Assembly: GCA_963700635.1 (NCBI GenBank)
Contig: CAVOYH010000003.1
Span: 992,001-1,056,000 of the forward strand
Source of the DNA: an uncultured Bacteroidota bacterium
Lineage (GTDB): Bacteria > Bacteroidota > Ignavibacteria > UBA10030 > UBA6906
Length of the DNA: 64,000 nucleotides
Direction of reading: 5' to 3'
In this document: one piece after another, positions 1 to 64,000 of the stretch
How the letters are laid out: every line of letters starts with the position of its first letter
Numbering within the stretch: the first letter of the stretch is position 1
Program-made: the position numbers and the translations under genes
The notes under the pieces: model-generated
Seen by the model: only the letters and a program-made list of their open reading frames with translations
Told to the model about the DNA's origin: nothing
Databases searched by the model: none

Positions 1-280
1 CGTAGACGGTGTGCATCAGGACGTCGATATGCTCATATCGAGTTTTGATCGCTTTTACTCCTTCAATGCCGGACATGCCGGGCAGTCCGATATCCATGAG
101 AATCACATCGGGAAGCGTATCGGACACATTTTCAAGCAGGGCCTCACATGAACCGTACGAGCCGATACAGGTTAACCCGCTGGAGGCGTTGATGAGGTCC
201 ACCACCGTCTCCCGGATCCGTTTCCGGTCCTCGACCACGACCACGGTCGTTACGGTGTTGTTACGTTCTTGCGTACCCAC
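1..280 (-). CDS. NarL/LuxR-family response regulator, N-terminal receiver domain (runs off window start)
   Basis: Manual translation from GTG at 280 (SD AGGAGG upstream): MGTQERNNTVTTVVVVEDRKRIRETVVDLINASSG...PDVILMDIGLPGMSGIEGVKAIK; lies directly downstream of the sensor kinase. Confidence 0.9.
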   Translation of the reverse strand, partial: MGTQERNNTVTTVVVVEDRKRIRETVVDLINASSGLTCIGSYGSCEALLENVSDTLPDVILMDIGLPGMSGIEGVKAIKTRYEHIDVLMHTVY

Positions 281-310
281 ACTGCCTCCTTCTTACGCAT
301 GTGTTTCCCG

Positions 311-3300
311 TTACGGAATTGTCGCACGCAACGTCACGGTTGTTCCCACCCCGGGTGCCGAGGCGATGGTCAGCTCTCCGCCCAGAGAGTGCGCCCGCTG
401 TCGCATGTTGAGAAGCCCATTTCCCTGGCCACCTTCGCGGGGATCAAAGCCGATGCCGTCATCGGCGACTGTCATGACCAGCATCCGGGCTTCGCGGTTG
501 AGGGTGAGGACTACACGATGAGGCCGGGCATGGCGGAGAATATTATTGAGCGCTTCCTTGTAGATCAGGAAGAACCGTCTCCGGAAGTTGAGGGGAAGCC
601 GGAGTGACGAAAGCGCAGCCGGAATGTTGATATCGTAGTTGATACCTTTTGCCTCCAGCATCTTCGTCGCATGCACTTTCATGCGCAGAAGGAGGAATTC
701 GAACGAATCGTTTTTGGGATCGATCGACCAGACGATATCGTTCATGGCATCGATCAACGAACGTGAGGTGGACCCGATTTCGGTGAGGAGGGATGATACC
801 TTTTCCCGTTCATCGCCTGACATCGTCAGCGGGTTCTTCTTCCGGCGGAGTTCACGCAATCCGACATCGCTGTAGAGCGCGATTTCTGTGAGCGATGAAC
901 CGATATCGTCGTGGAGGTCCGTGGCAATGGAAGTCCGGATACGCTCAATTTCCAGCAGCTTGTTGACCCGGTACCGGTACATCAAAAACAGGATGCCGGC
1001 AATCGCCGCGGCAACGAGTATTCTGAACCACCAGGTCCGCCAGTAGGGCGGCACGATGGTGATCGCAAGCGTTGTTCCCTCATCATTCCAGACACCATCG
1101 TTATTTGAGGCGCGCACCCTGAGCGTGTACCTGCCGGGATCGAGATTTGTATAGCTGACATACCGTCGTGTGCCTGCCTCGATCCAATGCTCGTCCAACC
1201 CTTCGAGTTTGTACGCGTACTGATTCTTTCCCGGCGAAGTGTAATTGAGGGCGACAAATTCGAACGACAGGGAGTTACGGTCGTGGGGAAGCTCGATGTC
1301 ACGTATGGTACTCAGCGCACGGGGGAGAGGGAACGTGCGATCGAAGACTCTGAAGCTGGTCAGGTAGACGGGCGGGACAACCAGATTGTCTGAGATACTG
1401 TCGGGGTAGAACGCGTTAAAACCGTTAATGCCTCCCAGGAAGAACTCCCCCCTGTTGCTGCGGAAGTGCGCGCCTTGATTAAATTCATTGCCCTGGAGTC
1501 CGTCCGACACGTCGAACACGCGCACGGCGCCGCTTGAGGGAGTGTACCGTGCGAGGCCTTTGTTGGTGGGGAGCCAGAGATTTCCGTGTGCATCGGGCAG
1601 AATGCCGTAGATAACATCATTGGGAAGGCCGTTTGTTTCGGTGATGTGCTGCCAGGAGTTGCCGGTCCGGTCATACCGATTCAGGCCGCCGCCGTACGTT
1701 CCGATCCAGAGTACGCCCGCGCTGTCTTCGTACAATGAAATGACCGTACTGTTATTGATGCCGTTTGTCTGCCCGGAAACAAACATGTGGCGCTGTATCG
1801 ATCCATCCACCGGATTCAAGCGTGCAAGTCCACCGCCGTACATTCCTATCCAGATCATTCCGGCGCGATCTTCGAGCAACGCGAGGATCGACCCGGCCGG
1901 GAGAGCGTTGGGGTTCCTTTCGTCCGGCGGAAAATGAGTGATACGTCCGGTGGCCGGGTTCGAGCCGGTCGAACCCCGATCCGTTGGTGCCGATGCAGAG
2001 GATACCATTCCGGTCTTCGAGAAGGAGTGTGACTTCATCCTGGGAAATCGAACCGGGATTCCGGGGGTCGTGACGATAGTGTAAAAAGGTTCCGGTGGAT
2101 CGGTCCAGCCGATTTAGTCCGCCCCCTTCGGTGCCGATCCAGAGTTCGCCCGACCGGGTTTCGCACAGAGCGAGAATGTTGTTGTGGCTGATCCCTTCCG
2201 GACGTCCGGGGTCGTGCACAAATTGGGTGAACATCCCTGCCGCACGGTCAAACCGGTTCAGACCGTTGCCGTAGGTCCCGATCCAGATATCTCCCTGCCG
2301 GTCTTCGAGGAGAGCCCACACATCGTTTCCGGTCAGATCGTTGGAACGGCGTTGTTGAGAGCGATAATGGGTGAACCGGTTTTTTAGCCGGTCATAGCGG
2401 TTCACGCCTCCTGCTCCTGTACCGATCCACATGGCACCTGCCTGATCTTCGTACAGCGAACAGATGATGTTGTTGTTGAGGGAATACAACGCTGCGGCGT
2501 CGTGGGTGAATCGTTGCACCGTACCGGTTGCGGGATCAAGAAGGTTTAACCCTGCATCGCCGGTCCCTACCCACATCTTGCCGGCGGGACCTTCATGCAG
2601 CGACAGAATCAAATTGCTGCTCACCGAACGGGGGGTGTCAGGAGAGTACGCATAATGGCGGATTGTTCCGTTGTCCGGATCAAGACAATCGAGTCCATTC
2701 CCCCAGGTACCGATCCAGACACGCTGGCGGCGGTCAATGAGTAATGTCCTGATGTTATCTCCTGCCGGGGTGAGGGCGCCCCGGGAACCATGATGATAGC
2801 GGAAAAAAGAGCCGGCGGGAGTTCGGGATCCCGTCGCAGGCCCGGATTCCGGGGGAACAAATCTGCACACTCCTCCCCAGGTCGCAATCCAGAGCCTTCC
2901 CCGGTTATCCTCATCAATTGCCCAGATGGTGTTGTCGGCGATGGACGTTGAATCCAGGGGATCATGCTCGTAGCGCAGGAATTCTCCCGTTTGCGGGTCA
3001 AAGCGGTTGAGTCCCCTGGTGAGAGTCCCGGCCCAGAGAATACCGCGGGAGTCCTGAAAGACGGATGTAACATTATCTTCACTGATACTTGTGGGGGTGT
3101 CGGGATCATGCCGGTAGTGCGTAAACGTACCTTGTTCGATATTGTACCGGCTCAACCCCCCGCGCATTGTTCCGATCCATACATCCCCATCTGCATCGCG
3201 GCACAGAGCCCAGATACCATTGTCGGACACGGTCAGGGAGTCACTGCTGGTGTGTTTGAAGATGGTGAGCGTATAGCCGTCGTACTTGTTCAGCCCGTCC

Positions 3301-3479
3301 TGCGTGCCGAACCAGAGGAATCCCTGGCCGTCCTGAACGATTGCATTCACTGTGGATTGTGAGAGTCCCTGCTCAAGCGAGATATGATCGAACTTTACTG
3401 CGCCGGTCTGGGCGCTCACCGTGCTGGCGAACCCCAAAAGCGTGAGAAAAGCGAGGCAATATGGCTGGATGTGTGGCAC
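311..3479 (-). CDS. Sensor histidine kinase with beta-propeller (Reg_prop) repeats, Y_Y_Y domain, TM helix, HisKA_3 and HATPase; +1 frameshift near 1960
   Basis: ORFs 1752..3479 and 311..2038 are consecutive parts of one protein (WIGT-GGL repeats; ...GFDRL[E/D]PATGRITHF...); DLHDDIGS H-box, EALNN N-box, DDGIGF and GNGL G-boxes. Confidence 0.88.
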
Positions 3480-3529
3480 GAGGGATTGTACTGAGGATTT
3501 GGGAGATTAACAAGCGGGTGGCTTGCCAG

Positions 3530-3558
3530 TTGACTCTCGCTCCGCGAGACAGTACATT
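3530..3558 (+). promoter_or_regulatory. sigma70-type promoter of the kinase gene, with an inverted repeat in the spacer
   Basis: TTGACT-N17-TACATT; TCTCGC-TCC-GCGAGA overlaps the spacer. Confidence 0.6.
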
Positions 3559-3617
3559 ACCGCCGTACTCTCAGGCTACTGTGCCGAATGTTTCATCCAC
3601 GCGCGTGGATACTTCGC

Positions 3618-5915
3618 ATGATAGGCCGTGTTGTTTCCCACTATAAGATTCTCGAGCATCTGGGCGGCGGGGGGATGGGGGTGATCTACAAAGCCGAAGA
3701 CCTCCGCCTCAAGCGTACTGTAGCCCTCAAATTCCTTCCTGACGAATTTTCGACCGACTCCAAGGCAGCAGCGCGCCTCATCCGAGAAGCACAGGCTACT
3801 TCTGCGCTGCAGCATGAAAACATCTGTGTTGTTCACGACATTGACCGGTCGGAGGATGGCCGTTTGTTCATCTGTATGGATTTCTATGACGGCGAGACGT
3901 TGAAGAAGAAGATCTCCAGGGGAACACTTCCATTTGATGAGGTCCTTTCCTACGTCAGGCAGATTGCCCGCGGACTGTCGAAGGCGCATGCGGCGGAGAT
4001 TATCCATCGTGACCTCAAACCGGACAACATCATGGTGACTTCCGACGGTGTGGTCAAGATCGTGGATTTTGGAATCGCAAAACTCTTGAGACAGACCCGT
4101 ATTACACAGGATGGTCCGACACTCGGAACCATCGCGTACATGCCACCGGAACAGGTCCGGGGTGAGGATGTGGACCTGCGGGCGGACGTCTGGTCTCTCG
4201 GTGTTGTGCTCTTCGAAATGCTCACCCAGAAGCTCCCGTTCCGCGGCGATTCTGTGGCAGCAATGACATACACGATCACGAACGAACCGCCGTTTGATGT
4301 CGGTGATTTCAGGAAAGACGTCCCGGAAGTTTTCCGGCGGCTTTGCAGGGAATGTCTTTCGAAGGCACGGGGTCACCGACCGGGGAGCATGGAAAAGATT
4401 CTTACAATTCTTGGAGAGAGCGCTCCTGCGGTCAAACGGTTCAACCTTCTCCGTCGAGTCCGCACTTCACGCCGGTGGTCGATCGGGGTTGGGGCAGCCC
4501 TCGCGGGGATTCTTGCGGTCGTGTTGACGGTGCAGCAGCTCGGGGAGTCGCCGGTGAGAGAGAACGTGCCGGCATCATTCGGCATTCTTGAGTTTACAAA
4601 CCAGACCGGCGATCCTCACGTGCGATTGTGGCCGCAGGTCATCCAGGCCCTTTTTTTCCAGGGGCTTGCCGGTACCGATGGGATGGCTGTGCTTGACCCC
4701 GCCTCCTTCAACAGGATTCTGGAGAGCTCCTTCGGTCCGGGCAAACCGGCAGAAGCCAGAACGGTGTATGCACTGGCAAGAGGGTCTGCAGCACAATTTA
4801 TAATTGATGGATCCATCGTCAGCACCCCGCTTCTTTACCGCCTCCATATGAGAATTATCAGACTGCAATCGGAGGAAGTTCTCTACGCGGGGGCAGCATG
4901 GGTGAATGACCGTGATGACCTCGAGAGCAGTGTAGACAGTCTCTGCCAGCAGGTGGTTGATTTTGTGAGACTTCAGGTGTTGTCGCCGGGAGAGCGTCAG
5001 GATCTCAAACCATGGCTCCCGCCCCGGAGGCAAAACCTTGCATCCTTAAACGCTTTTCTCACCGCAACGGACTTCAAATACAGGGGGGATACAAACGCGA
5101 CACGGTACCTCCGCGAAGCGATTACGCTGGATTCAACGTTCATTTCTCCGCGGGTCTGGTTGATCTCCGACCTGTTACAAAGTGGTCACAGAGAGGAAGC
5201 AGAGCATCATGCACACTATCTTGCCGGATTAAGCAAATCCGTGCGACCATTTGACCAGGCGATGATCCAGTGGGCTGAGGCTTGTGTTGCGGGCGACACC
5301 TCGGCGCAGATCACGCACCTGCGCACCGCACTTGGTTTCTCTCCCGGCAACAACATCCTGCTCTACAATCTTGCGCGGTTGATCTATGCCCGGGGTGACT
5401 ATGCAGGAGTGATTCAGATGCTCCGCCCGGCTTCCGAGGTGCGGTGGCCCTATTCCCGGATGTACTTTCTGCTCGGCGCCAGCTACATCCAGCTTAATGA
5501 TCAGCAGAAGGCGCGGGAAATTCTGGAATCGTCATTTGTGATGACGCCGGTGTTTCCGGAGATTTATCGGCTCCTCGTCCTGCTTTACGATTCCTCCGGG
5601 GATACCACCATGGCCAACCGTTACCAGCGGACATTTGTCACGCGCGAGCAGGAACGAGGAATTTCCCGGAGCACCAGCCTTGTTTCTCTTGCCCGATCAA
5701 GCACGAGCTGGGGATTGTATGCTGAAGCGCGCGGCAGATACATGGCCGCCATGGAACTCTCGCCGGAATCATTAACCTACAGAAGGGAACTGGCTGACAT
5801 GCTGGTGCTTGCCGGTGATACTCTACAGGCAGTACACGAATATCTGGAGGTGCGACGCCTGGACTCTGCCAGAGCGGCCGGGGTGCAAGAACGCCTTCAG
5901 AGACTTCGGCGATAA
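3618..5915 (+). CDS. Hanks-type Ser/Thr protein kinase with TM helix, TolB-like domain and TPR repeats
   Basis: GGGGMG, VALK, HRDLKPDN, DFG and PEQ motifs; hydrophobic segment after the kinase; helical repeats. Start MIGRVVSHYK matches the paralogues. Confidence 0.92.
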   Translation: MIGRVVSHYKILEHLGGGGMGVIYKAEDLRLKRTVALKFLPDEFSTDSKAAARLIREAQATSALQHENICVVHDIDRSEDGRLFICMDFYDGETLKKKISRGTLPFDEVLSYVRQIARGLSKAHAAEIIHRDLKPDNIMVTSDGVVKIVDFGIAKLLRQTRITQDGPTLGTIAYMPPEQVRGEDVDLRADVWSLGVVLFEMLTQKLPFRGDSVAAMTYTITNEPPFDVGDFRKDVPEVFRRLCRECLSKARGHRPGSMEKILTILGESAPAVKRFNLLRRVRTSRRWSIGVGAALAGILAVVLTVQQLGESPVRENVPASFGILEFTNQTGDPHVRLWPQVIQALFFQGLAGTDGMAVLDPASFNRILESSFGPGKPAEARTVYALARGSAAQFIIDGSIVSTPLLYRLHMRIIRLQSEEVLYAGAAWVNDRDDLESSVDSLCQQVVDFVRLQVLSPGERQDLKPWLPPRRQNLASLNAFLTATDFKYRGDTNATRYLREAITLDSTFISPRVWLISDLLQSGHREEAEHHAHYLAGLSKSVRPFDQAMIQWAEACVAGDTSAQITHLRTALGFSPGNNILLYNLARLIYARGDYAGVIQMLRPASEVRWPYSRMYFLLGASYIQLNDQQKAREILESSFVMTPVFPEIYRLLVLLYDSSGDTTMANRYQRTFVTREQERGISRSTSLVSLARSSTSWGLYAEARGRYMAAMELSPESLTYRRELADMLVLAGDTLQAVHEYLEVRRLDSARAAGVQERLQRLRR

Positions 5916-5952
5916 ACAAAACATCACACAGTCTAACGGAAAGGACTACCAT

Positions 5953-6465
5953 ATGGAAGCAACAGTGAATGAAGTGCTGTGGCTCGCATACAGGAACAAG
6001 GAATTCCTGGAAGAACTCCTGGCGAGTCCTGAAAGAGCCGTGAGAGGAAAAGAGATACAACTCACTGCCACCCAGCTGGAAGAGCTCAAGACCCTGCTGG
6101 ATGGGCGCGTGGTGATGGACGGACGGCAAATTTTGAGGATAATAAACGCTGTACTCACGGCAGCGGGAATATCAATGGCACCAGCTCTGGGACCCAGACC
6201 GCTACCGCCTCCGCCCCCGCCTCCACCTCCGCCGTGGAATCCGGATCCTCCTCTGCTACCTGATCCGCCGTGGAGTCAGGGTTCATCCCTGATGCCTACT
6301 CCGTCCGTTCGCCGAAAAAAAACGGTGGTCCGGAGATCTTCAAAACCCGTCCGGCGCACAAAAGCGGCGGTTCGGAAAGCTCCAAAACCCGTACGCCGGG
6401 CAAAAAGAATAGTCCGGAGAACATCGAAAACGGTCAGGAGAAAGTTACCGAAGCGGAGGAAATAA
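5953..6465 (+). CDS. 170-aa protein: NHLP/Os1348-like helical N-terminus, polyproline linker, Arg/Lys-rich heptad-repeat tail
   Basis: SD AAGGA upstream; NKEFLEELLASPERAV..LTATQLEEL; run of 10 Pro; 7 x xxVR(R/K)xx. Confidence 0.75.
   Translation: MEATVNEVLWLAYRNKEFLEELLASPERAVRGKEIQLTATQLEELKTLLDGRVVMDGRQILRIINAVLTAAGISMAPALGPRPLPPPPPPPPPPWNPDPPLLPDPPWSQGSSLMPTPSVRRKKTVVRRSSKPVRRTKAAVRKAPKPVRRAKRIVRRTSKTVRRKLPKRRK
6301..6447 (+). repeat. Seven degenerate 21-bp (heptapeptide) tandem repeats
   Basis: PSVRRKK/TVVRRSS/KPVRRTK/AAVRKAP/KPVRRAK/RIVRRTS/KTVRRKL. Confidence 0.85.
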
Positions 6466-6564
6466 GAGAGGAAAACGACCACGTCACCTCGTTGCAGAAG
6501 TTTACATGCACCCCGGGGAGCGAGGGGTCCCTGAACCGACCCCCTCTTCAGCTCCACCGGAGGA

Positions 6565-6651
6565 ATGATGGTCGGCACATTGGCTTCCCACTACAGAATC
6601 CTCAATCACCCCGGCGAGGGAGGTATGTCTTATGTCCGGAACCACCAGTAA
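6565..6651 (+). pseudogene. Remnant of a Ser/Thr kinase 5' end (28-codon ORF overlapping the PP2C start)
   Basis: MMVGTLASHYRILNHPGEGGMSYVRNHQ* versus [20 protein letters not shown]; upstream CTCCACCGGAGG is identical to the leader of the kinase starting at 14605. Confidence 0.75.
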
Positions 6652-7930
6652 AAAAAATCCACCGCACGTTATGGAGGAGGAGAATCGTCGGCTCCGCCGT
6701 GCGGTGGAGGAGCTCTCAATCCTCAACGACCTGGCACGCGCCATCGGTGGTCTGGTGAATTCACAGGAAATCATGCAGACCATTATTCATCGCTCAGTGC
6801 GTGCCATCCATGCAGAGCAGGGTGTTATCACCATGGTCGATCAGAGGATGGGAGAGCCGATGAAGACCCTGGTGCGCACGATCATGACGTCGGCTGGCCA
6901 GGAACCGTACCATTTTAACCAGAGTCTTCTTGGGTGGATGCAGCTCCACCGTGTTCCTATCACACTAAATGCCCCGCGGGAGGATGCGCGTTTCCAGGGG
7001 GTCCGCTGGGATGAATCCGTACAGTCGTTGCTGTGCGTTCCCCTCATGATCAAAGGGGAAGTACGGGGCGTACTCACGATGTACAATAAGAGGGTGGATG
7101 GTGGATTCACCGATGACGATCAGCGCCTGCTGGCCATCATCGCGGGTCAATCCGCACAGGTGATCGAAAACGCCCGGCTCTACGAGACTGAGCGGACACT
7201 CCTGCATATGCAGGAAGAGGTCCGGCTTGCGGGGCGGATACAGGCCGAGCTTCTCCCGCACGGCCCCCCCGACGTGCCGGGGTATGAGATTGCCGGGCGT
7301 ACGATCCCGGCGCAGGACGTCGGGGGCGACTACTTCGACTTTATCCCGATGAACGGCGACTGTCTGGGGATCTGTCTGGGTGACGTGTCCGGCAAAGGAT
7401 TACCTGCGTCTCTTTTGATGGCGAACGTGCAGGCCACGCTCCGGAGCCAGAGTCTTATTAACGCGCCGCCTCAACTCTGCATCCAACGGGCGAATACCCT
7501 CCTGCTGCAGAGCACAAGCGCGGATAAATTTGTAACGTTGTTCTACGGCGTACTGAATCGTGCACACAACACACTTACCTACGTGAATGCAGGGCACGAG
7601 TATCCGTATCTGTTCACATCCACAAACGAGCCCACCCGCCTTTCCACAGGGGGAGCCCCTCTGAGTATCATCGAGCATTTTCCGTTTGAGGAGCAGACCG
7701 TCACCCTCCAGCCGGGCGACGTGCTTGTCGTGTTCTCGGACGGGGTGACGGAGGCCATGGATGCGCAGTTCGCGCAGTTTGGCCAGGAACGTTTAGGTGA
7801 GCTCCTTCCCGAATGCAGAAACGCATCTCCCTCCGCGATTATTGACCGGATTGTTGCAGAGGTAAGACAGCACGCCGGGACAGCGCCGCAGAATGACGAC
7901 ATTACAATGGTTGTGGTGAAGAGGCTCTGA
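6632..7930 (+). CDS. GAF domain plus SpoIIE/PP2C (RsbU-like) Ser/Thr phosphatase
   Basis: GAF (LCVPL, FTDDDQRLL, ENARLY); VGGDYFD, DVSGKG, SDGVTEA, DDIT. Confidence 0.93.
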   Translation: MSGTTSKKNPPHVMEEENRRLRRAVEELSILNDLARAIGGLVNSQEIMQTIIHRSVRAIHAEQGVITMVDQRMGEPMKTLVRTIMTSAGQEPYHFNQSLLGWMQLHRVPITLNAPREDARFQGVRWDESVQSLLCVPLMIKGEVRGVLTMYNKRVDGGFTDDDQRLLAIIAGQSAQVIENARLYETERTLLHMQEEVRLAGRIQAELLPHGPPDVPGYEIAGRTIPAQDVGGDYFDFIPMNGDCLGICLGDVSGKGLPASLLMANVQATLRSQSLINAPPQLCIQRANTLLLQSTSADKFVTLFYGVLNRAHNTLTYVNAGHEYPYLFTSTNEPTRLSTGGAPLSIIEHFPFEEQTVTLQPGDVLVVFSDGVTEAMDAQFAQFGQERLGELLPECRNASPSAIIDRIVAEVRQHAGTAPQNDDITMVVVKRL

Positions 7931-8044
7931 GTCTTGCCGGCGCGGACAGTACAATGTAGCCGGTCCGATTGACCTCCTCCAGATGGTGGATCTTCCACAT
8001 GCGGAACACTTCACCTGCGTTGAGGCGTTCAATGGCAGTGGTTC

Positions 8045-10663
8045 CTATTCATATTTTCTGATAAGAGCCCGGAATCTGGGGATCCTGTGAAGAGGTTTCC
8101 ATGTGTGCTCAGCTTTGAGGACCGCTGGAGAGACAAACAAAGAAGGGACAGAAAGCAGATACTCCAGGTGGTCCAGCGTCTCGTCGTATCGGCCGAGACA
8201 GACAAGAATCCGCGCGAGGTCAAGAATGGGGCTATCCCCCCGGAGATGATCTCGGGAAATCGGTTGGAGTTCGACGGCACGTTTGCCGTGTCGAACGGCA
8301 TCGTCGGCACGTCCCATAAGAGCATACGTCCACCCGAGCGCGCCATGAACCCGGTGGTCGCTGTCATCCGTCCTCAACTTCCTTTCCAGGACGATCCGGG
8401 CCGAATCAAACCATGCGTATGCCGTGCTCGAATGTCCGGCCTGTGTTTCCACCAGTCCCGAGAAAAAAGAGAACGGATAATAATGCCGCTCGTCTTCATA
8501 AACCTGGCCTGGACTGGATGCGAAGGTGCTGAGCGCTGCAGAGAGGTTGCCCATATAGAGATGATAAAGACTCCGGAAAAACATCAGGCCAGGGTTGTCT
8601 TCGGGAGCAAGCTGTTCCAGGACGGCGAGGGCGCGTGATGCATCGCCGGTTCGCTGCCACACGATCCAGGATTTATTGATGGATGCAGAAACATAGTCCG
8701 GGTAAAGACTCACCGCGCGGGAAGCGAAGTCCTCCGCTTCCTCATATCTTCGTAACGCTGCACACGTCATGGAGAGCTGAATAGCGATATCCACCGAACG
8801 AGGATTCAACGCAAACGCCCGCACCTGGTTTTGACGGGCTTCCTCGAATTTTCCCTGGCGCCTCCAGATATATGCCCGGGATACCAGCAGCTCATCTTTG
8901 TTGGGCATCCGCTGTTCGGCGACTTCAAACTCTGAGAGCGCGCGCTGGAAGTCCTTCCGAACCCAGTACCAATAGTAACCGAGTACTACATGTGCCCTTG
9001 CCAGGTCCGGATCGAGCTGCAAGGCCCTCTCCACTTCCCTGCGTGCCAGTGAGTCCGACGGGTGCTTCTCCTGGTTGAAGTGGTACAGGTGAAGGTAGGT
9101 GTTTGCCAGTTCAGCCCAGGCGAGCACGAACCCGGAGTCAAGTTCGGTTGCCCTGCGAAACATGTGTACGGCCCGCCGATGGTCCTGCACGTCGTAACCC
9201 GGTTGGGCCATTGCATCCATCCCCCGCAGGTAGGCATTATATGCTTCAAGGTTTTCTGTCGGCCTTGCCTCGACCGAAAATGCTTCTCCATCGGTCAGCG
9301 CAACGCGCAACTCCCGAATGACTTGGCGTGCGATGTCTGTCTGGACCTCAAAGATGGCACTCAGCTCACGATCATACCGATCGCTCCAGAGGTGCACGTC
9401 ATCGGCGACACGGATAAGCTGGGGTGTCACGCGGACCAGACTGTGACTGCCGGCACGCTGTTCCCAGCGTACGGTTCCCTCAAGCACATGTGACACACCG
9501 AGCTCTTCTCCGATTTGCCGGAGGGGTTTGCTGGTTTTCTTGTACTGGACAGCGCTCGTGCGTGAGATCACGCCGAGCGCGCGGATTGCTGCCAGACGGC
9601 TGGTGATCTCCTCCGTAACGCCGTCTGCGAAGTACTCATCGTCGGGCGATCCCAGATTTTCGAAGGGGAGAACGACAAGAAGTATCCTTTCGGTGCCAGG
9701 ATCGGAGGCTCTCCCAGAGAGATATGCATAGAGTCCGGCGCCGCAGAGGAGTACCGTAATAGCACCGATCAACCAGTACCGGAGAATTCTCCTCCGGTGC
9801 CTCCCGGACGGAACATCCGCGGTCATCGGAGAAACCCCGCCTGCAGAGTGTGATCCGCCCAGAGCCCGCAGGTCCACCAGGATCTCCTCGACGTGCTGAT
9901 AACGTTCCCCGGGGACTTTGGCCATACACTTGCCCAGAATCCTCTCCAGCTCCATCGGCATTCCGGTGCGAAGACCCGTGAGAGGTTCCGGCTCGGACGT
10001 GAGGATGGAATACAGAAGCGCGTTCTGATACTCTGCAACAAACGGGGGTTTGCCTGAGAGCATCTCGTAGAGGACCACGCCGAACGACCAGATGTCGGTT
10101 CTGTGATCGGCGGATTCTCCCCGTGATTGTTCGGGTGACATGTATGCTGCAGTGCCGAGTGTGGACCCTGTTCTGGTGAGACCCGACAGGCCGCTTAGCT
10201 TCGCCAGCCCGAAATCCACAATCTTGGCTGCCCCGCGGGAAGTGATCATAATGTTCGCGGGTTTGATGTCTCGGTGAATGATCCCCCGCTCGTGCGCACT
10301 AGCAAGCCCGCGGGCCACCTGGATAGCGATATCGATAGCCAGTTCAAGCGGAAGTGGTGCCCGTTCGATCTTCTTCTTCAGCGTCTCGCCTTCAAGACAT
10401 TCCATACTGATGAACATCTGTCCGTCACCGGTCTCATCAATGTCGTGCACGACACAGATGTTAGGGTGCTGGAGGGACGACGCGGCCTGTGCCTCGTGGA
10501 CAAACCGCGCTTTGGCCTCAGCGTCAGTGGTGAGTGCAGGAGGGAGGAACTTGAGTGCGACGGGGCGGTTGAGCCTCAGGTCCTGGGCTTTGTAGACCAC
10601 GCCCATGCCTCCGCCGCCGAGATGCTCGAGGATTTTATAGTGTGAGACCGATGTGCCGACCAT
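8045..10663 (-). CDS. Ser/Thr kinase-TM-TolB-like-TPR protein
   Basis: [17 protein letters not shown]; VLPFENLG...[10 protein letters not shown]; TPR repeats. Confidence 0.93.
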
Positions 10664-10750
10664 GGTGCCTCCGGAAGAAAAGGAGTCGGCCAGTAAGAAA
10701 CTTCTGATCTGGAGAAAAGATACGGCGGGTGGAGGGGAAAGTCAAACAAC
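10362..10750. repeat. Direct repeat copy 1: kinase N-lobe, leader and promoter
   Basis: 10362-10674 matches 14304-14616 with about 4 mismatches counted by eye; similarity continues through the promoter. Confidence 0.9.
10717..10745 (-). promoter_or_regulatory. sigma70-type promoter
   Basis: TTGACT-N17-TATCTT on the minus strand, conserved at 14653-14681. Confidence 0.7.
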
Positions 10751-10924
10751 GCCGTGCTCGATCGGTGTGGCTGACATTTCCAGATGCTTTCTCTAACTTT
10801 TTGAAGGCAGGGCCACGAGTTGTTCTGTCCAGTATGGGCGCTGTGGCCCCATGACAACAATAGTCAGTGCGTCCGACCGGTTCTGTTTTCCGTTCATTGT
10901 TCCCTCTGTGAAAGAGGCCCGCAG

Positions 10925-11905
10925 ATGATCGGTGAAAGTATATCGCAGCACAAAATCCTGCGCAAGCTTGGTGAAGGGGGGATGGGGGTAGTTTATAGTG
11001 CTCGTGACACGAAGCTCGACCGCGATGTTGCCCTGAAGTTTCTCCCCCCGCACCTCTCTCCTTCAGGGGAAGAAAATTCTCGCTTCGATCGGGAAGCGAA
11101 AGCCACATCCGCGCTCAATCACCCCCGCATTGCCACCATCTTCGATGTCGATGAAGTGGAGGGGCAGAAGTACCTGGTCCTGGAATATATTCCGGGAGGT
11201 ACGCTCAGGGCAAAGCTGTTTCAACCTAAAGCACAGGGCAAGCGGTTCACGATTGCCGAGGTGTTGGGGCTTGGCATGCAGATTACCGAAGGACTCGTCC
11301 ACGCGCACAATCATGGGATCATCCACCGTGATCTGAAGAGCGAAAATATCATGTTGACGGATGAGGGGCGTGTAAAAATCGCCGATTTTGGCCTGGCAAA
11401 ACTCCAGGGAGGTTTGCAGATTACGCAATCGGGCAATACCATGGGGACAACCGGGTATGCATCACCGGAGCAGATTCGAAGATGCGATAACGTCGTTCCG
11501 GAAGTCCCTAGTGTTCGACCCAATGGTACCTGAAGTTCATCGGTGGATTGCAAAAGTGTATGTGGCAATGGACATGTATGAGAGCGCCTTCGAGCACTGG
11601 CGCAAGGCGGGGGAAGTTGATGTTGATCAGCTGTGGGAGGCCTACCAGAAAGGTGGAAGGAGAGGTCTCTGGCAGAAACAGCTTGCGCTATCACAGGATA
11701 CTTCAGGGAGGGGTGCAGTGTCCCCTGCACTGTAGCGGCAATCTACAGTCACCTGCAAAGGAACGATATGGCATTTGAGTGGCTGGACAAGGCCCGGGAA
11801 GAAGGTTCTGTTCCATTGTCGATAAAGGTCAATCCGGAGTTTGACAATATCCGAACTGATCCTAGGTTCGCCATTGTGCTGAAGAGCATCGGGCTGCAGG
11901 AGTAA
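10925..11905 (+). pseudogene. Internally deleted Ser/Thr kinase-TPR pseudogene
   Basis: Kinase subdomains I-VIII end at YASPEQIR and join out of frame to terminal TPRs (RFEDAITSFRK...); second shift near 11722; typical family C-terminus DNIRTDPRF. Confidence 0.85.
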
Positions 11906-12007
11906 TCGCGGGCGAGGTTCGTTGCCGGCCTGAACACCCGACGTCGGACGGCCGCCCCTGCAGGTGTCGGAGGATATGGCCGGGTCGAAAATGCAGTGTA
12001 TGGGTTC

Positions 12008-14605
12008 TCACCGGGAATACTTCTCAAGCAGTCTACTAAATCCGGCCTCGTTCCGGATGTGGTCCCACTGCGGATCCATCCGGAGAAACGCAACCGATAT
12101 CCATGACGGGATGGAAAGGAGGTAATCGAGGCGTTCTATGGCCGCTTCGGTCTCTCCGGTCAGCGCATAGATAAAGGCAAGGTCCTCGACGTAAGGAATC
12201 CCGTAAAATGCGTCCCGGGAGACCGGCAGGAGCTCCACCGCTTTCTTTCCTTCCCGTATTGCATCCTCTTTTCGGCCGAGGGCGGCGTAGGCTATGCCAA
12301 GCGAACTGTGATACCGCGGATCGTTCGGCCATTGCCTGACCTCTGCTTCCAGCATTGATCGTGCTGAGTCGTACGCCGTACGGGATATTTCCCTCTCCCC
12401 CGATAGTCTGCGGGCATAGGCAACCAGAAGTAACTTCGGCATCGCCCAGCATTTGTTGCGAATCCACGCGTCAGGCGATGAGGAAAGTCTCTCGATGGCC
12501 TGCCGGTAGTTCCGTTCAAACATGTCCTGCCAGTACCACACCCATGGTGCCCAGTCATGCGTGGGCGGGACGGCGCCAATGAGAGTCCTGGATTCCGCAT
12601 TGGCGCCCTTCCAGCTCCAGATCGAAAAGACCTTGACGAGATAGGGCCAGGCGTCATCCGGCGCCAGCGCGATGGCCACATTGCTCGTCTTGACAGCCTC
12701 TTCATATTTACGCAGGACCCAGTACTTTTCGGCCAGATCGACCGCCAGCGATGCATCACGCGGACTGAGTTCGAACGCTTTTTGAGTGCTTTCCATGGCT
12801 TCCACCCAGCGCCCGGCAATTGAGGAAACCGCCCCTTTGGCCTCAAGGATCTCGACATTGTGAGGCATCCCCCTTTCGGCAATGGAGAATTGCTCGAGTG
12901 CTTTTTCCGGGTCCCGGCGAGCATAAAGGTAATAGTACCCGAGGGCAAGGTGAACACCAGGCATCTCCGGTGCCAGGGCCACTGCCTGTTGAGCCGCACG
13001 GGAGGCCAATTGCAGCCGATCGGGGGAATGATCCTGCCAGAGGTAGTAGAGGCGGGAATGCGCGTATGCAAGTTCTGCAAAAGCCAGCGCGAACCCGCTG
13101 TCGAGTTCAGTTGCCTGCTGGTACGCCTCCACCACCCGTAACCAGTTTGCGACCGTGAAATGTGGCCGGCTCCTGAAGTACCTTGCGCGCAGGAAGGCCT
13201 GATAGGCTTCGAGATTTCTTGTCGGAGGCACTTCGACACTCTTCCGCTCCGATGAAAGGAGTGTAACACCCAGTCGCTCCGCTACCTTCTGGGATATTTC
13301 CGATTGAAGTACGAAGATATCATCAATCACCCGGTCGTACGTCTCGGCCCAGATGGTGGTCCTGTCGGAAGCACGGGTAAGGTTCGAATTTATCCGTACG
13401 CGGCTTGGACCCCCTTGAGACGGGGCCCAGCGAACAGCTCCCTCCAGCATGTACTCGACGCCCAGCTCCCGCGCAATCTGTTCCATCGGTTTGTCCGTCC
13501 TGGCGTACTGGACTGCACTGGTCCGTGAGATGACCCTCAGGTTACTGAGGGAGGAGAGACGGCTCGTCAGTTCTTCGGTCATCCCGTCGGTGAAATACTC
13601 ATTCTCTGCCGGGCCCAGGTTCTCAAAGGGGAGAACAACCAGTCTACTAACCGGAGGGTAGTCCTTCATCCCGGGTCCACGCATGAAATACCCGATTACT
13701 GTCGCCATGCTTGCGAGAAGGAGAACTGCTGACGCGACCACCCAGCCTCTTTTCACCCTGCGCCACCCTCCCCGGCGTCGTGTTTCCGGCACGGTTGCTG
13801 AGTGGTCTTTTCTTACGCGTCCCAGATCGTATTCGAATTCGTCCATGCGCTGATAACGTTGGGAGGGTTCCTTCTTCAAGGCCTTCCGGATGACTTCTTC
13901 CAGCTGAGATTCGATGCCCGTGATGGGCTTTGCCTCTTCGTTCAATATGGAGTATACCAATGCCTGCTCGTAGTCGCTCTTGAAGGGTGGATGACCGGCG
14001 ATCATTTCGTACAGCACAACACCCAGCGACCAGATGTCGCTTCGTTGATCGACTTCGCTCCCCCGTGCCTGCTCCGGCGACATATAGGTCACAGTCCCCA
14101 GGGTAGAACCAGCCCTGGTGAGCTTTGTTTGTCGGGCGAGCTTCGCCAGCCCGAAATCCACGACTTTTACCGCCCCCTCGATTGTAAGCATGATATTGGC
14201 CGGCTTGACGTCGCGGTGAATGATCCCCCGCTCATGCGCACTGGCAAGCCCGCGGGCCACCTGAATGGCGATATCGATGGCCAGGTCAATCGGAAGCGGG
14301 CCTCGTTCGATCTTCTTCTTCAGCGTCTCGCCTTCAAGACATTCCATACTGATGAACATCTGTCCGTCACCGGTCTCATCAATGTCGTGCACGACACAGA
14401 TGTTAGGGTGCTGGAGGGACGACGCGGCTTGCGCTTCGTGGACAAACCGCGCTTTGGCCTCAGCGTCAGTGGTGAGTGCAGGAGGGAGGAACTTGAGTGC
14501 GACGGGGCGGTTGAGCCTCAGGTCCTGGGCTTTGTAGACCACGCCCATGCCTCCGCCGCCGAGATGCTCGAGGATTGTATAGTGTGAGACCGATGTGCCG
14601 ACCAT
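12008..14605 (-). CDS. Ser/Thr kinase-TM-TolB-like-TPR protein
   Basis: HRDVKPAN, DFG, YMSPEQ; VLPFENLG...YFTDGMTEEL; TPR repeats; paralogue of 8045..10663. Confidence 0.93.
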   Translation of the reverse strand: MVGTSVSHYTILEHLGGGGMGVVYKAQDLRLNRPVALKFLPPALTTDAEAKARFVHEAQAASSLQHPNICVVHDIDETGDGQMFISMECLEGETLKKKIERGPLPIDLAIDIAIQVARGLASAHERGIIHRDVKPANIMLTIEGAVKVVDFGLAKLARQTKLTRAGSTLGTVTYMSPEQARGSEVDQRSDIWSLGVVLYEMIAGHPPFKSDYEQALVYSILNEEAKPITGIESQLEEVIRKALKKEPSQRYQRMDEFEYDLGRVRKDHSATVPETRRRGGWRRVKRGWVVASAVLLLASMATVIGYFMRGPGMKDYPPVSRLVVLPFENLGPAENEYFTDGMTEELTSRLSSLSNLRVISRTSAVQYARTDKPMEQIARELGVEYMLEGAVRWAPSQGGPSRVRINSNLTRASDRTTIWAETYDRVIDDIFVLQSEISQKVAERLGVTLLSSERKSVEVPPTRNLEAYQAFLRARYFRSRPHFTVANWLRVVEAYQQATELDSGFALAFAELAYAHSRLYYLWQDHSPDRLQLASRAAQQAVALAPEMPGVHLALGYYYLYARRDPEKALEQFSIAERGMPHNVEILEAKGAVSSIAGRWVEAMESTQKAFELSPRDASLAVDLAEKYWVLRKYEEAVKTSNVAIALAPDDAWPYLVKVFSIWSWKGANAESRTLIGAVPPTHDWAPWVWYWQDMFERNYRQAIERLSSSPDAWIRNKCWAMPKLLLVAYARRLSGEREISRTAYDSARSMLEAEVRQWPNDPRYHSSLGIAYAALGRKEDAIREGKKAVELLPVSRDAFYGIPYVEDLAFIYALTGETEAAIERLDYLLSIPSWISVAFLRMDPQWDHIRNEAGFSRLLEKYSR

Positions 14606-14686
14606 GGTGCCTCCGGTGGAGTCGGCCAGTAAGTGACTGCTGGTCTGGAGAAAAGATACTGCGGGTGGAGGGGAAAGTCAAACAAC
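14304..14686. repeat. Direct repeat copy 2: kinase N-lobe, leader and promoter
   Basis: Matches 10362-10750 (offset 3942 in the coding part). Confidence 0.9.
14653..14681 (-). promoter_or_regulatory. sigma70-type promoter
   Basis: TTGACT-N17-TATCTT on the minus strand. Confidence 0.7.
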
Positions 14687-14724
14687 ACACCGCACGATTT
14701 CAGCATTATAACCCACCGACAAAT

Positions 14725-16080
14725 TCAGCCGTCGGCGGGGCCGAGAGACTCTGCAATCCAGGCCAGGTTCTTCAGCGGGACAAATCCATAATTGTAGAAA
14801 TTGAAACTTGTTATGCCCATCTCCCGCGCGGTTTTTACCCGGTCCAGGAATTCGGTTTTTGCGCCACTTTCAAGCATCCCCACCTGGATCCCGACTGTAA
14901 TGTCCCGGCCGGGGATCATCGCCTGCAGCTGAGAGAGAGGCGCACGCAGGGCGGCGCCGTCCCTCACATAGCCGAGCATCAGGACACCACCTGTGATCGC
15001 CGCAACCCGCTCCGGGTTCATCCCCACCATCGTGCGCACAACGGGATCGGGTGAGACCATCGGCCGCACCGTCACGGTTCCAGCTGCTTCCGTCACCTCC
15101 TGAACCAGCGACGCTACAACATTGGTCCGCCAATCCATGAAGGGTTGAAACAGTCCCGAAGGCAAGGCTTCAAGGGCGGGATACCGCCCGGCTACCGCCT
15201 CGGGATCGACAAAACACTCTTCAAGAGTGTTCCGGACAAACTCGCGGATGGGTTTCAGATTCAATCCTGTCAGTTGAGCCCGCTTCGCACAGGAATCACA
15301 GAAACAGAGTCCGAGCAGAAACCGCGGTATTGCGCCAAGCAGGATGCCTTCACGTTCATGATGCTCGCCGTGCGTATACCCCTGAAATTGGAGCGCCTCC
15401 AGTTCGATCGCCGAAACACCCTGGCCGGCAATGTCGCGCACCAGTGCGCGGAGATACGTCCGGACGTCATCATTGGACGGACAGAGGTTATGATAGAGTG
15501 GATCGCCGAATGCCGTCCGTGTGACAATTGAAGGATACGTCCTGCCGAGAGGAGTGTTGTGACAGCAGACCACCCAGCTGCGTGTTTCGAGTCCGAACCG
15601 TTCGGCCTGCTGCTGCACCTTCTTCAGGTCGTGTCCTTTATCAACAAGACTGTTTACACGCGGCTTGATCTTACCGTAGAGCCCGGGGTTCGGTCGGAAG
15701 TACACGGTGCCATCTTCCAGGAACACCACCTTCCGTTTTGGATTGTGGGGTGCAAGGAATTTGCCGGCATGATAGGCCGTTGCCAGACTGATACCCGTAA
15801 GCCGGTGTTCTTTCAGACGGCGGAAAACAGTATCGTACCCTTCATCAACGATATCCCAGAGATAGATCCAGATCGTCCCACGGAGACGCGAATCCAACTC
15901 CGGATTCTGATCCTGGGCGAACCGATCACGTTGTGCTGGCTGGAGGAGCAGGTCAGTGTTTTCGGAAGCGCTGCCGGGCGGCCGGACCACCGGCATGAGC
16001 GAAGCCAGAAGCGTGCTGGCGCCGCTCGCTGCGAGCGGGAGTCCCGCAAGAGCACGGAGGAACAGACGGCGGGTTGTCAT
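14725..16080 (-). CDS. Tat-exported hypothetical protein, probable glycoside-hydrolase-like TIM barrel
   Basis: TRRLFL twin-arginine signal; AYH, CCHN, LCP, ELE and LCFCDSC motifs. Confidence 0.6.
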   Translation of the reverse strand: MTTRRLFLRALAGLPLAASGASTLLASLMPVVRPPGSASENTDLLLQPAQRDRFAQDQNPELDSRLRGTIWIYLWDIVDEGYDTVFRRLKEHRLTGISLATAYHAGKFLAPHNPKRKVVFLEDGTVYFRPNPGLYGKIKPRVNSLVDKGHDLKKVQQQAERFGLETRSWVVCCHNTPLGRTYPSIVTRTAFGDPLYHNLCPSNDDVRTYLRALVRDIAGQGVSAIELEALQFQGYTHGEHHEREGILLGAIPRFLLGLCFCDSCAKRAQLTGLNLKPIREFVRNTLEECFVDPEAVAGRYPALEALPSGLFQPFMDWRTNVVASLVQEVTEAAGTVTVRPMVSPDPVVRTMVGMNPERVAAITGGVLMLGYVRDGAALRAPLSQLQAMIPGRDITVGIQVGMLESGAKTEFLDRVKTAREMGITSFNFYNYGFVPLKNLAWIAESLGPADG

Positions 16081-16089
16081 ACGGTGCTC

Positions 16090-17130
16090 CTATTCCTCGT
16101 CAATGACCCATGTATCAAGGAGGTTCTCCGGTATTCCGGAAATAAATCTCGACGGTTTGGAGAGAATCAGACCTGAGTCCCGGTCGTAGATATTGATCGG
16201 GTAGGTGATAAAAAGATTGTCCTTGGCGCGCGTACAGGCCACATACATCAGGCGTCGCTCTTCTTCCATTGTCTCTTCACTCATGGCAGCCCGCGTGCTG
16301 GGGAACCGGCCGTCAAGGGCATAGATCACAAACACCGAGTTCCACTCAAGTCCCTTGGCGCTGTGGATTGTGGAGAGAATCAGTCTTTCGTCTTCTGCGC
16401 TTGCCGGCGTCAGGTCCGCAACACTTTCGTTCGCCGGTTCGAGACTCAGATCGGTGAGGAACGATCCCAGAGCGCGGTACCGTTCGGCGATCTGCTGGAA
16501 CATTTCCAGATCTTTTTTCCGTTTGTTGAAGTCATCGTATCGCCTGGTGAAAATCGGCTCGTAGTATCCGAGAAGCTGCTGAATCTTGTCGGCGGGTGAA
16601 AGGTGAGCCGGGGCGACTTCCGTGAGCACGGTAAACAGTTCGCGCACTTTCTCAGGATAGCTGTTAAACTGCGACCAGAATGCCGGTAGCGTCGTGTCCG
16701 TTGCGTCACGTTCTGCGGAGACCCGACGCGCCACAATGTCCTCGATAACTTTTTCTGCCGTTCGCGGACCCACCCCATCCACGAGCAACAGGATCCGGTT
16801 CCATGCCACCGCATCACGGGGGTTCTCCAGGACGCGGAGGTAGGCGACAAGATCTTTGATATGCGCAGTCTCGATGAACTTGAATCCCCCGAATTTTACA
16901 AAAGGAATATTGGCCTTGTTGAGTTCGATCTCCAGATCAAAGGAAAGATAACTTGACCGGAACAGGACAGCCATGTCCTGGAGGGCGATACCCTGTTCGC
17001 GGAGTTCAAGGATCTTCTGGATGACGAAACGGGACTGGAGGTTTTCCGTTTGCGCCACAACGATGTTCGGCAGGTCGCCACCCGGACGTTGCGTGAAGAG
17101 CTCTTTGCTGTATTTGTGGCGTGTTGTCAT
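16090..17130 (-). CDS. UvrD/PcrA-family helicase, C-terminal half
   Basis: MAVLFRS, LSTIHSAKGLEW (motif V), EEERRLMYVACTRAK (motif VI), PSRFI. Confidence 0.88.
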   Translation of the reverse strand: MTTRHKYSKELFTQRPGGDLPNIVVAQTENLQSRFVIQKILELREQGIALQDMAVLFRSSYLSFDLEIELNKANIPFVKFGGFKFIETAHIKDLVAYLRVLENPRDAVAWNRILLLVDGVGPRTAEKVIEDIVARRVSAERDATDTTLPAFWSQFNSYPEKVRELFTVLTEVAPAHLSPADKIQQLLGYYEPIFTRRYDDFNKRKKDLEMFQQIAERYRALGSFLTDLSLEPANESVADLTPASAEDERLILSTIHSAKGLEWNSVFVIYALDGRFPSTRAAMSEETMEEERRLMYVACTRAKDNLFITYPINIYDRDSGLILSKPSRFISGIPENLLDTWVIDEE

Positions 17131-17164
17131 CAGTGTCCGTATGTTGTGGAGCGAGGTGTGACCA

Positions 17165-17210
17165 TGTCTGACGCATTCAGATGGAGGAGGAGTGTCTGAT
17201 TCCGTTCAGA
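17165..17210. repeat. Pair of similar short inverted repeats TCTGA-N5/6-TCAGA
   Basis: TGTCTGACGCATTCAGA (17165-17181) and TGTCTGATTCCGTTCAGA (17193-17210). Confidence 0.55.
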
Positions 17211-17249
17211 GGAACCCACTCACATCCGGAGCGCACCATCGCAGGAGTT

Positions 17250-18206
17250 CTAGTTCAAACTCCGACCGATTGACGCGATGTGTTCCGGAGTGGTGCCGCA
17301 GCATCCTCCTACGATGGAAGCCCCCTGTGTGATCCACTCCGCTGCCAGGCGGCCGTACTCTCCGGCATCAACGTCCTCGATCAGCTCTTCCTTACGTTCA
17401 TCTCCGGGCCGGCCGGCGTTCCCGTAGGCGGCGATGAAAGGGCGATAGTCCGGCGCTACCATGCCGGGTATGCCCGCTCCCACCGCTACTTCTGGTATCA
17501 TCCTGTGTTTCTGCAGGATCCGCTGCAATTCCGCAAGCGGTTTTGTTATCGAACGTGCGGCAACACAGTTGACGCTGTAGCCCGCCGGTTTACACGGGAA
17601 GGTTGCAGTAACAGCCGCTTCCAGGCTCTCGCCGCCATACAGCATGCCGTCCGGTGTACAGAGGAAACTCAGCACCACTTCCTTCCCGGTTGCAGCAGCG
17701 GCTTCACATACATGCAGGGCTTCCCGGACCGTGCCGAATGTTTCAAGGAGCAGAAAATCCGCACCGGCATCGGCAAGCCGGCGGGCCTGCAGGGCATGTT
17801 CTTCCGCGAGTTCGGAGTCTGCGGGAACCAGGTCGGGCCTGTAACAATCCTCCAGAGGCGCAAGAGAGCCGGCAACAAGAATATCCCGTCCGGGAAACCG
17901 ATACCGCGCGGCAAGGGCCAGATCCACCGCGCGGCGGGTAAGTTCTTCCGACCGGTCGATGATGCCCGCACGACGGAATGTCCGCGGCGTTGTCCGGAAC
18001 GTATTGGAGGTAAGAATGTGCGCACCGGCGGAGATGTAGTCGATATGAATCTGCGACACCAGATCGGCCGCATCCAGGAGTGCGCGGGCTGACCAGAGAG
18101 GGAGTATGGTATTCGCTCCACGCTTCTGGAGTTCCGTGCCCATGGCGCCGTCCAGAAGCAACACCGTGTGTTTGGCCAGCAGAGCCGACAACGGACCGGG
18201 CATCAT
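17250..18206 (-). CDS. Homocysteine S-methyltransferase family protein
   Basis: LLDGAMGTEL, HIDYISAGA, ETF, VNC and IVGGCCGTTPEHI zinc-ligand motifs. Confidence 0.92.
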   Translation of the reverse strand: MMPGPLSALLAKHTVLLLDGAMGTELQKRGANTILPLWSARALLDAADLVSQIHIDYISAGAHILTSNTFRTTPRTFRRAGIIDRSEELTRRAVDLALAARYRFPGRDILVAGSLAPLEDCYRPDLVPADSELAEEHALQARRLADAGADFLLLETFGTVREALHVCEAAAATGKEVVLSFLCTPDGMLYGGESLEAAVTATFPCKPAGYSVNCVAARSITKPLAELQRILQKHRMIPEVAVGAGIPGMVAPDYRPFIAAYGNAGRPGDERKEELIEDVDAGEYGRLAAEWITQGASIVGGCCGTTPEHIASIGRSLN

Positions 18207-19189
18207 GCCCGCGCTCTCCGCAGGATTTCATTCGTGAGATTCAGGATCGGCTGTGTGCTCCGGTAGTTTTCTTCCAGTTTGATGATGGTGCAGCCGGGGT
18301 ATTGTTCGGGGTACTCCAGGATGTTCTGCACGGTAGCGCCGCGGAAGGCATAGATCGCCTGCGCGTCATCTCCCACCACCATCACATTGCCGTTCTTCCG
18401 GGCCAGGAGCCAGACAATTTCAGCCTGCACGCGGTTTGTATCCTGGTATTCATCCACCATGATGTACTTGTACCGGTCGGCAAGCGTGAGCCGCACACGT
18501 TCATGGTCGCGCAGGAGTGTCCGCAGGTGGACAAGCAGATCATCATAGTCCATCAGGTTGTGGGCGGCCTTGTATGCATCGTAGGCTTTGTGGAGGGCCG
18601 TGATCTCCGGCAGCAATTCCTCGAAATGCGGGTAGTCCTCTTTGAGCACATCATGCAGCGGCGTAGAAGTATTGACCGTGCGCGAGAAAATGTCGAAGAG
18701 AGTCTTCTTGCGCGGAAACCGCCGTTCGCGTGTGTCCAGCTTCAGGCGGGTGCGGAGGAGGTTCACCACGTCTTCGGCATCGGACTGATCCAGTATGGTA
18801 AACGACGACTGGTAGCCCAGCAGCGGTGCGTACTGACGGAGAATCAGATTGGCGAACGAATGGAACGTCCCGCCTGCCACACGCTCACATCGTGCATCCA
18901 GGAGCATGCTTGCTCGACGGAGCATCTCCTGTGCGGCGCGGCGTGTGAATGTGAGGAGCAGAATCGATTCCGGTTTTACGCCCAGCTCCACGAGGTACGC
19001 CACGCGGTAGGTAATCGCACGGGTTTTCCCCGTGCCTGCACCCGCGACGATAAGGTGGGGGCCGTTCACAGAACTGACCGCGGCGTACTGTGCCGGATTC
19101 AGCGCATTCCGATAGTCGATCTGAAACTGGCGGCCGGGTTCTGGTCCGACAACCTCCGCGGGTGTTTTCTTAATGACGTACTTTTTCAC
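18203..19189 (-). CDS. UvrD/PcrA-family helicase, N-terminal half
   Basis: LNPAQ Q-motif, AGAGTGKT Walker A, LTFT, TFHS, VDEYQD Walker B, VGDDAQAIY, LEENYRS; stops about 17 codons after NYRS. Confidence 0.9.
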   Translation of the reverse strand: MKKYVIKKTPAEVVGPEPGRQFQIDYRNALNPAQYAAVSSVNGPHLIVAGAGTGKTRAITYRVAYLVELGVKPESILLLTFTRRAAQEMLRRASMLLDARCERVAGGTFHSFANLILRQYAPLLGYQSSFTILDQSDAEDVVNLLRTRLKLDTRERRFPRKKTLFDIFSRTVNTSTPLHDVLKEDYPHFEELLPEITALHKAYDAYKAAHNLMDYDDLLVHLRTLLRDHERVRLTLADRYKYIMVDEYQDTNRVQAEIVWLLARKNGNVMVVGDDAQAIYAFRGATVQNILEYPEQYPGCTIIKLEENYRSTQPILNLTNEILRRARA

Positions 19190-19842
19190 GATGGCCGTTC
19201 TGCCGGTTCAAATGTTACCAGCGCGCCGTTCCGTTCCACCAGCTCCCTGATCCGGTCTTCCGCACTCCGCCGGACTTCTTCCAGAATGCCCGACCGTTCC
19301 GCTTTGGAACGGGCAGTTGACTGGAGTGTCCTGACGGCATTGGTCCGGTCTTCCTCCGACAGGCGGTTCCACCATCCGTTTTCATCCAGCAACACAACAA
19401 ATGAGTCCATCTGCATCGACAACAACTCCGGCTCCGGCAGTCGAGCCTTCACGCTGAGAGGCGAGGGAATGATCTCGATGTCAAAGGGTCTCTTCAGATT
19501 GTAGCCGGCTTTTGCGGTGAATGTTCCCCGGACATGAAGAATTTTTGTGCTTCCGAGCCAGGTGTGTGACCAATCGTGATCCACCAGAAGGGGGCGGGAG
19601 ACTGTGGCGACTTCAAGAATGGGTGAGCTCTGCTCGATGATCACCGTTTCGTTGATCGTAACGCGCGGTGTTACCTGGAACATCGTCTTGAGTCCGTCGG
19701 CGGTGGCCCGTGCAAGTTCGGCCGGTGCATGGATGAGAAGGCGATAGGCCACAACGGTGCCGCCGATGAACATCAGCGTCGCAAGGATACCCATGATGGT
19801 AACAGCGCGGATACCTCTGGCTTCTGAACCGGAACCGTTCAT
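19186..19842 (-). CDS. DUF4230-like membrane-anchored protein
   Basis: N-terminal TM; G-F-AKAGYNL, LPEPELLS, GILEE pattern; ATGA overlap with the upstream gene. Confidence 0.6.
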   Translation of the reverse strand: MNGSGSEARGIRAVTIMGILATLMFIGGTVVAYRLLIHAPAELARATADGLKTMFQVTPRVTINETVIIEQSSPILEVATVSRPLLVDHDWSHTWLGSTKILHVRGTFTAKAGYNLKRPFDIEIIPSPLSVKARLPEPELLSMQMDSFVVLLDENGWWNRLSEEDRTNAVRTLQSTARSKAERSGILEEVRRSAEDRIRELVERNGALVTFEPAERPS

Positions 19843-20327
19843 CGTTTTCCCCCCAGCGAGCGGAGTCCGGAGAGGCCGAGTGCAATAGCGCCGACGGCGG
19901 TTCCCATGATCGGTGTTGGCACGGCGGCCAGCACGCCCAGTGCGGCAGCAACGCCGATGGCTTTGCCGGCTTTGTCTTTCTTCATGAACTTCTGTATGAA
20001 GAATGTGGGAAGAAATACGGCGAGGAAACATGCCGGGATCGTGACGATCCAGGCAAACGCAGCCATGTCGGGTAAGGTCCAGAGTGCATCGATGACAATA
20101 AGAAGGAGCGCAGAGAGAGGATGGATCAGGGGCTGATCGTTGGGTGCGCCGTGCTTCAGGTCTCCGGCCACCGGCCCTTCGGCCCCTGGCCGTCCGTCGA
20201 CGGATTCTCCGGCGACGGATCTATCGGCCTCCGGCCGTTCGGCCTCTGGCCGTTCGGCCTCTGGCCGTCCGGCTACCGGATGTTCCTGCTCAGAGCTTTT
20301 CGACGGGGTAGTCGGCGAGGATGTCAA
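19839..20327 (-). CDS. Hypothetical membrane protein with N-terminal pentapeptide repeats
   Basis: 3-4 hydrophobic segments, VPTPI motif; start uncertain. Confidence 0.7.
   Translation of the reverse strand: MTSSPTTPSKSSEQEHPVAGRPEAERPEAERPEADRSVAGESVDGRPGAEGPVAGDLKHGAPNDQPLIHPLSALLLIVIDALWTLPDMAAFAWIVTIPACFLAVFLPTFFIQKFMKKDKAGKAIGVAAALGVLAAVPTPIMGTAVGAIALGLSGLRSLGGKR
20163..20282 (-). repeat. Eight degenerate 15-bp tandem repeats (RPEAE-like)
   Basis: CGGCCAGAGGCCGAA twice exact plus six variants. Confidence 0.75.
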
Positions 20328-21297
20328 GAATCGCCTCGATGGTTTTGGGTGAATTTCCTTCCGCCCTGTTGTTCACATAGGCGTACAGTTTCTTGTCTTC
20401 CTTCACACAGCGTAAGACCGTCTCTGCAAGCGCGCGTCTGAGTTCGGGGAGCTGTTCCTGAATCCGGTCGTAGGGCTGAAACCGGTCCACGGCATCCTGA
20501 TACTTCCGGCCCGGTTTGAGAAGAGCCCGGACTGCTGTAAACGGAGCAGGAAGAACCCCCGGCACTTCAAGTTGTTCGGAGAGCTCAGGCATACGCGTCC
20601 AGCTGTTGAGCACGTGTGCAACACCATGCGTGTGCAGCATTGCCAGGTATTCCGCCGTCAGGAACTCGGCATTCCGTATCTCCACCGCATAGAGGCGCTG
20701 TTTCGGGAGTTTCGCCAGAAACGTGTCAAGTAATGATACAAAATCGGGAAACGTAATGCCCGACGATGGATAGAACGTCGAGAATTCGAAGATGATCACG
20801 CCGCATTTCTTGTGTAGTTCTTCAAGCGGACGGAGAAACGCATCTTCAAAAAGTGAGGGGTTCAGGAAATCCGGATTTTCCTGGCCCGCATTGGCGCCGT
20901 GCCGGGGGAGGTTGGGATACCGTTTTATGGTGATCCGGTCCGTGACTTTAAACGAAACGGAGAAGTGATCGGGCGTCTGATCAAAGATCGCCTTCATCCG
21001 GAGGGGTTGAGGGAAATCGTAGAGGGCGAAGTCGGCGCAGACCGTCGGGAAGACCGTTGCATACTCCGCAAGGCACTCCTGTTCGAAGTCACGTTTGGAG
21101 GAATACGGTCGTGTATAGACCATCCCTTTCCAACCGGGGTATTTCCAGGACGACGTGCCGAAGAAGATCCCGCGCGCGGCCCATTGCCGGAGTCTCTGCG
21201 CATTCACTGCGACATACGAGTCGGCGGCGGGGATCGGTTTCTCCTCCGCAAAAAGGGGCAACGTGGTGCCCGAAGCTTTTTTCCGTGCCTTCGCCAC
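20290..21297 (-). CDS. DUF72 (UPF0759) domain protein
   Basis: GTSSWKYPGW, YAVEIRN, YAYVNNRAEG. Confidence 0.88.
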   Translation of the reverse strand: MAKARKKASGTTLPLFAEEKPIPAADSYVAVNAQRLRQWAARGIFFGTSSWKYPGWKGMVYTRPYSSKRDFEQECLAEYATVFPTVCADFALYDFPQPLRMKAIFDQTPDHFSVSFKVTDRITIKRYPNLPRHGANAGQENPDFLNPSLFEDAFLRPLEELHKKCGVIIFEFSTFYPSSGITFPDFVSLLDTFLAKLPKQRLYAVEIRNAEFLTAEYLAMLHTHGVAHVLNSWTRMPELSEQLEVPGVLPAPFTAVRALLKPGRKYQDAVDRFQPYDRIQEQLPELRRALAETVLRCVKEDKKLYAYVNNRAEGNSPKTIEAILDILADYPVEKL

Positions 21298-21314
21298 TCC
21301 CCGCCTCGGTGTGA

Positions 21315-22073
21315 TTATCCTGTCCGGATGCCGGCCAGAACCGCGACCACGGTCCAGACGACCCAGAGCGCAAATACAATCACCAGTACTTTGGGGAGAT
21401 CCCGCTGAAAGATGCGGGAAAGGCCGATGCTGACCACGGACAGATCCCAGAAGGTGAAGATGTTCACCTTTGCAAGGGCCATGTGCACTTTATTCTGAAA
21501 ATCAAAATTGGAAACAAACGCACCGAGACTTGGCGTTGCGGTGATCGAATCCATCATATACATCAGCAGCGTGGTGACGATACTTTCCGCGATGCTTATG
21601 AAGAACGTCAACCCGAGCACCTCGACCACCTTGATGTACGGTGCGGTGCCTTTCATCCCCCATTTCCCCAGGAGCCAGTAGATCAACGAAAGGACGAAGA
21701 GCACGATGGGGGTCAGAATAACAATACCCAGGACCTGCTGGATCATAAACATGCTTGATCCCGGTTTGGAAAAACTTGCAGCCTGGTCGGCCTGTTCCGG
21801 CGTGAGTTTTCCCTCTGCGACCATCTCATCAATTCCGGCGCGCATCATGTCGCTCATCTGGCCCAGGAGGGAAGGATTCATGAACATCACCTGACCCATC
21901 AGGAAGGCGACGACCATAAACAGCAGCATGGGAATCACCCAGTTGCTGGCCGTTGGCGGTGTGACACGCACGTCTTCAAAAAGCTCGCCCGGGGAGGCGA
22001 AGATATTGATCATTTTGTCGGTGAACGACATCGGGCTTTCCGGCTCCGTGGTGACGGGGGTTTGCTCGTCCAT
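21315..22073 (-). CDS. Yip1-family membrane protein
   Basis: IFASPGELF start, five hydrophobic helices, NIFTFW. Confidence 0.8.
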   Translation of the reverse strand: MDEQTPVTTEPESPMSFTDKMINIFASPGELFEDVRVTPPTASNWVIPMLLFMVVAFLMGQVMFMNPSLLGQMSDMMRAGIDEMVAEGKLTPEQADQAASFSKPGSSMFMIQQVLGIVILTPIVLFVLSLIYWLLGKWGMKGTAPYIKVVEVLGLTFFISIAESIVTTLLMYMMDSITATPSLGAFVSNFDFQNKVHMALAKVNIFTFWDLSVVSIGLSRIFQRDLPKVLVIVFALWVVWTVVAVLAGIRTG

Positions 22074-22148
22074 GGGAGATCCTTTTGCGAATGGTGGGGG
22101 AATCCACGGGAAAGATAGGGAATGGAAAGACGAGAAGCAACGGGCGAC

Positions 22149-22200
22149 ACGACATTTTTGTTACTTGTGTATTGACAAGACGACATAAATGTCGTATCCT
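22149..22200 (+). promoter_or_regulatory. sigma70 promoter of the PolB2 cassette with palindromic operator(s)
   Basis: TTGACA (22172-77)-N17-TATCCT (22195-200); ACGACAT-AA-ATGTCGT at 22180-22195; degenerate copy ACGACAT-TT-TTGTTAC at 22149-22164. Confidence 0.8.
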
Positions 22201-22226
22201 GGAGTGAACAGAATCCGGACGCCATT

Positions 22227-22838
22227 ATGGTATCGACAGGTCTTATTGAACAGTTCCGTGCCGCGCCACCCGGGAAATTGTACGGAGTGCACGGCGACAG
22301 CAGTGTCTTCCGGCTTTCCCTTGTGGCTGCCGGACACGCCCTGGTGCAGGGTGTACCGGTGACGCTGGTGGACGGGAGTAACCGGTTTGATCTGTACGGT
22401 CTGGCGGAGTTTGCCCGCCGGACTGCAGGCGGACGGTGTACGCCGGAGGAGCTTCTGCGGAACATCTTTGTCTCCCGCGCATTCACCTGTTACCAGATGG
22501 AAGCCGTCATCACCGACCGCCTGCCGGCATTTGTCCGGGCCAAACAATCGCCGGTGGTGTTGATCTTCGGATTATTGGATACGTTTTATGACGAACAGGC
22601 CTCGTTGTGGGATGTGCAGTCGGGCGTGCAACGTATGACGCAGGCGTTACAGTGTCTGAAGGAGGAAGGGGTATCGATACTGGTGGCCTCCATGGATGTT
22701 GGACCGGTACCGCCGGCGCGGCGGAATTTGTTGCCCGCGGTGATGAAGGGGATGGACAGGGTGTTTTCGCCCGGTGAACAGCATGCGGCGGCGGGGAAGC
22801 AGCGGGCGGTCGGCAGAAGATCTCCACGCCGGCGGTAG
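22227..22838 (+). CDS. Inactivated RadA/RecA-like protein (iRadA, PolB2-associated)
   Basis: LVDGSNRFDLY and LLRNIFVSRAFTCYQ RadA-like motifs; Walker A degenerate (HGDSSVFRLS). Confidence 0.8.
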   Translation: MVSTGLIEQFRAAPPGKLYGVHGDSSVFRLSLVAAGHALVQGVPVTLVDGSNRFDLYGLAEFARRTAGGRCTPEELLRNIFVSRAFTCYQMEAVITDRLPAFVRAKQSPVVLIFGLLDTFYDEQASLWDVQSGVQRMTQALQCLKEEGVSILVASMDVGPVPPARRNLLPAVMKGMDRVFSPGEQHAAAGKQRAVGRRSPRRR

Positions 22839-22878
22839 CGGAGAAATACTGTGTGTCGTAATCAGATGAGGGAAACCC

Positions 22879-23172
22879 ATGGGACGTACGGTGCCGACAT
22901 TTACCATGGTTCTGCAGCAGGAAATGGTCAGCTGGTCCAAATTCCGCCGCGGACTGCGTAAAGAAGATCAGGACGCGCTGGACGAGCTGTTCCGTGCCGC
23001 GCGGCTGCAGCTGGCCGGCAGCGCGTATGCCGCCCGGCCGATTCCGTTTGAAAGTATCGTCATGGCCATGCTTGTAGCCCAACAGCGGCGGATAACTGTC
23101 CTCGAAGGGATTGTGCACAAACCGGCCGACGTGAATAATTCCCATGCCCCTGCCATCCGGAGTACGCCGTAA
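22879..23172 (+). CDS. arCOG07300-like small helical protein associated with PolB2
   Basis: MGRTVPTF...WSKFRRGLRKEDQDALDELF...RPIPFESIVMAML; SD GAGG. Confidence 0.85.
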   Translation: MGRTVPTFTMVLQQEMVSWSKFRRGLRKEDQDALDELFRAARLQLAGSAYAARPIPFESIVMAMLVAQQRRITVLEGIVHKPADVNNSHAPAIRSTP

Positions 23173-23189
23173 GGCGTTACGAGGAAATC

Positions 23190-25559
23190 GTGCTGACCGC
23201 CTGGCTCTTTGACCTGTATCCTTCCCCCGAGGGGATCACGCTCTGGTTTATTGATGAAGAAGGGCGGAAACACCGGGCATTCGACCGGTTTGTGCCGTCA
23301 TTGTACCTGCATCTCAACGAACGGGACATTGATCGTGTTGCCGCACTGTTGCGGGCCTTCCCGTTCCCCATCACACTCCGCCGTGACACGCGGCGGGAAC
23401 TCTACAGCAACACCGACTGGAACGTGTTGCAGGTCTCCGTCGGCAGCACGCTCTATTTTAAGAGTGTTGTGCATCGCCTGGAGCGTCACCTCCCCCACTT
23501 TGCCTTCTTTAACTCGGACATACCGGTGCAGCAGCTGTATCTGTATGAAACCGGACTCTTCCCGCTGGCCTTCGGCGAGTACACGTTCGATGAGGAAAAT
23601 CGTTTACGCGGCTGGACACTTCTTGACACATCCGACGCGATCGAGTACACGCTCCCTCCGCTGGTGATGCTCACGCTAAAAAACCGCCCGGATGTTGTCT
23701 CTCCGAAGTTCCGGAAAACTCTTCAGCTCGAAGTGAGTTATGAAGGAACGACCTATGCCCTGGAGGGGAGTGATCCGGCGGACGTCTTACAATCGCTGGA
23801 CCGGCACATACAACGCTGTGATCCGGATGTCATCCTCACCGAATACGGCGACGCCGTTCTGTTGCCCATGCTCACGAAGTTAGCCGGCGAACACCAGGTG
23901 CCGTTATCGCTTAACCGCGACACCACGAGCGGATACATCACAACCCGTGCGACAAGCTATTTTGCATACGGGAAGATCGTTCACAAAGACGGAGCGTTTG
24001 AGCTGGCCGGGCGCTGGCATCTGGACACCGAGAATTCATTTATGATGGGGGAAGCGAGTCTGGATGGGGTGGCGGAGATCGCGCGGCTCACGCAGTTGCC
24101 CGTGCAGCATCAATCGCGGGCCACCATCGGCACCGCGTTGTCCAGCATGCAGCTCTCGTGGGCGCACCGTCACGGGTATCTGATACCGGCGCATAAACGT
24201 GAGCCGGAGGATTTTAAGTCGGCGGAAATACTGTTACTGGCCGACCGCGGCGGATTGATATTCCAGCCGGAGCTGGGGTATCACGAACAGGTCGCCGAAC
24301 TGGATTTTGTTTCCATGTATCCCACCATCATGGTCACGCACAACGTCTCTCCGGAAACGGTGAACTGCCGCTGCTGCAGGAACGAAGCTGTGCCGGAGCT
24401 GGGGTACACCATCTGTGAAAAGCGGGAGGGGATTGTGGCGGCCACATTACGGACGGTCGTGCACAAGCGGGGTATGTACAAGAAAGAGAAAAAGCGGTTA
24501 AAAGTGTTGAAGGATGAAGGGTGGAAGTTGTATGACCGGCGTCAAAACGCGCTCAAATGGATGCTGGTTACCTGCTTCGGATATCTCGGGTACAAGAATG
24601 CCCGGTTCGGGCGGATCGAAGCGCACGAGTCGGTGAACGCCTTTTCGCGTGACGCCATTCTGCGCGCCAAGGAGATTGCCGAAGGGCACGGGTTTCATTT
24701 TATCCACGCCATTGTGGATTGTATGTGGCTTAAACGTCCGGGAGCGACCGAAGCCGACTACGAAGCTCTTGCGCGGGAGGTGAGTGAAAGTGTAGGGATA
24801 GACATTTCGCTTGAAGGGATATACAACTGGGTCCTGTATCCGCCGTCCAAGATGGACCCGCGTTTACCCACGGCGAACCGGTATGTAGGGTGGTACACCA
24901 ACAACGAAATCAAGATCCGGGGGATAGAGATACGGCGGCGGGATACGCCGGTCTTTATCAAACGGCTGCAGGGGGAGATGTTGAAAATCCTGGGCGAAGG
25001 GAAAACGGTGGAAGAGTTGCGGGCGTTGTTGCCGGCGGTGTTGTTGAAGGCAAGGGAGGGGATCGACCTGTTACGCTCCGGCAAAGCCGATCCGCTGGAG
25101 CTGGTTGTGCGGCGGCATCTCTCGAAGGAGGCGGACGAGTACACGAACCGGAGTGCCAACGCAATCGTGGCGCAGGCGCTGGAGGAAGCCGGTGTACATC
25201 TGGCTCCCGGGGAGACGGTGGAGTACATCATCATCGATGCCACCGGCAAGCGGAATCCGGAGAAAGCCAAGGCCGTGGCATTGTATTCGCTTGACGACGG
25301 GTATGACATCGGAAAGTACACCGAGATGGCGTTAAAGGCGGTTGAAACGTTATTGTTTCCGTTCGGGTACGATGTGGAGCGGTTAACGGAGATGTGGTGC
25401 CCGGTGGTGAAAAAGGGGAAAAAAGAAGCCGTTGCGCGTGTAGCGGAGCAGGGGGAGTTGTTTGTTGCGGGAACTGTCGTTCACAATCATACGTTCTCCC
25501 CTGTATGTTCATCCGCGGGGGAGATTAATCATCAACCAAAGAGGAGAGAATCAGCATGA
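23190..25559 (+). CDS. polB2: Family B DNA polymerase, PolB2 group
   Basis: Motif A DFVSMYP; motif B KWMLVTCFGYLG; motif C HAIVDC instead of YGDTDS; RYVG and KIRGIE; degenerate exonuclease domain. Confidence 0.88.
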   Translation: MLTAWLFDLYPSPEGITLWFIDEEGRKHRAFDRFVPSLYLHLNERDIDRVAALLRAFPFPITLRRDTRRELYSNTDWNVLQVSVGSTLYFKSVVHRLERHLPHFAFFNSDIPVQQLYLYETGLFPLAFGEYTFDEENRLRGWTLLDTSDAIEYTLPPLVMLTLKNRPDVVSPKFRKTLQLEVSYEGTTYALEGSDPADVLQSLDRHIQRCDPDVILTEYGDAVLLPMLTKLAGEHQVPLSLNRDTTSGYITTRATSYFAYGKIVHKDGAFELAGRWHLDTENSFMMGEASLDGVAEIARLTQLPVQHQSRATIGTALSSMQLSWAHRHGYLIPAHKREPEDFKSAEILLLADRGGLIFQPELGYHEQVAELDFVSMYPTIMVTHNVSPETVNCRCCRNEAVPELGYTICEKREGIVAATLRTVVHKRGMYKKEKKRLKVLKDEGWKLYDRRQNALKWMLVTCFGYLGYKNARFGRIEAHESVNAFSRDAILRAKEIAEGHGFHFIHAIVDCMWLKRPGATEADYEALAREVSESVGIDISLEGIYNWVLYPPSKMDPRLPTANRYVGWYTNNEIKIRGIEIRRRDTPVFIKRLQGEMLKILGEGKTVEELRALLPAVLLKAREGIDLLRSGKADPLELVVRRHLSKEADEYTNRSANAIVAQALEEAGVHLAPGETVEYIIIDATGKRNPEKAKAVALYSLDDGYDIGKYTEMALKAVETLLFPFGYDVERLTEMWCPVVKKGKKEAVARVAEQGELFVAGTVVHNHTFSPVCSSAGEINHQPKRRESA

Positions 25560-26182
25560 AACAGCGATTTGCGGTGAGTATCGTTTTTGCAGCGGTGGTA
25601 ATGCTTGCGGGGAGCCCATTGGTTGCCCAGGAAAAGGCGGCAGATCATCACCCCCCGACTCAGGCGCAGATGGATGAAATGACGAAAAAGTGGCAGGAGG
25701 CAATGACGCCCGGGGCGCCTCACAAGCTGCTTGAAAGTATGGCGGGTGACTGGGCCAGCGAAACGAAGGTCTGGATGGAAGGTCCGGATGCGCCCCCCAT
25801 GGTCACGAAAGGGAGCTCCACCATGAAAATGGTGCTGGGGGGAAGATTCCTGCTGCAGGACATGGACGGGGAGATGATGGGGATGCCCATGAAGGGGATA
25901 GGATACACCGGTTACGACAACTTCAAGAAGAAATTTGTCGGTTTCTGGATTGACGATGCCGGGACTGGGATGTACACGATGGAGGGGGTTGCGAACGGCG
26001 ACAACACGGTGTTAACGTTTATGGGCACGATGGACGACGTGATGACCGGTGAGAAGAACAAGCCGGTCAAATACGTCACCCGGATCCTCGGCAAAGACAA
26101 ACACATCTTCGAGATCCACGACATGACGAAAAAAGGGAAGGACACGAAGGTGATGGAAGCAGTATATGAGAGGAAGAAGTGA
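25556..26182 (+). CDS. DUF1579 family exported protein
   Basis: Signal peptide; MTPGAPHKLL..MAGDW, LGGRFL, GYDNFKKKFVGFWID. Confidence 0.85.
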   Translation: MKQRFAVSIVFAAVVMLAGSPLVAQEKAADHHPPTQAQMDEMTKKWQEAMTPGAPHKLLESMAGDWASETKVWMEGPDAPPMVTKGSSTMKMVLGGRFLLQDMDGEMMGMPMKGIGYTGYDNFKKKFVGFWIDDAGTGMYTMEGVANGDNTVLTFMGTMDDVMTGEKNKPVKYVTRILGKDKHIFEIHDMTKKGKDTKVMEAVYERKK

Positions 26183-26234
26183 CGGAGGGGGTTTCTGCGC
26201 TGCGGATCACATTCTCGAAGTCAATCAGTAATGA

Positions 26235-26270
26235 ACGTGCGGCGCCCGATAGGGCGCCGCGTGTGTTTTT
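26235..26270 (+). terminator. Intrinsic terminator
   Basis: GCGGCGCCC-GATA-GGGCGCCGC stem followed by GTGTGTTTTT. Confidence 0.8.
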
Positions 26271-26328
26271 GCTGGAAAAAAACGTTAACAGTACATCTCA
26301 CAGAATACCACAGACACTCTTCACTCTG

Positions 26329-26357
26329 TTGACTAAGGGCGCAGGGTCATGTATATT
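26329..26357 (+). promoter_or_regulatory. sigma70 promoter of the NYN gene
   Basis: TTGACT-N17-TATATT. Confidence 0.75.
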
Positions 26358-26363
26358 CTTACG

Positions 26364-26445
26364 CATACCCAAAAAACAGAGACGGCTCCAGGATCACTCC
26401 AGGAGCCGTCGGACCGGCGCTACTAACGCCGGTGCTGTAACGCTT
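26364..26445 (+). ncRNA. Candidate structured leader or small RNA upstream of the NYN nuclease
   Basis: A-rich 5' end; hairpin GACGGCTCC/GGAGCCGTC (26381-26410); hairpin ACCGGCG-CTACTAA-CGCCGGT (26413-26433). Confidence 0.5.
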
Positions 26446-26465
26446 CACCTACAATATATTATCGA

Positions 26466-27107
26466 ATGACCCCAAAGTCAAGCACACGTACCACACGCAA
26501 ACGAGTTGTCGCCTATATCGACGGCTTTAATCTCTATTTCGGCCTGAAATCCGCCGGATGGAGGAGGTTCTACTGGCTGAATGTCCAGCTTCTGGCCCGA
26601 CACCTTGTCAAAGCCGGCCAGGATCTGGTCTTTACCAAGTATTTTACAAGCCGTGTGCCTTTCCCCGCCGACAAAGAGCGGAGACAATCCACGTTCCTGG
26701 AGGCGCTGGAAACCCTGAGCGACCTTCGTATCTACTACGGACACTACCAGAATAACCTGCAGCGGTGCCACAAATGTGGCCACAAAGTTTGGATTCCCAA
26801 CGAAAAAATGACGGATGTGAATATTGCCGTGGAGATGATGTCAGACGCGTATCAGAACCGCTTTGACGTGGCACTCCTGATTTCCGCTGACAGCGATCTC
26901 TCCGCGCCCGTGCTGGCAATCAAGGATCTCTTTCCGGAAAAACGTGTCATTGTCGCATTTCCGCCCCAGCGCCACTCCGCCCAGCTCCAACGATTGGCGC
27001 ACGGCTATCTCCAGATCGGACGGGCAAGCATGGCCCAGAGCCTCTTCCCGGACAAGGTGCCCAAGCCCGATGGTTTCGTCCTGAAAAGACCAGCAGAATG
27101 GAGGTAG
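26466..27107 (+). CDS. NYN (LabA/DUF88, PIN-like) domain ribonuclease with CxxC insert
   Basis: YIDGFNLY, CHKC, EKMTDVNIA, LISADSDL. Confidence 0.9.
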   Translation: MTPKSSTRTTRKRVVAYIDGFNLYFGLKSAGWRRFYWLNVQLLARHLVKAGQDLVFTKYFTSRVPFPADKERRQSTFLEALETLSDLRIYYGHYQNNLQRCHKCGHKVWIPNEKMTDVNIAVEMMSDAYQNRFDVALLISADSDLSAPVLAIKDLFPEKRVIVAFPPQRHSAQLQRLAHGYLQIGRASMAQSLFPDKVPKPDGFVLKRPAEWR

Positions 27108-27205
27108 GATCTCCGATACAGATTTTTCCCTTCTCAGTATTCCGGTGGTAGATCTGAATTGATTTCGCGTGGAATCCGCTCACAAATCATCAGGAGGACC
27201 ATCGT

Positions 27206-27625
27206 ATGGATAAGCATCTGAATCTTGTCGGCATCTTGAATATCGTCTATCGAAGTCTCCTCCTCTTTGCGGCCTTCTTCCTCCTTCTGCTTGCCGCAAC
27301 ATTCGGCAACATCTTCGAATGGCTGATCCGCATACGCGCCATATCACCCCATGATATTCCGTTCGAATTGTTGGACATCGTGCCGGTAATCCTCGCCGCC
27401 GTGGCCACGATCATGCTTGTCGTTTCCATCGCGGCAATTGTCGGGTCCATCGGTGTGCTGAAGAAGAAAGAGTGGGGGAGGATTCTCCTCATTGTGATCT
27501 CATTCCTCAACCTGATGCGGATCCCCTTTGGCACCGCCCTGGGAATCTACAGCATCTGGGTGCTGATGAACGATGAAACCATCAAGGCGTTCAAACATCC
27601 TCCGGCACCGGGGTCTTCAACCTGA
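27206..27625 (+). CDS. Hypothetical membrane protein
   Basis: SD AGGAGG; WGRIL and IPFGTALGIYSIWVL hydrophobic helices. Confidence 0.8.
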   Translation: MDKHLNLVGILNIVYRSLLLFAAFFLLLLAATFGNIFEWLIRIRAISPHDIPFELLDIVPVILAAVATIMLVVSIAAIVGSIGVLKKKEWGRILLIVISFLNLMRIPFGTALGIYSIWVLMNDETIKAFKHPPAPGSST

Positions 27626-27779
27626 ACTGCCGGCAGTAGCGTGCACCTGCGAAGGGACACTGTCATCCGGTCGGGAGCGATAGTGCGGGGCGCACGCCAC
27701 AGCAGCGTGCCCATAGTGCAGAGTGTCATACATCGTTGAAGGGTAAATCGAATTCCAACACACCCAACAGGAGGATCAG

Positions 27780-28496
27780 ATGAAACTGACAGCGATACTC
27801 AGTGCGGTCGTTGCGGTCATTCTTGGTGTGACGACCTGGTACTTTTCGCAATCGGCTTCGCAATTGGAAAAGGAAAGGGACGGTCTAAAAGATGCGGCAG
27901 AGGAATTGCAGGTGCGTGTGACAAACCTTGATCAGGAAAAGGCCACTCTCACGAATCGCCTCGAAGAACAAGTCGCAAATATCTCCAAAGCAAAACAACA
28001 GGAGATTGAGCAGCTTAAGGCCACGTATGATACGTTGATGGCAGACATGAAGGCGGAGGTCGAACAGGGACAGGTGACGATCACCAAGCTCGCGGACCGG
28101 CTTTCCGTCAGCATGGTGGACCGTATACTCTTTCCCTCGGGTGAGGCCGAGATCAGCACTGCCGGACTCAAGGTGCTTCAGCGTGTGGGCAATGTGCTCA
28201 AGAACGCAGAGAAGAAAGTCATCCGGGTTGAAGGGCACACTGACAACATTCCGATCAGCGGCAAGCTGGCTGACAGGTTCCCCACAAACTGGGAACTCTC
28301 GACGGCACGCGCTTCAAACGTCGTGCGTTTCCTTCAGGAGAAAGTAACGATTGACCCCGCGCGGCTGGAAGCCGTAGGGTTGTCCGAGTTTCATCCGGTC
28401 GCGGGAAATAAGACACCACAGGGCCGCAGCCAGAACCGGCGTATAGAGATCGCACTCCTACCGGATCTGCGGGAGTTGCCAAAGGTGGAAAAATGA
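27780..28496 (+). CDS. OmpA/MotB-family peptidoglycan-binding protein with coiled coil
   Basis: ILFPSG, VEGHTDN, NWELSTARA, NRRIEI. Confidence 0.88.
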   Translation: MKLTAILSAVVAVILGVTTWYFSQSASQLEKERDGLKDAAEELQVRVTNLDQEKATLTNRLEEQVANISKAKQQEIEQLKATYDTLMADMKAEVEQGQVTITKLADRLSVSMVDRILFPSGEAEISTAGLKVLQRVGNVLKNAEKKVIRVEGHTDNIPISGKLADRFPTNWELSTARASNVVRFLQEKVTIDPARLEAVGLSEFHPVAGNKTPQGRSQNRRIEIALLPDLRELPKVEK

Positions 28497-28876
28497 GAAT
28501 CAACCTGACAAGCGTTTTTGTAAACGATCAGGTGAAGGCACTGACATTCTATACGGAAATTCTGGGGTTCGTCAAGAAAACTGATATTTCGCTGGGGGAA
28601 TACAAGTGGTTGACAGTAATCTCACCCGAAGGGGCGGACGGCGTGGAATTGCTGCTGGAGCCGCTGGGTTTTCCCCCGGCAAAGGTCTACCAGAAAGCCC
28701 TCTTTGACGCCGGCATACCGGTCACGGCATTTGAATCCGTCGACATCCAGAAAGAGTATGAGCAACTGAAACACAAGGGGGTCGTGTTCAGATCAAAACC
28801 GGAGTCGATGGGACCGGTTACGGTGGCCGTGTTTGAAGATACGTGCGGGAACCTGCTACAGCTGGTGCAGCAATAG
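28493..28876 (+). CDS. VOC/glyoxalase family protein
   Basis: KALTFYTEILGF, WLTV, FEDTCGNLLQL. Confidence 0.9.
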   Translation: MRINLTSVFVNDQVKALTFYTEILGFVKKTDISLGEYKWLTVISPEGADGVELLLEPLGFPPAKVYQKALFDAGIPVTAFESVDIQKEYEQLKHKGVVFRSKPESMGPVTVAVFEDTCGNLLQLVQQ

Positions 28877-28940
28877 CGCGGAACTCGTTTTGTGAGGATG
28901 CCTTTGCCGGTCTGCGACAGGATGGAACACGAAGCCCGGG

Positions 28941-30206
28941 CTAAAGCTCCTGCACTCTTGTCAGGTCCGACGGCACCCGCGGCGACGAAAGCAGCGCTGA
29001 GAAGATCTCCCAGCGCTGCTGCGGATTGTTGAGCGTTCCGCCCCGGGCTTCGATGTAACGCCGCACAAGATCCTGTCCGAGATTGTAGTTGATGACATAA
29101 CTTCTGTACACGTCAAAAAATGTTGTGCGTTGTACAGATCGCTCGGGCGACATGAGTGCGTAGTCCTGCAACCAGCGGGCAGCTTCTTCACGCGTGATCA
29201 CCCCATCCAGATATCGACGGGCTGCCTCGTTCCCCGCATAGGCCAGCCGTTGCGTGAGTCCGTGCACGCGATAATAGTGCTCTGCTTCCTCTGGCGGTAA
29301 CCCCGCCAGCGGAAAGAGCACCTCCTTCTCGAACTCCACCCTTGTACTCCCCGGGAAGGCCATTTCTATTCCGAAATTCGCCGTGCCCTCGGCAATAAGG
29401 GACTGCGGGCTGAAGAGAGCATAGACCGAATATTCCATCCACCCCCGCTCACGCACAAGGTGTTGCTCCAGCAGACTGTTGTACACATGATGTCCCGGAT
29501 ACCCCTCGTGACAGGCCAGATCCACAGCCCGGTCAATGGGGATCGGAAAATCCACGTTCATCTGGATCAGACTCCGTCCCTTTCCCTTGTACCAGTTGTA
29601 CCCGCTCCAGGGTTTTTCGGTGACATACTCAACACTAAAATCATCGCCGACAGGGAGCGAAAGATTCTTTTCCGTCCGCCGCCTTCCCTCGCTGATGGCG
29701 GCGGAGAACACACCGTCAAGCCGGTCCCGGGGGATCACGAACTGCTTTGTGTATTCCTGATAACGCACGGCAACGTCTCCGGTGCCCGGTAATATTTCTT
29801 CAACACCCTTCAGGAGAGATTCAAAATGCTCTTTCGGGTAGGATGGGGGTACCGCATCGTAGAGAGCGAGAGCCTCTTCGTCAAAGGTCCGCTTCACACC
29901 CTGCAGCATGGACACCCGTACAGAGAGTGATTCGGTTTGCCGCAGCAGGTACCGGTGGCGCAAAGTGACGATCTCTTCCTGATCGTGTAGGGGCAGTCCG
30001 AGAAGCGCGCCAACCAACGCTTCAGCCTGCGCCGCTATGATTTCCAGAGACGGGTGCTCACGTTCTACCTCTGCTTTCCATTCCGGCGGCCCGTAATAGG
30101 CGTCCACGTAATCAGGGTCGTGGAGTCCGACGGAAAGAACCAGACGCAGGTACTCTTCCGAGAGTTGGTCAAGCGGGGAGTTTTTCTCAGGAATCGGCAT
30201 GGGCAC
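28941..30206 (-). CDS. DUF885-like putative metallopeptidase
   Basis: HEGYPGHH motif and downstream AEG. Confidence 0.65.
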   Translation of the reverse strand: MPMPIPEKNSPLDQLSEEYLRLVLSVGLHDPDYVDAYYGPPEWKAEVEREHPSLEIIAAQAEALVGALLGLPLHDQEEIVTLRHRYLLRQTESLSVRVSMLQGVKRTFDEEALALYDAVPPSYPKEHFESLLKGVEEILPGTGDVAVRYQEYTKQFVIPRDRLDGVFSAAISEGRRRTEKNLSLPVGDDFSVEYVTEKPWSGYNWYKGKGRSLIQMNVDFPIPIDRAVDLACHEGYPGHHVYNSLLEQHLVRERGWMEYSVYALFSPQSLIAEGTANFGIEMAFPGSTRVEFEKEVLFPLAGLPPEEAEHYYRVHGLTQRLAYAGNEAARRYLDGVITREEAARWLQDYALMSPERSVQRTTFFDVYRSYVINYNLGQDLVRRYIEARGGTLNNPQQRWEIFSALLSSPRVPSDLTRVQEL

Positions 30207-30334
30207 CTGTTATCGGAAATATCATGGTATCATGGGAATGTGCATGAATGTGCGAACCGATTCACTAAAATGCAACGCCCCGGCTTCGATGACAACCACA
30301 CATCGGTGAGTACCTCATAAGCGAAACCCACTGC

Positions 30335-31801
30335 CTACCGCACATCATACCGGTGAAACCCCATTACCGCGCCGCCGAGTGCGAGAATCCCGAAGAGCGC
30401 CAGGACTCCCGCATCCACAAGTGATCCCTGCAGAATATCACCAAGTGGGGAACTGACCGGCACGTAACGGGGAAGATCACTTACGTCCAGTGTCCCGCGT
30501 TCACGGGGGGCACTGAATGAAAATCCCCGCTCGGTATCAACCGTAATTCTGAATCCGCCCGTGCCGCCGCTCTCCTTCTGCTTTCTGTCGACATGCTGCT
30601 TAAATTCTCCCCGGTATCTCTCCATCGATTCTTCCGTCACGTTCTTTATGCCGATGCCGGTGCGTGCGATCTCCATGGCGGCAAGCTGGTATGCTGCGGA
30701 GGGGGAGAAACGGGCGAACAGAAACGCAAGGTCTTCCTGCGTCGAACGCCGATTCCGGATGTCTTCCTGCAATCGGATGCCATACGCGTCAATATCGGAC
30801 TGGACCCGTTTTCGATCCGCGTCATCTTCTTCCATCCAGCTCCAGAGATGATCATCCCTGTACGCTTCCCGGGCCTCCCTGGTGAGACCGCGCATCCCTA
30901 CTTCGCGCGTGCGCCACCTCTCCGTCATCCCACTCAAGTGCTTCTCCCAACCGTCCTTGGCGTAGCCATCGCGCTGTGCGTCCACCTCCGCCACTGTGGG
31001 TACGGTGATAAATTGCTCCGCAGCCATAACGCCGAGTCGCGGAAGTATCAGGACCGTACTGACCCACACCACCAGACACGCCATAAACGACACGGCCGAA
31101 TGCCGGGTCCAGGCGGAGACGGTGATTCCGACAATCACCCAGACCGTGAAGAAGAGGAGGGAGACAGCAAGCAGGAGGCCGACCCTGAACCAGTCTTCCG
31201 GCGAAAGAGGGACGCCCGAGAGTGCAACGATCAGTATCCCCAGAGCGATCGGCACGGAAAGGGAAAGTAACAAGCCGCTCCAGATACCCGCCGCCTTGGC
31301 CAGTACATACGTCCTCCGGGGAACAGGACTTGCCATGGAGAGCTGTAATGTGCCGCTTTCCCGTTCACCGGATATGGCGTCATACGAAAAGAGTATGGCC
31401 ATTAACGAAAGCACAATCTGAACCAGGAACACAAAATCGAACGAGCGGAATACGGCGAAGATAGGGTCATCGGAGTAAACGCTGTGGGCCAGTTTTACCG
31501 GCGCTGTGCTGTTGATCGCGGAGAGCCGCCCGACGTCGTTGTGGACCCCGCTCACGAACACCAGCAGGGGATCGGGCGGACGGAGTGCGCGGTGATCAAG
31601 GCTCATCCAGCTTGAGGATTCCCGGAGCTGCTGCTCGGAGAGCTGCAGTGCGGTGGAGTACTGCTGCGCGCCCGCATGGTACTCCTGTATTCCCACCGCA
31701 AAGCTCATCAGGATGAGCACGACGACAACACCGAACGTGATGCTGAACTTCTGGCTTACCAGGATTGCGCGGAGTTCTCTGTTAAACACGGTTCTGAACA
31801 T
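30335..31801 (-). CDS. ABC-2 type transporter permease
   Basis: YDAISGERESGTL; TM helices; C-terminal YDVR. Confidence 0.88.
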   Translation of the reverse strand: MFRTVFNRELRAILVSQKFSITFGVVVVLILMSFAVGIQEYHAGAQQYSTALQLSEQQLRESSSWMSLDHRALRPPDPLLVFVSGVHNDVGRLSAINSTAPVKLAHSVYSDDPIFAVFRSFDFVFLVQIVLSLMAILFSYDAISGERESGTLQLSMASPVPRRTYVLAKAAGIWSGLLLSLSVPIALGILIVALSGVPLSPEDWFRVGLLLAVSLLFFTVWVIVGITVSAWTRHSAVSFMACLVVWVSTVLILPRLGVMAAEQFITVPTVAEVDAQRDGYAKDGWEKHLSGMTERWRTREVGMRGLTREAREAYRDDHLWSWMEEDDADRKRVQSDIDAYGIRLQEDIRNRRSTQEDLAFLFARFSPSAAYQLAAMEIARTGIGIKNVTEESMERYRGEFKQHVDRKQKESGGTGGFRITVDTERGFSFSAPRERGTLDVSDLPRYVPVSSPLGDILQGSLVDAGVLALFGILALGGAVMGFHRYDVR

Positions 31802-31811
31802 AAGTCCTCTC

Positions 31812-33227
31812 CTACCGTACGTCATACCGCAGGAAAGCCATAACGGCTCCTGCCATGAATACCAGGACAAACAGGGATAACACACCGGCCTCTATCATTA
31901 TCTTCCCTCCGACATCCGCGAGGGTGAGCGGGGAATACACAAACGCGGGGATCTCGTGCGGATTGATGACCGGGGGGGGCTTTCCATTCTCCTCCTCCAC
32001 GCGCCACATGATCATACCTCCTCCGGGGTTGATGCCGGTTTTCGCCATCATAAACTCCGCATACGATTTCTGATACGATTCAGCCGTTGCCAGGAAATGC
32101 TGTTTGAGTTCCAGTGATGTTCCAGCCAGACGGGAAGCGGCAAGCGAAAAACACGCCGCCGGGGAAAGACGGGCGATGGCGAACGCCAGGTTCTCCTGCA
32201 CCTCCTGCTTGTTCCGCCTCTCTTCATTTAATCGCGCCCCGAATTCGCGCATCTTCTTCTCGCGTGCATCCGCGATCCTCTGCATCAACTGCTGGAACTC
32301 ATTGACCATCTCCTCGGGGGATCCCTTTTGTGTCGGGGTGAAGCCGGACATCATATCCCGGTCTTCAGTCCATAATTGCGCACTGAATCGCGCCTTCTGC
32401 GCCGCCACCTCATCCACTGACGGTACATCCACCGCCCGGCCGGCGATCATCACTGCCGCGCGCGGCACCACCAGCACGATTACGATCCAGAGAACCAGCA
32501 AAACCAGAAAGGACGTCGACGACCGATTTGTCAGGGCGGAAATGGCAACGGACAACGACAGGAAAACGCCGAGGTAGAGGAACCCGGTAACGATGATCAA
32601 CGTCAGACGGATCCATTCGGACGTTCCCATCGGAACGCCCATAAGAGGGAGGATCAATGCCCCGATCAACATGGGGACAAGCAACGGAATGATCAGCGCA
32701 AGGTATGCGCCGAAAAGCTTGCCGAGAATATACAGATGCCGCGGAACCGGCGAGGCAAAGGTCAGGCGTAACGTTCCCCTCTCCTTCTCGCCGCTGACGG
32801 CATCATATGAAAAGAGTATGGCAAGGAGCGAAAGGACAACCTGAAAAAGAAAGTCCAGATCGAACGTGCGGAAAACCGCGAACATCGGGTCATCCCCGAA
32901 GCGGGTGTCCTGCGCGCTGAGTTCGCCGCGCCCCTGGACCGTGACTGTGTGACCGATGTCATTCGAGATGCCCGTTACAAGGGCAGACAACGGCTGCGGA
33001 GGAAGGAAGACGCGGGTTTCGCGGACGTGCAGCCAGTCCGTAATCCCCTCCAGACGCCGGATATTTTCACGCACCGCCGCTTCGTTCTGGTTGACAGCCA
33101 CCTGATACGTCCTGGCCCCCACAACGAATACCAGGAGCACAAGTATGGCACAGAGGCCGAACGTCACGGCGAATTTTGTGGAGCCGATGATGTCCCGGAG
33201 CTCTTTGGTGATCAGAAGTCTCAACAT
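31812..33227 (-). CDS. ABC-2 type transporter permease (paralogue)
   Basis: YDAVSGEKERGTL; C-terminal YDVR. Confidence 0.88.
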   Translation of the reverse strand: MLRLLITKELRDIIGSTKFAVTFGLCAILVLLVFVVGARTYQVAVNQNEAAVRENIRRLEGITDWLHVRETRVFLPPQPLSALVTGISNDIGHTVTVQGRGELSAQDTRFGDDPMFAVFRTFDLDFLFQVVLSLLAILFSYDAVSGEKERGTLRLTFASPVPRHLYILGKLFGAYLALIIPLLVPMLIGALILPLMGVPMGTSEWIRLTLIIVTGFLYLGVFLSLSVAISALTNRSSTSFLVLLVLWIVIVLVVPRAAVMIAGRAVDVPSVDEVAAQKARFSAQLWTEDRDMMSGFTPTQKGSPEEMVNEFQQLMQRIADAREKKMREFGARLNEERRNKQEVQENLAFAIARLSPAACFSLAASRLAGTSLELKQHFLATAESYQKSYAEFMMAKTGINPGGGMIMWRVEEENGKPPPVINPHEIPAFVYSPLTLADVGGKIMIEAGVLSLFVLVFMAGAVMAFLRYDVR

Positions 33228-33259
33228 GGAAGTCCTTCGTAATGGGATACGGCTGTCGC

Positions 33260-33988
33260 TCAGGCGGCGTGTCCGGCCATGTGCTCGAGATAAAGACGTT
33301 CAAGATTTTCCCCGCCCAGTTCGGCGGCGCTGCGCTGCATCACCAGACGGCCGCGGTCCAGAATGCCCACCGTGCTGGCGACCTCCTTCGCGCGGAAGAT
33401 GTCATGGGTGGACATGAGTATGGCCTTCCCTTCGTCGCGCAGGGACGTAAGAAGCTGGATAAACTCAAACCCGGCCTGTGGATCCAGACCGGACGTGGGT
33501 TCATCCAGCACGATAGCCGGAGCGTTTTTCATGATGGCTATGGCAAGACCGCACTTCTGCCGCATCCCTTTGGAAAACTCCCGGAGCTTTTTGTTGTGGG
33601 CTGATTCCTGAAGCCCGACCCGCAGAAGGACCTGACGGTAATCATCCCGGGTGTGGCGCTGGAGTCCGCCCAGACGCGTGAAGTAGTCCAGGTTCTGTAT
33701 CGCGGTAAACGATGGATAGAGCATGACGTTTTCGGAGACATACGCGATCCTGGCCTTTGCCTTAAGCGGTTCGCGATGAGTGCAAATCCCGTCCACTTTT
33801 GCTTCACCTTCCGTGGGTTCGAGGAAGTTGAGGAACAGGTTGATCGTGGTGGTCTTGCCCGCCCCGTTGGCCCCGAGCATGGCATAGATCTGTCCGGGGT
33901 GGACCTCGAACGAAACATGGTCCAGTGCAAGGACACCGTCCTCGTACCGTTTGGTAAGATGCACCGCTTCAAACATGGGTTGCGACAT
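33260..33988 (-). CDS. ABC transporter ATP-binding protein
   Basis: GANGAGKT, FSKGM, LDEPTSGLD. Confidence 0.93.
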   Translation of the reverse strand: MSQPMFEAVHLTKRYEDGVLALDHVSFEVHPGQIYAMLGANGAGKTTTINLFLNFLEPTEGEAKVDGICTHREPLKAKARIAYVSENVMLYPSFTAIQNLDYFTRLGGLQRHTRDDYRQVLLRVGLQESAHNKKLREFSKGMRQKCGLAIAIMKNAPAIVLDEPTSGLDPQAGFEFIQLLTSLRDEGKAILMSTHDIFRAKEVASTVGILDRGRLVMQRSAAELGGENLERLYLEHMAGHAA

Positions 33989-34027
33989 AATGTACTCCGA
34001 TGTTGTGTTCGTTACGTCCACTCCGGA

Positions 34028-35542
34028 TCAGCGGCGGGAAAGTTTTATGCCGAATATCACAATCCCTGTCACGAGTGCCACGATCAGCACAACGATAAAC
34101 CCGGTCATCAGGACGTTACTGCCGGCCTGGATTTCGATGGTGATGGTTTTGTCTTCAGCATTAAGGGGTTGATTGTCCGAGAGCCCGCTTGTGCGCAGGC
34201 GGATCTCATAGCGGCCCGGTGCAACATTAGCCGGGGGGGCAAGTGTGAGTTCAAAACGTGCTTCGGCCGACACTTCAAGTCCGGAGAGTATCGCGGGCTG
34301 GATCTCTTTTGCCCAGTTCAGAGGGAGATCCACCTTGATTTCGATATTGTCCAGGCGGCGTGTTCCCTCGTTCACGATCTCCAGCGGGAGCGTGACCCGG
34401 TCGTTTGCGCCGATACTATGGTACAGCTGCGCGATACGCACCAGCAGGCGTCCCTTTCCGCGGGGAACTAATTCCAGGCGGGCATACCCGACCTGCAACT
34501 GTTCGATTTCCTGCTGGGTCCAGATGCGGTCCCGTTCGTTCTCTTTTTCAAATCGTGACGCCTGTTGCCGGGGCACAACCAGCACGTAGAACGGAATGGC
34601 CCGGTCCATGCCCACCTCGTCAGTAGGCCGGTCGGGGAGAGATACGTCGAGCGCCACACGGCGGGTGTTTGTGGATTCGGTGAACCGGAACTGGCTCAAA
34701 CGGGAGCCGGTGAGCGGGTCCTTGAATATGGCCGTAAGCTGTTTGGGCAGATTCACAGCGGCAAGCGTGAAGGTGTTCTGATCCTTGCTGAAGAGCTCCA
34801 GCCGCAGCTCAAATGTCGCGGATTTTCCCAGCTCACTTTCCAGTGAAAACTGGTCTGCCTGCACCATCACCCGGTTGATGGAGACATCCTTCTGCAAAAA
34901 GATCTTCATGCTCCGCTGACTGCCATTCCCGAAGATCATGTTCACAGTAACCGCGTCCAGATCCTGAAGGAGCGTGAAGGTCAGTTCATGTGGCTGACCG
35001 TATCGCAACTGATCGATCTTGGCTTCGTAGGGCAGACTGATGATGGCGTTTTCGTTATTCAGGATGGAGATGTACACGTTGCTGATCAGATCGGGCTGCA
35101 GCGACTGAAAGAGCCGGTCGTCCAGGTTCAGCAGCTTCCGGAACTCCGCACTTCCGCCGGAGGCGTTTTCCACACGCAGACGGATACGCTTGTTCCCGTC
35201 AGCCCCCTGGTACTTCACAGCCCGTGTGATGGAGATATATTGCTGCTCGAACAGGACGGCCAGGAGGGACTGCTGGTAGTTCACTTCGGCGTCCGCAAAA
35301 AAACCTCTTGCCCGGTCCAGCTCCGCCTGTGATATCAACCCGCGCGTATGAAGTTCCGCCTGGCGCTCAAACTCCTTTTTGGCCACATCAAACGCCTCCT
35401 TTGCTCTTTTCAGGCCGAGCACACGGTACTTGTCGTCACGCTGGTTGTAGTACGTGCCTGATTGGGCCAGGAGAACATGTGATTGCGTCACGACAAAAGC
35501 CAGAAGGATCAGGGCAACAGCGATGGAAGTGCGGGTGGGCAT
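34028..35542 (-). CDS. Exported protein with HlyD-like helical hairpin, NEW3/NPCBM-associated Ig-like domain and C-terminal TM anchor
   Basis: Signal peptide; EFERQAELHTRGLISQAELDRA; NEGTRRLDNI..LPLNW..PGRY; C-terminal TM followed by RR. Confidence 0.7.
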   Translation of the reverse strand: MPTRTSIAVALILLAFVVTQSHVLLAQSGTYYNQRDDKYRVLGLKRAKEAFDVAKKEFERQAELHTRGLISQAELDRARGFFADAEVNYQQSLLAVLFEQQYISITRAVKYQGADGNKRIRLRVENASGGSAEFRKLLNLDDRLFQSLQPDLISNVYISILNNENAIISLPYEAKIDQLRYGQPHELTFTLLQDLDAVTVNMIFGNGSQRSMKIFLQKDVSINRVMVQADQFSLESELGKSATFELRLELFSKDQNTFTLAAVNLPKQLTAIFKDPLTGSRLSQFRFTESTNTRRVALDVSLPDRPTDEVGMDRAIPFYVLVVPRQQASRFEKENERDRIWTQQEIEQLQVGYARLELVPRGKGRLLVRIAQLYHSIGANDRVTLPLEIVNEGTRRLDNIEIKVDLPLNWAKEIQPAILSGLEVSAEARFELTLAPPANVAPGRYEIRLRTSGLSDNQPLNAEDKTITIEIQAGSNVLMTGFIVVLIVALVTGIVIFGIKLSRR

Positions 35543-35544
35543 CG

Positions 35545-35982
35545 TCAGTCGCGTTTTCTGATGATCATTCGGTTCCCCTTCGGCAGGTCTTTCGGGTCGG
35601 CCTTCACAAATATCACGATGTGCAGCTCTTCTCCCCGTTTGATACCCAGCTTTATCGTATCGCCGGGGGACGCGGCCTCATAGAACTTCCTGAAAACCTC
35701 TGCAGATTTGGCGGGTTTGGCATTAACCATCAGGATACGGTCGTCGGTGCGGATATCAACCGGAGCAGAGGTCTTGGGCCGGGCTTCGGCAGGCATGGCG
35801 TGTATCACGCGGAACTCGTTTTCCTGCATTCCCACCACGGCACCGATCTCCGGCAAAAACGTTCCTTCGCCCTCGATGCGGAGCACCTTCCGGCCCGAAT
35901 CCGCCTTGCTGATAAAAACCTGGGCAGGGCCGGGGGTGGTGATGACCAGCGCAAGCACAACACATCCGAGCAGATATCGCAT
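35545..35982 (-). CDS. Small exported PDZ-domain protein
   Basis: Signal peptide; IRTDDRILMVNAK...GDTIKLGIKRG. Confidence 0.72.
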   Translation of the reverse strand: MRYLLGCVVLALVITTPGPAQVFISKADSGRKVLRIEGEGTFLPEIGAVVGMQENEFRVIHAMPAEARPKTSAPVDIRTDDRILMVNAKPAKSAEVFRKFYEAASPGDTIKLGIKRGEELHIVIFVKADPKDLPKGNRMIIRKRD

Positions 35983-36048
35983 GGTTCTCTCCAGAAAAAT
36001 TGATAGTCAGTGTACCGTCAACATACAAGATCTGTTCCCGCGGTCATA

Positions 36049-36084
36049 GTTAAACAATGTTACGGGGTGTTAAGAAACGTTAAC
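36049..36084. promoter_or_regulatory. Four GTTA(A/C) direct repeats at 10-bp period (OmpR-family box)
   Basis: GTTAA 36049, GTTAC 36059, GTTAA 36069, GTTAA 36079. Confidence 0.72.
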
Positions 36085-36226
36085 CCTCCTCCCCCATTTC
36101 CCTGAAAAACGATTCGGAAGGGGGCATTTGGCCACCGGGCCGCTGCCCGGAAAGGCGGCATCAGGAGAACACCTAAATTTTCTTGTAAAATAGCAGGAAC
36201 TTTCTTCATTAATTAGGTGTAGTTGA

Positions 36227-36628
<402 letters not shown>

Positions 36629-36679
36629 GCGTACGGACTTTCAGACTATCCCAAAATTCGCATAAGGAGGAGTTCTTGT

Positions 36680-37975
36680 ATGGATACCAAAGTCGTCCTC
36701 GATACCATGTGGGTGCTGATCACGGCAATGCTCGTCTTCTTTATGAACCTCGGTTTCGCCATGGTGGAGACGGGGTTCTCACGCATGAAGAATGCGGTGA
36801 ATATCCTCTCGAAAAACTTTATCGTCTTCGCCGTCTCTTCCATCGCGTTCTGGGTGATCGGCTGGGGTCTGATGTTCGGGAATGGCAGCGGCTTTTTCGG
36901 GGCCGAAGGAATTTTCGGTCTCTCCGGAGCTGACAACAGCCCCGCAACAGGGAACGCATACAGTGGCGCCTATGCAGCGATCTCCTGGGCCACGGTTCCG
37001 CTTATGGCGAAGTTCTTTTTCCAGCTTGTGTTTGCCGGCACGGCCGCGACGATCGTCTCGGGCGCGGTGGCGGAACGAATCAAGTATGTCTCCTTTATTC
37101 TCTTCTCCTTTGTTCTTGTAGCGATGGTGTATCCGGTTGCCGGTCACTGGATCTGGGGAGGTGGCTGGCTGGCTGCCCTGGGCTTCTGGGATTTTGCCGG
37201 TTCTACCGTGGTTCACTCCGTCGGCGGCTGGGCGGCCCTCGCCGGAGTTATCGTTCTCGGCCCCCGTATTGGCAAATTTAGAGACGGCAAAGTGCATCCT
37301 ATCCCCGGCCACAGTATGCCGCTTGCAACAATCGGTGTTTTTGTCCTCTGGCTCGGATGGTTCGGCTTTAATCCCGGGAGTACGATGGCTGCCGATCCGG
37401 AAGCGATTGCACGTATCTGTCTCACGACAAACAGTGCCGCCGCTGCAGGAGTACTCGCCTCCACCCTTGTTGCGTGGCTCCTCCTCGGAAAACCCGATCT
37501 GAGTATGACCATCAACGGCTGTCTGGCAGGCCTTGTGGCCGTGACCGCTCCCTGTGCGTACATCAGCGTCGGCAGCTCTCTGATTATCGGCACCGTTGCC
37601 GGTACCCTGGTGGTCTTCGCGGTGCTGGCATTCGACCGGCTCCGGCTGGACGATCCGGTGGGGGCCCTCTCCGTGCATCTCGTAAATGGCGTGTTCGGTA
37701 CCGTTGCGCTCGGACTTTTTGCACAGGACCGGTTTATCCCCGGCACTACAGGGAACGGGCTCTTTTTTGGCGGCGGGGCAGGCCTGTTGTGGAGCCAGCT
37801 CGCAGGTGTTGCCGCTGTCGGGGTCTTTGCCTTCAGCGTATCGTTTGGTGTCTGGCAGATTCTGAAACATACGATCGGAATCCGGGTCAGCCGGGAGGAA
37901 GAACGTGAGGGATTGGACATCGGCGAACATGGTATGGTCGCATACCCGGAGTTTGCTCCGACCCCGGACCGCTAA
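36680..37975 (+). CDS. amtB: Ammonium transporter
   Basis: DFAGSTVVH, LWLGWFGFNPGS, DDPVGALSVH. Confidence 0.96.
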   Translation: MDTKVVLDTMWVLITAMLVFFMNLGFAMVETGFSRMKNAVNILSKNFIVFAVSSIAFWVIGWGLMFGNGSGFFGAEGIFGLSGADNSPATGNAYSGAYAAISWATVPLMAKFFFQLVFAGTAATIVSGAVAERIKYVSFILFSFVLVAMVYPVAGHWIWGGGWLAALGFWDFAGSTVVHSVGGWAALAGVIVLGPRIGKFRDGKVHPIPGHSMPLATIGVFVLWLGWFGFNPGSTMAADPEAIARICLTTNSAAAAGVLASTLVAWLLLGKPDLSMTINGCLAGLVAVTAPCAYISVGSSLIIGTVAGTLVVFAVLAFDRLRLDDPVGALSVHLVNGVFGTVALGLFAQDRFIPGTTGNGLFFGGGAGLLWSQLAGVAAVGVFAFSVSFGVWQILKHTIGIRVSREEEREGLDIGEHGMVAYPEFAPTPDR

Positions 37976-38018
37976 TCCGAAACAGGACGCGTCGTCTTGC
38001 GGTCTCCTGCGGAATGGC

Positions 38019-38035
38019 TGTTAAGAAACGTTAAC
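38019..38035. promoter_or_regulatory. Second copy of TGTTAAGAAACGTTAAC, upstream of the histidine kinase
   Basis: 17/17 identical to 36068-36084; candidate -10 TATCTT at 38063-68, just before ATG 38075 (possibly leaderless). Confidence 0.72.
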
Positions 38036-38074
38036 GGAGAGGAAATTCTCCCGTCAAGATCGTATCTTGGCGGA

Positions 38075-39769
38075 ATGAAACAACAACCCAGACTCACCGG
38101 CATTCTGGCTGTGATCGTGCTTGCGCTGCTTGGTCTTCTGGCCATTCAGGCGATCCTGATCAATATGGCGTATACTGCGAAGGACCAGGCCTTCCGCCAG
38201 AACGTCAGCGCGGCGTTGCAGACCGTTGCACAGCGCCTCGAAGCCCGCGAGCTCTTTACCACCGTCATGTGGGTCGGTGACCATCCGGGGCGACCGGCCC
38301 GCAGGGATTCGGATAAACAGGAAACCCGGGTGATGGTCTCCGTCAACGGCGACGTCACGGGACCAGCCACTGCCGACTCCGGGAAACTGCCCGTGCGCGT
38401 TGAAGGAAATCGCCTCCAGTATGTCGTCGGTGCCCCCCAGAAAATAAGTTTGCGGACGTTTGATATCGTCTCCGGCCGTGAATCCTCCCTTGTTGATACG
38501 TTCAGGGGTGAAGGAATCTATGAGACCGACCTGGATACGGCCCGTTTTAAGAAGGGGGAGTTTATGTTTCGTTACATGACCTCCGATGATTCGGTTGTGC
38601 TCCACTATGCCGGGAAGGCTCCGGTCGGATTCACCACATCAACAGGGAAACCCGGGAAAAGGGAAACGCTCATCTCGCAGGTGGTTGACCGCCTCAGCAC
38701 ATTTAACAGGGAACGGATAGAACAACGGATCCCGCCTGCGGTGCTGGATTCGCTGCTGCGCACACATCTGCAGGAGAACGGTATCGGGATTGCCTATGCG
38801 TACGGCATCCAGGCCGCGGGAGAAGACACGCTCCGGACGGCCGTACCATCCGGCGACTCAGCGGTACTTGCGGCAACACCATTTCGCACACGCCTCTTCC
38901 CCGCAGATATTCTTGCTCCCCGGAATGACCTTCTGATCCACTTCCCCGGCCAGCAGTGGTACCTCTGGCAGCAGGTGGGCCCGTTTATGCTGGCCACGCT
39001 GGTGTTTGTAGGACTTATCGTTTTTGGATTTTTCCGGACTGTCCGGACAATCCTCCGCCAGGAACGGCTCAGCGCGCAGGTCAGGGAATTCATCAACAAC
39101 ATGGTTCATGAATTTAAGACGCCCCTTTCCACCATCACGCTTGCAGGTGAAGCAATCGTCCGCCCGGATGTGATCGGCCAGCGTTCCCGCATCCGCAGAT
39201 ACACAGGAGTGATTCAGGAAGAAACATCGCGGATGCGTGACCAGGTCAGCAAGATCCTGCAGATGGCCGTGGTGGAGGAAGGTGACTATGAGCTCACGCT
39301 AAAACGTCTGGATGTCCATGCGCTTCTGGAGCGTGTCGGAAAAACTGTTGCGGTCCGGGTGGAAAGCCGCGGCGGGTCACTCGGCATGAATCCCGGAGCA
39401 ACCTCATTCCACGTGAACGCCGACGAGATGCATCTGACAAACATTTTCCACAACATCCTTGACAACGCATTACAATACAGTGCGACCGCCCCCGCAATCA
39501 CTGTGGATACCTCGAACGAGAACGACGTACTGGTGATCAGGGTTCAGGACAACGGGATCGGGATCCCGGCGGAGCATGTCCGTAGGGTCTTCGAGAAATA
39601 TTTCCGCGTTCCGACCCGCAACGTTCATGAAGTAAAAGGTTTCGGGCTCGGACTCGCGTATGTCAGGCTGATGGTGACGGCAATGTCCGGGTCCGTGGCA
39701 GTGGAAAGTTCTCCCGGCGCCGGCACCGCCGTGATCCTGCGATTCCCTGTTGCAGAAGCGGAACGGTGA
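38075..39769 (+). CDS. Sensor histidine kinase (RprX-like)
   Basis: Two TM helices; NMVHEFKTP, NILDNA, DNGIGI, GFGLGL. Confidence 0.92.
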   Translation: MKQQPRLTGILAVIVLALLGLLAIQAILINMAYTAKDQAFRQNVSAALQTVAQRLEARELFTTVMWVGDHPGRPARRDSDKQETRVMVSVNGDVTGPATADSGKLPVRVEGNRLQYVVGAPQKISLRTFDIVSGRESSLVDTFRGEGIYETDLDTARFKKGEFMFRYMTSDDSVVLHYAGKAPVGFTTSTGKPGKRETLISQVVDRLSTFNRERIEQRIPPAVLDSLLRTHLQENGIGIAYAYGIQAAGEDTLRTAVPSGDSAVLAATPFRTRLFPADILAPRNDLLIHFPGQQWYLWQQVGPFMLATLVFVGLIVFGFFRTVRTILRQERLSAQVREFINNMVHEFKTPLSTITLAGEAIVRPDVIGQRSRIRRYTGVIQEETSRMRDQVSKILQMAVVEEGDYELTLKRLDVHALLERVGKTVAVRVESRGGSLGMNPGATSFHVNADEMHLTNIFHNILDNALQYSATAPAITVDTSNENDVLVIRVQDNGIGIPAEHVRRVFEKYFRVPTRNVHEVKGFGLGLAYVRLMVTAMSGSVAVESSPGAGTAVILRFPVAEAER

Positions 39770-40557
39770 CTCCTATGCCCACCCGGCGAATCCTCCTTCT
39801 CGAAGACGACGGCAACCTCGGGTTTATTCTCACGGAACACCTCGAACTCCACGGATTTACGGTGGATTTGCATACGAACGGAGTGGACGGGATGGATACC
39901 TACCGCAGGGGGCGGTATGCGTTGTGCCTGGTGGATGTGATGATGCCAAAGAAGGACGGGTTCACGTTCGCCAGGGAATTGCGTGCAAAGGACGATTTTC
40001 TCCCGATTATCTTCCTCACTGCGAAGTCACTCAAGGAGGACCGCGTAGAGGGGTTGAAGATAGGAGCAGACGACTACATCACGAAGCCGTTCAGCATGGA
40101 AGAGTTGATGTTGCGGATTCAGGCGGTGCTGAAGCGGAGCCGGCCGCATGCGGACCTCAATTCTCCCCCCACGTCCTTTACGCTCGGGAAGTTCCGGTTT
40201 AACGCTGAAGCGCGGACGCTGAAGTGCGGCTCAACGGTGGAGGTGCTTACGACGCGTGAAGCTGAACTGTTGCAGCACCTCTGTGAGCAGGGGAGAGGTG
40301 TTCTGGACAGATCCTCTGCGCTCCGTCATATCTGGGGGACAGATTCGTTCTTTGCGGGGCGGAGTATGGACGTGTTTATTTCCAAACTCCGGAAACGACT
40401 CTCGGCAGACCCCTCGATCCAGATAGTCAATGTACACGGGAAAGGATTCCGCCTTGTCACAAAAGAAGAACCCGGGTCTGAACGGAGCAGGGAGCCCGGA
40501 GCAAAAATGGGGGGTCGGATTCCGCCTCCCAGAAAACCAAAGCGCAGGGATCGGTAA
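39766..40557 (+). CDS. OmpR-family response regulator (RprY-like)
   Basis: LLEDD, DVMMP, GADDYITKPF, RSMDVFISKLRK, NVHGKGF. Confidence 0.93.
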   Translation: MTPMPTRRILLLEDDGNLGFILTEHLELHGFTVDLHTNGVDGMDTYRRGRYALCLVDVMMPKKDGFTFARELRAKDDFLPIIFLTAKSLKEDRVEGLKIGADDYITKPFSMEELMLRIQAVLKRSRPHADLNSPPTSFTLGKFRFNAEARTLKCGSTVEVLTTREAELLQHLCEQGRGVLDRSSALRHIWGTDSFFAGRSMDVFISKLRKRLSADPSIQIVNVHGKGFRLVTKEEPGSERSREPGAKMGGRIPPPRKPKRRDR

Positions 40558-40571
40558 CCTGATCCCTGCGC
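40542..40571. terminator. Hairpin between convergent genes
   Basis: GCGCAGGGATC...GATCCCTGCGC. Confidence 0.6.
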
Positions 40572-40592
40572 ACGTCCTCTGCTGCACTTCGC

Positions 40593-41216
40593 CTAGTACT
40601 TGACGCTGCAGCCATACGGTTTTGTGGCGGATGTTGTTACCGCCTTCCCCGCCAGGAGCGCGTCCAGCGCATCCTTCACGTAGTTCACCGTTGTTTCCTT
40701 GCCGCCCCGAGGGTCATCGTCAATGGCGCCGTTATACACCAATGTCCCCTCTTTGTCAATGATATACATGTGCGGGGTGGTCTTGGCATCGAACTGCTTG
40801 CCAACCTTGCTGTCGGTATCCATCAGGAGGGCGGTGAATCCCGCCTTCCATGAGGCGAATGTTTCTTTGAGCGACTCCGGAGACTCGTAATCGCCGTGGT
40901 TCTTGTTTGTGGAGTTGATGGTGAGCCACACGACTCCCTTTTCCACATACTGCTTCTGCGCCATGTTCATGATTCCGTCGCGGTACACCCGCTGGACGAA
41001 CGGGCAGTTGGGGTTGGTCCATTCCAGGACGATGACCTTCCCCTTAAAATCCTTCAGATGATGGGTTTGCCCTGCGATGTCGGTAAGTGAAAATACAGGG
41101 GCGGTCTTTCCGATTTCCGCCACAGAAAGAGGCGGGTTCCCTGCGGATGCTGTCAAAGCGGCCATGATGATCATAATAGTCAGTCCTCCTGCGAGTGATC
41201 TCCACTGAAAAAACAT
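40593..41216 (-). CDS. Thioredoxin-like (AhpC/TSA redoxin) exported protein
   Basis: LEWTNPNCPFV, AKTTPHMY, YNGAIDD, PYGCSVKY. Confidence 0.88.
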   Translation of the reverse strand: MFFQWRSLAGGLTIMIIMAALTASAGNPPLSVAEIGKTAPVFSLTDIAGQTHHLKDFKGKVIVLEWTNPNCPFVQRVYRDGIMNMAQKQYVEKGVVWLTINSTNKNHGDYESPESLKETFASWKAGFTALLMDTDSKVGKQFDAKTTPHMYIIDKEGTLVYNGAIDDDPRGGKETTVNYVKDALDALLAGKAVTTSATKPYGCSVKY

Positions 41217-41268
41217 ATCCTACCCTCCGGTTGATAAATGAGTAATATGAAAATTAGACACCTTCGAA

Positions 41269-42075
41269 CTACCGATATTCCACCTTCGTGTGCAGGCGGT
41301 ATCCTTTCCCCCGGACGATGGCCAGCCCGCTGATTGATCGTACCACGATGGAATCATCATATGGAGTCATCTGAATGGTGATACCATTCTTTCCCACAAC
41401 AATCCGTTTGTGGTCGATCACGGTGTTTTCAATCGGATCCGGATAGAAGTCGTCCACGAGATCCGTCAATGGAACATGTATCATGAGAGCGCTCTCGGAA
41501 CGTGTCGCGTGGGCGACGCCGGCGGTGATCTTCAGATCAGAGAGGTTCCCCGGCGCCTGGCTGGAAAATCGTTCGGCGAGTTCTCCGGCGGAACGCCGGG
41601 TGGAAGGAACCCGGTCAGGTGCCAGCGCAAGCGATGCCTTTCCCGGTATGCAGCTTTCACTGCAGACCAGCCAATCCAGATCGACCCTGATGGTATCCTC
41701 CTGCCTCACCCTGTAGCCAGCCGGGGGCGTGAGTGTGCAGAGCACGATCAGCTCCCGGTGGTAGCCATACGCCACGATATCGGCGTGAACGATCTTTTCG
41801 GGAGTAGGAAAACGCAATGCGCCGGCCTCGAATCCGTCGGGCAGCATCCACTTTGCCGCCAGCGGCAGCCCTGCATCGCCGGGGTTGGTCCAGTAGAGGT
41901 ACCAATCCGGTGAAAGTGTGAGGTGTATGATCGCGGTAAACGGCCTTGAAAAATCATCCGCCGGGGTGCTCAGTGTGGTTGAGAGGACGGGCGCCATTGT
42001 CCGGCTCCGGGAAGCTGAGTGGTCAGTGGGGATGATTACGCTCAAAACGATCAGAATGAGGGAAACGAAGGGCAT
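41269..42075 (-). CDS. DsbD N-terminal-like domain protein
   Basis: WYLYWTNPGDAG, WLVCSESCIP. Confidence 0.82.
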   Translation of the reverse strand: MPFVSLILIVLSVIIPTDHSASRSRTMAPVLSTTLSTPADDFSRPFTAIIHLTLSPDWYLYWTNPGDAGLPLAAKWMLPDGFEAGALRFPTPEKIVHADIVAYGYHRELIVLCTLTPPAGYRVRQEDTIRVDLDWLVCSESCIPGKASLALAPDRVPSTRRSAGELAERFSSQAPGNLSDLKITAGVAHATRSESALMIHVPLTDLVDDFYPDPIENTVIDHKRIVVGKNGITIQMTPYDDSIVVRSISGLAIVRGKGYRLHTKVEYR

Positions 42076-42135
42076 TCTCGTACCTGTGTTTCCTTCTTGA
42101 ACGCTCCGGCGGGCTTGCCGGTTCCGTTGTGCCCT

Positions 42136-44664
42136 CTACATTATCCCGACCGGATCAACGTCCACGATCACCTGCGTCTTCTTCACACGCCCCTGCACGG
42201 TTTCCGTCGCGTGACGTATGCGGGCATGGGTAATCGCGCCGGAAGGGTCGATACCCTTGACAGTCTTCAAGACAATATGCCAGCGGTACTGACGCTTGAT
42301 CTTGCCTATCACAGCCGGAGCTGGTCCGAGCAGGGCGTAGGGGGGTGTGTCCTTCTTCAGCACATCTGCCAGCCGCTCCGCCAGCTTCCGCACCTCTTCT
42401 TCGTCCTCTCCCCTCGTCTCGACCAATACCAGCCGTGAGAGTGGCGGGTAGTTCAACTCCTCCCGCTCGGCAAACTCTTCCTGGAAATACGCTTCATAAT
42501 CATGATCCAGTATATGGACCAGCGTGCGATGATCAGGCTGTGAGGTCTGAATGATGACTTCGCCCTTGAGCAGACTCCGTCCCGCTCTGCCCGCCACCTG
42601 TGTCAACAGCTGAAAGGTCCGCTCCGAGGAACGGAAATCGGGGAGCAACATCTGCGTATCCGCACTGATAACGCCGACGAGTGTCACGTGGGGAAAATCC
42701 AACCCCTTTGCGACCATCTGTGTGCCCAGCAGAATATCCGCTTCGCGGTCTCCAAACTGCCGCAGTATCCGGTCGTGCGCACCGCGTCGGGAGGTCGTGT
42801 CCAGATCCATCCGGAGCAGTCTGGCAGAGGGAAAGGTTGACGCAAGTTCTTCCTCCACCCTCTGCGTCCCGACACCGTGCAACCGGATTGCCGATCCGCC
42901 ACACTGCGGGCACAGGAGAGCCGGCCGGCGGACAAGTCCGCAATAGTGACAACGGAGATGTTTTTTGCTCAGATGGTACGTCAAAGAAACGTGACAGTTG
43001 TCGCACATTTCAACGTATCCGCACTCGTGACATTCCACAAAGGGCGCAAAGCCCCGCCGGTTTTGCAGAAGGATGATCCCTTCGTGCCGCTCCAGCCGTT
43101 CGGCCATTTTTTCATGCAGGAGTCGGGACAGCGCCGGATGACGGAATTCCTTCATCTTCCCGCGCTGGTCCTGCGGTAACGATTCCCGGGTGGCGGCGTA
43201 CACCTCTTTCCGCTCTTTCGTCAGATCCACAATACGCACGTCGGGCAGGAGTGCATTATCAATCCGGTCGGGCATTGTGAGCAGTTCAAATTTTCCCGAT
43301 CGCGCATTCGCAAAGGATTCAAGGGATGGCGTTGCAGAACCCAGCAGCACGACCGCGCCGGCGTCATGCCCGCGCATGATGGCTACGTCACGCGCATGAT
43401 ACCGTGGCACGGAGTCGTATTGTTTGTAGGACGCTTCGTGCTCTTCATCGACAACAATAAGACCAAGGTTGGGCAGCGGTGCAAACACGGCGGATCTCGG
43501 TCCGATCACGACGCGGCAGCGTCCGTCCAGCGCAAGCCGCCAGACGTCATACCGTTCGCCGGCCGACATCCGGCTATGGACCACCAGGACCTGATCTTCA
43601 AAGTGACTCTTGAATCGCCGGACGATTTGCGGGGTGAGCGAAATCTCCGGAACAAGGACTATCGCAGTTTTCCCTGCGTCCAGACAGTGCCGGATCGCCT
43701 TAATATAGACCTGGGTCTTTCCGCTGGCGGTAACGCCGTGCAGAAGAAAGGTCCGATGCCGTCCTTCATCGAGAGCCGCCACGAGCCGGTCACGAACCTG
43801 TTGCTGGACGGAGTTCAGCACGATCTGCAGTGTTCGCTCTTCCACGCCATACTCCTGCTGGCGTGTCACTTCGCGTCTGACAACCGACAGGAGCCCGCTC
43901 TCACGGAACGGTTTGAGAATCCCGGTGGATGCACCTGACTGTTTTAACAGGTCAAGCAGATCGGCATTTTGAAGACCCTGTTCCTTCAAGGCGAACAGGG
44001 ATGTCAGAAATGTTATCGCCTTTTTCCGCCGTGCCGGGAGTTCGCCGATTGTCGTGCGGAGCGCGGCCACGTCCAGGGTGCGGAGATCCAGAAAGTCACG
44101 CATCTTGATCCCTGCTTTTGGCCGTGGGAGTACTTCCTCGGTGGCCAGAAATCCTTCCTGTTCCATCTCGTTAAGTGCTGCATGAATGGAATTCAAACCG
44201 GTCTGTTTCTTGAGATCTGTAGCGGAAAGGCTGCCATGGTCAAACAGCAGGTCGAGGATACGTGCACGTTTTGAAGAGTGTTTCCGCAGGGTCTCAATCC
44301 GGGGATCAGCCGGCTCAACCAGCGCACGCACCTTTCGCTTGCTCGTTTGTCCGAACCCATGTGGCAGCGCAGCCCGGATCACGTCACCCAGCGGTGCCAT
44401 ATAGTACCGGGCGACCCACGAGCAGATTGTCAGGAGGTGAGTTGAAAGCGACGGTTCCCTGTCCAGTACATCCGCGATGCTTCTCAGGCGCGGATGCGAG
44501 GAGGAGGGAGGCAGGGAGACAATAATTCCGGTTGTGAGCTTTCTGCCAAATGGAACAAGTACACGAACGCCGATACGGGCGGTCGGGAGAAGCTGCTCTG
44601 GAATCAGATAGGTAAACGTTTTGTCGACACCGGCGGGGATGGCGACTTCTGCATAGTGCGGCAT
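42136..44664 (-). CDS. priA: Primosomal protein N'
   Basis: GVTASGKT, VDEEHE, SATPS, four CxxC, GTQMVAKGLD, QVAGRAGR. Confidence 0.96.
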   Translation of the reverse strand: MPHYAEVAIPAGVDKTFTYLIPEQLLPTARIGVRVLVPFGRKLTTGIIVSLPPSSSHPRLRSIADVLDREPSLSTHLLTICSWVARYYMAPLGDVIRAALPHGFGQTSKRKVRALVEPADPRIETLRKHSSKRARILDLLFDHGSLSATDLKKQTGLNSIHAALNEMEQEGFLATEEVLPRPKAGIKMRDFLDLRTLDVAALRTTIGELPARRKKAITFLTSLFALKEQGLQNADLLDLLKQSGASTGILKPFRESGLLSVVRREVTRQQEYGVEERTLQIVLNSVQQQVRDRLVAALDEGRHRTFLLHGVTASGKTQVYIKAIRHCLDAGKTAIVLVPEISLTPQIVRRFKSHFEDQVLVVHSRMSAGERYDVWRLALDGRCRVVIGPRSAVFAPLPNLGLIVVDEEHEASYKQYDSVPRYHARDVAIMRGHDAGAVVLLGSATPSLESFANARSGKFELLTMPDRIDNALLPDVRIVDLTKERKEVYAATRESLPQDQRGKMKEFRHPALSRLLHEKMAERLERHEGIILLQNRRGFAPFVECHECGYVEMCDNCHVSLTYHLSKKHLRCHYCGLVRRPALLCPQCGGSAIRLHGVGTQRVEEELASTFPSARLLRMDLDTTSRRGAHDRILRQFGDREADILLGTQMVAKGLDFPHVTLVGVISADTQMLLPDFRSSERTFQLLTQVAGRAGRSLLKGEVIIQTSQPDHRTLVHILDHDYEAYFQEEFAEREELNYPPLSRLVLVETRGEDEEEVRKLAERLADVLKKDTPPYALLGPAPAVIGKIKRQYRWHIVLKTVKGIDPSGAITHARIRHATETVQGRVKKTQVIVDVDPVGIM

Positions 44665-44708
44665 GCACTGAATATCACCAGAAACAGGGAGGAGTTCAAG
44701 GGGACATG

Positions 44709-45072
44709 TTATTCGTCGCGGTGCACTGTGTCCGGGGAAAAAGCCGGGAGACACACGGCAATATATTCTGCGCCATCGGCCTCGGGAGAACTATACTGTA
44801 TCCACTCTCCCTTGTTCGTGATCACAGCCTGACCTGCCCGTACATCCAGAGCCCCGTCCTTGATGCGTAACGCGCAGCATACCGCGGATCACCAGCGTAT
44901 ATTCATCAAACCCGGGAGTCTGGCCGGGCTCCACCCACCCCGGCGGACTGATCATATGGGCGATGCTGACCTCGCGGTCGCCGGAATTAACTCCCCCGAC
45001 GAATTCCTCGATGATCTTGGGCTTGTTTCCGGCGGCCTGGATCGTTGTCGGACGGTGTATCAATCTGGGCAA
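44709..45072 (-). CDS. Cupin domain protein; +1 frameshift near 44863
   Basis: PGWVEPGQTPGFDEYTLV continues in another frame as KDGALDVRAGQAVITNKGEWIQYSSP...CLPAFSPDTVHRDE*. Confidence 0.8.
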
Positions 45073-45103
45073 GGGAGTGACAACCTTCTCTATCCTGTGA
45101 TAT

Positions 45104-45472
45104 CTATTCCGGATTACTGCGTGCCTGGATGAACGACCGGGTTGCGAACACCAGAAATATCAGGCAGAGCAAAGCCATCACCGCCTGTGCGATCACCGCC
45201 TGCGGGCGTTCAACGGTTCCGCCGCCGATCAGAGTAAAGATCTTCAGGAAACCGGTGAATGTGGCAAGCAAGCCGATCAGCGAGAGGGCGGCAGCACCGT
45301 GCATGGCGTGTTTGCGTTTCGAAGGAGTACGCGCAATGAAGCCGAAGACCAGATACAAGACGCCGAATGCGGCAGGAATAAGAGCAGTCAGGCTCGCACC
45401 CCCGCTCAGACAATACCCGCTGGCTCCAAGAAATATCAGAATCAAGCCGATACCAAGAGATAAACCAACCAT
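45104..45472 (-). CDS. Small 4-TM membrane protein
   Basis: SLTALIPA, RKHAMH; hydrophobic helices. Confidence 0.75.
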   Translation of the reverse strand: MVGLSLGIGLILIFLGASGYCLSGGASLTALIPAAFGVLYLVFGFIARTPSKRKHAMHGAAALSLIGLLATFTGFLKIFTLIGGGTVERPQAVIAQAVMALLCLIFLVFATRSFIQARSNPE

Positions 45473-45586
45473 CTCAGAATCCCTTTCAGTTGTTGTGCAC
45501 CCCTTTGAACAGCGGACTGCCGGCGGAGGTTCCGACCGGGTCCGCCCCGGAGCGAGTCCCGATCTGATGACCGGGCGGTCCGATTG

Positions 45587-46192
45587 CTACATGGTCACGT
45601 GCAGCGCCCTGAGGTCGCGTAGTAATGTGTCAGGGTGGGTATAGACAAGGGCGTGCATACCGAGCCGCTCAGCCGCTTCTGCGTTCTCACGGATGTCGTC
45701 GATGTAGACGCAGACCTCCGCCTCAAAGCCGAGCTTTTGCAGCATGTCCTCATAGATGGCCGTTGCCGGCTTCATCGCTCTGACTTCATAGGAAAGACTC
45801 ACCGCGTCAAACAGCGGAAACACCTCGACGGTCTTAATGTTGTACTCAAAATGCCATTCATTGGTGTTTGAAAGAAGTCCGATGCGGTAGTGCGGTTTGA
45901 GTTGCCGTATGAGCGTGAACGTGGATTCGATCGGGGTGAAGATATCGGTGTACGCGTGTATAAAATCCTGCCGGGAAATGTCTATTCTGGCCGTCTCTGT
46001 GAGTTGGAGGAAGAATTGATCGGAGGTAAGGTGGCCGGTTTCGTAGGCGATGGCCAGCCGCGAGATCTCGGGCATCAGGCCGTGCAGCTCGTTGACGGTG
46101 CACCGGCTGCGCCCGGCCAGGTTTTCAAAAAACCTTGCCACGCTGAACGTGCAGAGGACATTGCCGAAGTCAAATATCACCGCCTTGATCAC
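45587..46192 (-). CDS. HAD-family phosphatase (YihX-like)
   Basis: IFDFGNV, LSNTN, KP, IDD. Confidence 0.9.
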   Translation of the reverse strand: MIKAVIFDFGNVLCTFSVARFFENLAGRSRCTVNELHGLMPEISRLAIAYETGHLTSDQFFLQLTETARIDISRQDFIHAYTDIFTPIESTFTLIRQLKPHYRIGLLSNTNEWHFEYNIKTVEVFPLFDAVSLSYEVRAMKPATAIYEDMLQKLGFEAEVCVYIDDIRENAEAAERLGMHALVYTHPDTLLRDLRALHVTM

Positions 46193-47289
46193 GGCCGGCC
46201 CTTTTCGTTGTGATGTCCCACGATGACCGGTTCGATGGAGAGTCGCACGCCGAAGGTGTTTTCCACTCCTGTTCGGATCTCCTCGGCAAGAGCAAGTAAC
46301 TCACTGGTTGTTCCACCCCGGTTGACAAGCGCGAGGGCGTGTTTCTCTGAAATGCAGATATTGCCGCGCCGGGTGCCTTTCGGGAACCCCGCATTTTCCA
46401 CAAGCCAGGCAGCCGGTATCTTGATGCCGCCCGGGGAAGGGTGCGCGGGGACCGGGTCCGTTTTTCCCGACTGCTGCCAGCGTTGCCGTATGTCGTCCAC
46501 CTGGGCGGGATCCAGCACCGGGTTCATAAAAAAGGAACCGACGGAACGGGTGTTCGGGTCGGTCCGATCGATCACCATCGACTTGGCGCGGCGGAGGCGG
46601 AGGACCGCCTTTCTTGCCTGATTCAAGGCCGGAGCGCCGGCGGGAAGTGCGTCTTCCGATCCCTCCCCAGCGATTGTCTGTGCGAGTTCCGGATAACGGA
46701 TTCGCGGACGTGCTTCCTGTTCAAGGCGAAACACTACGGTTGTGACAATATACCGGCCCGCATCCTCTCCCTTGAACCGGCTGGTGCGATATCCGAATTT
46801 GCACTCCGTGCCGGACAACCGCACTTCGTTACCGGTCGCGCGTTCGAGCACTGTCACTGTTTCGAGCGTATCCCGTACTTCCTGTCCGTACGCACCCACG
46901 TTCTGGATGGGTGTTGCGCCGGCAGATCCGGGAATGCCGGCCAGACACTCAATACCGCCAAGTCCGCGTGCCACGCACGCGGTGACAACATCGTCCCAGA
47001 GTTCCCCGGCGCCCACCGTGACCTGGCACATGCGGGTTGAATCGGCAAAGTCCAGCCCGGGAATTTCCACCCGCAGAATCAGGCCGGGATATCCCTCGTC
47101 ACTGAACACAACATTACTTCCCCCGCCGAGAACCATGACGGGGACCGAGTGTTCCCGCGCGAAGTCGAGCGCGGAACGGCACTCGTCGGGTGTTGCGCAG
47201 GAAGCGAAAAAACGCGCGGATCCGCCGAGACCGATCGTGGTGAGCGATGCAAGAGAAACATCTTCGCGGATGGCGAGTGATACGCTCAT
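46189..47289 (-). CDS. murB: UDP-N-acetylenolpyruvoylglucosamine reductase
   Basis: GGGSN, IPGSAGATPIQNVGAYG, FGYRTS, GSFFMNP. Confidence 0.95.
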   Translation of the reverse strand: MSVSLAIREDVSLASLTTIGLGGSARFFASCATPDECRSALDFAREHSVPVMVLGGGSNVVFSDEGYPGLILRVEIPGLDFADSTRMCQVTVGAGELWDDVVTACVARGLGGIECLAGIPGSAGATPIQNVGAYGQEVRDTLETVTVLERATGNEVRLSGTECKFGYRTSRFKGEDAGRYIVTTVVFRLEQEARPRIRYPELAQTIAGEGSEDALPAGAPALNQARKAVLRLRRAKSMVIDRTDPNTRSVGSFFMNPVLDPAQVDDIRQRWQQSGKTDPVPAHPSPGGIKIPAAWLVENAGFPKGTRRGNICISEKHALALVNRGGTTSELLALAEEIRTGVENTFGVRLSIEPVIVGHHNEKGRP

Positions 47290-47298
47290 GGGTGCCTG

Positions 47299-47562
47299 TT
47301 ATGGCGTAGTGCGCCGGAGATGAGGTGGCTTGAATCCACGGTACGTGTCGAACCGCGAATCGTAAAAGACAATATTGAATGCGCTGTCCCGCAATGTACC
47401 GCCGGAGGGGTACAGATAGAATTCCGAGATCGTTCCGGTCACACGGTTGACCGGCTTTCCGCCTTCAATGTAGAACTTCAAGGTATAGTACCCCAGGGTA
47501 AACGGAGCGGTCTCCAGTTGAAGAAAGAGATTCTCGTCATTGAACAGATACACATCACTCAT
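47299..47562 (-). CDS. Hypothetical protein
   Basis: 87-aa ORF filling the operon gap between SDR and murB. Confidence 0.7.
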   Translation of the reverse strand: MSDVYLFNDENLFLQLETAPFTLGYYTLKFYIEGGKPVNRVTGTISEFYLYPSGGTLRDSAFNIVFYDSRFDTYRGFKPPHLRRTTP

Positions 47563-47595
47563 CGTGCTCGTCCCGTGCCTTCACCATGCTCCTGT

Positions 47596-48366
47596 TCATC
47601 CTCTGTGCACATGATACACCGACGCCTGGTCTGTCGGCATGACGATCACTTCGCTGATATCGACATGGGGCGGCCGTAATGCGCAGAACAGAGCCACTTC
47701 GGCTATATCCTCGCTGAGCAGAGGCCGCATATTTTCGTATGTCTTTGATGCCCGTTGTGCATCGCCGTGGAAGCGCACAAGACCAAATTCCGTCTCCACA
47801 AGTCCGGGGGATACGGAACATACGCGGATGCCGGTTCCGAGCAGATCCATCTTCAGTCCTTCGGTCAGGGCCCGCACGGCGAATTTGCTTGCACAGTAGA
47901 CATTGCCGTTCGGATACACCTGATGGCCGGCGATGGAACCGATGTTGATGACATGTCCCGCCTTCCGTTCCACCATGCCGGGGATGACCGCACGCGAGAC
48001 ATACAGGAGTCCCTTGACGTTTGTATCGATCATCTCCTCCCAGTCCTGAACAGATCCCTCATGGATCTTGCTGAAACCCCTGGCGAGGCCGGCGTTATTG
48101 ATGAGGATCTGGATATCGCGCCAGTCCGGCGGAAGTTCGCTCACAGCAGCATCGACGGCTTTGCGGTCGCGTACATCCAGTTGTATCGTAGACGTGCGAA
48201 CGCCGTATGCACTCCGGAGCTCCCCGGCAAGGCGGTCAATCCGGTCTTTTCGCCGTGCTGCAAGGAGGAGGGCTGCTCCTTCTCTGGCAAACACACGCGC
48301 ACAAGCTTCACCGATGCCGCTGCTGGCGCCGGTGACAAAGACAATCTGATTCGCAAGTGCTGGCAT
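47596..48366 (-). CDS. Short-chain dehydrogenase (YdfG-like)
   Basis: TGASSGIG, NNAG, YCASK. Confidence 0.92.
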   Translation of the reverse strand: MPALANQIVFVTGASSGIGEACARVFAREGAALLLAARRKDRIDRLAGELRSAYGVRTSTIQLDVRDRKAVDAAVSELPPDWRDIQILINNAGLARGFSKIHEGSVQDWEEMIDTNVKGLLYVSRAVIPGMVERKAGHVINIGSIAGHQVYPNGNVYCASKFAVRALTEGLKMDLLGTGIRVCSVSPGLVETEFGLVRFHGDAQRASKTYENMRPLLSEDIAEVALFCALRPPHVDISEVIVMPTDQASVYHVHRG

Positions 48367-48417
48367 AAGCGGTTCTCCGTAGAATCACGTTCTACTGTTC
48401 ATCGTGGTACGTGCTGC

Positions 48418-50124
48418 TCAACGGCCTTGCGCCTCGTGCATGCTGTTGAGCGCAGCCGCGACGGTAAACACCGGCGCGATGTCCACCGGAATGTCCTTCA
48501 ATCTGTCCAGGGCCTGCTGCATCGGCGGACGGATCACCGCATAGGTGTCGAGCAGCGTTTTGGCTTTTTGATAGTCCCCCTCGGCCTGGACCGTCATAAT
48601 CAATCCGGTCAGCTCACGCACCGCATGTTTGGCACGTTCAACATCCACGCGGAACGTCCCGTTGGTGCTGTCGTACGTAAATGCACCCGCATCCGTCAGG
48701 TAGTTGAACTGGAATGCCATTCCCCGTCCGTGTGACTCTTTGATGCCGAACCGGACGGAACGGAAGACGCCGGCGAGGAATGTGGCGTACATCTGTTCCT
48801 CCCCCGATTTCTCCAGTGTGCCCTTGTCCATGAGGTGTTGGAGCATAAAGAGCGCGGAGATATCTGCTTTGGCTTCCTCGAAGGCGGAGCTCAGTTCGCG
48901 CATGGCCTGCCGGACGGTGGTCTTTTTCCCGTCGACGGTGATGTTGTGGGGGCCGAGTCCGTGCATCAGCTCATGGGCAAGAATATGTGTGAAAAATGGT
49001 TCAAACGCGATGACATTTTTCTGTTCCGGGTCGAGAACCACTGCGGCGATGGGAGTCAGGATGTTCCGGAATTTAGCTTCCTGCACGTTCTTGAGCATCA
49101 CCCGTTTACTTCCCTTTTCGGCGACCACACGCTCATCATTGGGCAGGTTAAATGCGGCGGTCTGTACGCCCGCCCGGGCTTCGCCGCCAACCAGAAGCTC
49201 GTCGACCACCCGGATCGGCGCCATCCCTCCGAGTTGGGGATTGCGGAAGTGTGGTGCGATGGGAAGATTGTTTTCAATATCCTGCAGCAGGGAGGAAAAT
49301 TTCTCCAGCTTTGCTGTCTCCGCATCATTCCGCAGGGTGATGAAGGCCTCAAATGCCGCCTTGTAATTAAACAATTCATCCAGATACACCTCGTAGGGGC
49401 CGATGGTGATTTCGATCGGACTGTCAAGGTCCATCCATGCCACGTCACTCGTATAGTAGTCGTTGCTGAGAAAAGCATCCGCGCGTGAGAGCAGGAATGT
49501 GCGGAGTGAAACGTTGTCCGTAAGCCCCGCGGCTTCTCGTAAGAGCGCCGCCGCCCGGGTCAGCTCGGCGGAATACTCCTCATTGTACGGCACAACCTTG
49601 AGCGAGCGGTCGGCGTTGCGCCGGATCGTATAGAAGAATCCGGTGGCCTTGCGCTGTTCAACCTCGGGGAGTCCGGCAAGCCATGTCTGAAATTCCTCTT
49701 TCGTCATATCCTCGGGGTAGAAGTTCGCGCCCGGGGGACGGGGGGAAGGGACTCCCTCGATAAATGGCTCATGATGATCCAGCCCGGACCACGGACTCTG
49801 GTTGATGTGCCAGTATGCCAGACGGAGTTTTCCCAGCGGGGAAGTGTCGGATCCGAGCTCCTTGAGAAGGCGTTCGTTTCCGCTCCACACCTGACGGCGG
49901 TAGAGCGTATCCATGACACCCGCTGCAACCATAAGTTTTCCCAATGCGGCCTGGTCGCCCGGTGATAACCGTGAGACATCGCCGGTGATGGTCGCCGGAG
50001 TGAACCGTGCCGCTTTCTGTGCGAGGGAGTTCATTGCGTGTTCGTCATCCTTCTGTGACGTGCAGGACAAAACGAGTATGCCGGAAAGCAAAATACCGGC
50101 GAGATGGTGCAGGGTAGTCTTCAT
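48418..50124 (-). CDS. M49-like (dipeptidyl-peptidase III-related) metallopeptidase lipoprotein
   Basis: Lipobox LVLSC; NLPND, HELMHGLG, EEAKAD. Confidence 0.82.
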   Translation of the reverse strand: MKTTLHHLAGILLSGILVLSCTSQKDDEHAMNSLAQKAARFTPATITGDVSRLSPGDQAALGKLMVAAGVMDTLYRRQVWSGNERLLKELGSDTSPLGKLRLAYWHINQSPWSGLDHHEPFIEGVPSPRPPGANFYPEDMTKEEFQTWLAGLPEVEQRKATGFFYTIRRNADRSLKVVPYNEEYSAELTRAAALLREAAGLTDNVSLRTFLLSRADAFLSNDYYTSDVAWMDLDSPIEITIGPYEVYLDELFNYKAAFEAFITLRNDAETAKLEKFSSLLQDIENNLPIAPHFRNPQLGGMAPIRVVDELLVGGEARAGVQTAAFNLPNDERVVAEKGSKRVMLKNVQEAKFRNILTPIAAVVLDPEQKNVIAFEPFFTHILAHELMHGLGPHNITVDGKKTTVRQAMRELSSAFEEAKADISALFMLQHLMDKGTLEKSGEEQMYATFLAGVFRSVRFGIKESHGRGMAFQFNYLTDAGAFTYDSTNGTFRVDVERAKHAVRELTGLIMTVQAEGDYQKAKTLLDTYAVIRPPMQQALDRLKDIPVDIAPVFTVAAALNSMHEAQGR

Positions 50125-51314
50125 GCGTGTTCCCCGGTAGTTGATGATGATGAGTGGAGTTCTGTGTTGATCACACGCATAACTTCGGCGAGGGGGAGGT
50201 TCCGTTCACGTGCGATGCGCTTACATTCCTCAAATTCGGCGGTGATCACAGTCGTGCCGTCGCGTTCCACCGCTTTGACTGCGAGAGGGCCGAACGAGGA
50301 GGGGACGGAGAAGGTGTGTCGCACGAGTTTACGCCGGCCCACCGTCTGGATGCGGAGACCGATGGATGTTGTTTCACGGAAGATGAGATCCGTCACGGCA
50401 TCGAGATGGGCCCGGTCGGTGAGTACCGAGAGCAAAATTCCCGGGCGACCCTTCTTCATGATGACCGGAATCAGATATGCGTCATGTGCGCCCGCCTCCA
50501 GCAACTGCTCGATCAGGTGTGGATGGATCTGCGGGTTCATGTCGTCAATATTCGTTTCGACAACAATGGACTCATCCGTTTCATTCGGGATGGCGAGTGT
50601 CCCGGTGACCACCCTGAGAAGATTGGGGATTCCTGCGATTTCCCGGGTGCCTGCCCCATAGCCGACAGAGGTGATCTGAATGTGCTCGTCGGTAAGAACG
50701 CCGGAGGAAAGGGCTTTGATGATGGCTGCGCCTGTGGGTGTGGTAAGCTCCTCGGGGATCGAGGTAAAGACCGTGGGGTAATTGCGCAGGATTTCCACGG
50801 TGGCGGGTGCGGGTGTGGGCATCATGCCATGTTCCGTCCGGATAATGCCGCCGCTGCCAAGGCGCACCGGTGAGGAGTAGACCCGCTCGACGCCGAGCTG
50901 TTCCAGACAGATACATACTCCGACGATATCAACGATCGAATCGAGCGCTCCGACCTCATGGAAATGGATCCGTTCCACGGTTGTATTGTGGACTTTGGCT
51001 TCGGCGTGTGCCAGGACGGTGAAGATGCTGCTCACGCGGCCCCGGACCTGTTCCGACAACCCGCTGGCGTTCACGATTGCCAGGATATCTTTCAGATGCC
51101 GGTGATACTGAGGTTGTTGCGTCACGACAACGTCGATGTGCACGGCGTCAATCGCACTCCGCTGTACATGCTGCGCGGTGAGTTCGAAACCACCGAGGTT
51201 CAGTTTTTGCAGCTCCGCCGTCAGATCGTCGAGAGAAACCCCGGCCGAAACCAGAGCGGCCATGCTCATATCGCCGGCGATTCCGGCGATGGTGTCAAAG
51301 TAGGCTATGGTCAT
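50121..51314 (-). CDS. larC: Nickel pincer cofactor biosynthesis protein LarC
   Basis: GIAGDM, HFHEVGALDSIVD, ELTTPTGAA, ETNIDD, MKKGRPG. Confidence 0.92.
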   Translation of the reverse strand: MTIAYFDTIAGIAGDMSMAALVSAGVSLDDLTAELQKLNLGGFELTAQHVQRSAIDAVHIDVVVTQQPQYHRHLKDILAIVNASGLSEQVRGRVSSIFTVLAHAEAKVHNTTVERIHFHEVGALDSIVDIVGVCICLEQLGVERVYSSPVRLGSGGIIRTEHGMMPTPAPATVEILRNYPTVFTSIPEELTTPTGAAIIKALSSGVLTDEHIQITSVGYGAGTREIAGIPNLLRVVTGTLAIPNETDESIVVETNIDDMNPQIHPHLIEQLLEAGAHDAYLIPVIMKKGRPGILLSVLTDRAHLDAVTDLIFRETTSIGLRIQTVGRRKLVRHTFSVPSSFGPLAVKAVERDGTTVITAEFEECKRIARERNLPLAEVMRVINTELHSSSSTTGEHA

Positions 51315-52615
51315 GAGGAGGTACCGTTCCCGATCCGTGTGATGAAAGGCTCAACAAATTCCAGAATACGTCCGGTTGCGCCGAGGTTGGCCCGTACAAA
51401 GGCCGAAGCCCGTTCGCCTGCCGTGGTCCGTGCCGCATCATCCTGCAGGAGGTTCATGGTGGTGCGCACGAGTTCCCCGGCGTCGGAGACCACGAAGGCC
51501 CCGCCCCGTTCAACAAGCATCAGCGGTTCATGCGAGCCCCTGTGGCGGGGCCCGAAAAGGACGGGAATGCCGTACACTGCCGCCTCGAGAACATTATGAA
51601 TACCCTGCCGGAAACTCCCTCCGACATACGCAATGTGCGCGCAGGCATAAAGCACGAGCAGGACCCCGATGCTGTCAACAATGATCACGCCTTCGCCATC
51701 ATATTCATTCAATGCCGAAAAGCGGATGGACCCGACCTGGCCTGCAAGCTCGCCTTCAATGTCTTCAATATGCTTGAGTGTCGGTTCATGGGGAACCAGG
51801 ATCAGCAGCAGTTCCGGCACTGAAGACCGGAGTTCAAGAAAGGCAGGAAGCAGAACCTGCTCATCTTCGGGCCACGTACTGCCGGCAACAAGAATTTTCT
51901 TTCCCTTCAGCACGGCCGGAGAAATGATGCTCCTTTTGCGGGCGTCGGCGCTCCTGATAGCCACCTGATCATACCGTGTGTCGCCGATGGCCTCCACATG
52001 CGCGCGCCGGAGCGAAAACACGCTGAAGGCATCCACATCGCTTTGTGCCACCGTAAGAATGGTATTTATACTATCATAAATGGTGTTGTGGAGCGATCGG
52101 ATCAGAGGAAGACGGCGTAATGTGTGTCTGCTCATCGTGGCATTGGCGATGATCACGGGGATGGAGCGTCGGCGGAGTTCCCAGATATGGTTCGGCCAGA
52201 TATCATACCGTACCATCACGGACAGGTCCGGGCGCGCGAGATCAAGGAATCGCCGTGCGCCACGCCGTGAATCGAAGGGGATGTAGGTAATGATATCCGC
52301 CAGCGGATATGTACGCGAATGTTCGTATCCCGACGGCGAAAAGAAGGTAACGATGACGCGCGTCCCGGGGAAACGTTCCTTCAGGGCGGCGATGATCGGC
52401 TTGGCCTGTTCAAATTCCCCCATGGACGAAGAGTGGAACCACACGCGTGGCCCCGGCTGCAGGAGATCGATATCCCGCTCAAGCCGGTCGAACAGGCCAT
52501 CGCGTCCCCGGATGCCGCGCCGGACTTTGGTATTGACCGTACCCAGAAGACGCAGTGCGGCCCAGAAGAGCGGGATGAAGAGACCATTATAGAGTATCAT
52601 CCAGAGAGTGCGCAT
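51311..52615 (-). CDS. waaA: 3-deoxy-D-manno-octulosonic acid (Kdo) transferase
   Basis: WFHSSSMGE, TFFSPSG, GDTRYD, AGSTW, HNVLEAA. Confidence 0.9.
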   Translation of the reverse strand: MRTLWMILYNGLFIPLFWAALRLLGTVNTKVRRGIRGRDGLFDRLERDIDLLQPGPRVWFHSSSMGEFEQAKPIIAALKERFPGTRVIVTFFSPSGYEHSRTYPLADIITYIPFDSRRGARRFLDLARPDLSVMVRYDIWPNHIWELRRRSIPVIIANATMSRHTLRRLPLIRSLHNTIYDSINTILTVAQSDVDAFSVFSLRRAHVEAIGDTRYDQVAIRSADARKRSIISPAVLKGKKILVAGSTWPEDEQVLLPAFLELRSSVPELLLILVPHEPTLKHIEDIEGELAGQVGSIRFSALNEYDGEGVIIVDSIGVLLVLYACAHIAYVGGSFRQGIHNVLEAAVYGIPVLFGPRHRGSHEPLMLVERGGAFVVSDAGELVRTTMNLLQDDAARTTAGERASAFVRANLGATGRILEFVEPFITRIGNGTSS

Positions 52616-52622
52616 ACAATGC

Positions 52623-53681
52623 TCAGTTCCGGTCCAGGAGGAGGCGTGCTGCAGTGACGACATCTGATTCACGAATATCCTGCATACATCGGAAATGTCC
52701 GCGCGGACAGGACGCCTGTCCGATAGCGGTGCAGGGCCGGCACGGGAGTCCGGGGTGCTCTACCACCCGGGCCTCCTTTCCGGCGGGAAAAAAACCGAAT
52801 TGACGAACGGTTGGCCCGAATACCGCAACCACCGGCCGTCTCCGGGCTGATGCAAGATGCATTAATCCGGTGTCATTGGAGAGGACGACCGCACAACGAT
52901 CCATTGCTGCCGCCGTTTCCAGAAGCGAAAGCGTTCCCGCGCAATTGTACACCGGTGTGCCCGGTAAAACCTTCTTGATCTGTGAACCGATCATTGCGCA
53001 CCGCTCGTGTTCAGCGGCAGATCCGAACAGAAGGATGGGCAAACCGTATGTGCGGGCCAGCGTTGCGGCGGCGGAGGCAAATCGTTCCGGCAGCCACATT
53101 TTAGTCGCGTGCCGCGCTGAAGGGCAGAGCCCCAGCAGCCGGGCGCCCGGAGGTATATCCGCAGACTTCAGCACCTGGCCAAGTGATGTTTGAGCGGCAT
53201 CCGGAACAAAAATTTCAACCCCCAATCCGTCATTGACAATGCCAAGTGTGCGTACCGGCTCCAGATACCGTTCGGTGATTGGAGGGGCCCCTCCGGTCCA
53301 TTTGAATATGTCAGTCTTGCCGTGTATCAACACAAAACGGGCGAGCCGTCGTTTGCGGTACCGGAGGACGGGGGTGGGGCCACAGCACAGCACGCGGCTC
53401 CGGATGCTGTCGTGCATGTCAAGAATCACATCATACCGGGATGCCTGAATCTGCGTGCGGATTCGCCGCAGATCTGCAGAGGTGCCGCCGGTTGGAAACA
53501 GCAGCGTCTGCGAAAGATGCGGATTGTGCCGGACGAGGTCGGCGTATTCCTCTTTGACCAGGAAGTCGATGCGGCTGTGCGGATACCGGGCACGCAGCGT
53601 GCGAATGAGCGGTGACGTGAGGATGATATCGCCGACGGAACTAAACCGGATGATTAATGTTGTAGTCAGTATGCGATCCAT
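52623..53681 (-). CDS. GT9 LPS heptosyltransferase (WaaF-like)
   Basis: IRFSSVGD, NDTGLMH, FGPT, CRPC. Confidence 0.9.
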   Translation of the reverse strand: MDRILTTTLIIRFSSVGDIILTSPLIRTLRARYPHSRIDFLVKEEYADLVRHNPHLSQTLLFPTGGTSADLRRIRTQIQASRYDVILDMHDSIRSRVLCCGPTPVLRYRKRRLARFVLIHGKTDIFKWTGGAPPITERYLEPVRTLGIVNDGLGVEIFVPDAAQTSLGQVLKSADIPPGARLLGLCPSARHATKMWLPERFASAAATLARTYGLPILLFGSAAEHERCAMIGSQIKKVLPGTPVYNCAGTLSLLETAAAMDRCAVVLSNDTGLMHLASARRRPVVAVFGPTVRQFGFFPAGKEARVVEHPGLPCRPCTAIGQASCPRGHFRCMQDIRESDVVTAARLLLDRN

Positions 53682-53723
53682 GCCGGCTTTTGACAATTGT
53701 ACCACTTTTCTGCAGCAATTGCA

Positions 53724-55283
53724 ATGAACCCACGCGCACAGGCACCACCCATCGGTATCCGGAAAGAACCCCGGCTGGCTCCCACTCTGGGAGAACTCCG
53801 GGAAAGCGGGTACCAGGTAAGACCGGTTCGGGATGAACTCCGGGAAAACCTCATCATCCGCCTCCATTCCGGCACACCTCTCTTTCCGGACATCATCGGC
53901 TACGACCACACCGTGATTCCGGCACTGATCAACGCCATCCTGGCAAAACACGATATTATTCTTCTGGGGCTCAGGGGACAGGCGAAGTCCCGGATTGCGA
54001 GGCAGTTGTACACGCTGCTGGACGAATATGTGCCCGTGATCAGGGGCAGCGAGATCAACGATAACCCGTTCGCACCCGTCAGCAAATACGCGGTTGATCT
54101 GGTTGCCGGCATGGCGGATCAAACCCCGATTGAGTGGCTCCACAGGAGCCAGCGATACGGCGAAAAACTGGCCACCCCGGACGTGACGATCGCTGATCTT
54201 ATCGGCGATATCGACCCGATCAAAGCGGCAGCCCAGCGATTACACTATGCCCATGAAGGGGCAATACACTTTGGCATCGTCCCTCGCACGAACCGGGGGA
54301 TTTTTGCGATTAACGAACTGCCCGATCTCCAACCGCGGATCCAGGTTGGCCTCTTTAACATCCTTGAAGAAAAGGACATCCAGATCCGCGGATTCAACGT
54401 CCGTATCCCGCTTGACGTCGTCCTTGTGTTTACGGCGAATCCTGAAGACTATACAAACAGGGGAAACATTATCACGCCCCTGAAAGACCGTATCGACTCC
54501 CAGATCCTGACTCACTATCCACGATCGATGGATGATGCGATCCGGATCACGGAACAGGAAGCACATATCTCGCGTGATGGAAGGGAAATCCGTATTCCCC
54601 GATTTTTCAAGGAGATTATCGAACAGATTGCATTCGAAGCGCGCAAGAGCGAGTATGTGGATCAGAAATCGGGCGTGAGCGCACGGTTGACCATCGCTGC
54701 CATGGAGAATCTTGTCAGCAATGCCGAACGTCGCGCCATCCTGCGCGGGGAATCCGTGGCGATTCCGCGGATGTGCGATCTCCCCCATGTGCTCCCGGGT
54801 CTCACCGGAAAAATCGAACTGGTCTTTGAAGGTGAACAGGAAGGAAGCGTAAAAGTCGGGAAGGCGCTCGTCGGGAAAGCTGTGCGCGAGGTGTTCAAAC
54901 AGTATTTCCCCGATCCTCTTCGCAAGCGCGTGCGCAAAACACCGGACAAGGACCCTGCGCGCCAGCACGAGGAAGTGAACGAGTTTACAGAGATTGTCGG
55001 CTGGTTCGAGGCCGGGAACAGAATTGAAGTGGGCGACGATATGCCTTCCGCAGAATACCGCCGCACTCTTGAACGGGTGAAGGGTCTGCGTGAGTTCGTC
55101 CGGCGACATATGCCGGACCTGAATCCGGAGTACGAAATGCCTGTGGTGATGGAGTTCGTGCTCGACGGGATGCACCAGAATTCCAGGATTGCCAAAGACG
55201 AAAAAGACCACACCACGGCCTATAAAGACATGGTGGGGAGTATCTTCTCGGTGCATAACAGCATGCGGGAGGAGGAGGAATAA
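53724..55283 (+). CDS. Mg-chelatase/MoxR-like AAA+ ATPase
   Basis: GLRGQAKS, INELPDL, TANPEDY. Confidence 0.85.
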   Translation: MNPRAQAPPIGIRKEPRLAPTLGELRESGYQVRPVRDELRENLIIRLHSGTPLFPDIIGYDHTVIPALINAILAKHDIILLGLRGQAKSRIARQLYTLLDEYVPVIRGSEINDNPFAPVSKYAVDLVAGMADQTPIEWLHRSQRYGEKLATPDVTIADLIGDIDPIKAAAQRLHYAHEGAIHFGIVPRTNRGIFAINELPDLQPRIQVGLFNILEEKDIQIRGFNVRIPLDVVLVFTANPEDYTNRGNIITPLKDRIDSQILTHYPRSMDDAIRITEQEAHISRDGREIRIPRFFKEIIEQIAFEARKSEYVDQKSGVSARLTIAAMENLVSNAERRAILRGESVAIPRMCDLPHVLPGLTGKIELVFEGEQEGSVKVGKALVGKAVREVFKQYFPDPLRKRVRKTPDKDPARQHEEVNEFTEIVGWFEAGNRIEVGDDMPSAEYRRTLERVKGLREFVRRHMPDLNPEYEMPVVMEFVLDGMHQNSRIAKDEKDHTTAYKDMVGSIFSVHNSMREEEE

Positions 55284-55288
55284 CGGCG

Positions 55289-56386
55289 ATGCGATTCCGG
55301 TACAGTGTGTGGCGTCCTGAATCGGCCACGGACGAACAACGTCTCAAGCAACTGATCTCACTCTTCAACGCCCTCGCCACACATACCAGTGGCGATGTGG
55401 AAGAAGCCCTGCAATGGCTCAAACAGCTCGGGGAAGAATATGGCCTGTTCGACGAGGAGATGACCCTTGAGGATCTCATCAACAAACTCCGCGAGATGGG
55501 ATTGATCGAGGACGCACCGACGGGAATCGAACTCACATCTACAGGGATACGGCGCATCCGGCAGGACGCCCTGAACGAAATTTTTAGCTCGCTGAAGAAA
55601 GACACCCTCGGATCCCACGAATCACCGTTTACCGGAAAGGGTGTAGACCGGCTCGGCGAAACACGGAAGTTCACATTCGGCGACCAGCCCACCAATATCG
55701 ATCTGACGTCCACCCTCACCAACGCCTTCCGGCGCGACGGCATTGATGATTTTACCCTGAAAGAAGATGACTTCGAGGTCTACGAGACCGAACATCAGAC
55801 CAGCTGCGCGACGGTGCTGATGATCGATATCAGCCACAGTATGATCCTCTACGGCGAGGACCGTATTACACCTGCCAAGCAGGTGGCTCTTGCGCTTTCC
55901 GAACTGATCATGACCCGGTTTCCAAAGGACTATCTCGCCCTCGTCAGTTTCGGGGACGACGCACAACTCTTGAGCGTGAACGAGCTGCCGTTTCTCACGG
56001 TCGGTCCATTTCACACAAACACGCGCGCGGGTTTGCAGCTGGCCCGCAATCTCCTCCGGCGGCGGGGGAATGTGAACAAACAGATTTTTATGGTGACGGA
56101 TGGAAAGCCCTCCGCCATCACATTACCCTCAGGAAAAGTCTACAAGAACGCGTTCGGGTTGGATCCGCGGGTGGTCAACAAGACGCTGGATGAAGCCGTC
56201 GCGTGCAGGAGGGAGAGAATCCCCATCACCACCTTCATGGTCGCACGGGATCCCTATCTCATCAACTTTGTGGAAGAGCTGACGCAGGCAAACCAGGGCC
56301 GGGCATACTACTCCAACCTTGGCAACCTGGGCGAGATGGTGTTTGTGGATTACATCCGCAACAGAAGGAAAAAATTCGCAAGCTAG
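55289..56386 (+). CDS. VWA domain protein, partner of the AAA+ ATPase
   Basis: DISHSM MIDAS motif, TN, VTDGKP. Confidence 0.88.
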   Translation: MRFRYSVWRPESATDEQRLKQLISLFNALATHTSGDVEEALQWLKQLGEEYGLFDEEMTLEDLINKLREMGLIEDAPTGIELTSTGIRRIRQDALNEIFSSLKKDTLGSHESPFTGKGVDRLGETRKFTFGDQPTNIDLTSTLTNAFRRDGIDDFTLKEDDFEVYETEHQTSCATVLMIDISHSMILYGEDRITPAKQVALALSELIMTRFPKDYLALVSFGDDAQLLSVNELPFLTVGPFHTNTRAGLQLARNLLRRRGNVNKQIFMVTDGKPSAITLPSGKVYKNAFGLDPRVVNKTLDEAVACRRERIPITTFMVARDPYLINFVEELTQANQGRAYYSNLGNLGEMVFVDYIRNRRKKFAS

Positions 56387-56487
56387 TTGCCCCGTGTGAT
56401 GTTTTCCCCTCTTCCCCCCCCTCATCCAGTCGAGAGACCAGCGCCGCGGAACTTGAATATCAGAGGGAATTTCCGCAATTTACTGCC

Positions 56488-57240
56488 ATGCTCCTCGTTA
56501 TTCCTGCAGTCGACATAAAAGGCGGCCGCTCTGTCCAGATGGTGCAGGGCGTGGAAGGGTTTGCGTATTCCGACGATCCTGTTGAAATGGCACGCCTGTG
56601 CCGGCTCGAAAACGCCAAGGCGCTGCACGTAACGGATATCGACGGCGCGAGAGAAGGGCGTCTGATCAATATTGAAACCATCAAACGTATGGTAGAGCGT
56701 GTGGATATCCCCATTGCGCTCGGTGGCGGATTACGGACCGTCGATGAGGTCAAAAAGGCGTTTGACCTGGGTGTGTACCGCGTGAGGGTCGGGACGATGC
56801 TCATCGAGCATCCGGAGGAAGCAAAACAGCTGATCGACCTCTATGGGCCCAGCAAGGTCATCCTCGGTATCGACGCAATGGACGGCATTGTCGCGACGAA
56901 CGGGTGGGTGGAATCGTCCGGATTGACAGCCATGACGGTGGCATTAAATGCCAGAGCGCTCGGATTCACACGGATGGTGTATACCGATATCCGTTTGGAC
57001 GGCACGCTGCGCGGTGTAGATCTTCCCGCGCTGTGTTCGCTGGCGAAAAAGTCCGGACTGCGCATTACCGCATCCGGTGGTGTGGGTGGTCTTGAAGATC
57101 TGCTGAAGATCCAGGAGCTCGAGCCGTGCGGCGTGGATTCTGTGGTCATCGGCCGGGCATTGTATCAGAATAAATTCTCCTGCCAGGCGCTCTGGCGAAT
57201 GTGCGAGGCACGCGATTACCCGTACACAGCAAAGGTCTGA
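56488..57240 (+). CDS. hisA: ProFAR isomerase
   Basis: IPAVDIKGG, GGGLR, TDIRLDGTLRG, ASGGV. Confidence 0.88.
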   Translation: MLLVIPAVDIKGGRSVQMVQGVEGFAYSDDPVEMARLCRLENAKALHVTDIDGAREGRLINIETIKRMVERVDIPIALGGGLRTVDEVKKAFDLGVYRVRVGTMLIEHPEEAKQLIDLYGPSKVILGIDAMDGIVATNGWVESSGLTAMTVALNARALGFTRMVYTDIRLDGTLRGVDLPALCSLAKKSGLRITASGGVGGLEDLLKIQELEPCGVDSVVIGRALYQNKFSCQALWRMCEARDYPYTAKV

Positions 57241-57241
57241 C

Positions 57242-57700
57242 ATGAAAAAAGTAGCCATTCTTCTGGGCAGTACCTCCGATGAAGAGGTGATGAAAGGGTG
57301 CACCGAGTACCTGACAAAGTTTGGTATTCCGTACGACCTTAAGATTTCTTCGGCGCACAGGCAGCCGGAGGCAACCGCGGCATTTGTCAAGGATGCAGAG
57401 CGGAACGGATATGGGATCATCATTGCCGCCGCCGGGATGGCGGCACATCTGCCGGGGGTTGCTGCGGCATATACGACGCTGCCTGTGATCGGCGTCCCGC
57501 TTGCCGGATCTGAATTACGCGGTGTGGATGCATTGTATTCCATCGTACAAATGCCGGCTGGAATCCCCGTTGCGACAGTGGCCATTGGGTCCGCGGGGGC
57601 AAAAAACGCGGCGGTTCTGGCCGCGCAGATTCTTGCCCTTTCCGATTCCGCTCTTGGTGACAAGGTGCGCGAATTCCGCGCAAAAGGCGCAAAGTTCTGA
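57242..57700 (+). CDS. purE: N5-CAIR mutase
   Basis: GSTSD, SAHR, AGMAAHLPG, PVIGVP. Confidence 0.96.
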   Translation: MKKVAILLGSTSDEEVMKGCTEYLTKFGIPYDLKISSAHRQPEATAAFVKDAERNGYGIIIAAAGMAAHLPGVAAAYTTLPVIGVPLAGSELRGVDALYSIVQMPAGIPVATVAIGSAGAKNAAVLAAQILALSDSALGDKVREFRAKGAKF

Positions 57701-57701
57701 C

Positions 57702-58568
57702 ATGAAACTGCTTCTTCTCGGCCACCTCTCACTTGATGTCCTGCATACCCCCGACGGCAATGAACACGAAGAAGGGGGAGGCCTCTTTCGCGCTCTCGCC
57801 ACACTCTCCGCCGGAGCTGAAAAAAACGACAGGTTTTTCCCGGTTGCGAGCGTGGGAAAAAAGGAAGCACCTTCGATCCGCGAACGTCTTGCCGCACTCT
57901 CCGGGGTTGAAACCGATGGTATCTTTGTCAATGATACACCCGTCCATCGTGTTCATTACTACTTCCGCAATACTGAGGATTTTGTTGAGTGTGCGAAGGA
58001 GCTTGCCCCGCCGATTCCGTTTACCAGGATCCGGCCGCATCTGCATGTGGATGGAATCCTGATTAATATGATCTCGGGGGTTGATATCACGCTCGACACG
58101 CTCGATGAGATTCGTATGGCGGTCCGGGGCGAAACAATCCCGATCCATCTGGATTTCCATTCGCTTACGCTCGGCGTTAATGACCGGCACGAACGGTTCC
58201 GTCGGCCGCTTCCTGATTGGCGCCGGTGGGCGTTTATGATCGATACGATCCAGATGAATGAGGAAGAAGTGGCGGGGCTTTCAGAAGAGGTGATGACGGA
58301 ACAGCAAAGGGTCGGCCACATGCTGACGCTGGGTGTAAAAGGTGTGATTGTGACCCGAGGCAGACGCGGAGCTTCCGTGTATGTCAACAAACTCAAAAAA
58401 GTGGTTCGGACAGACATCCCGGGCGCGGAAAACGGCAGCCCCGTGTCGCATGTCGGCAGGGGCGATGTGTTCGGCGCGGCATTCCTCTACCACTCTATAA
58501 GAAACCACGATCTTGTTGCTGCAGCACACTATGCTCACACGGTGGCTGCGGCCCCGGGAACAACGTAA
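57702..58568 (+). CDS. PfkB-family carbohydrate kinase
   Basis: MNEEE, VTRGRRGA, VGRGDVFGAAF. Confidence 0.8.
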   Translation: MKLLLLGHLSLDVLHTPDGNEHEEGGGLFRALATLSAGAEKNDRFFPVASVGKKEAPSIRERLAALSGVETDGIFVNDTPVHRVHYYFRNTEDFVECAKELAPPIPFTRIRPHLHVDGILINMISGVDITLDTLDEIRMAVRGETIPIHLDFHSLTLGVNDRHERFRRPLPDWRRWAFMIDTIQMNEEEVAGLSEEVMTEQQRVGHMLTLGVKGVIVTRGRRGASVYVNKLKKVVRTDIPGAENGSPVSHVGRGDVFGAAFLYHSIRNHDLVAAAHYAHTVAAAPGTT

Positions 58569-58574
58569 CCGCTC

Positions 58575-59489
58575 ATGGAAATTGAACGTATTCTCGTCGT
58601 TGGCAGCAACGGGCTCCTCGGCCAGAAGGTGGCTGAACAACTCGTCCGGGGCTCGAACTACCACGTCACGCTGGTTTCGATCGAAGACAATCCTGTGCGG
58701 ACCATTGCCGCGGCTCCCTATATCGCCGTGGATATGACCAACCGCAAGCAGGTGCGGGATGTTGCAGGCGCGGTGAATGCCGAAGTGATCATCAATTGCG
58801 CAGCAATGACCAACGTGGACGCATGCGAGACCGAACGGGAGATGGCATGGAAGGTCAACGTGGGAGGTGTCGAGCATCTGGTCGAGGCGGCGCGTAAAAA
58901 CAACGCAATGATCCTTCATGTATCAAGTGATTATGTTTTTGATGGCAAAGCCGGACCGTACAGTGAGGACGATCGTCCGGAACCGCTGAGCTACTACGGG
59001 AAGTCCAAACTGGCCAGCGAGAATATTGTCCGGACTTCCGGGCTGCGGTACTTCATTGCACGGACGATGGTGCTGTACGGACATGCAGAAGGCGTCAAAG
59101 ACAATTTTGCATTGTGGCTGATCAAGAGCCTTACGGATGGGAAGACCGTCCGGGTTGTGGACGATCAGATCGGTAATCCGACGCTGGTTGACGATCTTGC
59201 CTTTGGCATGGTGCGGGCGATGGAGCTCGGGAAAACGGGCCTGTATCACCTGGCCGGGCTCGACATCCAGAGCCGGTATGAATTTGCCACGATTCTTGCG
59301 CGTGTCTTCGGTCTGAATGGAAAATTGATCCATCCGATAAAAACTTCCCAACTCAAGCAACCGGCGGCACGCCCGCTCAACTCGGGATTGCTCACACTCA
59401 AGGCGGAGGTGGACCTCGGGTTTAAGGCATCATCGGCCGAGCAAGGGTTGACCGTTCTAAAAACACAGCTTGCCAGGGCCGCGCGGTGA
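58575..59489 (+). CDS. rfbD: dTDP-4-dehydrorhamnose reductase
   Basis: GSNGLLG, TNVDACE, SSDYVFDG, YGKSK. Confidence 0.9.
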   Translation: MEIERILVVGSNGLLGQKVAEQLVRGSNYHVTLVSIEDNPVRTIAAAPYIAVDMTNRKQVRDVAGAVNAEVIINCAAMTNVDACETEREMAWKVNVGGVEHLVEAARKNNAMILHVSSDYVFDGKAGPYSEDDRPEPLSYYGKSKLASENIVRTSGLRYFIARTMVLYGHAEGVKDNFALWLIKSLTDGKTVRVVDDQIGNPTLVDDLAFGMVRAMELGKTGLYHLAGLDIQSRYEFATILARVFGLNGKLIHPIKTSQLKQPAARPLNSGLLTLKAEVDLGFKASSAEQGLTVLKTQLARAAR

Positions 59490-59523
59490 ACGTGTACTCT
59501 CGCACACCGGAAAGTATCATGTT

Positions 59524-60792
59524 ATGCTCGATATAAAGATTCTTCGCGAACAATCAGACGTCGTCCGTGCCGGCGTCCGGAGGAAGGGTGAAGATCCCTC
59601 CCTTGTTGACAGGGCGCTGGAATGTGACCAGCAGCGGCGCCATCTCCTGCAGAAGGGGGAAACGCTAAAAAGCCGGAAAAACACCGCCTCCCAGCAGGTC
59701 GCTGCGATGAAAGCGAAAAAGGAAGATGCGGCAGCCGTGATTGCGGAAATGCGCGGCGTAGCGGATGAGATCAAAACGCTCGACGATGAGTTACGGGTCG
59801 CGGAAGAATCGTTACGATCGGTGATGCTCCAGATTCCGAATCTTCCCGATCCTTCGGTCCCTGATGGCACGAGTCCGGCTGACAACAAACCGATCTCGTT
59901 GTGGGGCGAACCGCCCGTGATCGACTTTGCTCCGAAGCCCCATTGGGATTTGATCAAGTCGCTGGGAATTGTGGATTTCGACCGGGGCACAAAGATCACC
60001 GGCGCCGGCTTTCCCGTGTATGTGGGAAAAGGCGCACGGCTTGAGCGTGCGCTTATCTCATTCTTCCTGGATTATGCGGTGAACGCGGGGTATACCGAAC
60101 TCCTTCCTCCGCTTCTGGTCAATGAGGTCAGTGCCACCGGAACCGGGCAGCTGCCCGATAAAGAGGGACAGATGTACGTTACCCAGGCGGACCAGCTGTA
60201 TCTTGTCCCGACGGCGGAAGTTCCCGTGACAAATTTCTATCGCGACGAAATAATCCCGGAAGAACATCTTCCGGTCCGTTTATGCGCATATACGCCCTGT
60301 TTTCGCCGTGAAGCTGGATCGTACGGCAAGGACGTTCGTGGTTTGAATCGGTTACACCAGTTTGATAAAGTAGAACTTGTGAACCTGGTGCACCCTTCGG
60401 CATCCGCCGGAGCGCTCGAAGTAATGCGCGCACATGCAGAAGAACTCCTGAGGAAACTTGGACTGCACTATCGTGTGTTACTAATGTGTGCAGCGGATCT
60501 GGGGTTTACCCAGACGAAGAAGTACGATCTGGAGGTCTGGTCTGTGGGGCAACAACGTTGGCTGGAGGTTTCCTCGGTGAGCAATTTTGAATCGTATCAG
60601 GCGCGCCGCCTGAATATCCGGTACCGTCCCGGCGGAGGCGGCAAGCCCGAAATCGTTCACACGCTGAACGGCTCGGCCCTTGCGCTCCCGCGTATCGTGG
60701 CGGCCCTCCTGGAAAACTGCCAGACCCCGGAAGGAAAGGTCGTTCTTCCCTCGGTTCTGCATCCGTACACCGGTTTTGGCGTGATAGGCTGA
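59524..60792 (+). CDS. serS: Serine-tRNA ligase
   Basis: PTAEVP, FRREAGS, RLHQFDKVE, HTLNGS. Confidence 0.97.
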   Translation: MLDIKILREQSDVVRAGVRRKGEDPSLVDRALECDQQRRHLLQKGETLKSRKNTASQQVAAMKAKKEDAAAVIAEMRGVADEIKTLDDELRVAEESLRSVMLQIPNLPDPSVPDGTSPADNKPISLWGEPPVIDFAPKPHWDLIKSLGIVDFDRGTKITGAGFPVYVGKGARLERALISFFLDYAVNAGYTELLPPLLVNEVSATGTGQLPDKEGQMYVTQADQLYLVPTAEVPVTNFYRDEIIPEEHLPVRLCAYTPCFRREAGSYGKDVRGLNRLHQFDKVELVNLVHPSASAGALEVMRAHAEELLRKLGLHYRVLLMCAADLGFTQTKKYDLEVWSVGQQRWLEVSSVSNFESYQARRLNIRYRPGGGGKPEIVHTLNGSALALPRIVAALLENCQTPEGKVVLPSVLHPYTGFGVIG

Positions 60793-60796
60793 GCCG

Positions 60797-62557
60797 GTGA
60801 AATCGCTCCTCCGCCTTCTTCCATACCTCAGACGGTATCGAAAGCTTCTGCTCTGGGGAATTCTGGCTGTTGTGTTCAGCAACCTGTTTACCGTGGCACA
60901 GCCGCTCTTTATCGGACGGGCCATTGACGTGCTCAAGACCGGACTTGAAACCGGCCAGCTTGATTCGTCGGATCTGTTGATGTATGCACTTCTCGTTGTC
61001 GGGTTCTCTCTTATTTCCGGCTTTTTCTCGTTTTTGACGCGGCAGAGTATTATCGTTGTTTCCCGCCACATCGAGTACGACCTGCGGAACGATTTCCTTT
61101 CCCACATCCAGAAACTCTCCCTTTCATTCTTTCAGAAAACCCCCACCGGCGACCTGATGGCACACGCCACCAATGATATCAGCGCCGTGCGCAGCGTCCT
61201 GGGTCCGGGGATCATGTATCCCACGGATACCCTGATGACCTTCGTTATGGTGATAGGCATGATGCTGACGCTGGACTGGGAGCTGACGCTGCTGGGACTG
61301 GTCCCGCTGCCGTTTGTGTCGTTCGCCGTCTATCGACTCGGCAAGCTCGTACACAAGAAGTTCGAAGAGCGGCAGGAAAAGTACTCGGAACTGACAACGC
61401 GCGCCCAGGAGAACCTCTCGGGTATCCGGGTGGTGAAAGCATACGTGAGGGAACAGTATGAGACCGGACTCTTCCGGTCGCTGAGCCGGGAGTACCTGAA
61501 AAAAAATCTGGTCCTCGCGCGCGTCCAGTCTATCATGTGGCCGTTGATGTTTCTGCTTGTCGGGTTCTCTCTGATTCTCACGCTCTACTTCGGCGGCCTG
61601 AAGGTGATCAACGGTCAGATGAGTATCGGCATCCTGACGGCCTTTTTCGGATATCTGGTGATGCTCATCTGGCCCATGATTGCCTTCGGATGGGTGATCA
61701 ATCTGCTCCAGCAGGGGTCCGCGTCGATGAACCGGCTGGGGAAGATCATGGATACCGAACCGGAGATCAGAGATACCGCAGCCACGGATCACAGCATCAC
61801 GCACATCAACGGCAAAGTGGAATTCCGGCATGTGTCGTTCCGGCACGAGAACGCCCTTCGTAATACGCTGGAAGACGTCAGTCTCATACTCCCCGCCGGC
61901 TCCACGCTGGCCGTTGTCGGGTACACCGGTTCAGGAAAAAGTACGCTTGTCAATCTGCTCACCCGCCTGCTGGATGTCACGGGGGGGGAATTGTTTATTG
62001 ATGATCGGGACATCCGCCGGATCCCCCTCTCGGTACTCCGTTCCCATATCGGGTATGTTCCGCAGGAGACATTTCTCTTTTCGGAAACGATCGCAGACAA
62101 CATCCGGTATGGTGTTGATGCGAGTGATGAGCCGACCATCCGTGACGCCGCAGAGGTCGCCCAGCTCAGTAAAGACGTGGCAGACTTTCCGAAGCAATAC
62201 GCCACGATGCTCGGCGAGCGCGGCATCACGCTGTCGGGTGGGCAGAAGCAGCGCACCAGTATAGCCCGGGCAGTCATGCGGCAACCGTCGATCCTGATTC
62301 TGGATGATGCCCTGTCGGCCGTGGATACCTACACCGAAGAGGAAATCCTCAAACGGCTCCGGGGTGTGATGAAGGGACGCACGAGTATCCTGATCAGTCA
62401 CCGGATCTCCACGGTAAAAGATGCCGACATGATCGTCGTGCTGCATGAGGGCAGGATCGTCGAACGCGGCGTGCACGACACACTCGTCGCGGATGGCGGC
62501 ATCTATGCCGAGCTGCACCGTAAACAATTGTTGGAAGAAGAGATCGAGCACCTCTGA
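60797..62557 (+). CDS. ABC exporter, fused permease/ATPase (MdlA-like)
   Basis: GYTGSGKS, LSGGQKQR, LDDALSAVD. Confidence 0.93.
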   Translation: MKSLLRLLPYLRRYRKLLLWGILAVVFSNLFTVAQPLFIGRAIDVLKTGLETGQLDSSDLLMYALLVVGFSLISGFFSFLTRQSIIVVSRHIEYDLRNDFLSHIQKLSLSFFQKTPTGDLMAHATNDISAVRSVLGPGIMYPTDTLMTFVMVIGMMLTLDWELTLLGLVPLPFVSFAVYRLGKLVHKKFEERQEKYSELTTRAQENLSGIRVVKAYVREQYETGLFRSLSREYLKKNLVLARVQSIMWPLMFLLVGFSLILTLYFGGLKVINGQMSIGILTAFFGYLVMLIWPMIAFGWVINLLQQGSASMNRLGKIMDTEPEIRDTAATDHSITHINGKVEFRHVSFRHENALRNTLEDVSLILPAGSTLAVVGYTGSGKSTLVNLLTRLLDVTGGELFIDDRDIRRIPLSVLRSHIGYVPQETFLFSETIADNIRYGVDASDEPTIRDAAEVAQLSKDVADFPKQYATMLGERGITLSGGQKQRTSIARAVMRQPSILILDDALSAVDTYTEEEILKRLRGVMKGRTSILISHRISTVKDADMIVVLHEGRIVERGVHDTLVADGGIYAELHRKQLLEEEIEHL

Positions 62558-64000
62558 TGCAGGAAGACGAAGTCCTCGGCAAGGCATATGACAGCTCCCT
62601 GATGCGGCGTCTTCTGCACTACCTGAAGCCGTACCGGTGGCATGTGATAGCGGGCATCCTGCTCAGCGTAGCGGTGTCCGGCATGGAAGCCGTGCGCCCC
62701 TACTTCACCAAAATTGCGGTTGACGTGAACATCGCCCAGCGTGACCCCGAAGGCCTGCTGGTCACGACGCTCATCTTCTTTGCGATCATGGTGGTCCGCG
62801 GTTTTGTGCAGTACCTGAACACGTATCTGACACAATGGATAGGCCAGCAGACAATCTTCGACCTCCGGATGGAGGTCTTTGAACATCTCCAGCGGCTGGG
62901 ACTGCGGTACTTCGACCGGAACCCCATCGGACGACTGATCACCCGGGTCACGAATGACATCGAAGTCCTGAATGACATGTTCTCTTCCGGTATTGTGATG
63001 GTGTTCAGCGATGTCTTCACCATCATCGGCATTCTCTATTTTATGTTTTCCATGAACTGGCAGCTGGCCTTGATCTCGCTCAGCGTGCTCCCTCTGCTCT
63101 TCTATGGTACGTTTCTCTTCCGGAAAAAAGCCCGGGGGGCATACCGGGAGGTTCGCCTTCACATTGCACGGATTAATGCCTTCATGCAGGAACATATCAC
63201 CGGCATGCTGGTGGATCAGGTCTTCAACCGGGAGAAGAAGGCGTTCACACAGTTTGCAGACATCAACGCAAAGCACCGTGATGCCAACATCAAATCCATT
63301 TTCTACTATGCGCTGTTTTATCCCGGGGTCGAGCTCATCGGCGCCATTGCCATCGGACTCATTATCTGGTACGCGGGGGTGGATGCGCTGGATGGCATGG
63401 TGACGATCGGGACGGTGATGGCCTTCCTGCAGTTTAACGAGATGTTCTGGAGGCCCATACGGGATCTTTCGGAGAAATACAATATCATGCAGACTGCGAT
63501 GGCCAGCTCGGAGCGGGTGTTCCGGCTTCTGGACGATCGTACGCTGATCCACGACCCGGAACATCCCCTTCCACTCCCGACCGTGCGGGGAGACATCGAG
63601 TTCAGGAACGTATGGTTTTCGTACGCACCTGTCGTCGACGGACAGGAACCGGAGTGGGTTCTCAAAAATGTATCGTTTCTCGATCAAGGCGGGCGAGAGC
63701 GTGGCCATCGTGGGCCATACCGGCGCGGGCAAGACCACGATTACCAGTTTGCTGAGCCGGTTTTACGATGTTCAACGCGGACAGATTCTTGTGGACGGTC
63801 TGGATATCCGGCAGGTGACGCAGGCCGACCTCCGCCGGCATATGGCTGTGGTGCTTCAGGATGTGTTCCTCTTTTCCGGGGACATCGCAGGGAATATCGG
63901 ATTAGGGAACGACGTTATCCCGGATGACCGGATCCGTGCGGCCGCGCGGGTCGTCGGGGCTGACCGGTTCATCAAGGATCTGCCCGGGCAATACCATGCG
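62557..64000 (+). CDS. ABC exporter, fused permease/ATPase (MdlB-like); +1 frameshift near 63677; runs off window end
   Basis: TM domain up to LKNVSF, then [19 protein letters not shown] (Walker A) in a shifted frame. Confidence 0.9.

Follow-up and report, generated by a model that had tools for sequence, protein, structure and literature searches.

UvrD, PcrA and Rep are SF1A helicases made as a single chain, and solved single-chain references exist for PcrA (1pjr, 2pjr and 3pjr) and UvrD (2is1, 3lfu and 4c2t). Genes that are naturally broken in two have been described in other settings. In phage Aeh1, nrdA is a 'gene in pieces', divided by the gene of a free-standing homing endonuclease; there, as in the 'fractured genes' of split inteins, another gene interrupts the coding sequence and the halves are functional ORFs. 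The split protein genes tabulated for the Nanoarchaeota include reverse gyrase and a 'large helicase-related protein', and some of the tabulated breaks fall at the same site in several lineages (PMC3655853, Table 1). In these cases a large enzyme has undergone natural fission and its halves persist as separate genes (PMC3655853). Our full-text searches found no paper on a split helicase of the UvrD/PcrA type.

We describe a UvrD-like SF1 helicase encoded in two parts by an uncultured Bacteroidota bacterium. The window (the whole 64,000-nt stretch of DNA that was analysed) contains three successive minus-strand ORFs: helN (18203–19189; 328 aa, GTG start), the N-terminal half of the helicase; HMT (17250–18206; 318 aa), a nested passenger gene for a homocysteine S-methyltransferase family protein; and helC (16090–17130; 346 aa, with its own ATG), the C-terminal half. 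A spacer, predicted at about 120 bp and measured at 119 nt (17131–17249, minus strand), runs from the HMT stop to the helC start. From stop to start, helN and helC are 1072 nt apart, so the two motor domains are not on one polypeptide. We consider it very likely that the locus records an old, fixed gene fission that produced a two-chain SF1 helicase, and that the methyltransferase is a later passenger. Upstream, a DUF4230 gene (19186–20031, minus strand; PF14014 at 5.9e-12) has a stop codon that overlaps the helN start (GTGA), and the two genes are probably in one operon. Downstream, a 451-aa ORF without a Pfam family (14725–16080, minus strand) starts 9 nt past the helC stop. A flank synteny comparison found both neighbours in close relatives only, which makes the synteny of the flanking genes uninformative on the split.

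The two halves together cover a UvrD-type helicase. In Pfam, helN matches PF00580 (UvrD-helicase) over profile positions 1–270 of 271 (2.3e-72; 244 bits, cut-off 23), and helC matches PF13361 (UvrD_C) over positions 28–347 of 350 (5.2e-51; 174.5 bits, cut-off 25.6). Coverage of the 725-position NCBIfam PcrA model is complementary, with helN at 3–295 (273 bits) and helC at 298–638 (177 bits), and helN matches residues 12–301 of solved PcrA (E 1.5e-52). The N-terminal ATP-binding domain of a UvrD/Rep/PcrA-type SF1A helicase is found in helN, with motifs I, Ia, II, III and IV (NYRS). helC supplies the C-terminal domain and its motifs V and VI, along with the rest of domain 2A and domain 2B. All helicase motifs had been predicted to be intact, and an alignment of 46 rows for each half indeed shows their residues to be invariant, whether the rows are split or unsplit. 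In helN these are the Walker A residues (G50, G52, G54, K55 and T56), those of DEYQD (D246, E247, Q249 and D250), those of GDD..Q.IY.FRG (G273, D274, D275, Q277, Y280, R283 and G284), and those of N..RS (N308, R310 and S311). In helC they are the residues of STIHSAKGLEW (S253, T254, H256, S257, K259, G260, E262 and W263) and YVA.TR (Y296, V297, A298, T300 and R301).

Relative to UvrD, PcrA and Rep, helN and helC have the same sequence family and motif set, and their predicted two-chain fold mimics the single-chain one; they differ in being two polypeptides, cut within the second motor domain. The protein is not PcrA, UvrD or Rep proper: even the unbroken ortholog L047 scores far below all three NCBIfam equivalog cut-offs (478 bits against 911 for pcrA, TIGR01073; 390 against 1144 for uvrD, TIGR01075; 369 against 951 for rep, TIGR01074). 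A canonical UvrD-like gene of 770 aa is also present in the genome, and because the unbroken ortholog falls so far below these cut-offs we regard the split helicase as a distinct, uncharacterised paralog beside it. The Nanoarchaeota helicase, which we take to be an Lhr-type SF2 protein, belongs to a different family. The cases tabulated for Nanoarchaeota are scattered halves in reduced symbiont genomes, whereas here the genome is ∼4.2 Mb, a free-living size, the halves are mostly neighbours, and a single split gene has other genes nested between its halves.

The break is seamless. The original prediction held that deleting 17123–18212 restores a 669-aa frame, and removal of these 1090 nt does leave 2010 nt, or 669 codons and one stop. 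The unbroken orthologs have the same length at the joint (their normalised gap is −3 nt at almost every unsplit locus), which indicates that, one shared residue column apart, the break has neither removed nor duplicated anything. As also foreseen, the helN stop overlaps the methyltransferase start (ATGA) and helC has an in-frame ATG of its own. The helN product ends in ...NYRSTQPILNLTNEILRRARA directly before its stop, one residue beyond the column that it shares with the unbroken orthologs; the helC product, which begins with MTTRHKYSKELFT, has three extra residues. At class-A junctions two codons (R-E, R-H) are found on both sides of the break; in families f1, f2, f3 and f5 (f1 being the window's own family) the end of helN carries R-E and the start of helC carries R-H. 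The NYRS motif had been placed near the junction of the two motor domains. The break does follow just after motif IV, but it is set slightly into the second motor domain and not at the boundary. It falls in a surface loop, 3–4 residues past the helix that follows NYRS; in the structure that AlphaFold predicts for an unbroken ortholog (pLDDT 86, pTM 0.85) this is the coil at 324–343, after the helix at 312–323. Because the cut is inside the second RecA-like domain, one chain would have to supply both a strand and a helix for the other's fold.

A seamless break could mean that the halves are rejoined, by a split intein, by a trans- or cis-splicing intron, by ribosomal bypass of short gaps, or by programmed DNA excision. 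The short gaps seen in many relatives (from a few to 54 nt) and the R-E and R-H codons on both sides of class-A junctions would suit such a process. Nevertheless, we assign rejoining a very small probability. Neither half has an intein-sized extension, and Pfam identifies no intein domain and no intein fragments flanking the break, as would be expected of a split-intein 'fractured gene'. The block had been described as free of recombinases, terminal repeats and intron-like features, and our scans agree: Pfam finds no recombinase domain in the block, no terminal repeats pair its ends at 17123 and 18212 (only short, scattered repeats at chance level are seen), and an Rfam search of 15800–20200 finds no intron or other family (the single match, E 0.33, is at chance level). 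A mobile or programmed excision element was also rejected as a candidate, given that the methyltransferase is the only gene in the block and that its ends lack repeats. At the break, a start codon belonging to helC itself is present in nearly all cases; a relative in family f1 (L040) is an exception, without ATG, GTG or TTG near the helC start. Furthermore, neither the length nor the sequence of the gap is conserved, and in genus g13 (G017 and G219) the halves lie on different contigs among unrelated neighbours. Within the 119-nt spacer, the RNA fold is no better than that of shuffled sequences (z −0.16), no TAnnTTTG-type motif was seen by eye, and no sigma-70-type promoter or terminator was found, with overall counts at or below the shuffled expectation.

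The nested DNA differs between families. In the window, HMT is a full-length match to PF02574 in Pfam (3.1e-59; 201.6 bits, cut-off 22; profile positions 1–281 of 283), and it scores 165.9 bits against the NCBIfam homocysteine S-methyltransferase equivalog NF007020, under the cut-off of 215. A GGCCG motif near its C-terminus is presumably a zinc site. HMT orthologs occur in 21 of the 24 genomes of the window's family; among 16 genomes from eight families outside it there is one weak match (37% identity, elsewhere in G027). A methyltransferase is the nested DNA in f1, an EEP-like lipoprotein is the nested gene in f2 and f5, and a 115-aa ORF with a 189-aa membrane protein fills the space in f3. 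The EEP-like proteins begin with a lipoprotein-like signal, as judged by eye, and one of three PF03372 matches exceeds the Pfam cut-off, at 34.7 bits, with two below it. Families f7 and f8 and one f2 genome have no nested gene (gap 2–54 nt), and other loci have 110–344 nt of non-coding DNA between the halves. In at least one genome (G208) the methyltransferase has since been lost, leaving a gap of ∼27 nt, and the split is kept. Because the methyltransferase is confined to one family as a passenger, it is not the cause of the split; it is a later arrival with no role in the split or in the helicase. Splitting by a free-standing homing endonuclease, as in Aeh1 nrdA, was considered and rejected, since the nested genes are PF02574, weak PF03372 or without a Pfam family. 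In contrast to the Aeh1 case, they encode a methyltransferase, a secreted EEP-like lipoprotein and a membrane protein, and many relatives of the split helicase have no nested gene at all. We envisage that the space between the halves later acquired different, unrelated genes in different families and that the homocysteine methyltransferase would have been gained by the ancestor of the window's family.

The original prediction left three readings of the locus: a two-chain SF1 helicase with a nested gene, a recent or programmed rearrangement, and a misassembly. Only the first fits all of the evidence. A chimeric assembly, or a rearrangement that is recent and specific to one strain, has nothing in its favour beyond the oddity of the locus itself, and the comparative data make it vanishingly improbable. 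The order helN, methyltransferase, helC recurs in 17 of 19 family-level loci of other genomes, and named MAG records that independent studies have made public show it as well. The only sequencing run found (DNA contigs, 7% of sampled words) gave five small pieces, which fall within helC and the end of the methyltransferase gene; neither junction is covered. The same arrangement in many independent assemblies contradicts misassembly, and the age of the break, together with cargo that is variable or absent, counters a recent or programmed event. The two-chain reading is favoured by a break conserved across the order, purifying selection, intact motifs, and the unlinking of the halves in one genus.

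The split is widespread in the window's order. At E ≤ 1e-100, orthologs of helN were found in 184 and of helC in 178 of the 277 genomes surveyed, and a comparison of these lists by hand places both halves in 164 genomes, helN alone in 20, and helC alone in 14. Tallies by group agree closely for helN and helC (42 and 41 of 67 in f1, 76 and 75 of 86 in f8, 16 and 16 of 55 in f7, and none of 12 in g36). A synteny comparison, suggested alongside the original prediction, recovered the same break across the order with varying nested DNA; the break is retained in seven families and at least 164 genomes. Among 150 helN places listed, only two (G027 and G035) have an open frame long enough to be unbroken (669 aa), and four weaker f7 matches beyond these places are also split. 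Outside relatives have the unbroken gene, in records from Kryptonia, Melioribacteraceae, Kapaibacteria, Chlorobiota, Desulfobaccales and Gemmatimonadaceae.

The 72-row helicase tree has 38 unsplit and 34 split rows. All split rows and two unbroken rows from family f4 form one clade in each of two trees (SH-aLRT 100 and 99). An approximately 669-aa UvrD/PcrA-like SF1 helicase would have been cut into two genes in the ancestor of this Ignavibacteria-type order. Family f4 is probably unbroken by re-fusion; an AU test does not discriminate between a single split with f4 outside and f4 nested (p 0.092). A fuller sequence of events, in which fission, cargo capture, unlinking and exact re-fusion all took place at one locus, seems to us rather doubtful. 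It would require that a single ancestral insertion cut the helicase and left the two-codon duplication, that the resulting slot within the helicase operon took and lost at least three unrelated genes, and that f4 rejoined; in f4, a 669-aa gene of exactly ancestral length might, though we would not expect it, have been regained by recombination across the duplicated codons.

Could helN and helC be the remains of a helicase inactivated by an insertion, two ORFs in decay? The helicase is dispensable: it is undetected in many genomes of the order (e.g., all 12 in g36), and one half is frameshifted in three genomes (G193, G175 and G195), which may reflect decay or sequencing error. Both observations would fit a pseudogene, yet the substitution rates do not. 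A dN/dS comparison had also been suggested with the original prediction, and by the Nei-Gojobori method it points to strong purifying selection on both halves, with values of 0.03–0.10 for helN and 0.03–0.16 for helC in 8 pairs each, and of 0.16–0.29 for the methyltransferase in 7 pairs (one was not estimable); all of these values are rough because dS is saturated (>1) in every pair. The halves are full length, every motif residue is invariant, the break has been kept across the order, and branch lengths within the split clade do not exceed those among the unsplit relatives. We therefore judge a pseudogene to be highly improbable.

Since both halves are kept intact across the order, a two-protein enzyme is most likely. 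helN and helC would be translated separately and assembled without a covalent link; the last strand-helix unit of helN would complete the second RecA-like domain otherwise built by helC, and the ATP site would form between the chains. A predicted complex of helN and helC is consistent with this arrangement: its median score is 0.69, against 0.00 for the best of 3 controls. Among 80 solved complexes 58 attained this mark, and among 110 mismatched pairs 2 did. At least 87% of contacts are common to the runs, partner pLDDT is at least 80, and the modelled interface sets helN 302–327 against helC 4–21 and 285–306. The pass may, however, be due to memory of the solved single-chain PcrA and UvrD structures. 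From these data we infer that helN and helC physically assemble and act as a helicase.

Alternatively, the halves may do separate jobs without assembling (e.g., helN might be an ATPase in its own right, or helC might bind DNA by itself). The unlinked genes of g13 and the genomes with a single half at 1e-100 would accord with this, but we consider it unlikely. At the family and genus level the halves are gained and lost together, and when 10 discordant genomes were rechecked at 1e-15, the 'missing' half was present in pieces or at contig ends in 7; one half was not found in G094, G107 and G210. The ATP site of an SF1 helicase needs motifs I–IV and V–VI together, and these are divided between helN and helC. 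In the complex model, moreover, the domain of helC is predicted to enclose the last strand-helix unit of helN.

Judged from sequence, the two-chain helicase would be a natural two-chain form of a much-studied motor protein, long retained in evolution. It offers a ready design for split-helicase engineering and a test of how much backbone continuity SF1 motors need. The order also provides a densely sampled aftermath of gene fission, with long retention, a slot repeatedly filled and emptied, one unlinking and probably one re-fusion. There is a consequence for annotation too: public sources hold very many helN-matching proteins of ∼330 aa. Among 7999 scored public candidates (180–574 aa), 7108 match helN at E ≤ 1e-30. 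The best 120 of these 7108 are 316–364 aa long, all come from this clade and, where named, are called 'PcrA' or 'ATP-dependent helicase'; they are stand-alone halves, not truncated genes.

The ORF scan of the window places three genes in succession on the minus strand: helN (18203-19189), the N-terminal half of a UvrD-like SF1 helicase, a 318-aa homocysteine S-methyltransferase gene (17250-18206), and helC (16090-17130), the C-terminal half. The 328-aa helN ORF, which ends in ...NYRSTQPILNLTNEILRRARA before its stop, matches PF00580 (UvrD-helicase, 2.3e-72), the methyltransferase matches PF02574 (homocysteine S-methyltransferase, 3.1e-59), and the 346-aa helC ORF, with the N-terminus MTTRHKYSKELFT, matches PF13361 (UvrD_C, 5.2e-51; all Pfam). 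On the 725-position NCBIfam PcrA model, helN and helC cover positions 3-295 and 298-638, and are exactly complementary. The original prediction held that removing the intervening block rejoins the helicase; scripted deletion of 17123-18212 (1090 nt) indeed leaves 2010 nt, or 669 codons and one terminal stop. Its further details likewise hold: the methyltransferase ATG overlaps the helN stop (ATGA), the spacer ahead of the helC ATG is 119 nt (predicted, about 120 bp), and the block contains no recombinase (Pfam), no repeats pairing its two ends, and no Rfam family (the single match had E 0.33). The split is real and was correctly described. Stop/start overlaps mark the first two joints of the series DUF4230-helN-methyltransferase-helC (at the first, the DUF4230 stop overlaps the helN GTG), and we infer that these four genes and the next ORF form a single operon. 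The G+C contents of helN (57.8%), the methyltransferase (60.9%), and helC (53.8%) are unremarkable against the window's 56.7%. Elsewhere in the window, three ORFs of 865-872 aa lie on the minus strand (8045-10663, 12008-14605, and 42136-44754); by eye, that at 12008-14605 has a Ser/Thr protein kinase-like start and a repeat-rich end.

Even in unbroken form the helicase falls below the NCBIfam equivalog cut-offs for PcrA, UvrD, and Rep, and stand-alone halves carry the names 'PcrA' or 'ATP-dependent helicase' from public pipelines. The 4.2-Mb genome (the window is from its contig C3) also encodes a canonical 770-aa UvrD-like paralog and a 1123-aa helicase.

The same arrangement recurs in many independent assemblies, which excludes the misassembly that the original prediction had raised as an alternative. 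Synteny with other genomes of the window's family (f1) shows the order helN-methyltransferase-helC in 17 of 19 loci. One exception, G015, reflects a contig break, with the methyltransferase and helC together on a separate contig; in its congener G220 all three genes share one contig. The other is a true unlinking in genus g13 (G017 and G219), where the two halves occupy different contigs: a convergent KdpC gene follows helN, the gene upstream of helC encodes a secreted protein that bears a type IX sorting domain, and the methyltransferase lies ~9 kb from helN. At E<=1e-100, helN has orthologs in 184 of the order's 277 genomes and helC in 178, and the tallies are nearly equal in each family: 42/67 and 41/67 in f1, 7/11 and 8/11 in f2, 3/3 and 3/3 in f3, 2/3 and 2/3 in f4, 37/44 and 32/44 in f5, 16/55 and 16/55 in f7, 76/86 and 75/86 in f8, and none for either half in f6 (0/4), f9 (0/3), or genus g36 (0/12). 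By hand comparison at this threshold, 164 genomes carry both halves, 20 helN only, and 14 helC only. Re-searching ten discordant genomes at E<=1e-15 recovered the other half in seven, where it is fragmented, carries frameshifts, or is truncated at a contig end; it was not found in G094, G107, and G210. helN and helC are distinct genes with one start codon apiece; they are retained and lost together across the order and can be separated in the genome. Many genomes of the order do without this helicase paralog. A recent rearrangement, also considered originally, does not fit a split that is old and shared across the order.

Among 150 listed helN places, a 669-aa open frame occurs only in G027 and G035, both of family f4; all other frames there are too short for an unbroken gene, and the longer ones inspected (G019, G022, G008, G144, G208, G199, G097, and G090) are split. 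A further 35 helN matches lay outside these places, and the four weaker f7 matches fetched from among them are cut at the same site. In three genomes one helicase half extends over two or three reading frames (G193:C3 78136-79172, G175:C86 15095-16124, and G195:C32 126801-127785), which may reflect gene decay in those lineages or assembly indel errors. Contig G147:C31 carries the helN-helC pair twice with equal scores, inverted and ~50 kb apart (35573-37761, plus strand, and 87566-89754, minus strand), which may be a genuine inverted duplication or may have arisen in assembly.

Among 80 loci from named public genomes, all orthologs outside the split clade are single stop-free open frames, under the labels Kryptonia, Melioribacteraceae, Kapaibacterium, Chlorobiota, Desulfobaccales, other 'delta proteobacteria', Gemmatimonadaceae, and a Gastranaerophilales MAG. 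These sequences indicate that the ancestral helicase was one gene. In nearly all unsplit loci the query-normalised distance between the helN and helC matches is -3 nt; helN residue 327 and helC residue 4 thus share one column, so that the joint proposed originally gives back the exact ancestral length. We inferred a maximum-likelihood phylogeny from 72 concatenated rows, 38 of them unsplit and 34 split, leaving out L025 and L027, duplicates of L047 and L048, and L105, which has an internal stop. In the resulting tree, all split rows and the two f4 rows form one clade (SH-aLRT 100), as do the nine methyltransferase-bearing rows (SH-aLRT 100). With four f7 rows added, the larger clade is retained with support of 99 and the f7 rows sit among the short-gap forms. 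Each of the two trees nests f4 within the sister clade with support of 99, which speaks for a single split and one later re-fusion; a tree that unites the 34 split rows with f4 outside is not rejected by the AU test (delta lnL 29.7, p 0.092). A single origin of the split is well supported by these trees, and its reversal in f4 is probable.

Both halves are complete and under selection. By the Nei-Gojobori method, dN/dS over eight pairs was 0.03-0.10 for helN and 0.03-0.16 for helC, and 0.16-0.29 for the methyltransferase in the seven of eight pairs that could be estimated, ratios that are rough because of saturation in dS (1.1 to above 4). The contrast is plain despite this saturation, with about 5-15% non-synonymous vs 57-75% synonymous differences. 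As originally noted, the motifs are intact: in 46 aligned rows of split and unsplit orthologs, the residues of Walker A, DEYQD, GDD.Q.IY.FRG, and N.RS in helN and of STIHSAKGLEW and YVA.TR in helC are invariant. Branch lengths in the split clade of the 72-row tree do not exceed those among its unsplit relatives. Decay into a pseudogene is contradicted by selection on both halves and by how old the break is.

An AlphaFold model of an unbroken 663-aa f4 ortholog (pLDDT 86, pTM 0.85) shows a strand (300-304), motif IV, a helix (312-323), a coil (324-343), and a further strand (344-348). The break, at residues 326/327, falls in the coil 3-4 residues past the helix. A two-chain prediction passed, with a median score of 0.69 vs 0.00 for the best of three controls, a mark that 58 of 80 solved complexes but only 2 of 110 mismatched pairs reached; the runs had at least 87% of their contacts in common, and partner pLDDT was at least 80. 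In the predicted complex the strand-helix unit (helN 302-327) packs on helC 4-21, 285-306, and 329-338, including the motif VI region. Solved structures exist for PcrA and UvrD as single chains, and the pass, not itself proof of binding, may mirror likeness to them. The model does show that the cut lies off the domain boundary, so that helN has to supply a strand and a helix of the second motor domain. We propose that the two products assemble as a heterodimer that would rebuild the SF1 motor, with the ATP site formed between the chains. Independent functions for the halves are unlikely, given their co-occurrence and the shared ATP site that this assembly would entail. The split is thus an ancient gene fission, and its product is probably a two-chain SF1 helicase. 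Gene fission is a known process; Table 1 of PMC3655853 lists reverse gyrase and a 'large helicase-related protein' as split in Nanoarchaeota. Full-text literature searches turned up no paper describing a split UvrD/PcrA-type helicase.

There are two classes of junction. In class A (f1, f2, f3, and f5), helN ends in ...RAR(E/D/A) before its stop and helC starts M..RHKY, and the two codons corresponding to (R/K)-E of the unbroken genes occur on both sides of the break. In the f1 relative L040 (about 2860-3001), no ATG, GTG, or TTG occurs in the ~45 codons that precede the conserved RHKY at the start of helC. In class B (f7 and f8), a short variable helN tail follows ...ILKRG and helC starts MY(Y/T)KEL. 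The cargo between the halves is variable and dispensable. In f7, f8, and one f2 genome the gap measures a few to 54 nt, and some f8 members have 110-344 nt of non-coding DNA in it. The gap carries genes elsewhere: in f2 and f5, a 255-288-aa protein with a lipoprotein-like start by eye and weak endonuclease/exonuclease/phosphatase matches (PF03372; one of three above the Pfam cut-off, at 34.7 bits, and two below); in f3, a 115-aa ORF and a 189-aa membrane protein with no Pfam family; and in f1, the methyltransferase. This variation in gap length and content argues against rejoining of the halves by an intein, an intron, bypass, or excision, as do the unlinked halves in g13, helC's own start codon, and the lack of intein fragments and, in the block, of an RNA family, recombinase, or repeats.

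Methyltransferase orthologs occur in 21 of 24 f1 genomes, and the other eight families (16 genomes) gave one weak match (37% identity), elsewhere in G027; the gene therefore entered in the f1 ancestor. It has since been lost from G208 (apparently the same locus as L084), leaving a ~27-nt gap with the split retained, and has been reduced to a C-terminal remnant in L098. It is kept in G020 (C47, 20115-20795) of genus g16, where helN and helC orthologs were found in none of four genomes (E<=1e-100); the passenger thus outlives its host gene. We infer that the methyltransferase is an unrelated metabolic passenger of the helicase locus. The 344-nt gap of L065 (2605-3007, stop to helC match) contains a repeated unit that reads as the same ~24-residue string three times on the opposite strand, suggesting a small repeat element in the slot between the halves. 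In L027 (G039:C17), a second partial copy of the break region (1671-2100) lies ~4.7 kb upstream of the main copy (6424-8463), matching helN residues 259-326 at 69% and helC 7-50 at 52% identity with ~94 nt between, and resembles a local duplication of the split junction that has since decayed.

Follow-up and report, generated by a model that had tools for sequence, protein, structure and literature searches.

The locus analyzed here, part of a 64,000-nucleotide window (the whole stretch of DNA studied) from a 4.2-Mb, 97%-complete genome of an uncultured Ignavibacteria-type Bacteroidota, raises the question of what a family B DNA polymerase encoded next to a RadA-like protein does in a bacterium and how its expression is controlled. 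A sequence-only reading had recognized three co-oriented genes at positions 22227 to 25559 and interpreted them as a mutasome-like cassette equivalent to the PolB2 neighborhood. The three open reading frames were confirmed on the plus strand, and their products (203, 97, and 789 aa) display the testable sequence features of the iRadA-PPB2-PolB2 cassette; the mutasome-like interpretation is likewise supported and agrees with the in silico proposal in the covered parts of PMC4104785 and PMC11791011. The analysis documents the genes with their motifs and folds, a conserved synteny, and conserved palindromes, and it predicts an interface between PolB2 and iRadA. We consider it very likely that the locus represents a bacterial PolB2 "mutasome" operon in intact form, and we propose that it functions as a damage-inducible translesion cassette. 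The genes of the region and the likely end of the transcription unit are as follows.

20290..21297, minus strand, DUF72 protein with an N-terminal TLPLF motif (PF01904, E 1.8e-29)
21315..22073, minus strand, Yip1-domain membrane protein (PF04893, E 5e-9)
22227..22838, plus strand, iRadA (ORF, 203 aa)
22879..23172, plus strand, PPB2 (arCOG07300/Pfam DUF8156; ORF, 97 aa, MGRTVPTFTMV...FRRGLRKED)
23190..25559, plus strand, PolB2 (ORF, 789 aa, GTG start)
25556..26182, plus strand, DUF1579 protein (PF07617, E 4.8e-43)
26235..26274, plus strand, terminator-like hairpin (13-bp stem, 10 G-C pairs, T-rich tail)

The iRadA and PPB2 genes are separated by 40 bp, and those for PPB2 and PolB2 by 17 bp. The same order was found again in 30 of the 32 related loci with DNA upstream of the polymerase gene, a recurrence that argues against a chance grouping; in 2 related loci, PolB2 has no adjoining partners. 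It is also the sole bacterial gene order reported in section 3.1 of PMC11791011, as far as the covered text of that paper goes. The DUF1579 gene, which lies 3' of PolB2 in 10/33 related loci, has a 4-bp overlap between its start and the PolB2 stop; it is probably cotranscribed with PolB2, its product is possibly a passenger, and transcription of the unit likely ends at the hairpin downstream. Nearly all members of the lineage have the cassette (PPB2 in 36 of 40 relatives), and outside the lineage, in a sample of the phylum, it was found in just one other family (2 genomes).

Pfam assigns the 789-aa protein to the family B polymerases (PF00136, E 5.5e-32). Among the NCBIfam profiles, it scores highest with NF004416 (405.8 bits) and NF004418 (395 bits), both below the curated cutoffs (516 and 692 bits), whereas the best-matching "DNA polymerase I" model (NF004417) gives 167.5 bits and the best-matching Pol II model (NF004421) 56.7 bits. 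A Bathyarchaeia protein that is 35% identical to it over the full length gives the same ranking of profiles, from which we infer that NF004416 and NF004418 stand for PolB2. Judged by these scores, the polymerase falls outside Pol II and PolB1/PolB3, and its closer relationship to PolB2-type sequences is supported. It retains DFVSMYP (residue 372) as motif A and KWMLVTCFGYLGY (residue 456) as motif B, and its motif C is altered to HAIVDC (residues 506 to 511; I508-V509-D510), as had been noted from the sequence, in place of the EVDTDG of the other PolB in the genome. The decay of the proofreading domain noticed earlier is also borne out: no acidic residues of PolB2 align with the DIE, FD, and YALDD motifs of the other PolB, the exonuclease region is shorter by about 47 residues in the alignment, and phmmer alignments with PDB entries start only at residue ~272. 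On these sequence comparisons, we regard the proofreading exonuclease domain as dead and reduced. Two further elements stand out. An FKSA motif (F342-K-S-A345) precedes D352-R353, with F342, K343, A345, D352, and R353 being invariant across 34 PolB2 relatives, and the C-terminal tail carries a clamp-type QxxLF motif (QGELF, residues 754 to 758) whose pattern, Q..[LMIV]F, recurs in 26 of these 34 relatives versus 1 of 40 iRadA tails. In a check of the 150 nearest representatives, of which 125 are full-length proteins (640 to 900 aa), the first Asp of the DxD signature is missing in all 125, and D[KR] precedes GG in 119 of them; the other PolB of the genome has DTD and TT at the matching sites.

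The absence of the first Asp of motif C, together with that of the exonuclease residues, might mean that the polymerase is catalytically dead and that the trio forms a nonsynthesizing DNA-binding complex, with a function such as recognizing stalled forks or regulating replication. PolB2 was initially explained in this way: the covered parts of Makarova 2014 (PMC4104785) treat these proteins as inactivated and suggest that they act at stalled forks or regulate origins. We consider this reading decidedly improbable here, given that D372, K456, and D510 are invariant across the 34 relatives, that the conserved clamp motif suits a working polymerase, and that the IID form is stated to be active and needed for mutagenesis in Sulfolobus islandicus in the covered parts of PMC11791011 and PMC8764526. 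By analogy with that Sulfolobus Dpo2 (IID), a polymerase with Ile in place of the first Asp of motif C may retain activity.

The characterization of the first gene product as a RadA-like protein lacking Walker A also stands. The GxxxxGK[ST] signature is absent throughout iRadA in an alignment of 40 sequences, and the strand-loop-helix at the expected Walker A site reads LYGVHGDSSVFRLSL. A Pfam search of iRadA retrieved no match, and its relationship to the TIGR02236 radA profile is weak (E 0.066). Its AF2 model (pLDDT 83.5, pTM 0.80) has as its best Foldseek matches RAD51, DMC1, RadA, and the RAD51 paralogs (E 2.7e-8 to 2e-7, probability 1.0), with query-normalized TM scores of 0.60 to 0.69 against the RAD51/DMC1/RadA cores. 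The matches cover 167 to 206 columns in targets that are about 300 aa long; the 203-aa protein, whose first strand begins at residue 18, is devoid of the N-terminal helical DNA-binding/oligomerization domain. The second product is the 97-aa protein that had been described as MGRTVP...FRRxLRKED. Its N terminus, MGRTVPTFTMV, is invariant in 38 sequences, M1-G2-R3-T4 included, and its AF2 model, of moderate pLDDT (70.4), comprises three helices (residues 8 to 23, 28 to 46, and 57 to 80) and a 4-residue turn, for which a fold search gave no clear match (top Z 5.7). The precomputed Pfam label PF26485 (atlas name DUF8156) is attached to PPB2 and to all of its at least 120 listed relatives, and its atlas neighbors are archaeal and bacterial DUF8156 clusters (score 0.94), one of them 71% archaeal.

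An association of the polymerase with the RadA-like protein is also favored by structure prediction. A complex fold of the PolB2-iRadA pair, with PPB2 left out, scored 0.85 in each of 3 runs versus 0.00 for the best of 3 controls; the 0.85 mark is reached by 58 of 80 solved complexes and by 2 of 110 mismatched pairs. At least 85% of the contacts are common to the runs, the partner pLDDT is at least 79, and the predicted interface joins PolB2 residues 335 to 352, with the lowest expected error at 342 to 345 (FKSA), to iRadA residues 77 to 94. Part of this high score may stem from solved Rad51-FxxA interfaces that the model already knew.

The cassette shares its 153-bp upstream control region with a divergent gene for a Yip1-domain protein, which adjoins it in 23/33 related loci. 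Downstream of the Yip1 gene, on the minus strand, is the gene for a DUF72 protein, a member of a TIM-barrel family that has been related by others to the UV-damage endonuclease. It is present beside the cassette in 26/33 related loci, and its N-terminal clamp-type xLPLF motif is kept in 17/17 readable orthologs; the covered text of PMC11791011 (section 3.1) reports DUF72 to be enriched near polB2. A split UvrD-like helicase cluster, syntenic in relatives of the same family, also lies nearby, and in related genomes a true Y-family polymerase gene sits in the cassette operon. This setting can be read as that of a polymerase engaged in recombination-dependent or gap-filling repair synthesis with the nuclease-like DUF72 proteins and the split UvrD-like helicase, rather than primarily in mutagenic bypass. 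The Rad51-like subunit of the complex, the frequency of the DUF72 association, a DUF72 paralog under the same candidate operator (see below), and the synteny of the UvrD cluster speak for such a role, and the Y-family polymerase of the relatives could perform the insertion step. We nevertheless hold it to be rather unlikely, as iRadA is without the P-loop required for strand exchange and the covered part of PMC8764526 portrays the archaeal homolog as an error-prone extender during translesion synthesis.

The control region of the cassette contains the following elements.

22149..22164, unstranded, the weaker candidate operator 2, ACGACATTTTTGTTAC (third-ranking PWM score of the genome, 15.1 bits)
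22172..22200, plus strand, sigma-70-like promoter TTGACA-17-TATCCT (consensus scan, 10/12 matches)
22180..22195, unstranded, candidate operator 1, perfect palindrome ACGACATAAATGTCGT in the promoter spacer (PWM 34.5 bits)

Candidate operator 2 is located 31 bp upstream of candidate operator 1, and paired sites 31 to 32 bp apart are found in 10 related polymerase loci. The exact 16-mer ACGACATAAATGTCGT is present at just two places in the genome, the second being between its sole PF00717 (S24-peptidase) gene, 617 kb from the cassette, and a divergent DUF72 gene. In a PWM scan of the genome, the two copies score 34.5 (the operon; the genome's best) and 32.5 bits, only 3 positions reach at least 15 bits, and all others score 14.7 bits or less. 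The palindrome, with at most one mismatch, lies upstream of the iRadA operon in 27/29 related loci, and the copy near the S24 gene is a full match in 23 of 30 loci, with one mismatch in 3 and two in 4. The S24 protein combines HTH_3/HTH_31 with PF00717 (E 5.5e-24), and a search for the LexA winged helix (PF01726) gave no match in the 97%-complete genome, the control search being positive in 10/14 genomes. By its domains, it is thus a CI-like (HTH_3 plus S24) repressor and not a canonical LexA. The cleavage-site Gly, the Ser of G.SM, and one Lys are invariant in 29 S24 orthologs; as in LexA, we take these to be the catalytic residues. An S24 match was obtained in 33/40 relatives; the ortholog and PPB2 occur together in 32 and neither was found in 3, PPB2 is unaccompanied by an S24 match in 4/40, and the two genes adjoin in 8 genomes. 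Taken together, these patterns suggest ACGACA-N4-TGTCGT as the putative operator of the S24 repressor. The genome encodes RecA, and scans upstream of recA, the Y-family polymerase gene, and the other PolB revealed no operator-like site, with the best scores being negative (recA, -13.9 bits); hence, the regulon is not a canonical SOS regulon. The repressor could also answer to a signal other than DNA damage.

The same repressor has a weak match to Phage_CI_repr (E 2e-5) beside HTH_3 and S24, and section 3.1 of PMC11791011, in its covered text, has bacteria acquiring PolB2 by horizontal transfer. Both would suit an origin of the cassette in a mobile element or prophage, with the S24 protein as a phage repressor and the palindrome as part of prophage control. 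This is very improbable: the G+C level is flat across the region (0.56 to 0.58), no integrase or phage genes were seen among the neighbors of the cassette, and the repressor adjoins a DUF72 gene rather than phage genes. Moreover, the cassette, its Yip1/DUF72 neighbors, and the repressor are kept in place across the order (PPB2 in 36/40 relatives, S24 match in 33/40).

Returning to the translesion cassette, we propose that the most likely function of PolB2, which is deficient in proofreading, is to extend DNA over lesions or beyond them. PolB2 would hold the ATPase-dead iRadA via its Rad51-style FxxA motif (F342-K-S-A345), with the MGRT arm of PPB2 expected to lie between the two proteins; the covered parts of PMC11791011 present models with a PPB2 trimer and the arm in this position. 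The QGELF motif of the PolB2 tail probably tethers the complex to the beta sliding clamp. The S24 repressor would occupy the palindrome in the spacer of the TTGACA-17-TATCCT promoter until DNA damage triggers its RecA-stimulated self-cleavage, which would induce the cassette together with its associated DUF72 genes. The polymerase activity, the formation of the complex in the cell, the binding of the repressor, and the induction by damage are all predicted steps of this scheme, and we consider that the cassette is probably damage inducible; a search of RNA runs turned up none that contains the stretch. We further suggest, as a tentative extension that is quite possible if short of probable, that the cassette is the core of a LexA-independent mini damage regulon with DUF72 as a clamp partner of the polymerase. 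In such a regulon, the S24 repressor would control itself, the PolB2 mutasome, and the two DUF72 genes but not recA, and, in relatives, also the Y-family polymerase in the same operon. DUF72, with its xLPLF motif, might then act as the partner of the polymerase at the clamp, e.g., as a lesion-side nuclease.

The closest described system is the bacterial PolB2 group G2 operon (PMC11791011 and PMC4104785, covered parts), which has the same three families in the same gene order, the MGRT arm, the D(K/R) motif, the Rad51-like iRadA-binding motif, a clamp motif in one of the two large subunits, a DUF72 neighbor, and a link to an S24 repressor. There, the repressor is in the neighborhood, whereas here it lies far from the cassette and has HTH_3 plus S24 without the LexA winged helix. 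With the Dpo2 of S. islandicus, the polymerase shares an Ile at the first Asp position of DxD (IVD here versus IID in Dpo2) and the lack of proofreading, and the locus shares the iRadA and arCOG07300 genes and, as proposed, a role in the damage response, which the literature documents for Dpo2: the covered parts of PMC7390963, PMC8764526, and PMC11791011 describe it as damage inducible and required for targeted mutagenesis. Dpo2, however, is archaeal, works with PCNA rather than the beta clamp and with archaeal regulators, and has been tested experimentally, whereas the present cassette is known from sequence. Like ImuA-ImuB-DnaE2, the cassette would be a damage-regulated operon combining an error-prone polymerase, an inactive RecA-like ATPase, and a clamp-reaching adaptor; that system, however, uses C-family and inactive Y-family polymerases instead of a B-family enzyme, and the two have no subfamily in common, so the cassette is its analog and not a member. 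Escherichia coli Pol V (UmuD'2C-RecA-ATP) is likewise a multisubunit translesion polymerase with a recombinase-family subunit and an S24-family repressor, but with a Y-family polymerase, an active RecA, and UmuD as an S24 subunit; the genome studied here is without UmuD, since its single S24 gene carries an HTH domain. Finally, the noncanonical LexA of Bacteroidetes (Sanchez-Osuna et al. 2021, PMC8565304) is, as here, a chromosomally encoded S24 repressor whose DNA-binding domain is not that of LexA. It regulates itself and controls translesion polymerases via a dyad-spacer palindrome, a layout similar to the one proposed here, but the motif here is ACGACA-N4-TGTCGT and recA has no site; the repressor groups are compared by description, and the main text of that paper makes no mention of Ignavibacteria, Chlorobi, polB, DUF72, or TGTCG.

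The reading as a bacterial mutasome is not original to this work, having been in print in silico (Makarova 2014; Timinskas 2025). The covered parts of PMC4104785 link PolB2, arCOG07300, inactivated RadA, and lexA in bacteria, and those of PMC11791011 (Timinskas, Timinskas and Venclovas 2025) model the PolB2 complex with bacteria explicitly included. Because the cassette and its interpretation have already been published, the picture of the family is unchanged. Our literature searches found no bench work on bacterial PolB2 members, consistent with the earlier statement that experimental characterization in bacteria is wanting. What is new here is a candidate regulator and a candidate operator for the cassette, both of which we infer, together with the clamp-type motif of this PolB2 tail and the predicted PolB2-iRadA interface; neither the operator sequence nor the two-promoter regulon appears in the covered parts of PMC11791011 and PMC4104785, whose supplements may still include the lineage. 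To our knowledge, PolB2 mutasomes are the sole multisubunit family B translesion polymerases. The mini regulon, if real, would give the widespread DUF72 family its first functional context. The control circuit, in which a single repressor would act through one 16-bp operator at two promoters, is concrete and checkable; therefore, induction, repressor binding, and the FxxA contact are directly testable in a heterologous host, and the circuit also offers a lead on DUF72.

The three co-oriented genes that the sequence-only reading placed at 22227-25559 are all found, on the forward strand, as a compact cassette with intergenic gaps of 40 bp (iRadA-PPB2) and 17 bp (PPB2-PolB2).

22227..22838, forward strand: iRadA ORF, 203 aa, a Rad51/RadA-like core without a P-loop
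22879..23172, forward strand: PPB2 ORF, 97 aa, arCOG07300/DUF8156
23190..25559, forward strand: PolB2 ORF, 789 aa, GTG start

The G+C content across the cassette region is flat (0.56-0.58), and the closest relatives of the window proteins come from MAGs labeled Ignavibacteriae/Ignavibacteriota or Bacteroidota. The source genome (G000) amounts to 4.2 Mb in 6 contigs, is 97% complete and carries the window at C3:992001-1056000. Six DNA metagenome runs match the stretch, with small shares each (0.05-0.09), and no RNA sequencing run was listed as containing it.

The first gene product has no Pfam match and only a marginal radA match (TIGR02236, E 0.066). Its AlphaFold2 model (pLDDT 83.5, pTM 0.80) nevertheless retrieved the cores of RAD51, DMC1, RadA and RAD51 paralogues in Foldseek searches (E values of 2.7e-8 and up, probability 1.0, query-normalized TM scores of 0.60 to 0.69); the N-terminal helical domain of the RAD51/DMC1/RadA proteins is missing from the model. 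Across 40 aligned relatives, the P-loop position reads LYGVHGDSSVFRLSL and the GxxxxGK[ST] signature is absent, in line with the earlier description of a RadA-like protein lacking Walker A. The second product, likewise as described, has 97 aa and begins MGRTVPTFTMV, and its residues 1 to 75 are almost invariant among 38 relatives. PPB2 and all 120 of its listed relatives bear the precomputed Pfam label PF26485 (DUF8156 in the atlas), the clusters of which are mostly archaeal (71%, Methanobacteriota) and also bacterial (Nitrospirota). The monomer model, of moderate confidence (pLDDT 70.4), predicts helices at residues 8-23, 28-46 and 57-80 and a free N-terminal arm. A fold search against 48,161 representative chains gave no clear match (top Z 5.7, generic helical); an ECF sigma-related chain ranked 4 (Z 5.3) and ECF sigma factor L ranked 36 (Z 4.3), so that the search speaks neither for nor against the published likeness to sigma factors.

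The polymerase matches PF00136 (E 5.5e-32), and its best NCBIfam models are NF004416 (405.8 bits) and NF004418 (395 bits), both titled "type B DNA-directed DNA polymerase" and both scoring under their curated cutoffs; in control genomes, NF004416 gave matches in 5 and none above the cutoff. A grouping with Pol II, named earlier as an outcome that would speak against a PolB2 assignment, finds no support in the profiles, since the Pol II models reach 56.7 bits at best versus the 405.8 bits of NF004416; the archaeal "DNA polymerase I" models reach 167.5 bits at best. A Bathyarchaeia archaeon encodes a protein with 35% identity over the full length and the same ranking of NCBIfam models, and the two PolB2-like representative clusters bearing an organism name, among 10 looked up, are from Anaerolineae and Bathyarchaeia. 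Among solved structures, the nearest are PolB enzymes of Thermococcales (E about 1e-48), which align only from residue ~272 on. The same genome encodes a second family B polymerase, here C5 PolB (contig C5, locus L001, 1321-3675, reverse strand; 784 aa), in which the exonuclease motifs and the polymerase motifs are both intact, among them canonical DIE, DTD and KILINSFYGYLGY.

Motifs of the two family B polymerases of the genome
Motif A: PolB2, DFVSMYP; C5 PolB, DVESLYP
Motif B: PolB2, KWMLVTCFGYLGY; C5 PolB, KILINSFYGYLGY
Motif C: PolB2, HAIVDC (I508-V509-D510); C5 PolB, EVDTDG
Exonuclease acidic residues: PolB2, none aligned; C5 PolB, DIE, FD and YALDD
Exonuclease region: PolB2, ~47 residues missing; C5 PolB, complete

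The altered motif C and the decayed proofreading domain reported from the sequence are thus both borne out. To place them in the family, we took the 150 nearest representatives in a library of 1.84 billion proteins and aligned the 125 of 640 to 900 aa, omitting 25 that were shorter or longer. The first Asp of motif C is absent in 125/125, the variants being IVD (66), LTD (19), ITD (11), LVD (8), YVD (7), IID (5) and others (9), and D[KR] immediately precedes a conserved GG in 119 of them, where C5 PolB has DTD and TT, respectively. Loss of the first Asp of DxD and the D[KR] are traits by which PolB2 is described in Timinskas et al. (PMC11791011). Some PolB2-like representatives are 1,200 to 1,300 aa long (among them P0365, P0394, P0399, P0411, P0413, P0418, P0431 and P0472), and their match is split at query residue ~463, just past motif B, which suggests intein insertions. 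The best NCBIfam match of C5 PolB is Pol II, but at 116.7 bits against a cutoff of 570 it is not an orthodox Pol II; it may belong to the uncharacterized Pol-epsilon-like group of bacterial polymerases mentioned in PMC12926913.

PolB2 contains F342-K-S-A345, the FxxA-type pattern of Rad51 oligomerization, and then D352-R353; F342, K343, A345, D352 and R353 do not vary among 34 relatives. The arrangement agrees with the "beta-alpha motif before D(K/R)" of PMC11791011. The sequence-only reading had proposed a joint model of all three proteins; the part carried out is the pair of full-length PolB2 and iRadA, folded from our own alignments and with PPB2 outside the fold, in three runs with three controls. 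The pair scored 0.85 in 3/3 runs versus 0.00 for the best control. Of 80 solved complexes, 58 attained this mark, as did 2 of 110 mismatched pairs, although the score may partly reflect likeness to known complexes because Rad51-FxxA interfaces have already been solved. At least 85% of the contacts are common to the runs, with a partner pLDDT of at least 79, and the confident part of the predicted interface joins PolB2 residues 98-104, 335-352 and 469-476 to iRadA residues 46-63, 74-102 and 124-132, with the lowest expected error between PolB2 342-345 and iRadA 77-83. The modeling thus supports binding of iRadA by PolB2. In the PolB2 tail, a basic linker is followed by QGELF (754-758), and a Q..[LMIV]F pattern occurs within the last 75 residues in 26/34 PolB2 relatives; a clamp-like motif occurs in 1 of 40 iRadA tails. 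According to PMC11791011, QxxLF binds the beta clamp (section 3.3.3) and the clamp motif is carried by one subunit or the other, a rule with which this distribution of putative motifs agrees.

A scan at one genome per species yielded 33 related loci, all in MAGs labeled Ignavibacteriota or Bacteroidota, with polymerase identities of 66 to 87%. Upstream DNA is available in 32 (one locus has none), and in 30 of these iRadA and PPB2 directly precede PolB2 in the same order, once at a contig end and detected by profile HMMs alone. Neither gene was found within 4 to 6 kb upstream of PolB2 in L041 and L043, even with profile HMMs; these two polymerases (67% identical to that of the window) have instead a response regulator and a sensor-kinase-like gene upstream. 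PPB2 is present in 36/40 relatives of the source genome and in 36 of 400 other genomes sampled evenly from the phylum, 34 of them from the taxonomic order to which the window belongs and 2 from a single further family of the class; the other genomes searched in that sample gave no PPB2 match.

The cassette is preceded by a 153-bp region (22074-22226) shared with the divergent Yip1 gene, in which a perfect palindrome of the type ACGACA-N4-TGTCGT fills the spacer of a promoter.

22149-22164: second, weaker candidate operator (15.1 bits), 31 bp upstream of the first
22172-22200: sigma-70-like promoter, TTGACA-17-TATCCT
22180-22195: candidate operator, the perfect palindrome ACGACATAAATGTCGT

The genome has one further exact copy of the 16-mer, at C3:397566, again within a promoter built alike (TTGACA, the palindrome and then TATCAT). 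It lies between a divergent DUF72/S24 gene pair outside the window (C3:396874-398560), which consists of the second DUF72 gene of the genome (302 aa) and its sole S24-peptidase gene (216 aa; HTH_3/HTH_31 plus Peptidase_S24, with a weak phage CI match). A weight matrix built on 62 sites from relatives gives the two exact copies 34.5 and 32.5 bits in a genome-wide scan; apart from the weaker site at 22149-22164, all other positions score at most 14.7 bits. The remaining matches with up to one mismatch fall within long reading frames, such as a 700-aa ORF and one resembling PEP carboxykinase, and were rejected as regulon members. Allowing one mismatch, the motif occurs upstream of the iRadA operon in 27/29 loci with an iRadA match (23 exact), and the sequence of the two others ends 1.2 to 1.4 kb upstream of iRadA. 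At the S24 gene it is found in 30/30 fetched loci (23 copies match exactly, 3 differ at one position and 4 at two), and the divergent S24-DUF72 pair is kept in most of them.

Among 40 relatives, 32 have both an S24 orthologue and PPB2, 4 have PPB2 alone, 1 has a weak S24 match alone and 3 have neither, counts that are descriptive because the relatives are not independent. In 8 genomes, no more than ~4 kb separates the S24 gene from PPB2; tblastn with the repressor or the second DUF72 found no match at E 1e-3 in the 33 polymerase loci. Three residues are invariant throughout 29 S24 orthologues: the presumed cleavage-site Gly, the G.SM Ser and a Lys. A search of the genome for canonical LexA found its winged-helix DNA-binding domain to be absent. 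The genome has recA, and no operator-like site is seen at recA, the single Y-family polymerase gene or C5 PolB (best scores, -13.9, -7.7 and -14.5 bits). From these patterns, we infer that a CI-like self-cleaving repressor probably holds a very small regulon made up of its own gene, the PolB2 operon and the DUF72 genes. Such an arrangement would have parallels in the link of bacterial PolB2 to lexA (PMC4104785; PMC11791011, section 3.1) and in the noncanonical LexA of Bacteroidetes (PMC8565304).

The DUF72 association extends to the cassette itself, and other genes flank it as follows.

16090..17130, reverse strand: UvrD_C
17250..18206, reverse strand: complete homocysteine S-methyltransferase gene
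18203..19189, reverse strand: UvrD N-terminal domains
20290..21297, reverse strand: DUF72 gene, beyond Yip1
21315..22073, reverse strand: Yip1 gene, next to the shared control region
25556-26182, forward strand: DUF1579 gene, start overlapping the PolB2 stop by 4 bp, signal-peptide-like N terminus
26235-26264: strong terminator-like hairpin downstream of DUF1579, the sole strong one
26466-27107, forward strand: NYN-domain gene (predicted RNase), beyond the terminator, with no evident link to the cassette

A DUF72 gene stands beside the cassette in 26/33 loci, either as the divergent orthologue or as a distant paralogue that immediately precedes iRadA. Coregulation of Yip1 and DUF72 is suggested by position alone, because no leftward sigma-70-like promoter was found in the shared control region. 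The DUF72 protein of the window is extended at its N terminus (near 21297) by a stretch that bears a basic patch and then T-L-P-L-F, and [LQPS]-[PS]-L-F recurs at the same place in 17/17 readable orthologues; as a sequence pattern, it looks like a motif of the beta-clamp-binding type. Papers retrieved for DUF72 dealt for the most part with unrelated DUF72x families. In several relatives, the operator lies 1.3 to 2.8 kb from iRadA with genes between, and L029, L032, L033, L034, L038, L039, L046, L047, L051 and L052 have a longer operon behind the candidate operator. There, iRadA-PPB2-PolB2 is preceded, in the same orientation, by a small ORF rich in Cys, by the gene of a Y-family polymerase of ~405 aa (IMS plus IMS_C) and by a divergent DUF72-like gene, the product of which ends LSPIKRRAA; L034 has the Cys-rich part and the DUF72-like protein as a single fusion. 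DUF1579, an odd companion for a repair operon, follows PolB2 in 10/33 related loci. Separately, the window holds a split UvrD-like helicase (16090-19189, reverse strand), its halves separated by the methyltransferase gene in the same orientation, with a 4-bp start/stop overlap. This three-ORF order is kept in 10/10 loci (own genome plus 9 same-family relatives), with identities of 68 to 94% for the UvrD halves and 49 to 70% for the inserted gene, and the cluster lies 4 to 5 kb from the PolB2 cassette in at least 5 relatives.

Gene content, motifs, folds, synteny and the conservation of the palindromes are direct results of the analysis, to which the PolB2-iRadA interface adds a prediction. By the precedent of the family literature, PolB2 would extend DNA in an error-prone manner, like its S. 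islandicus counterpart, PPB2 would trimerize, with its arm bridging PolB2, iRadA and DNA, and QGELF would tether the complex to the beta clamp; published models lead one to expect PolB2, iRadA and PPB2 at 1:1:3. To this we would add that DNA damage may lead to RecA-stimulated self-cleavage of the CI-like repressor and so de-repress the PolB2 operon. The "mutasome" reading offered for the cassette is already in print for bacteria, as is the cassette, so this is not a newly discovered system; full-text searches of the literature yielded no bench experiment on bacterial PolB2, arCOG07300, iRadA, PPB2 or DUF8156, in keeping with the earlier statement to that effect. What appears new is the putative regulator-operator pair, and the supplementary tables of PMC11791011 may already list the lineage and its regulators. 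The value added lies in that pair, in leads on DUF72 and in evidence that the proposed regulon is a dedicated one and not a general SOS response.
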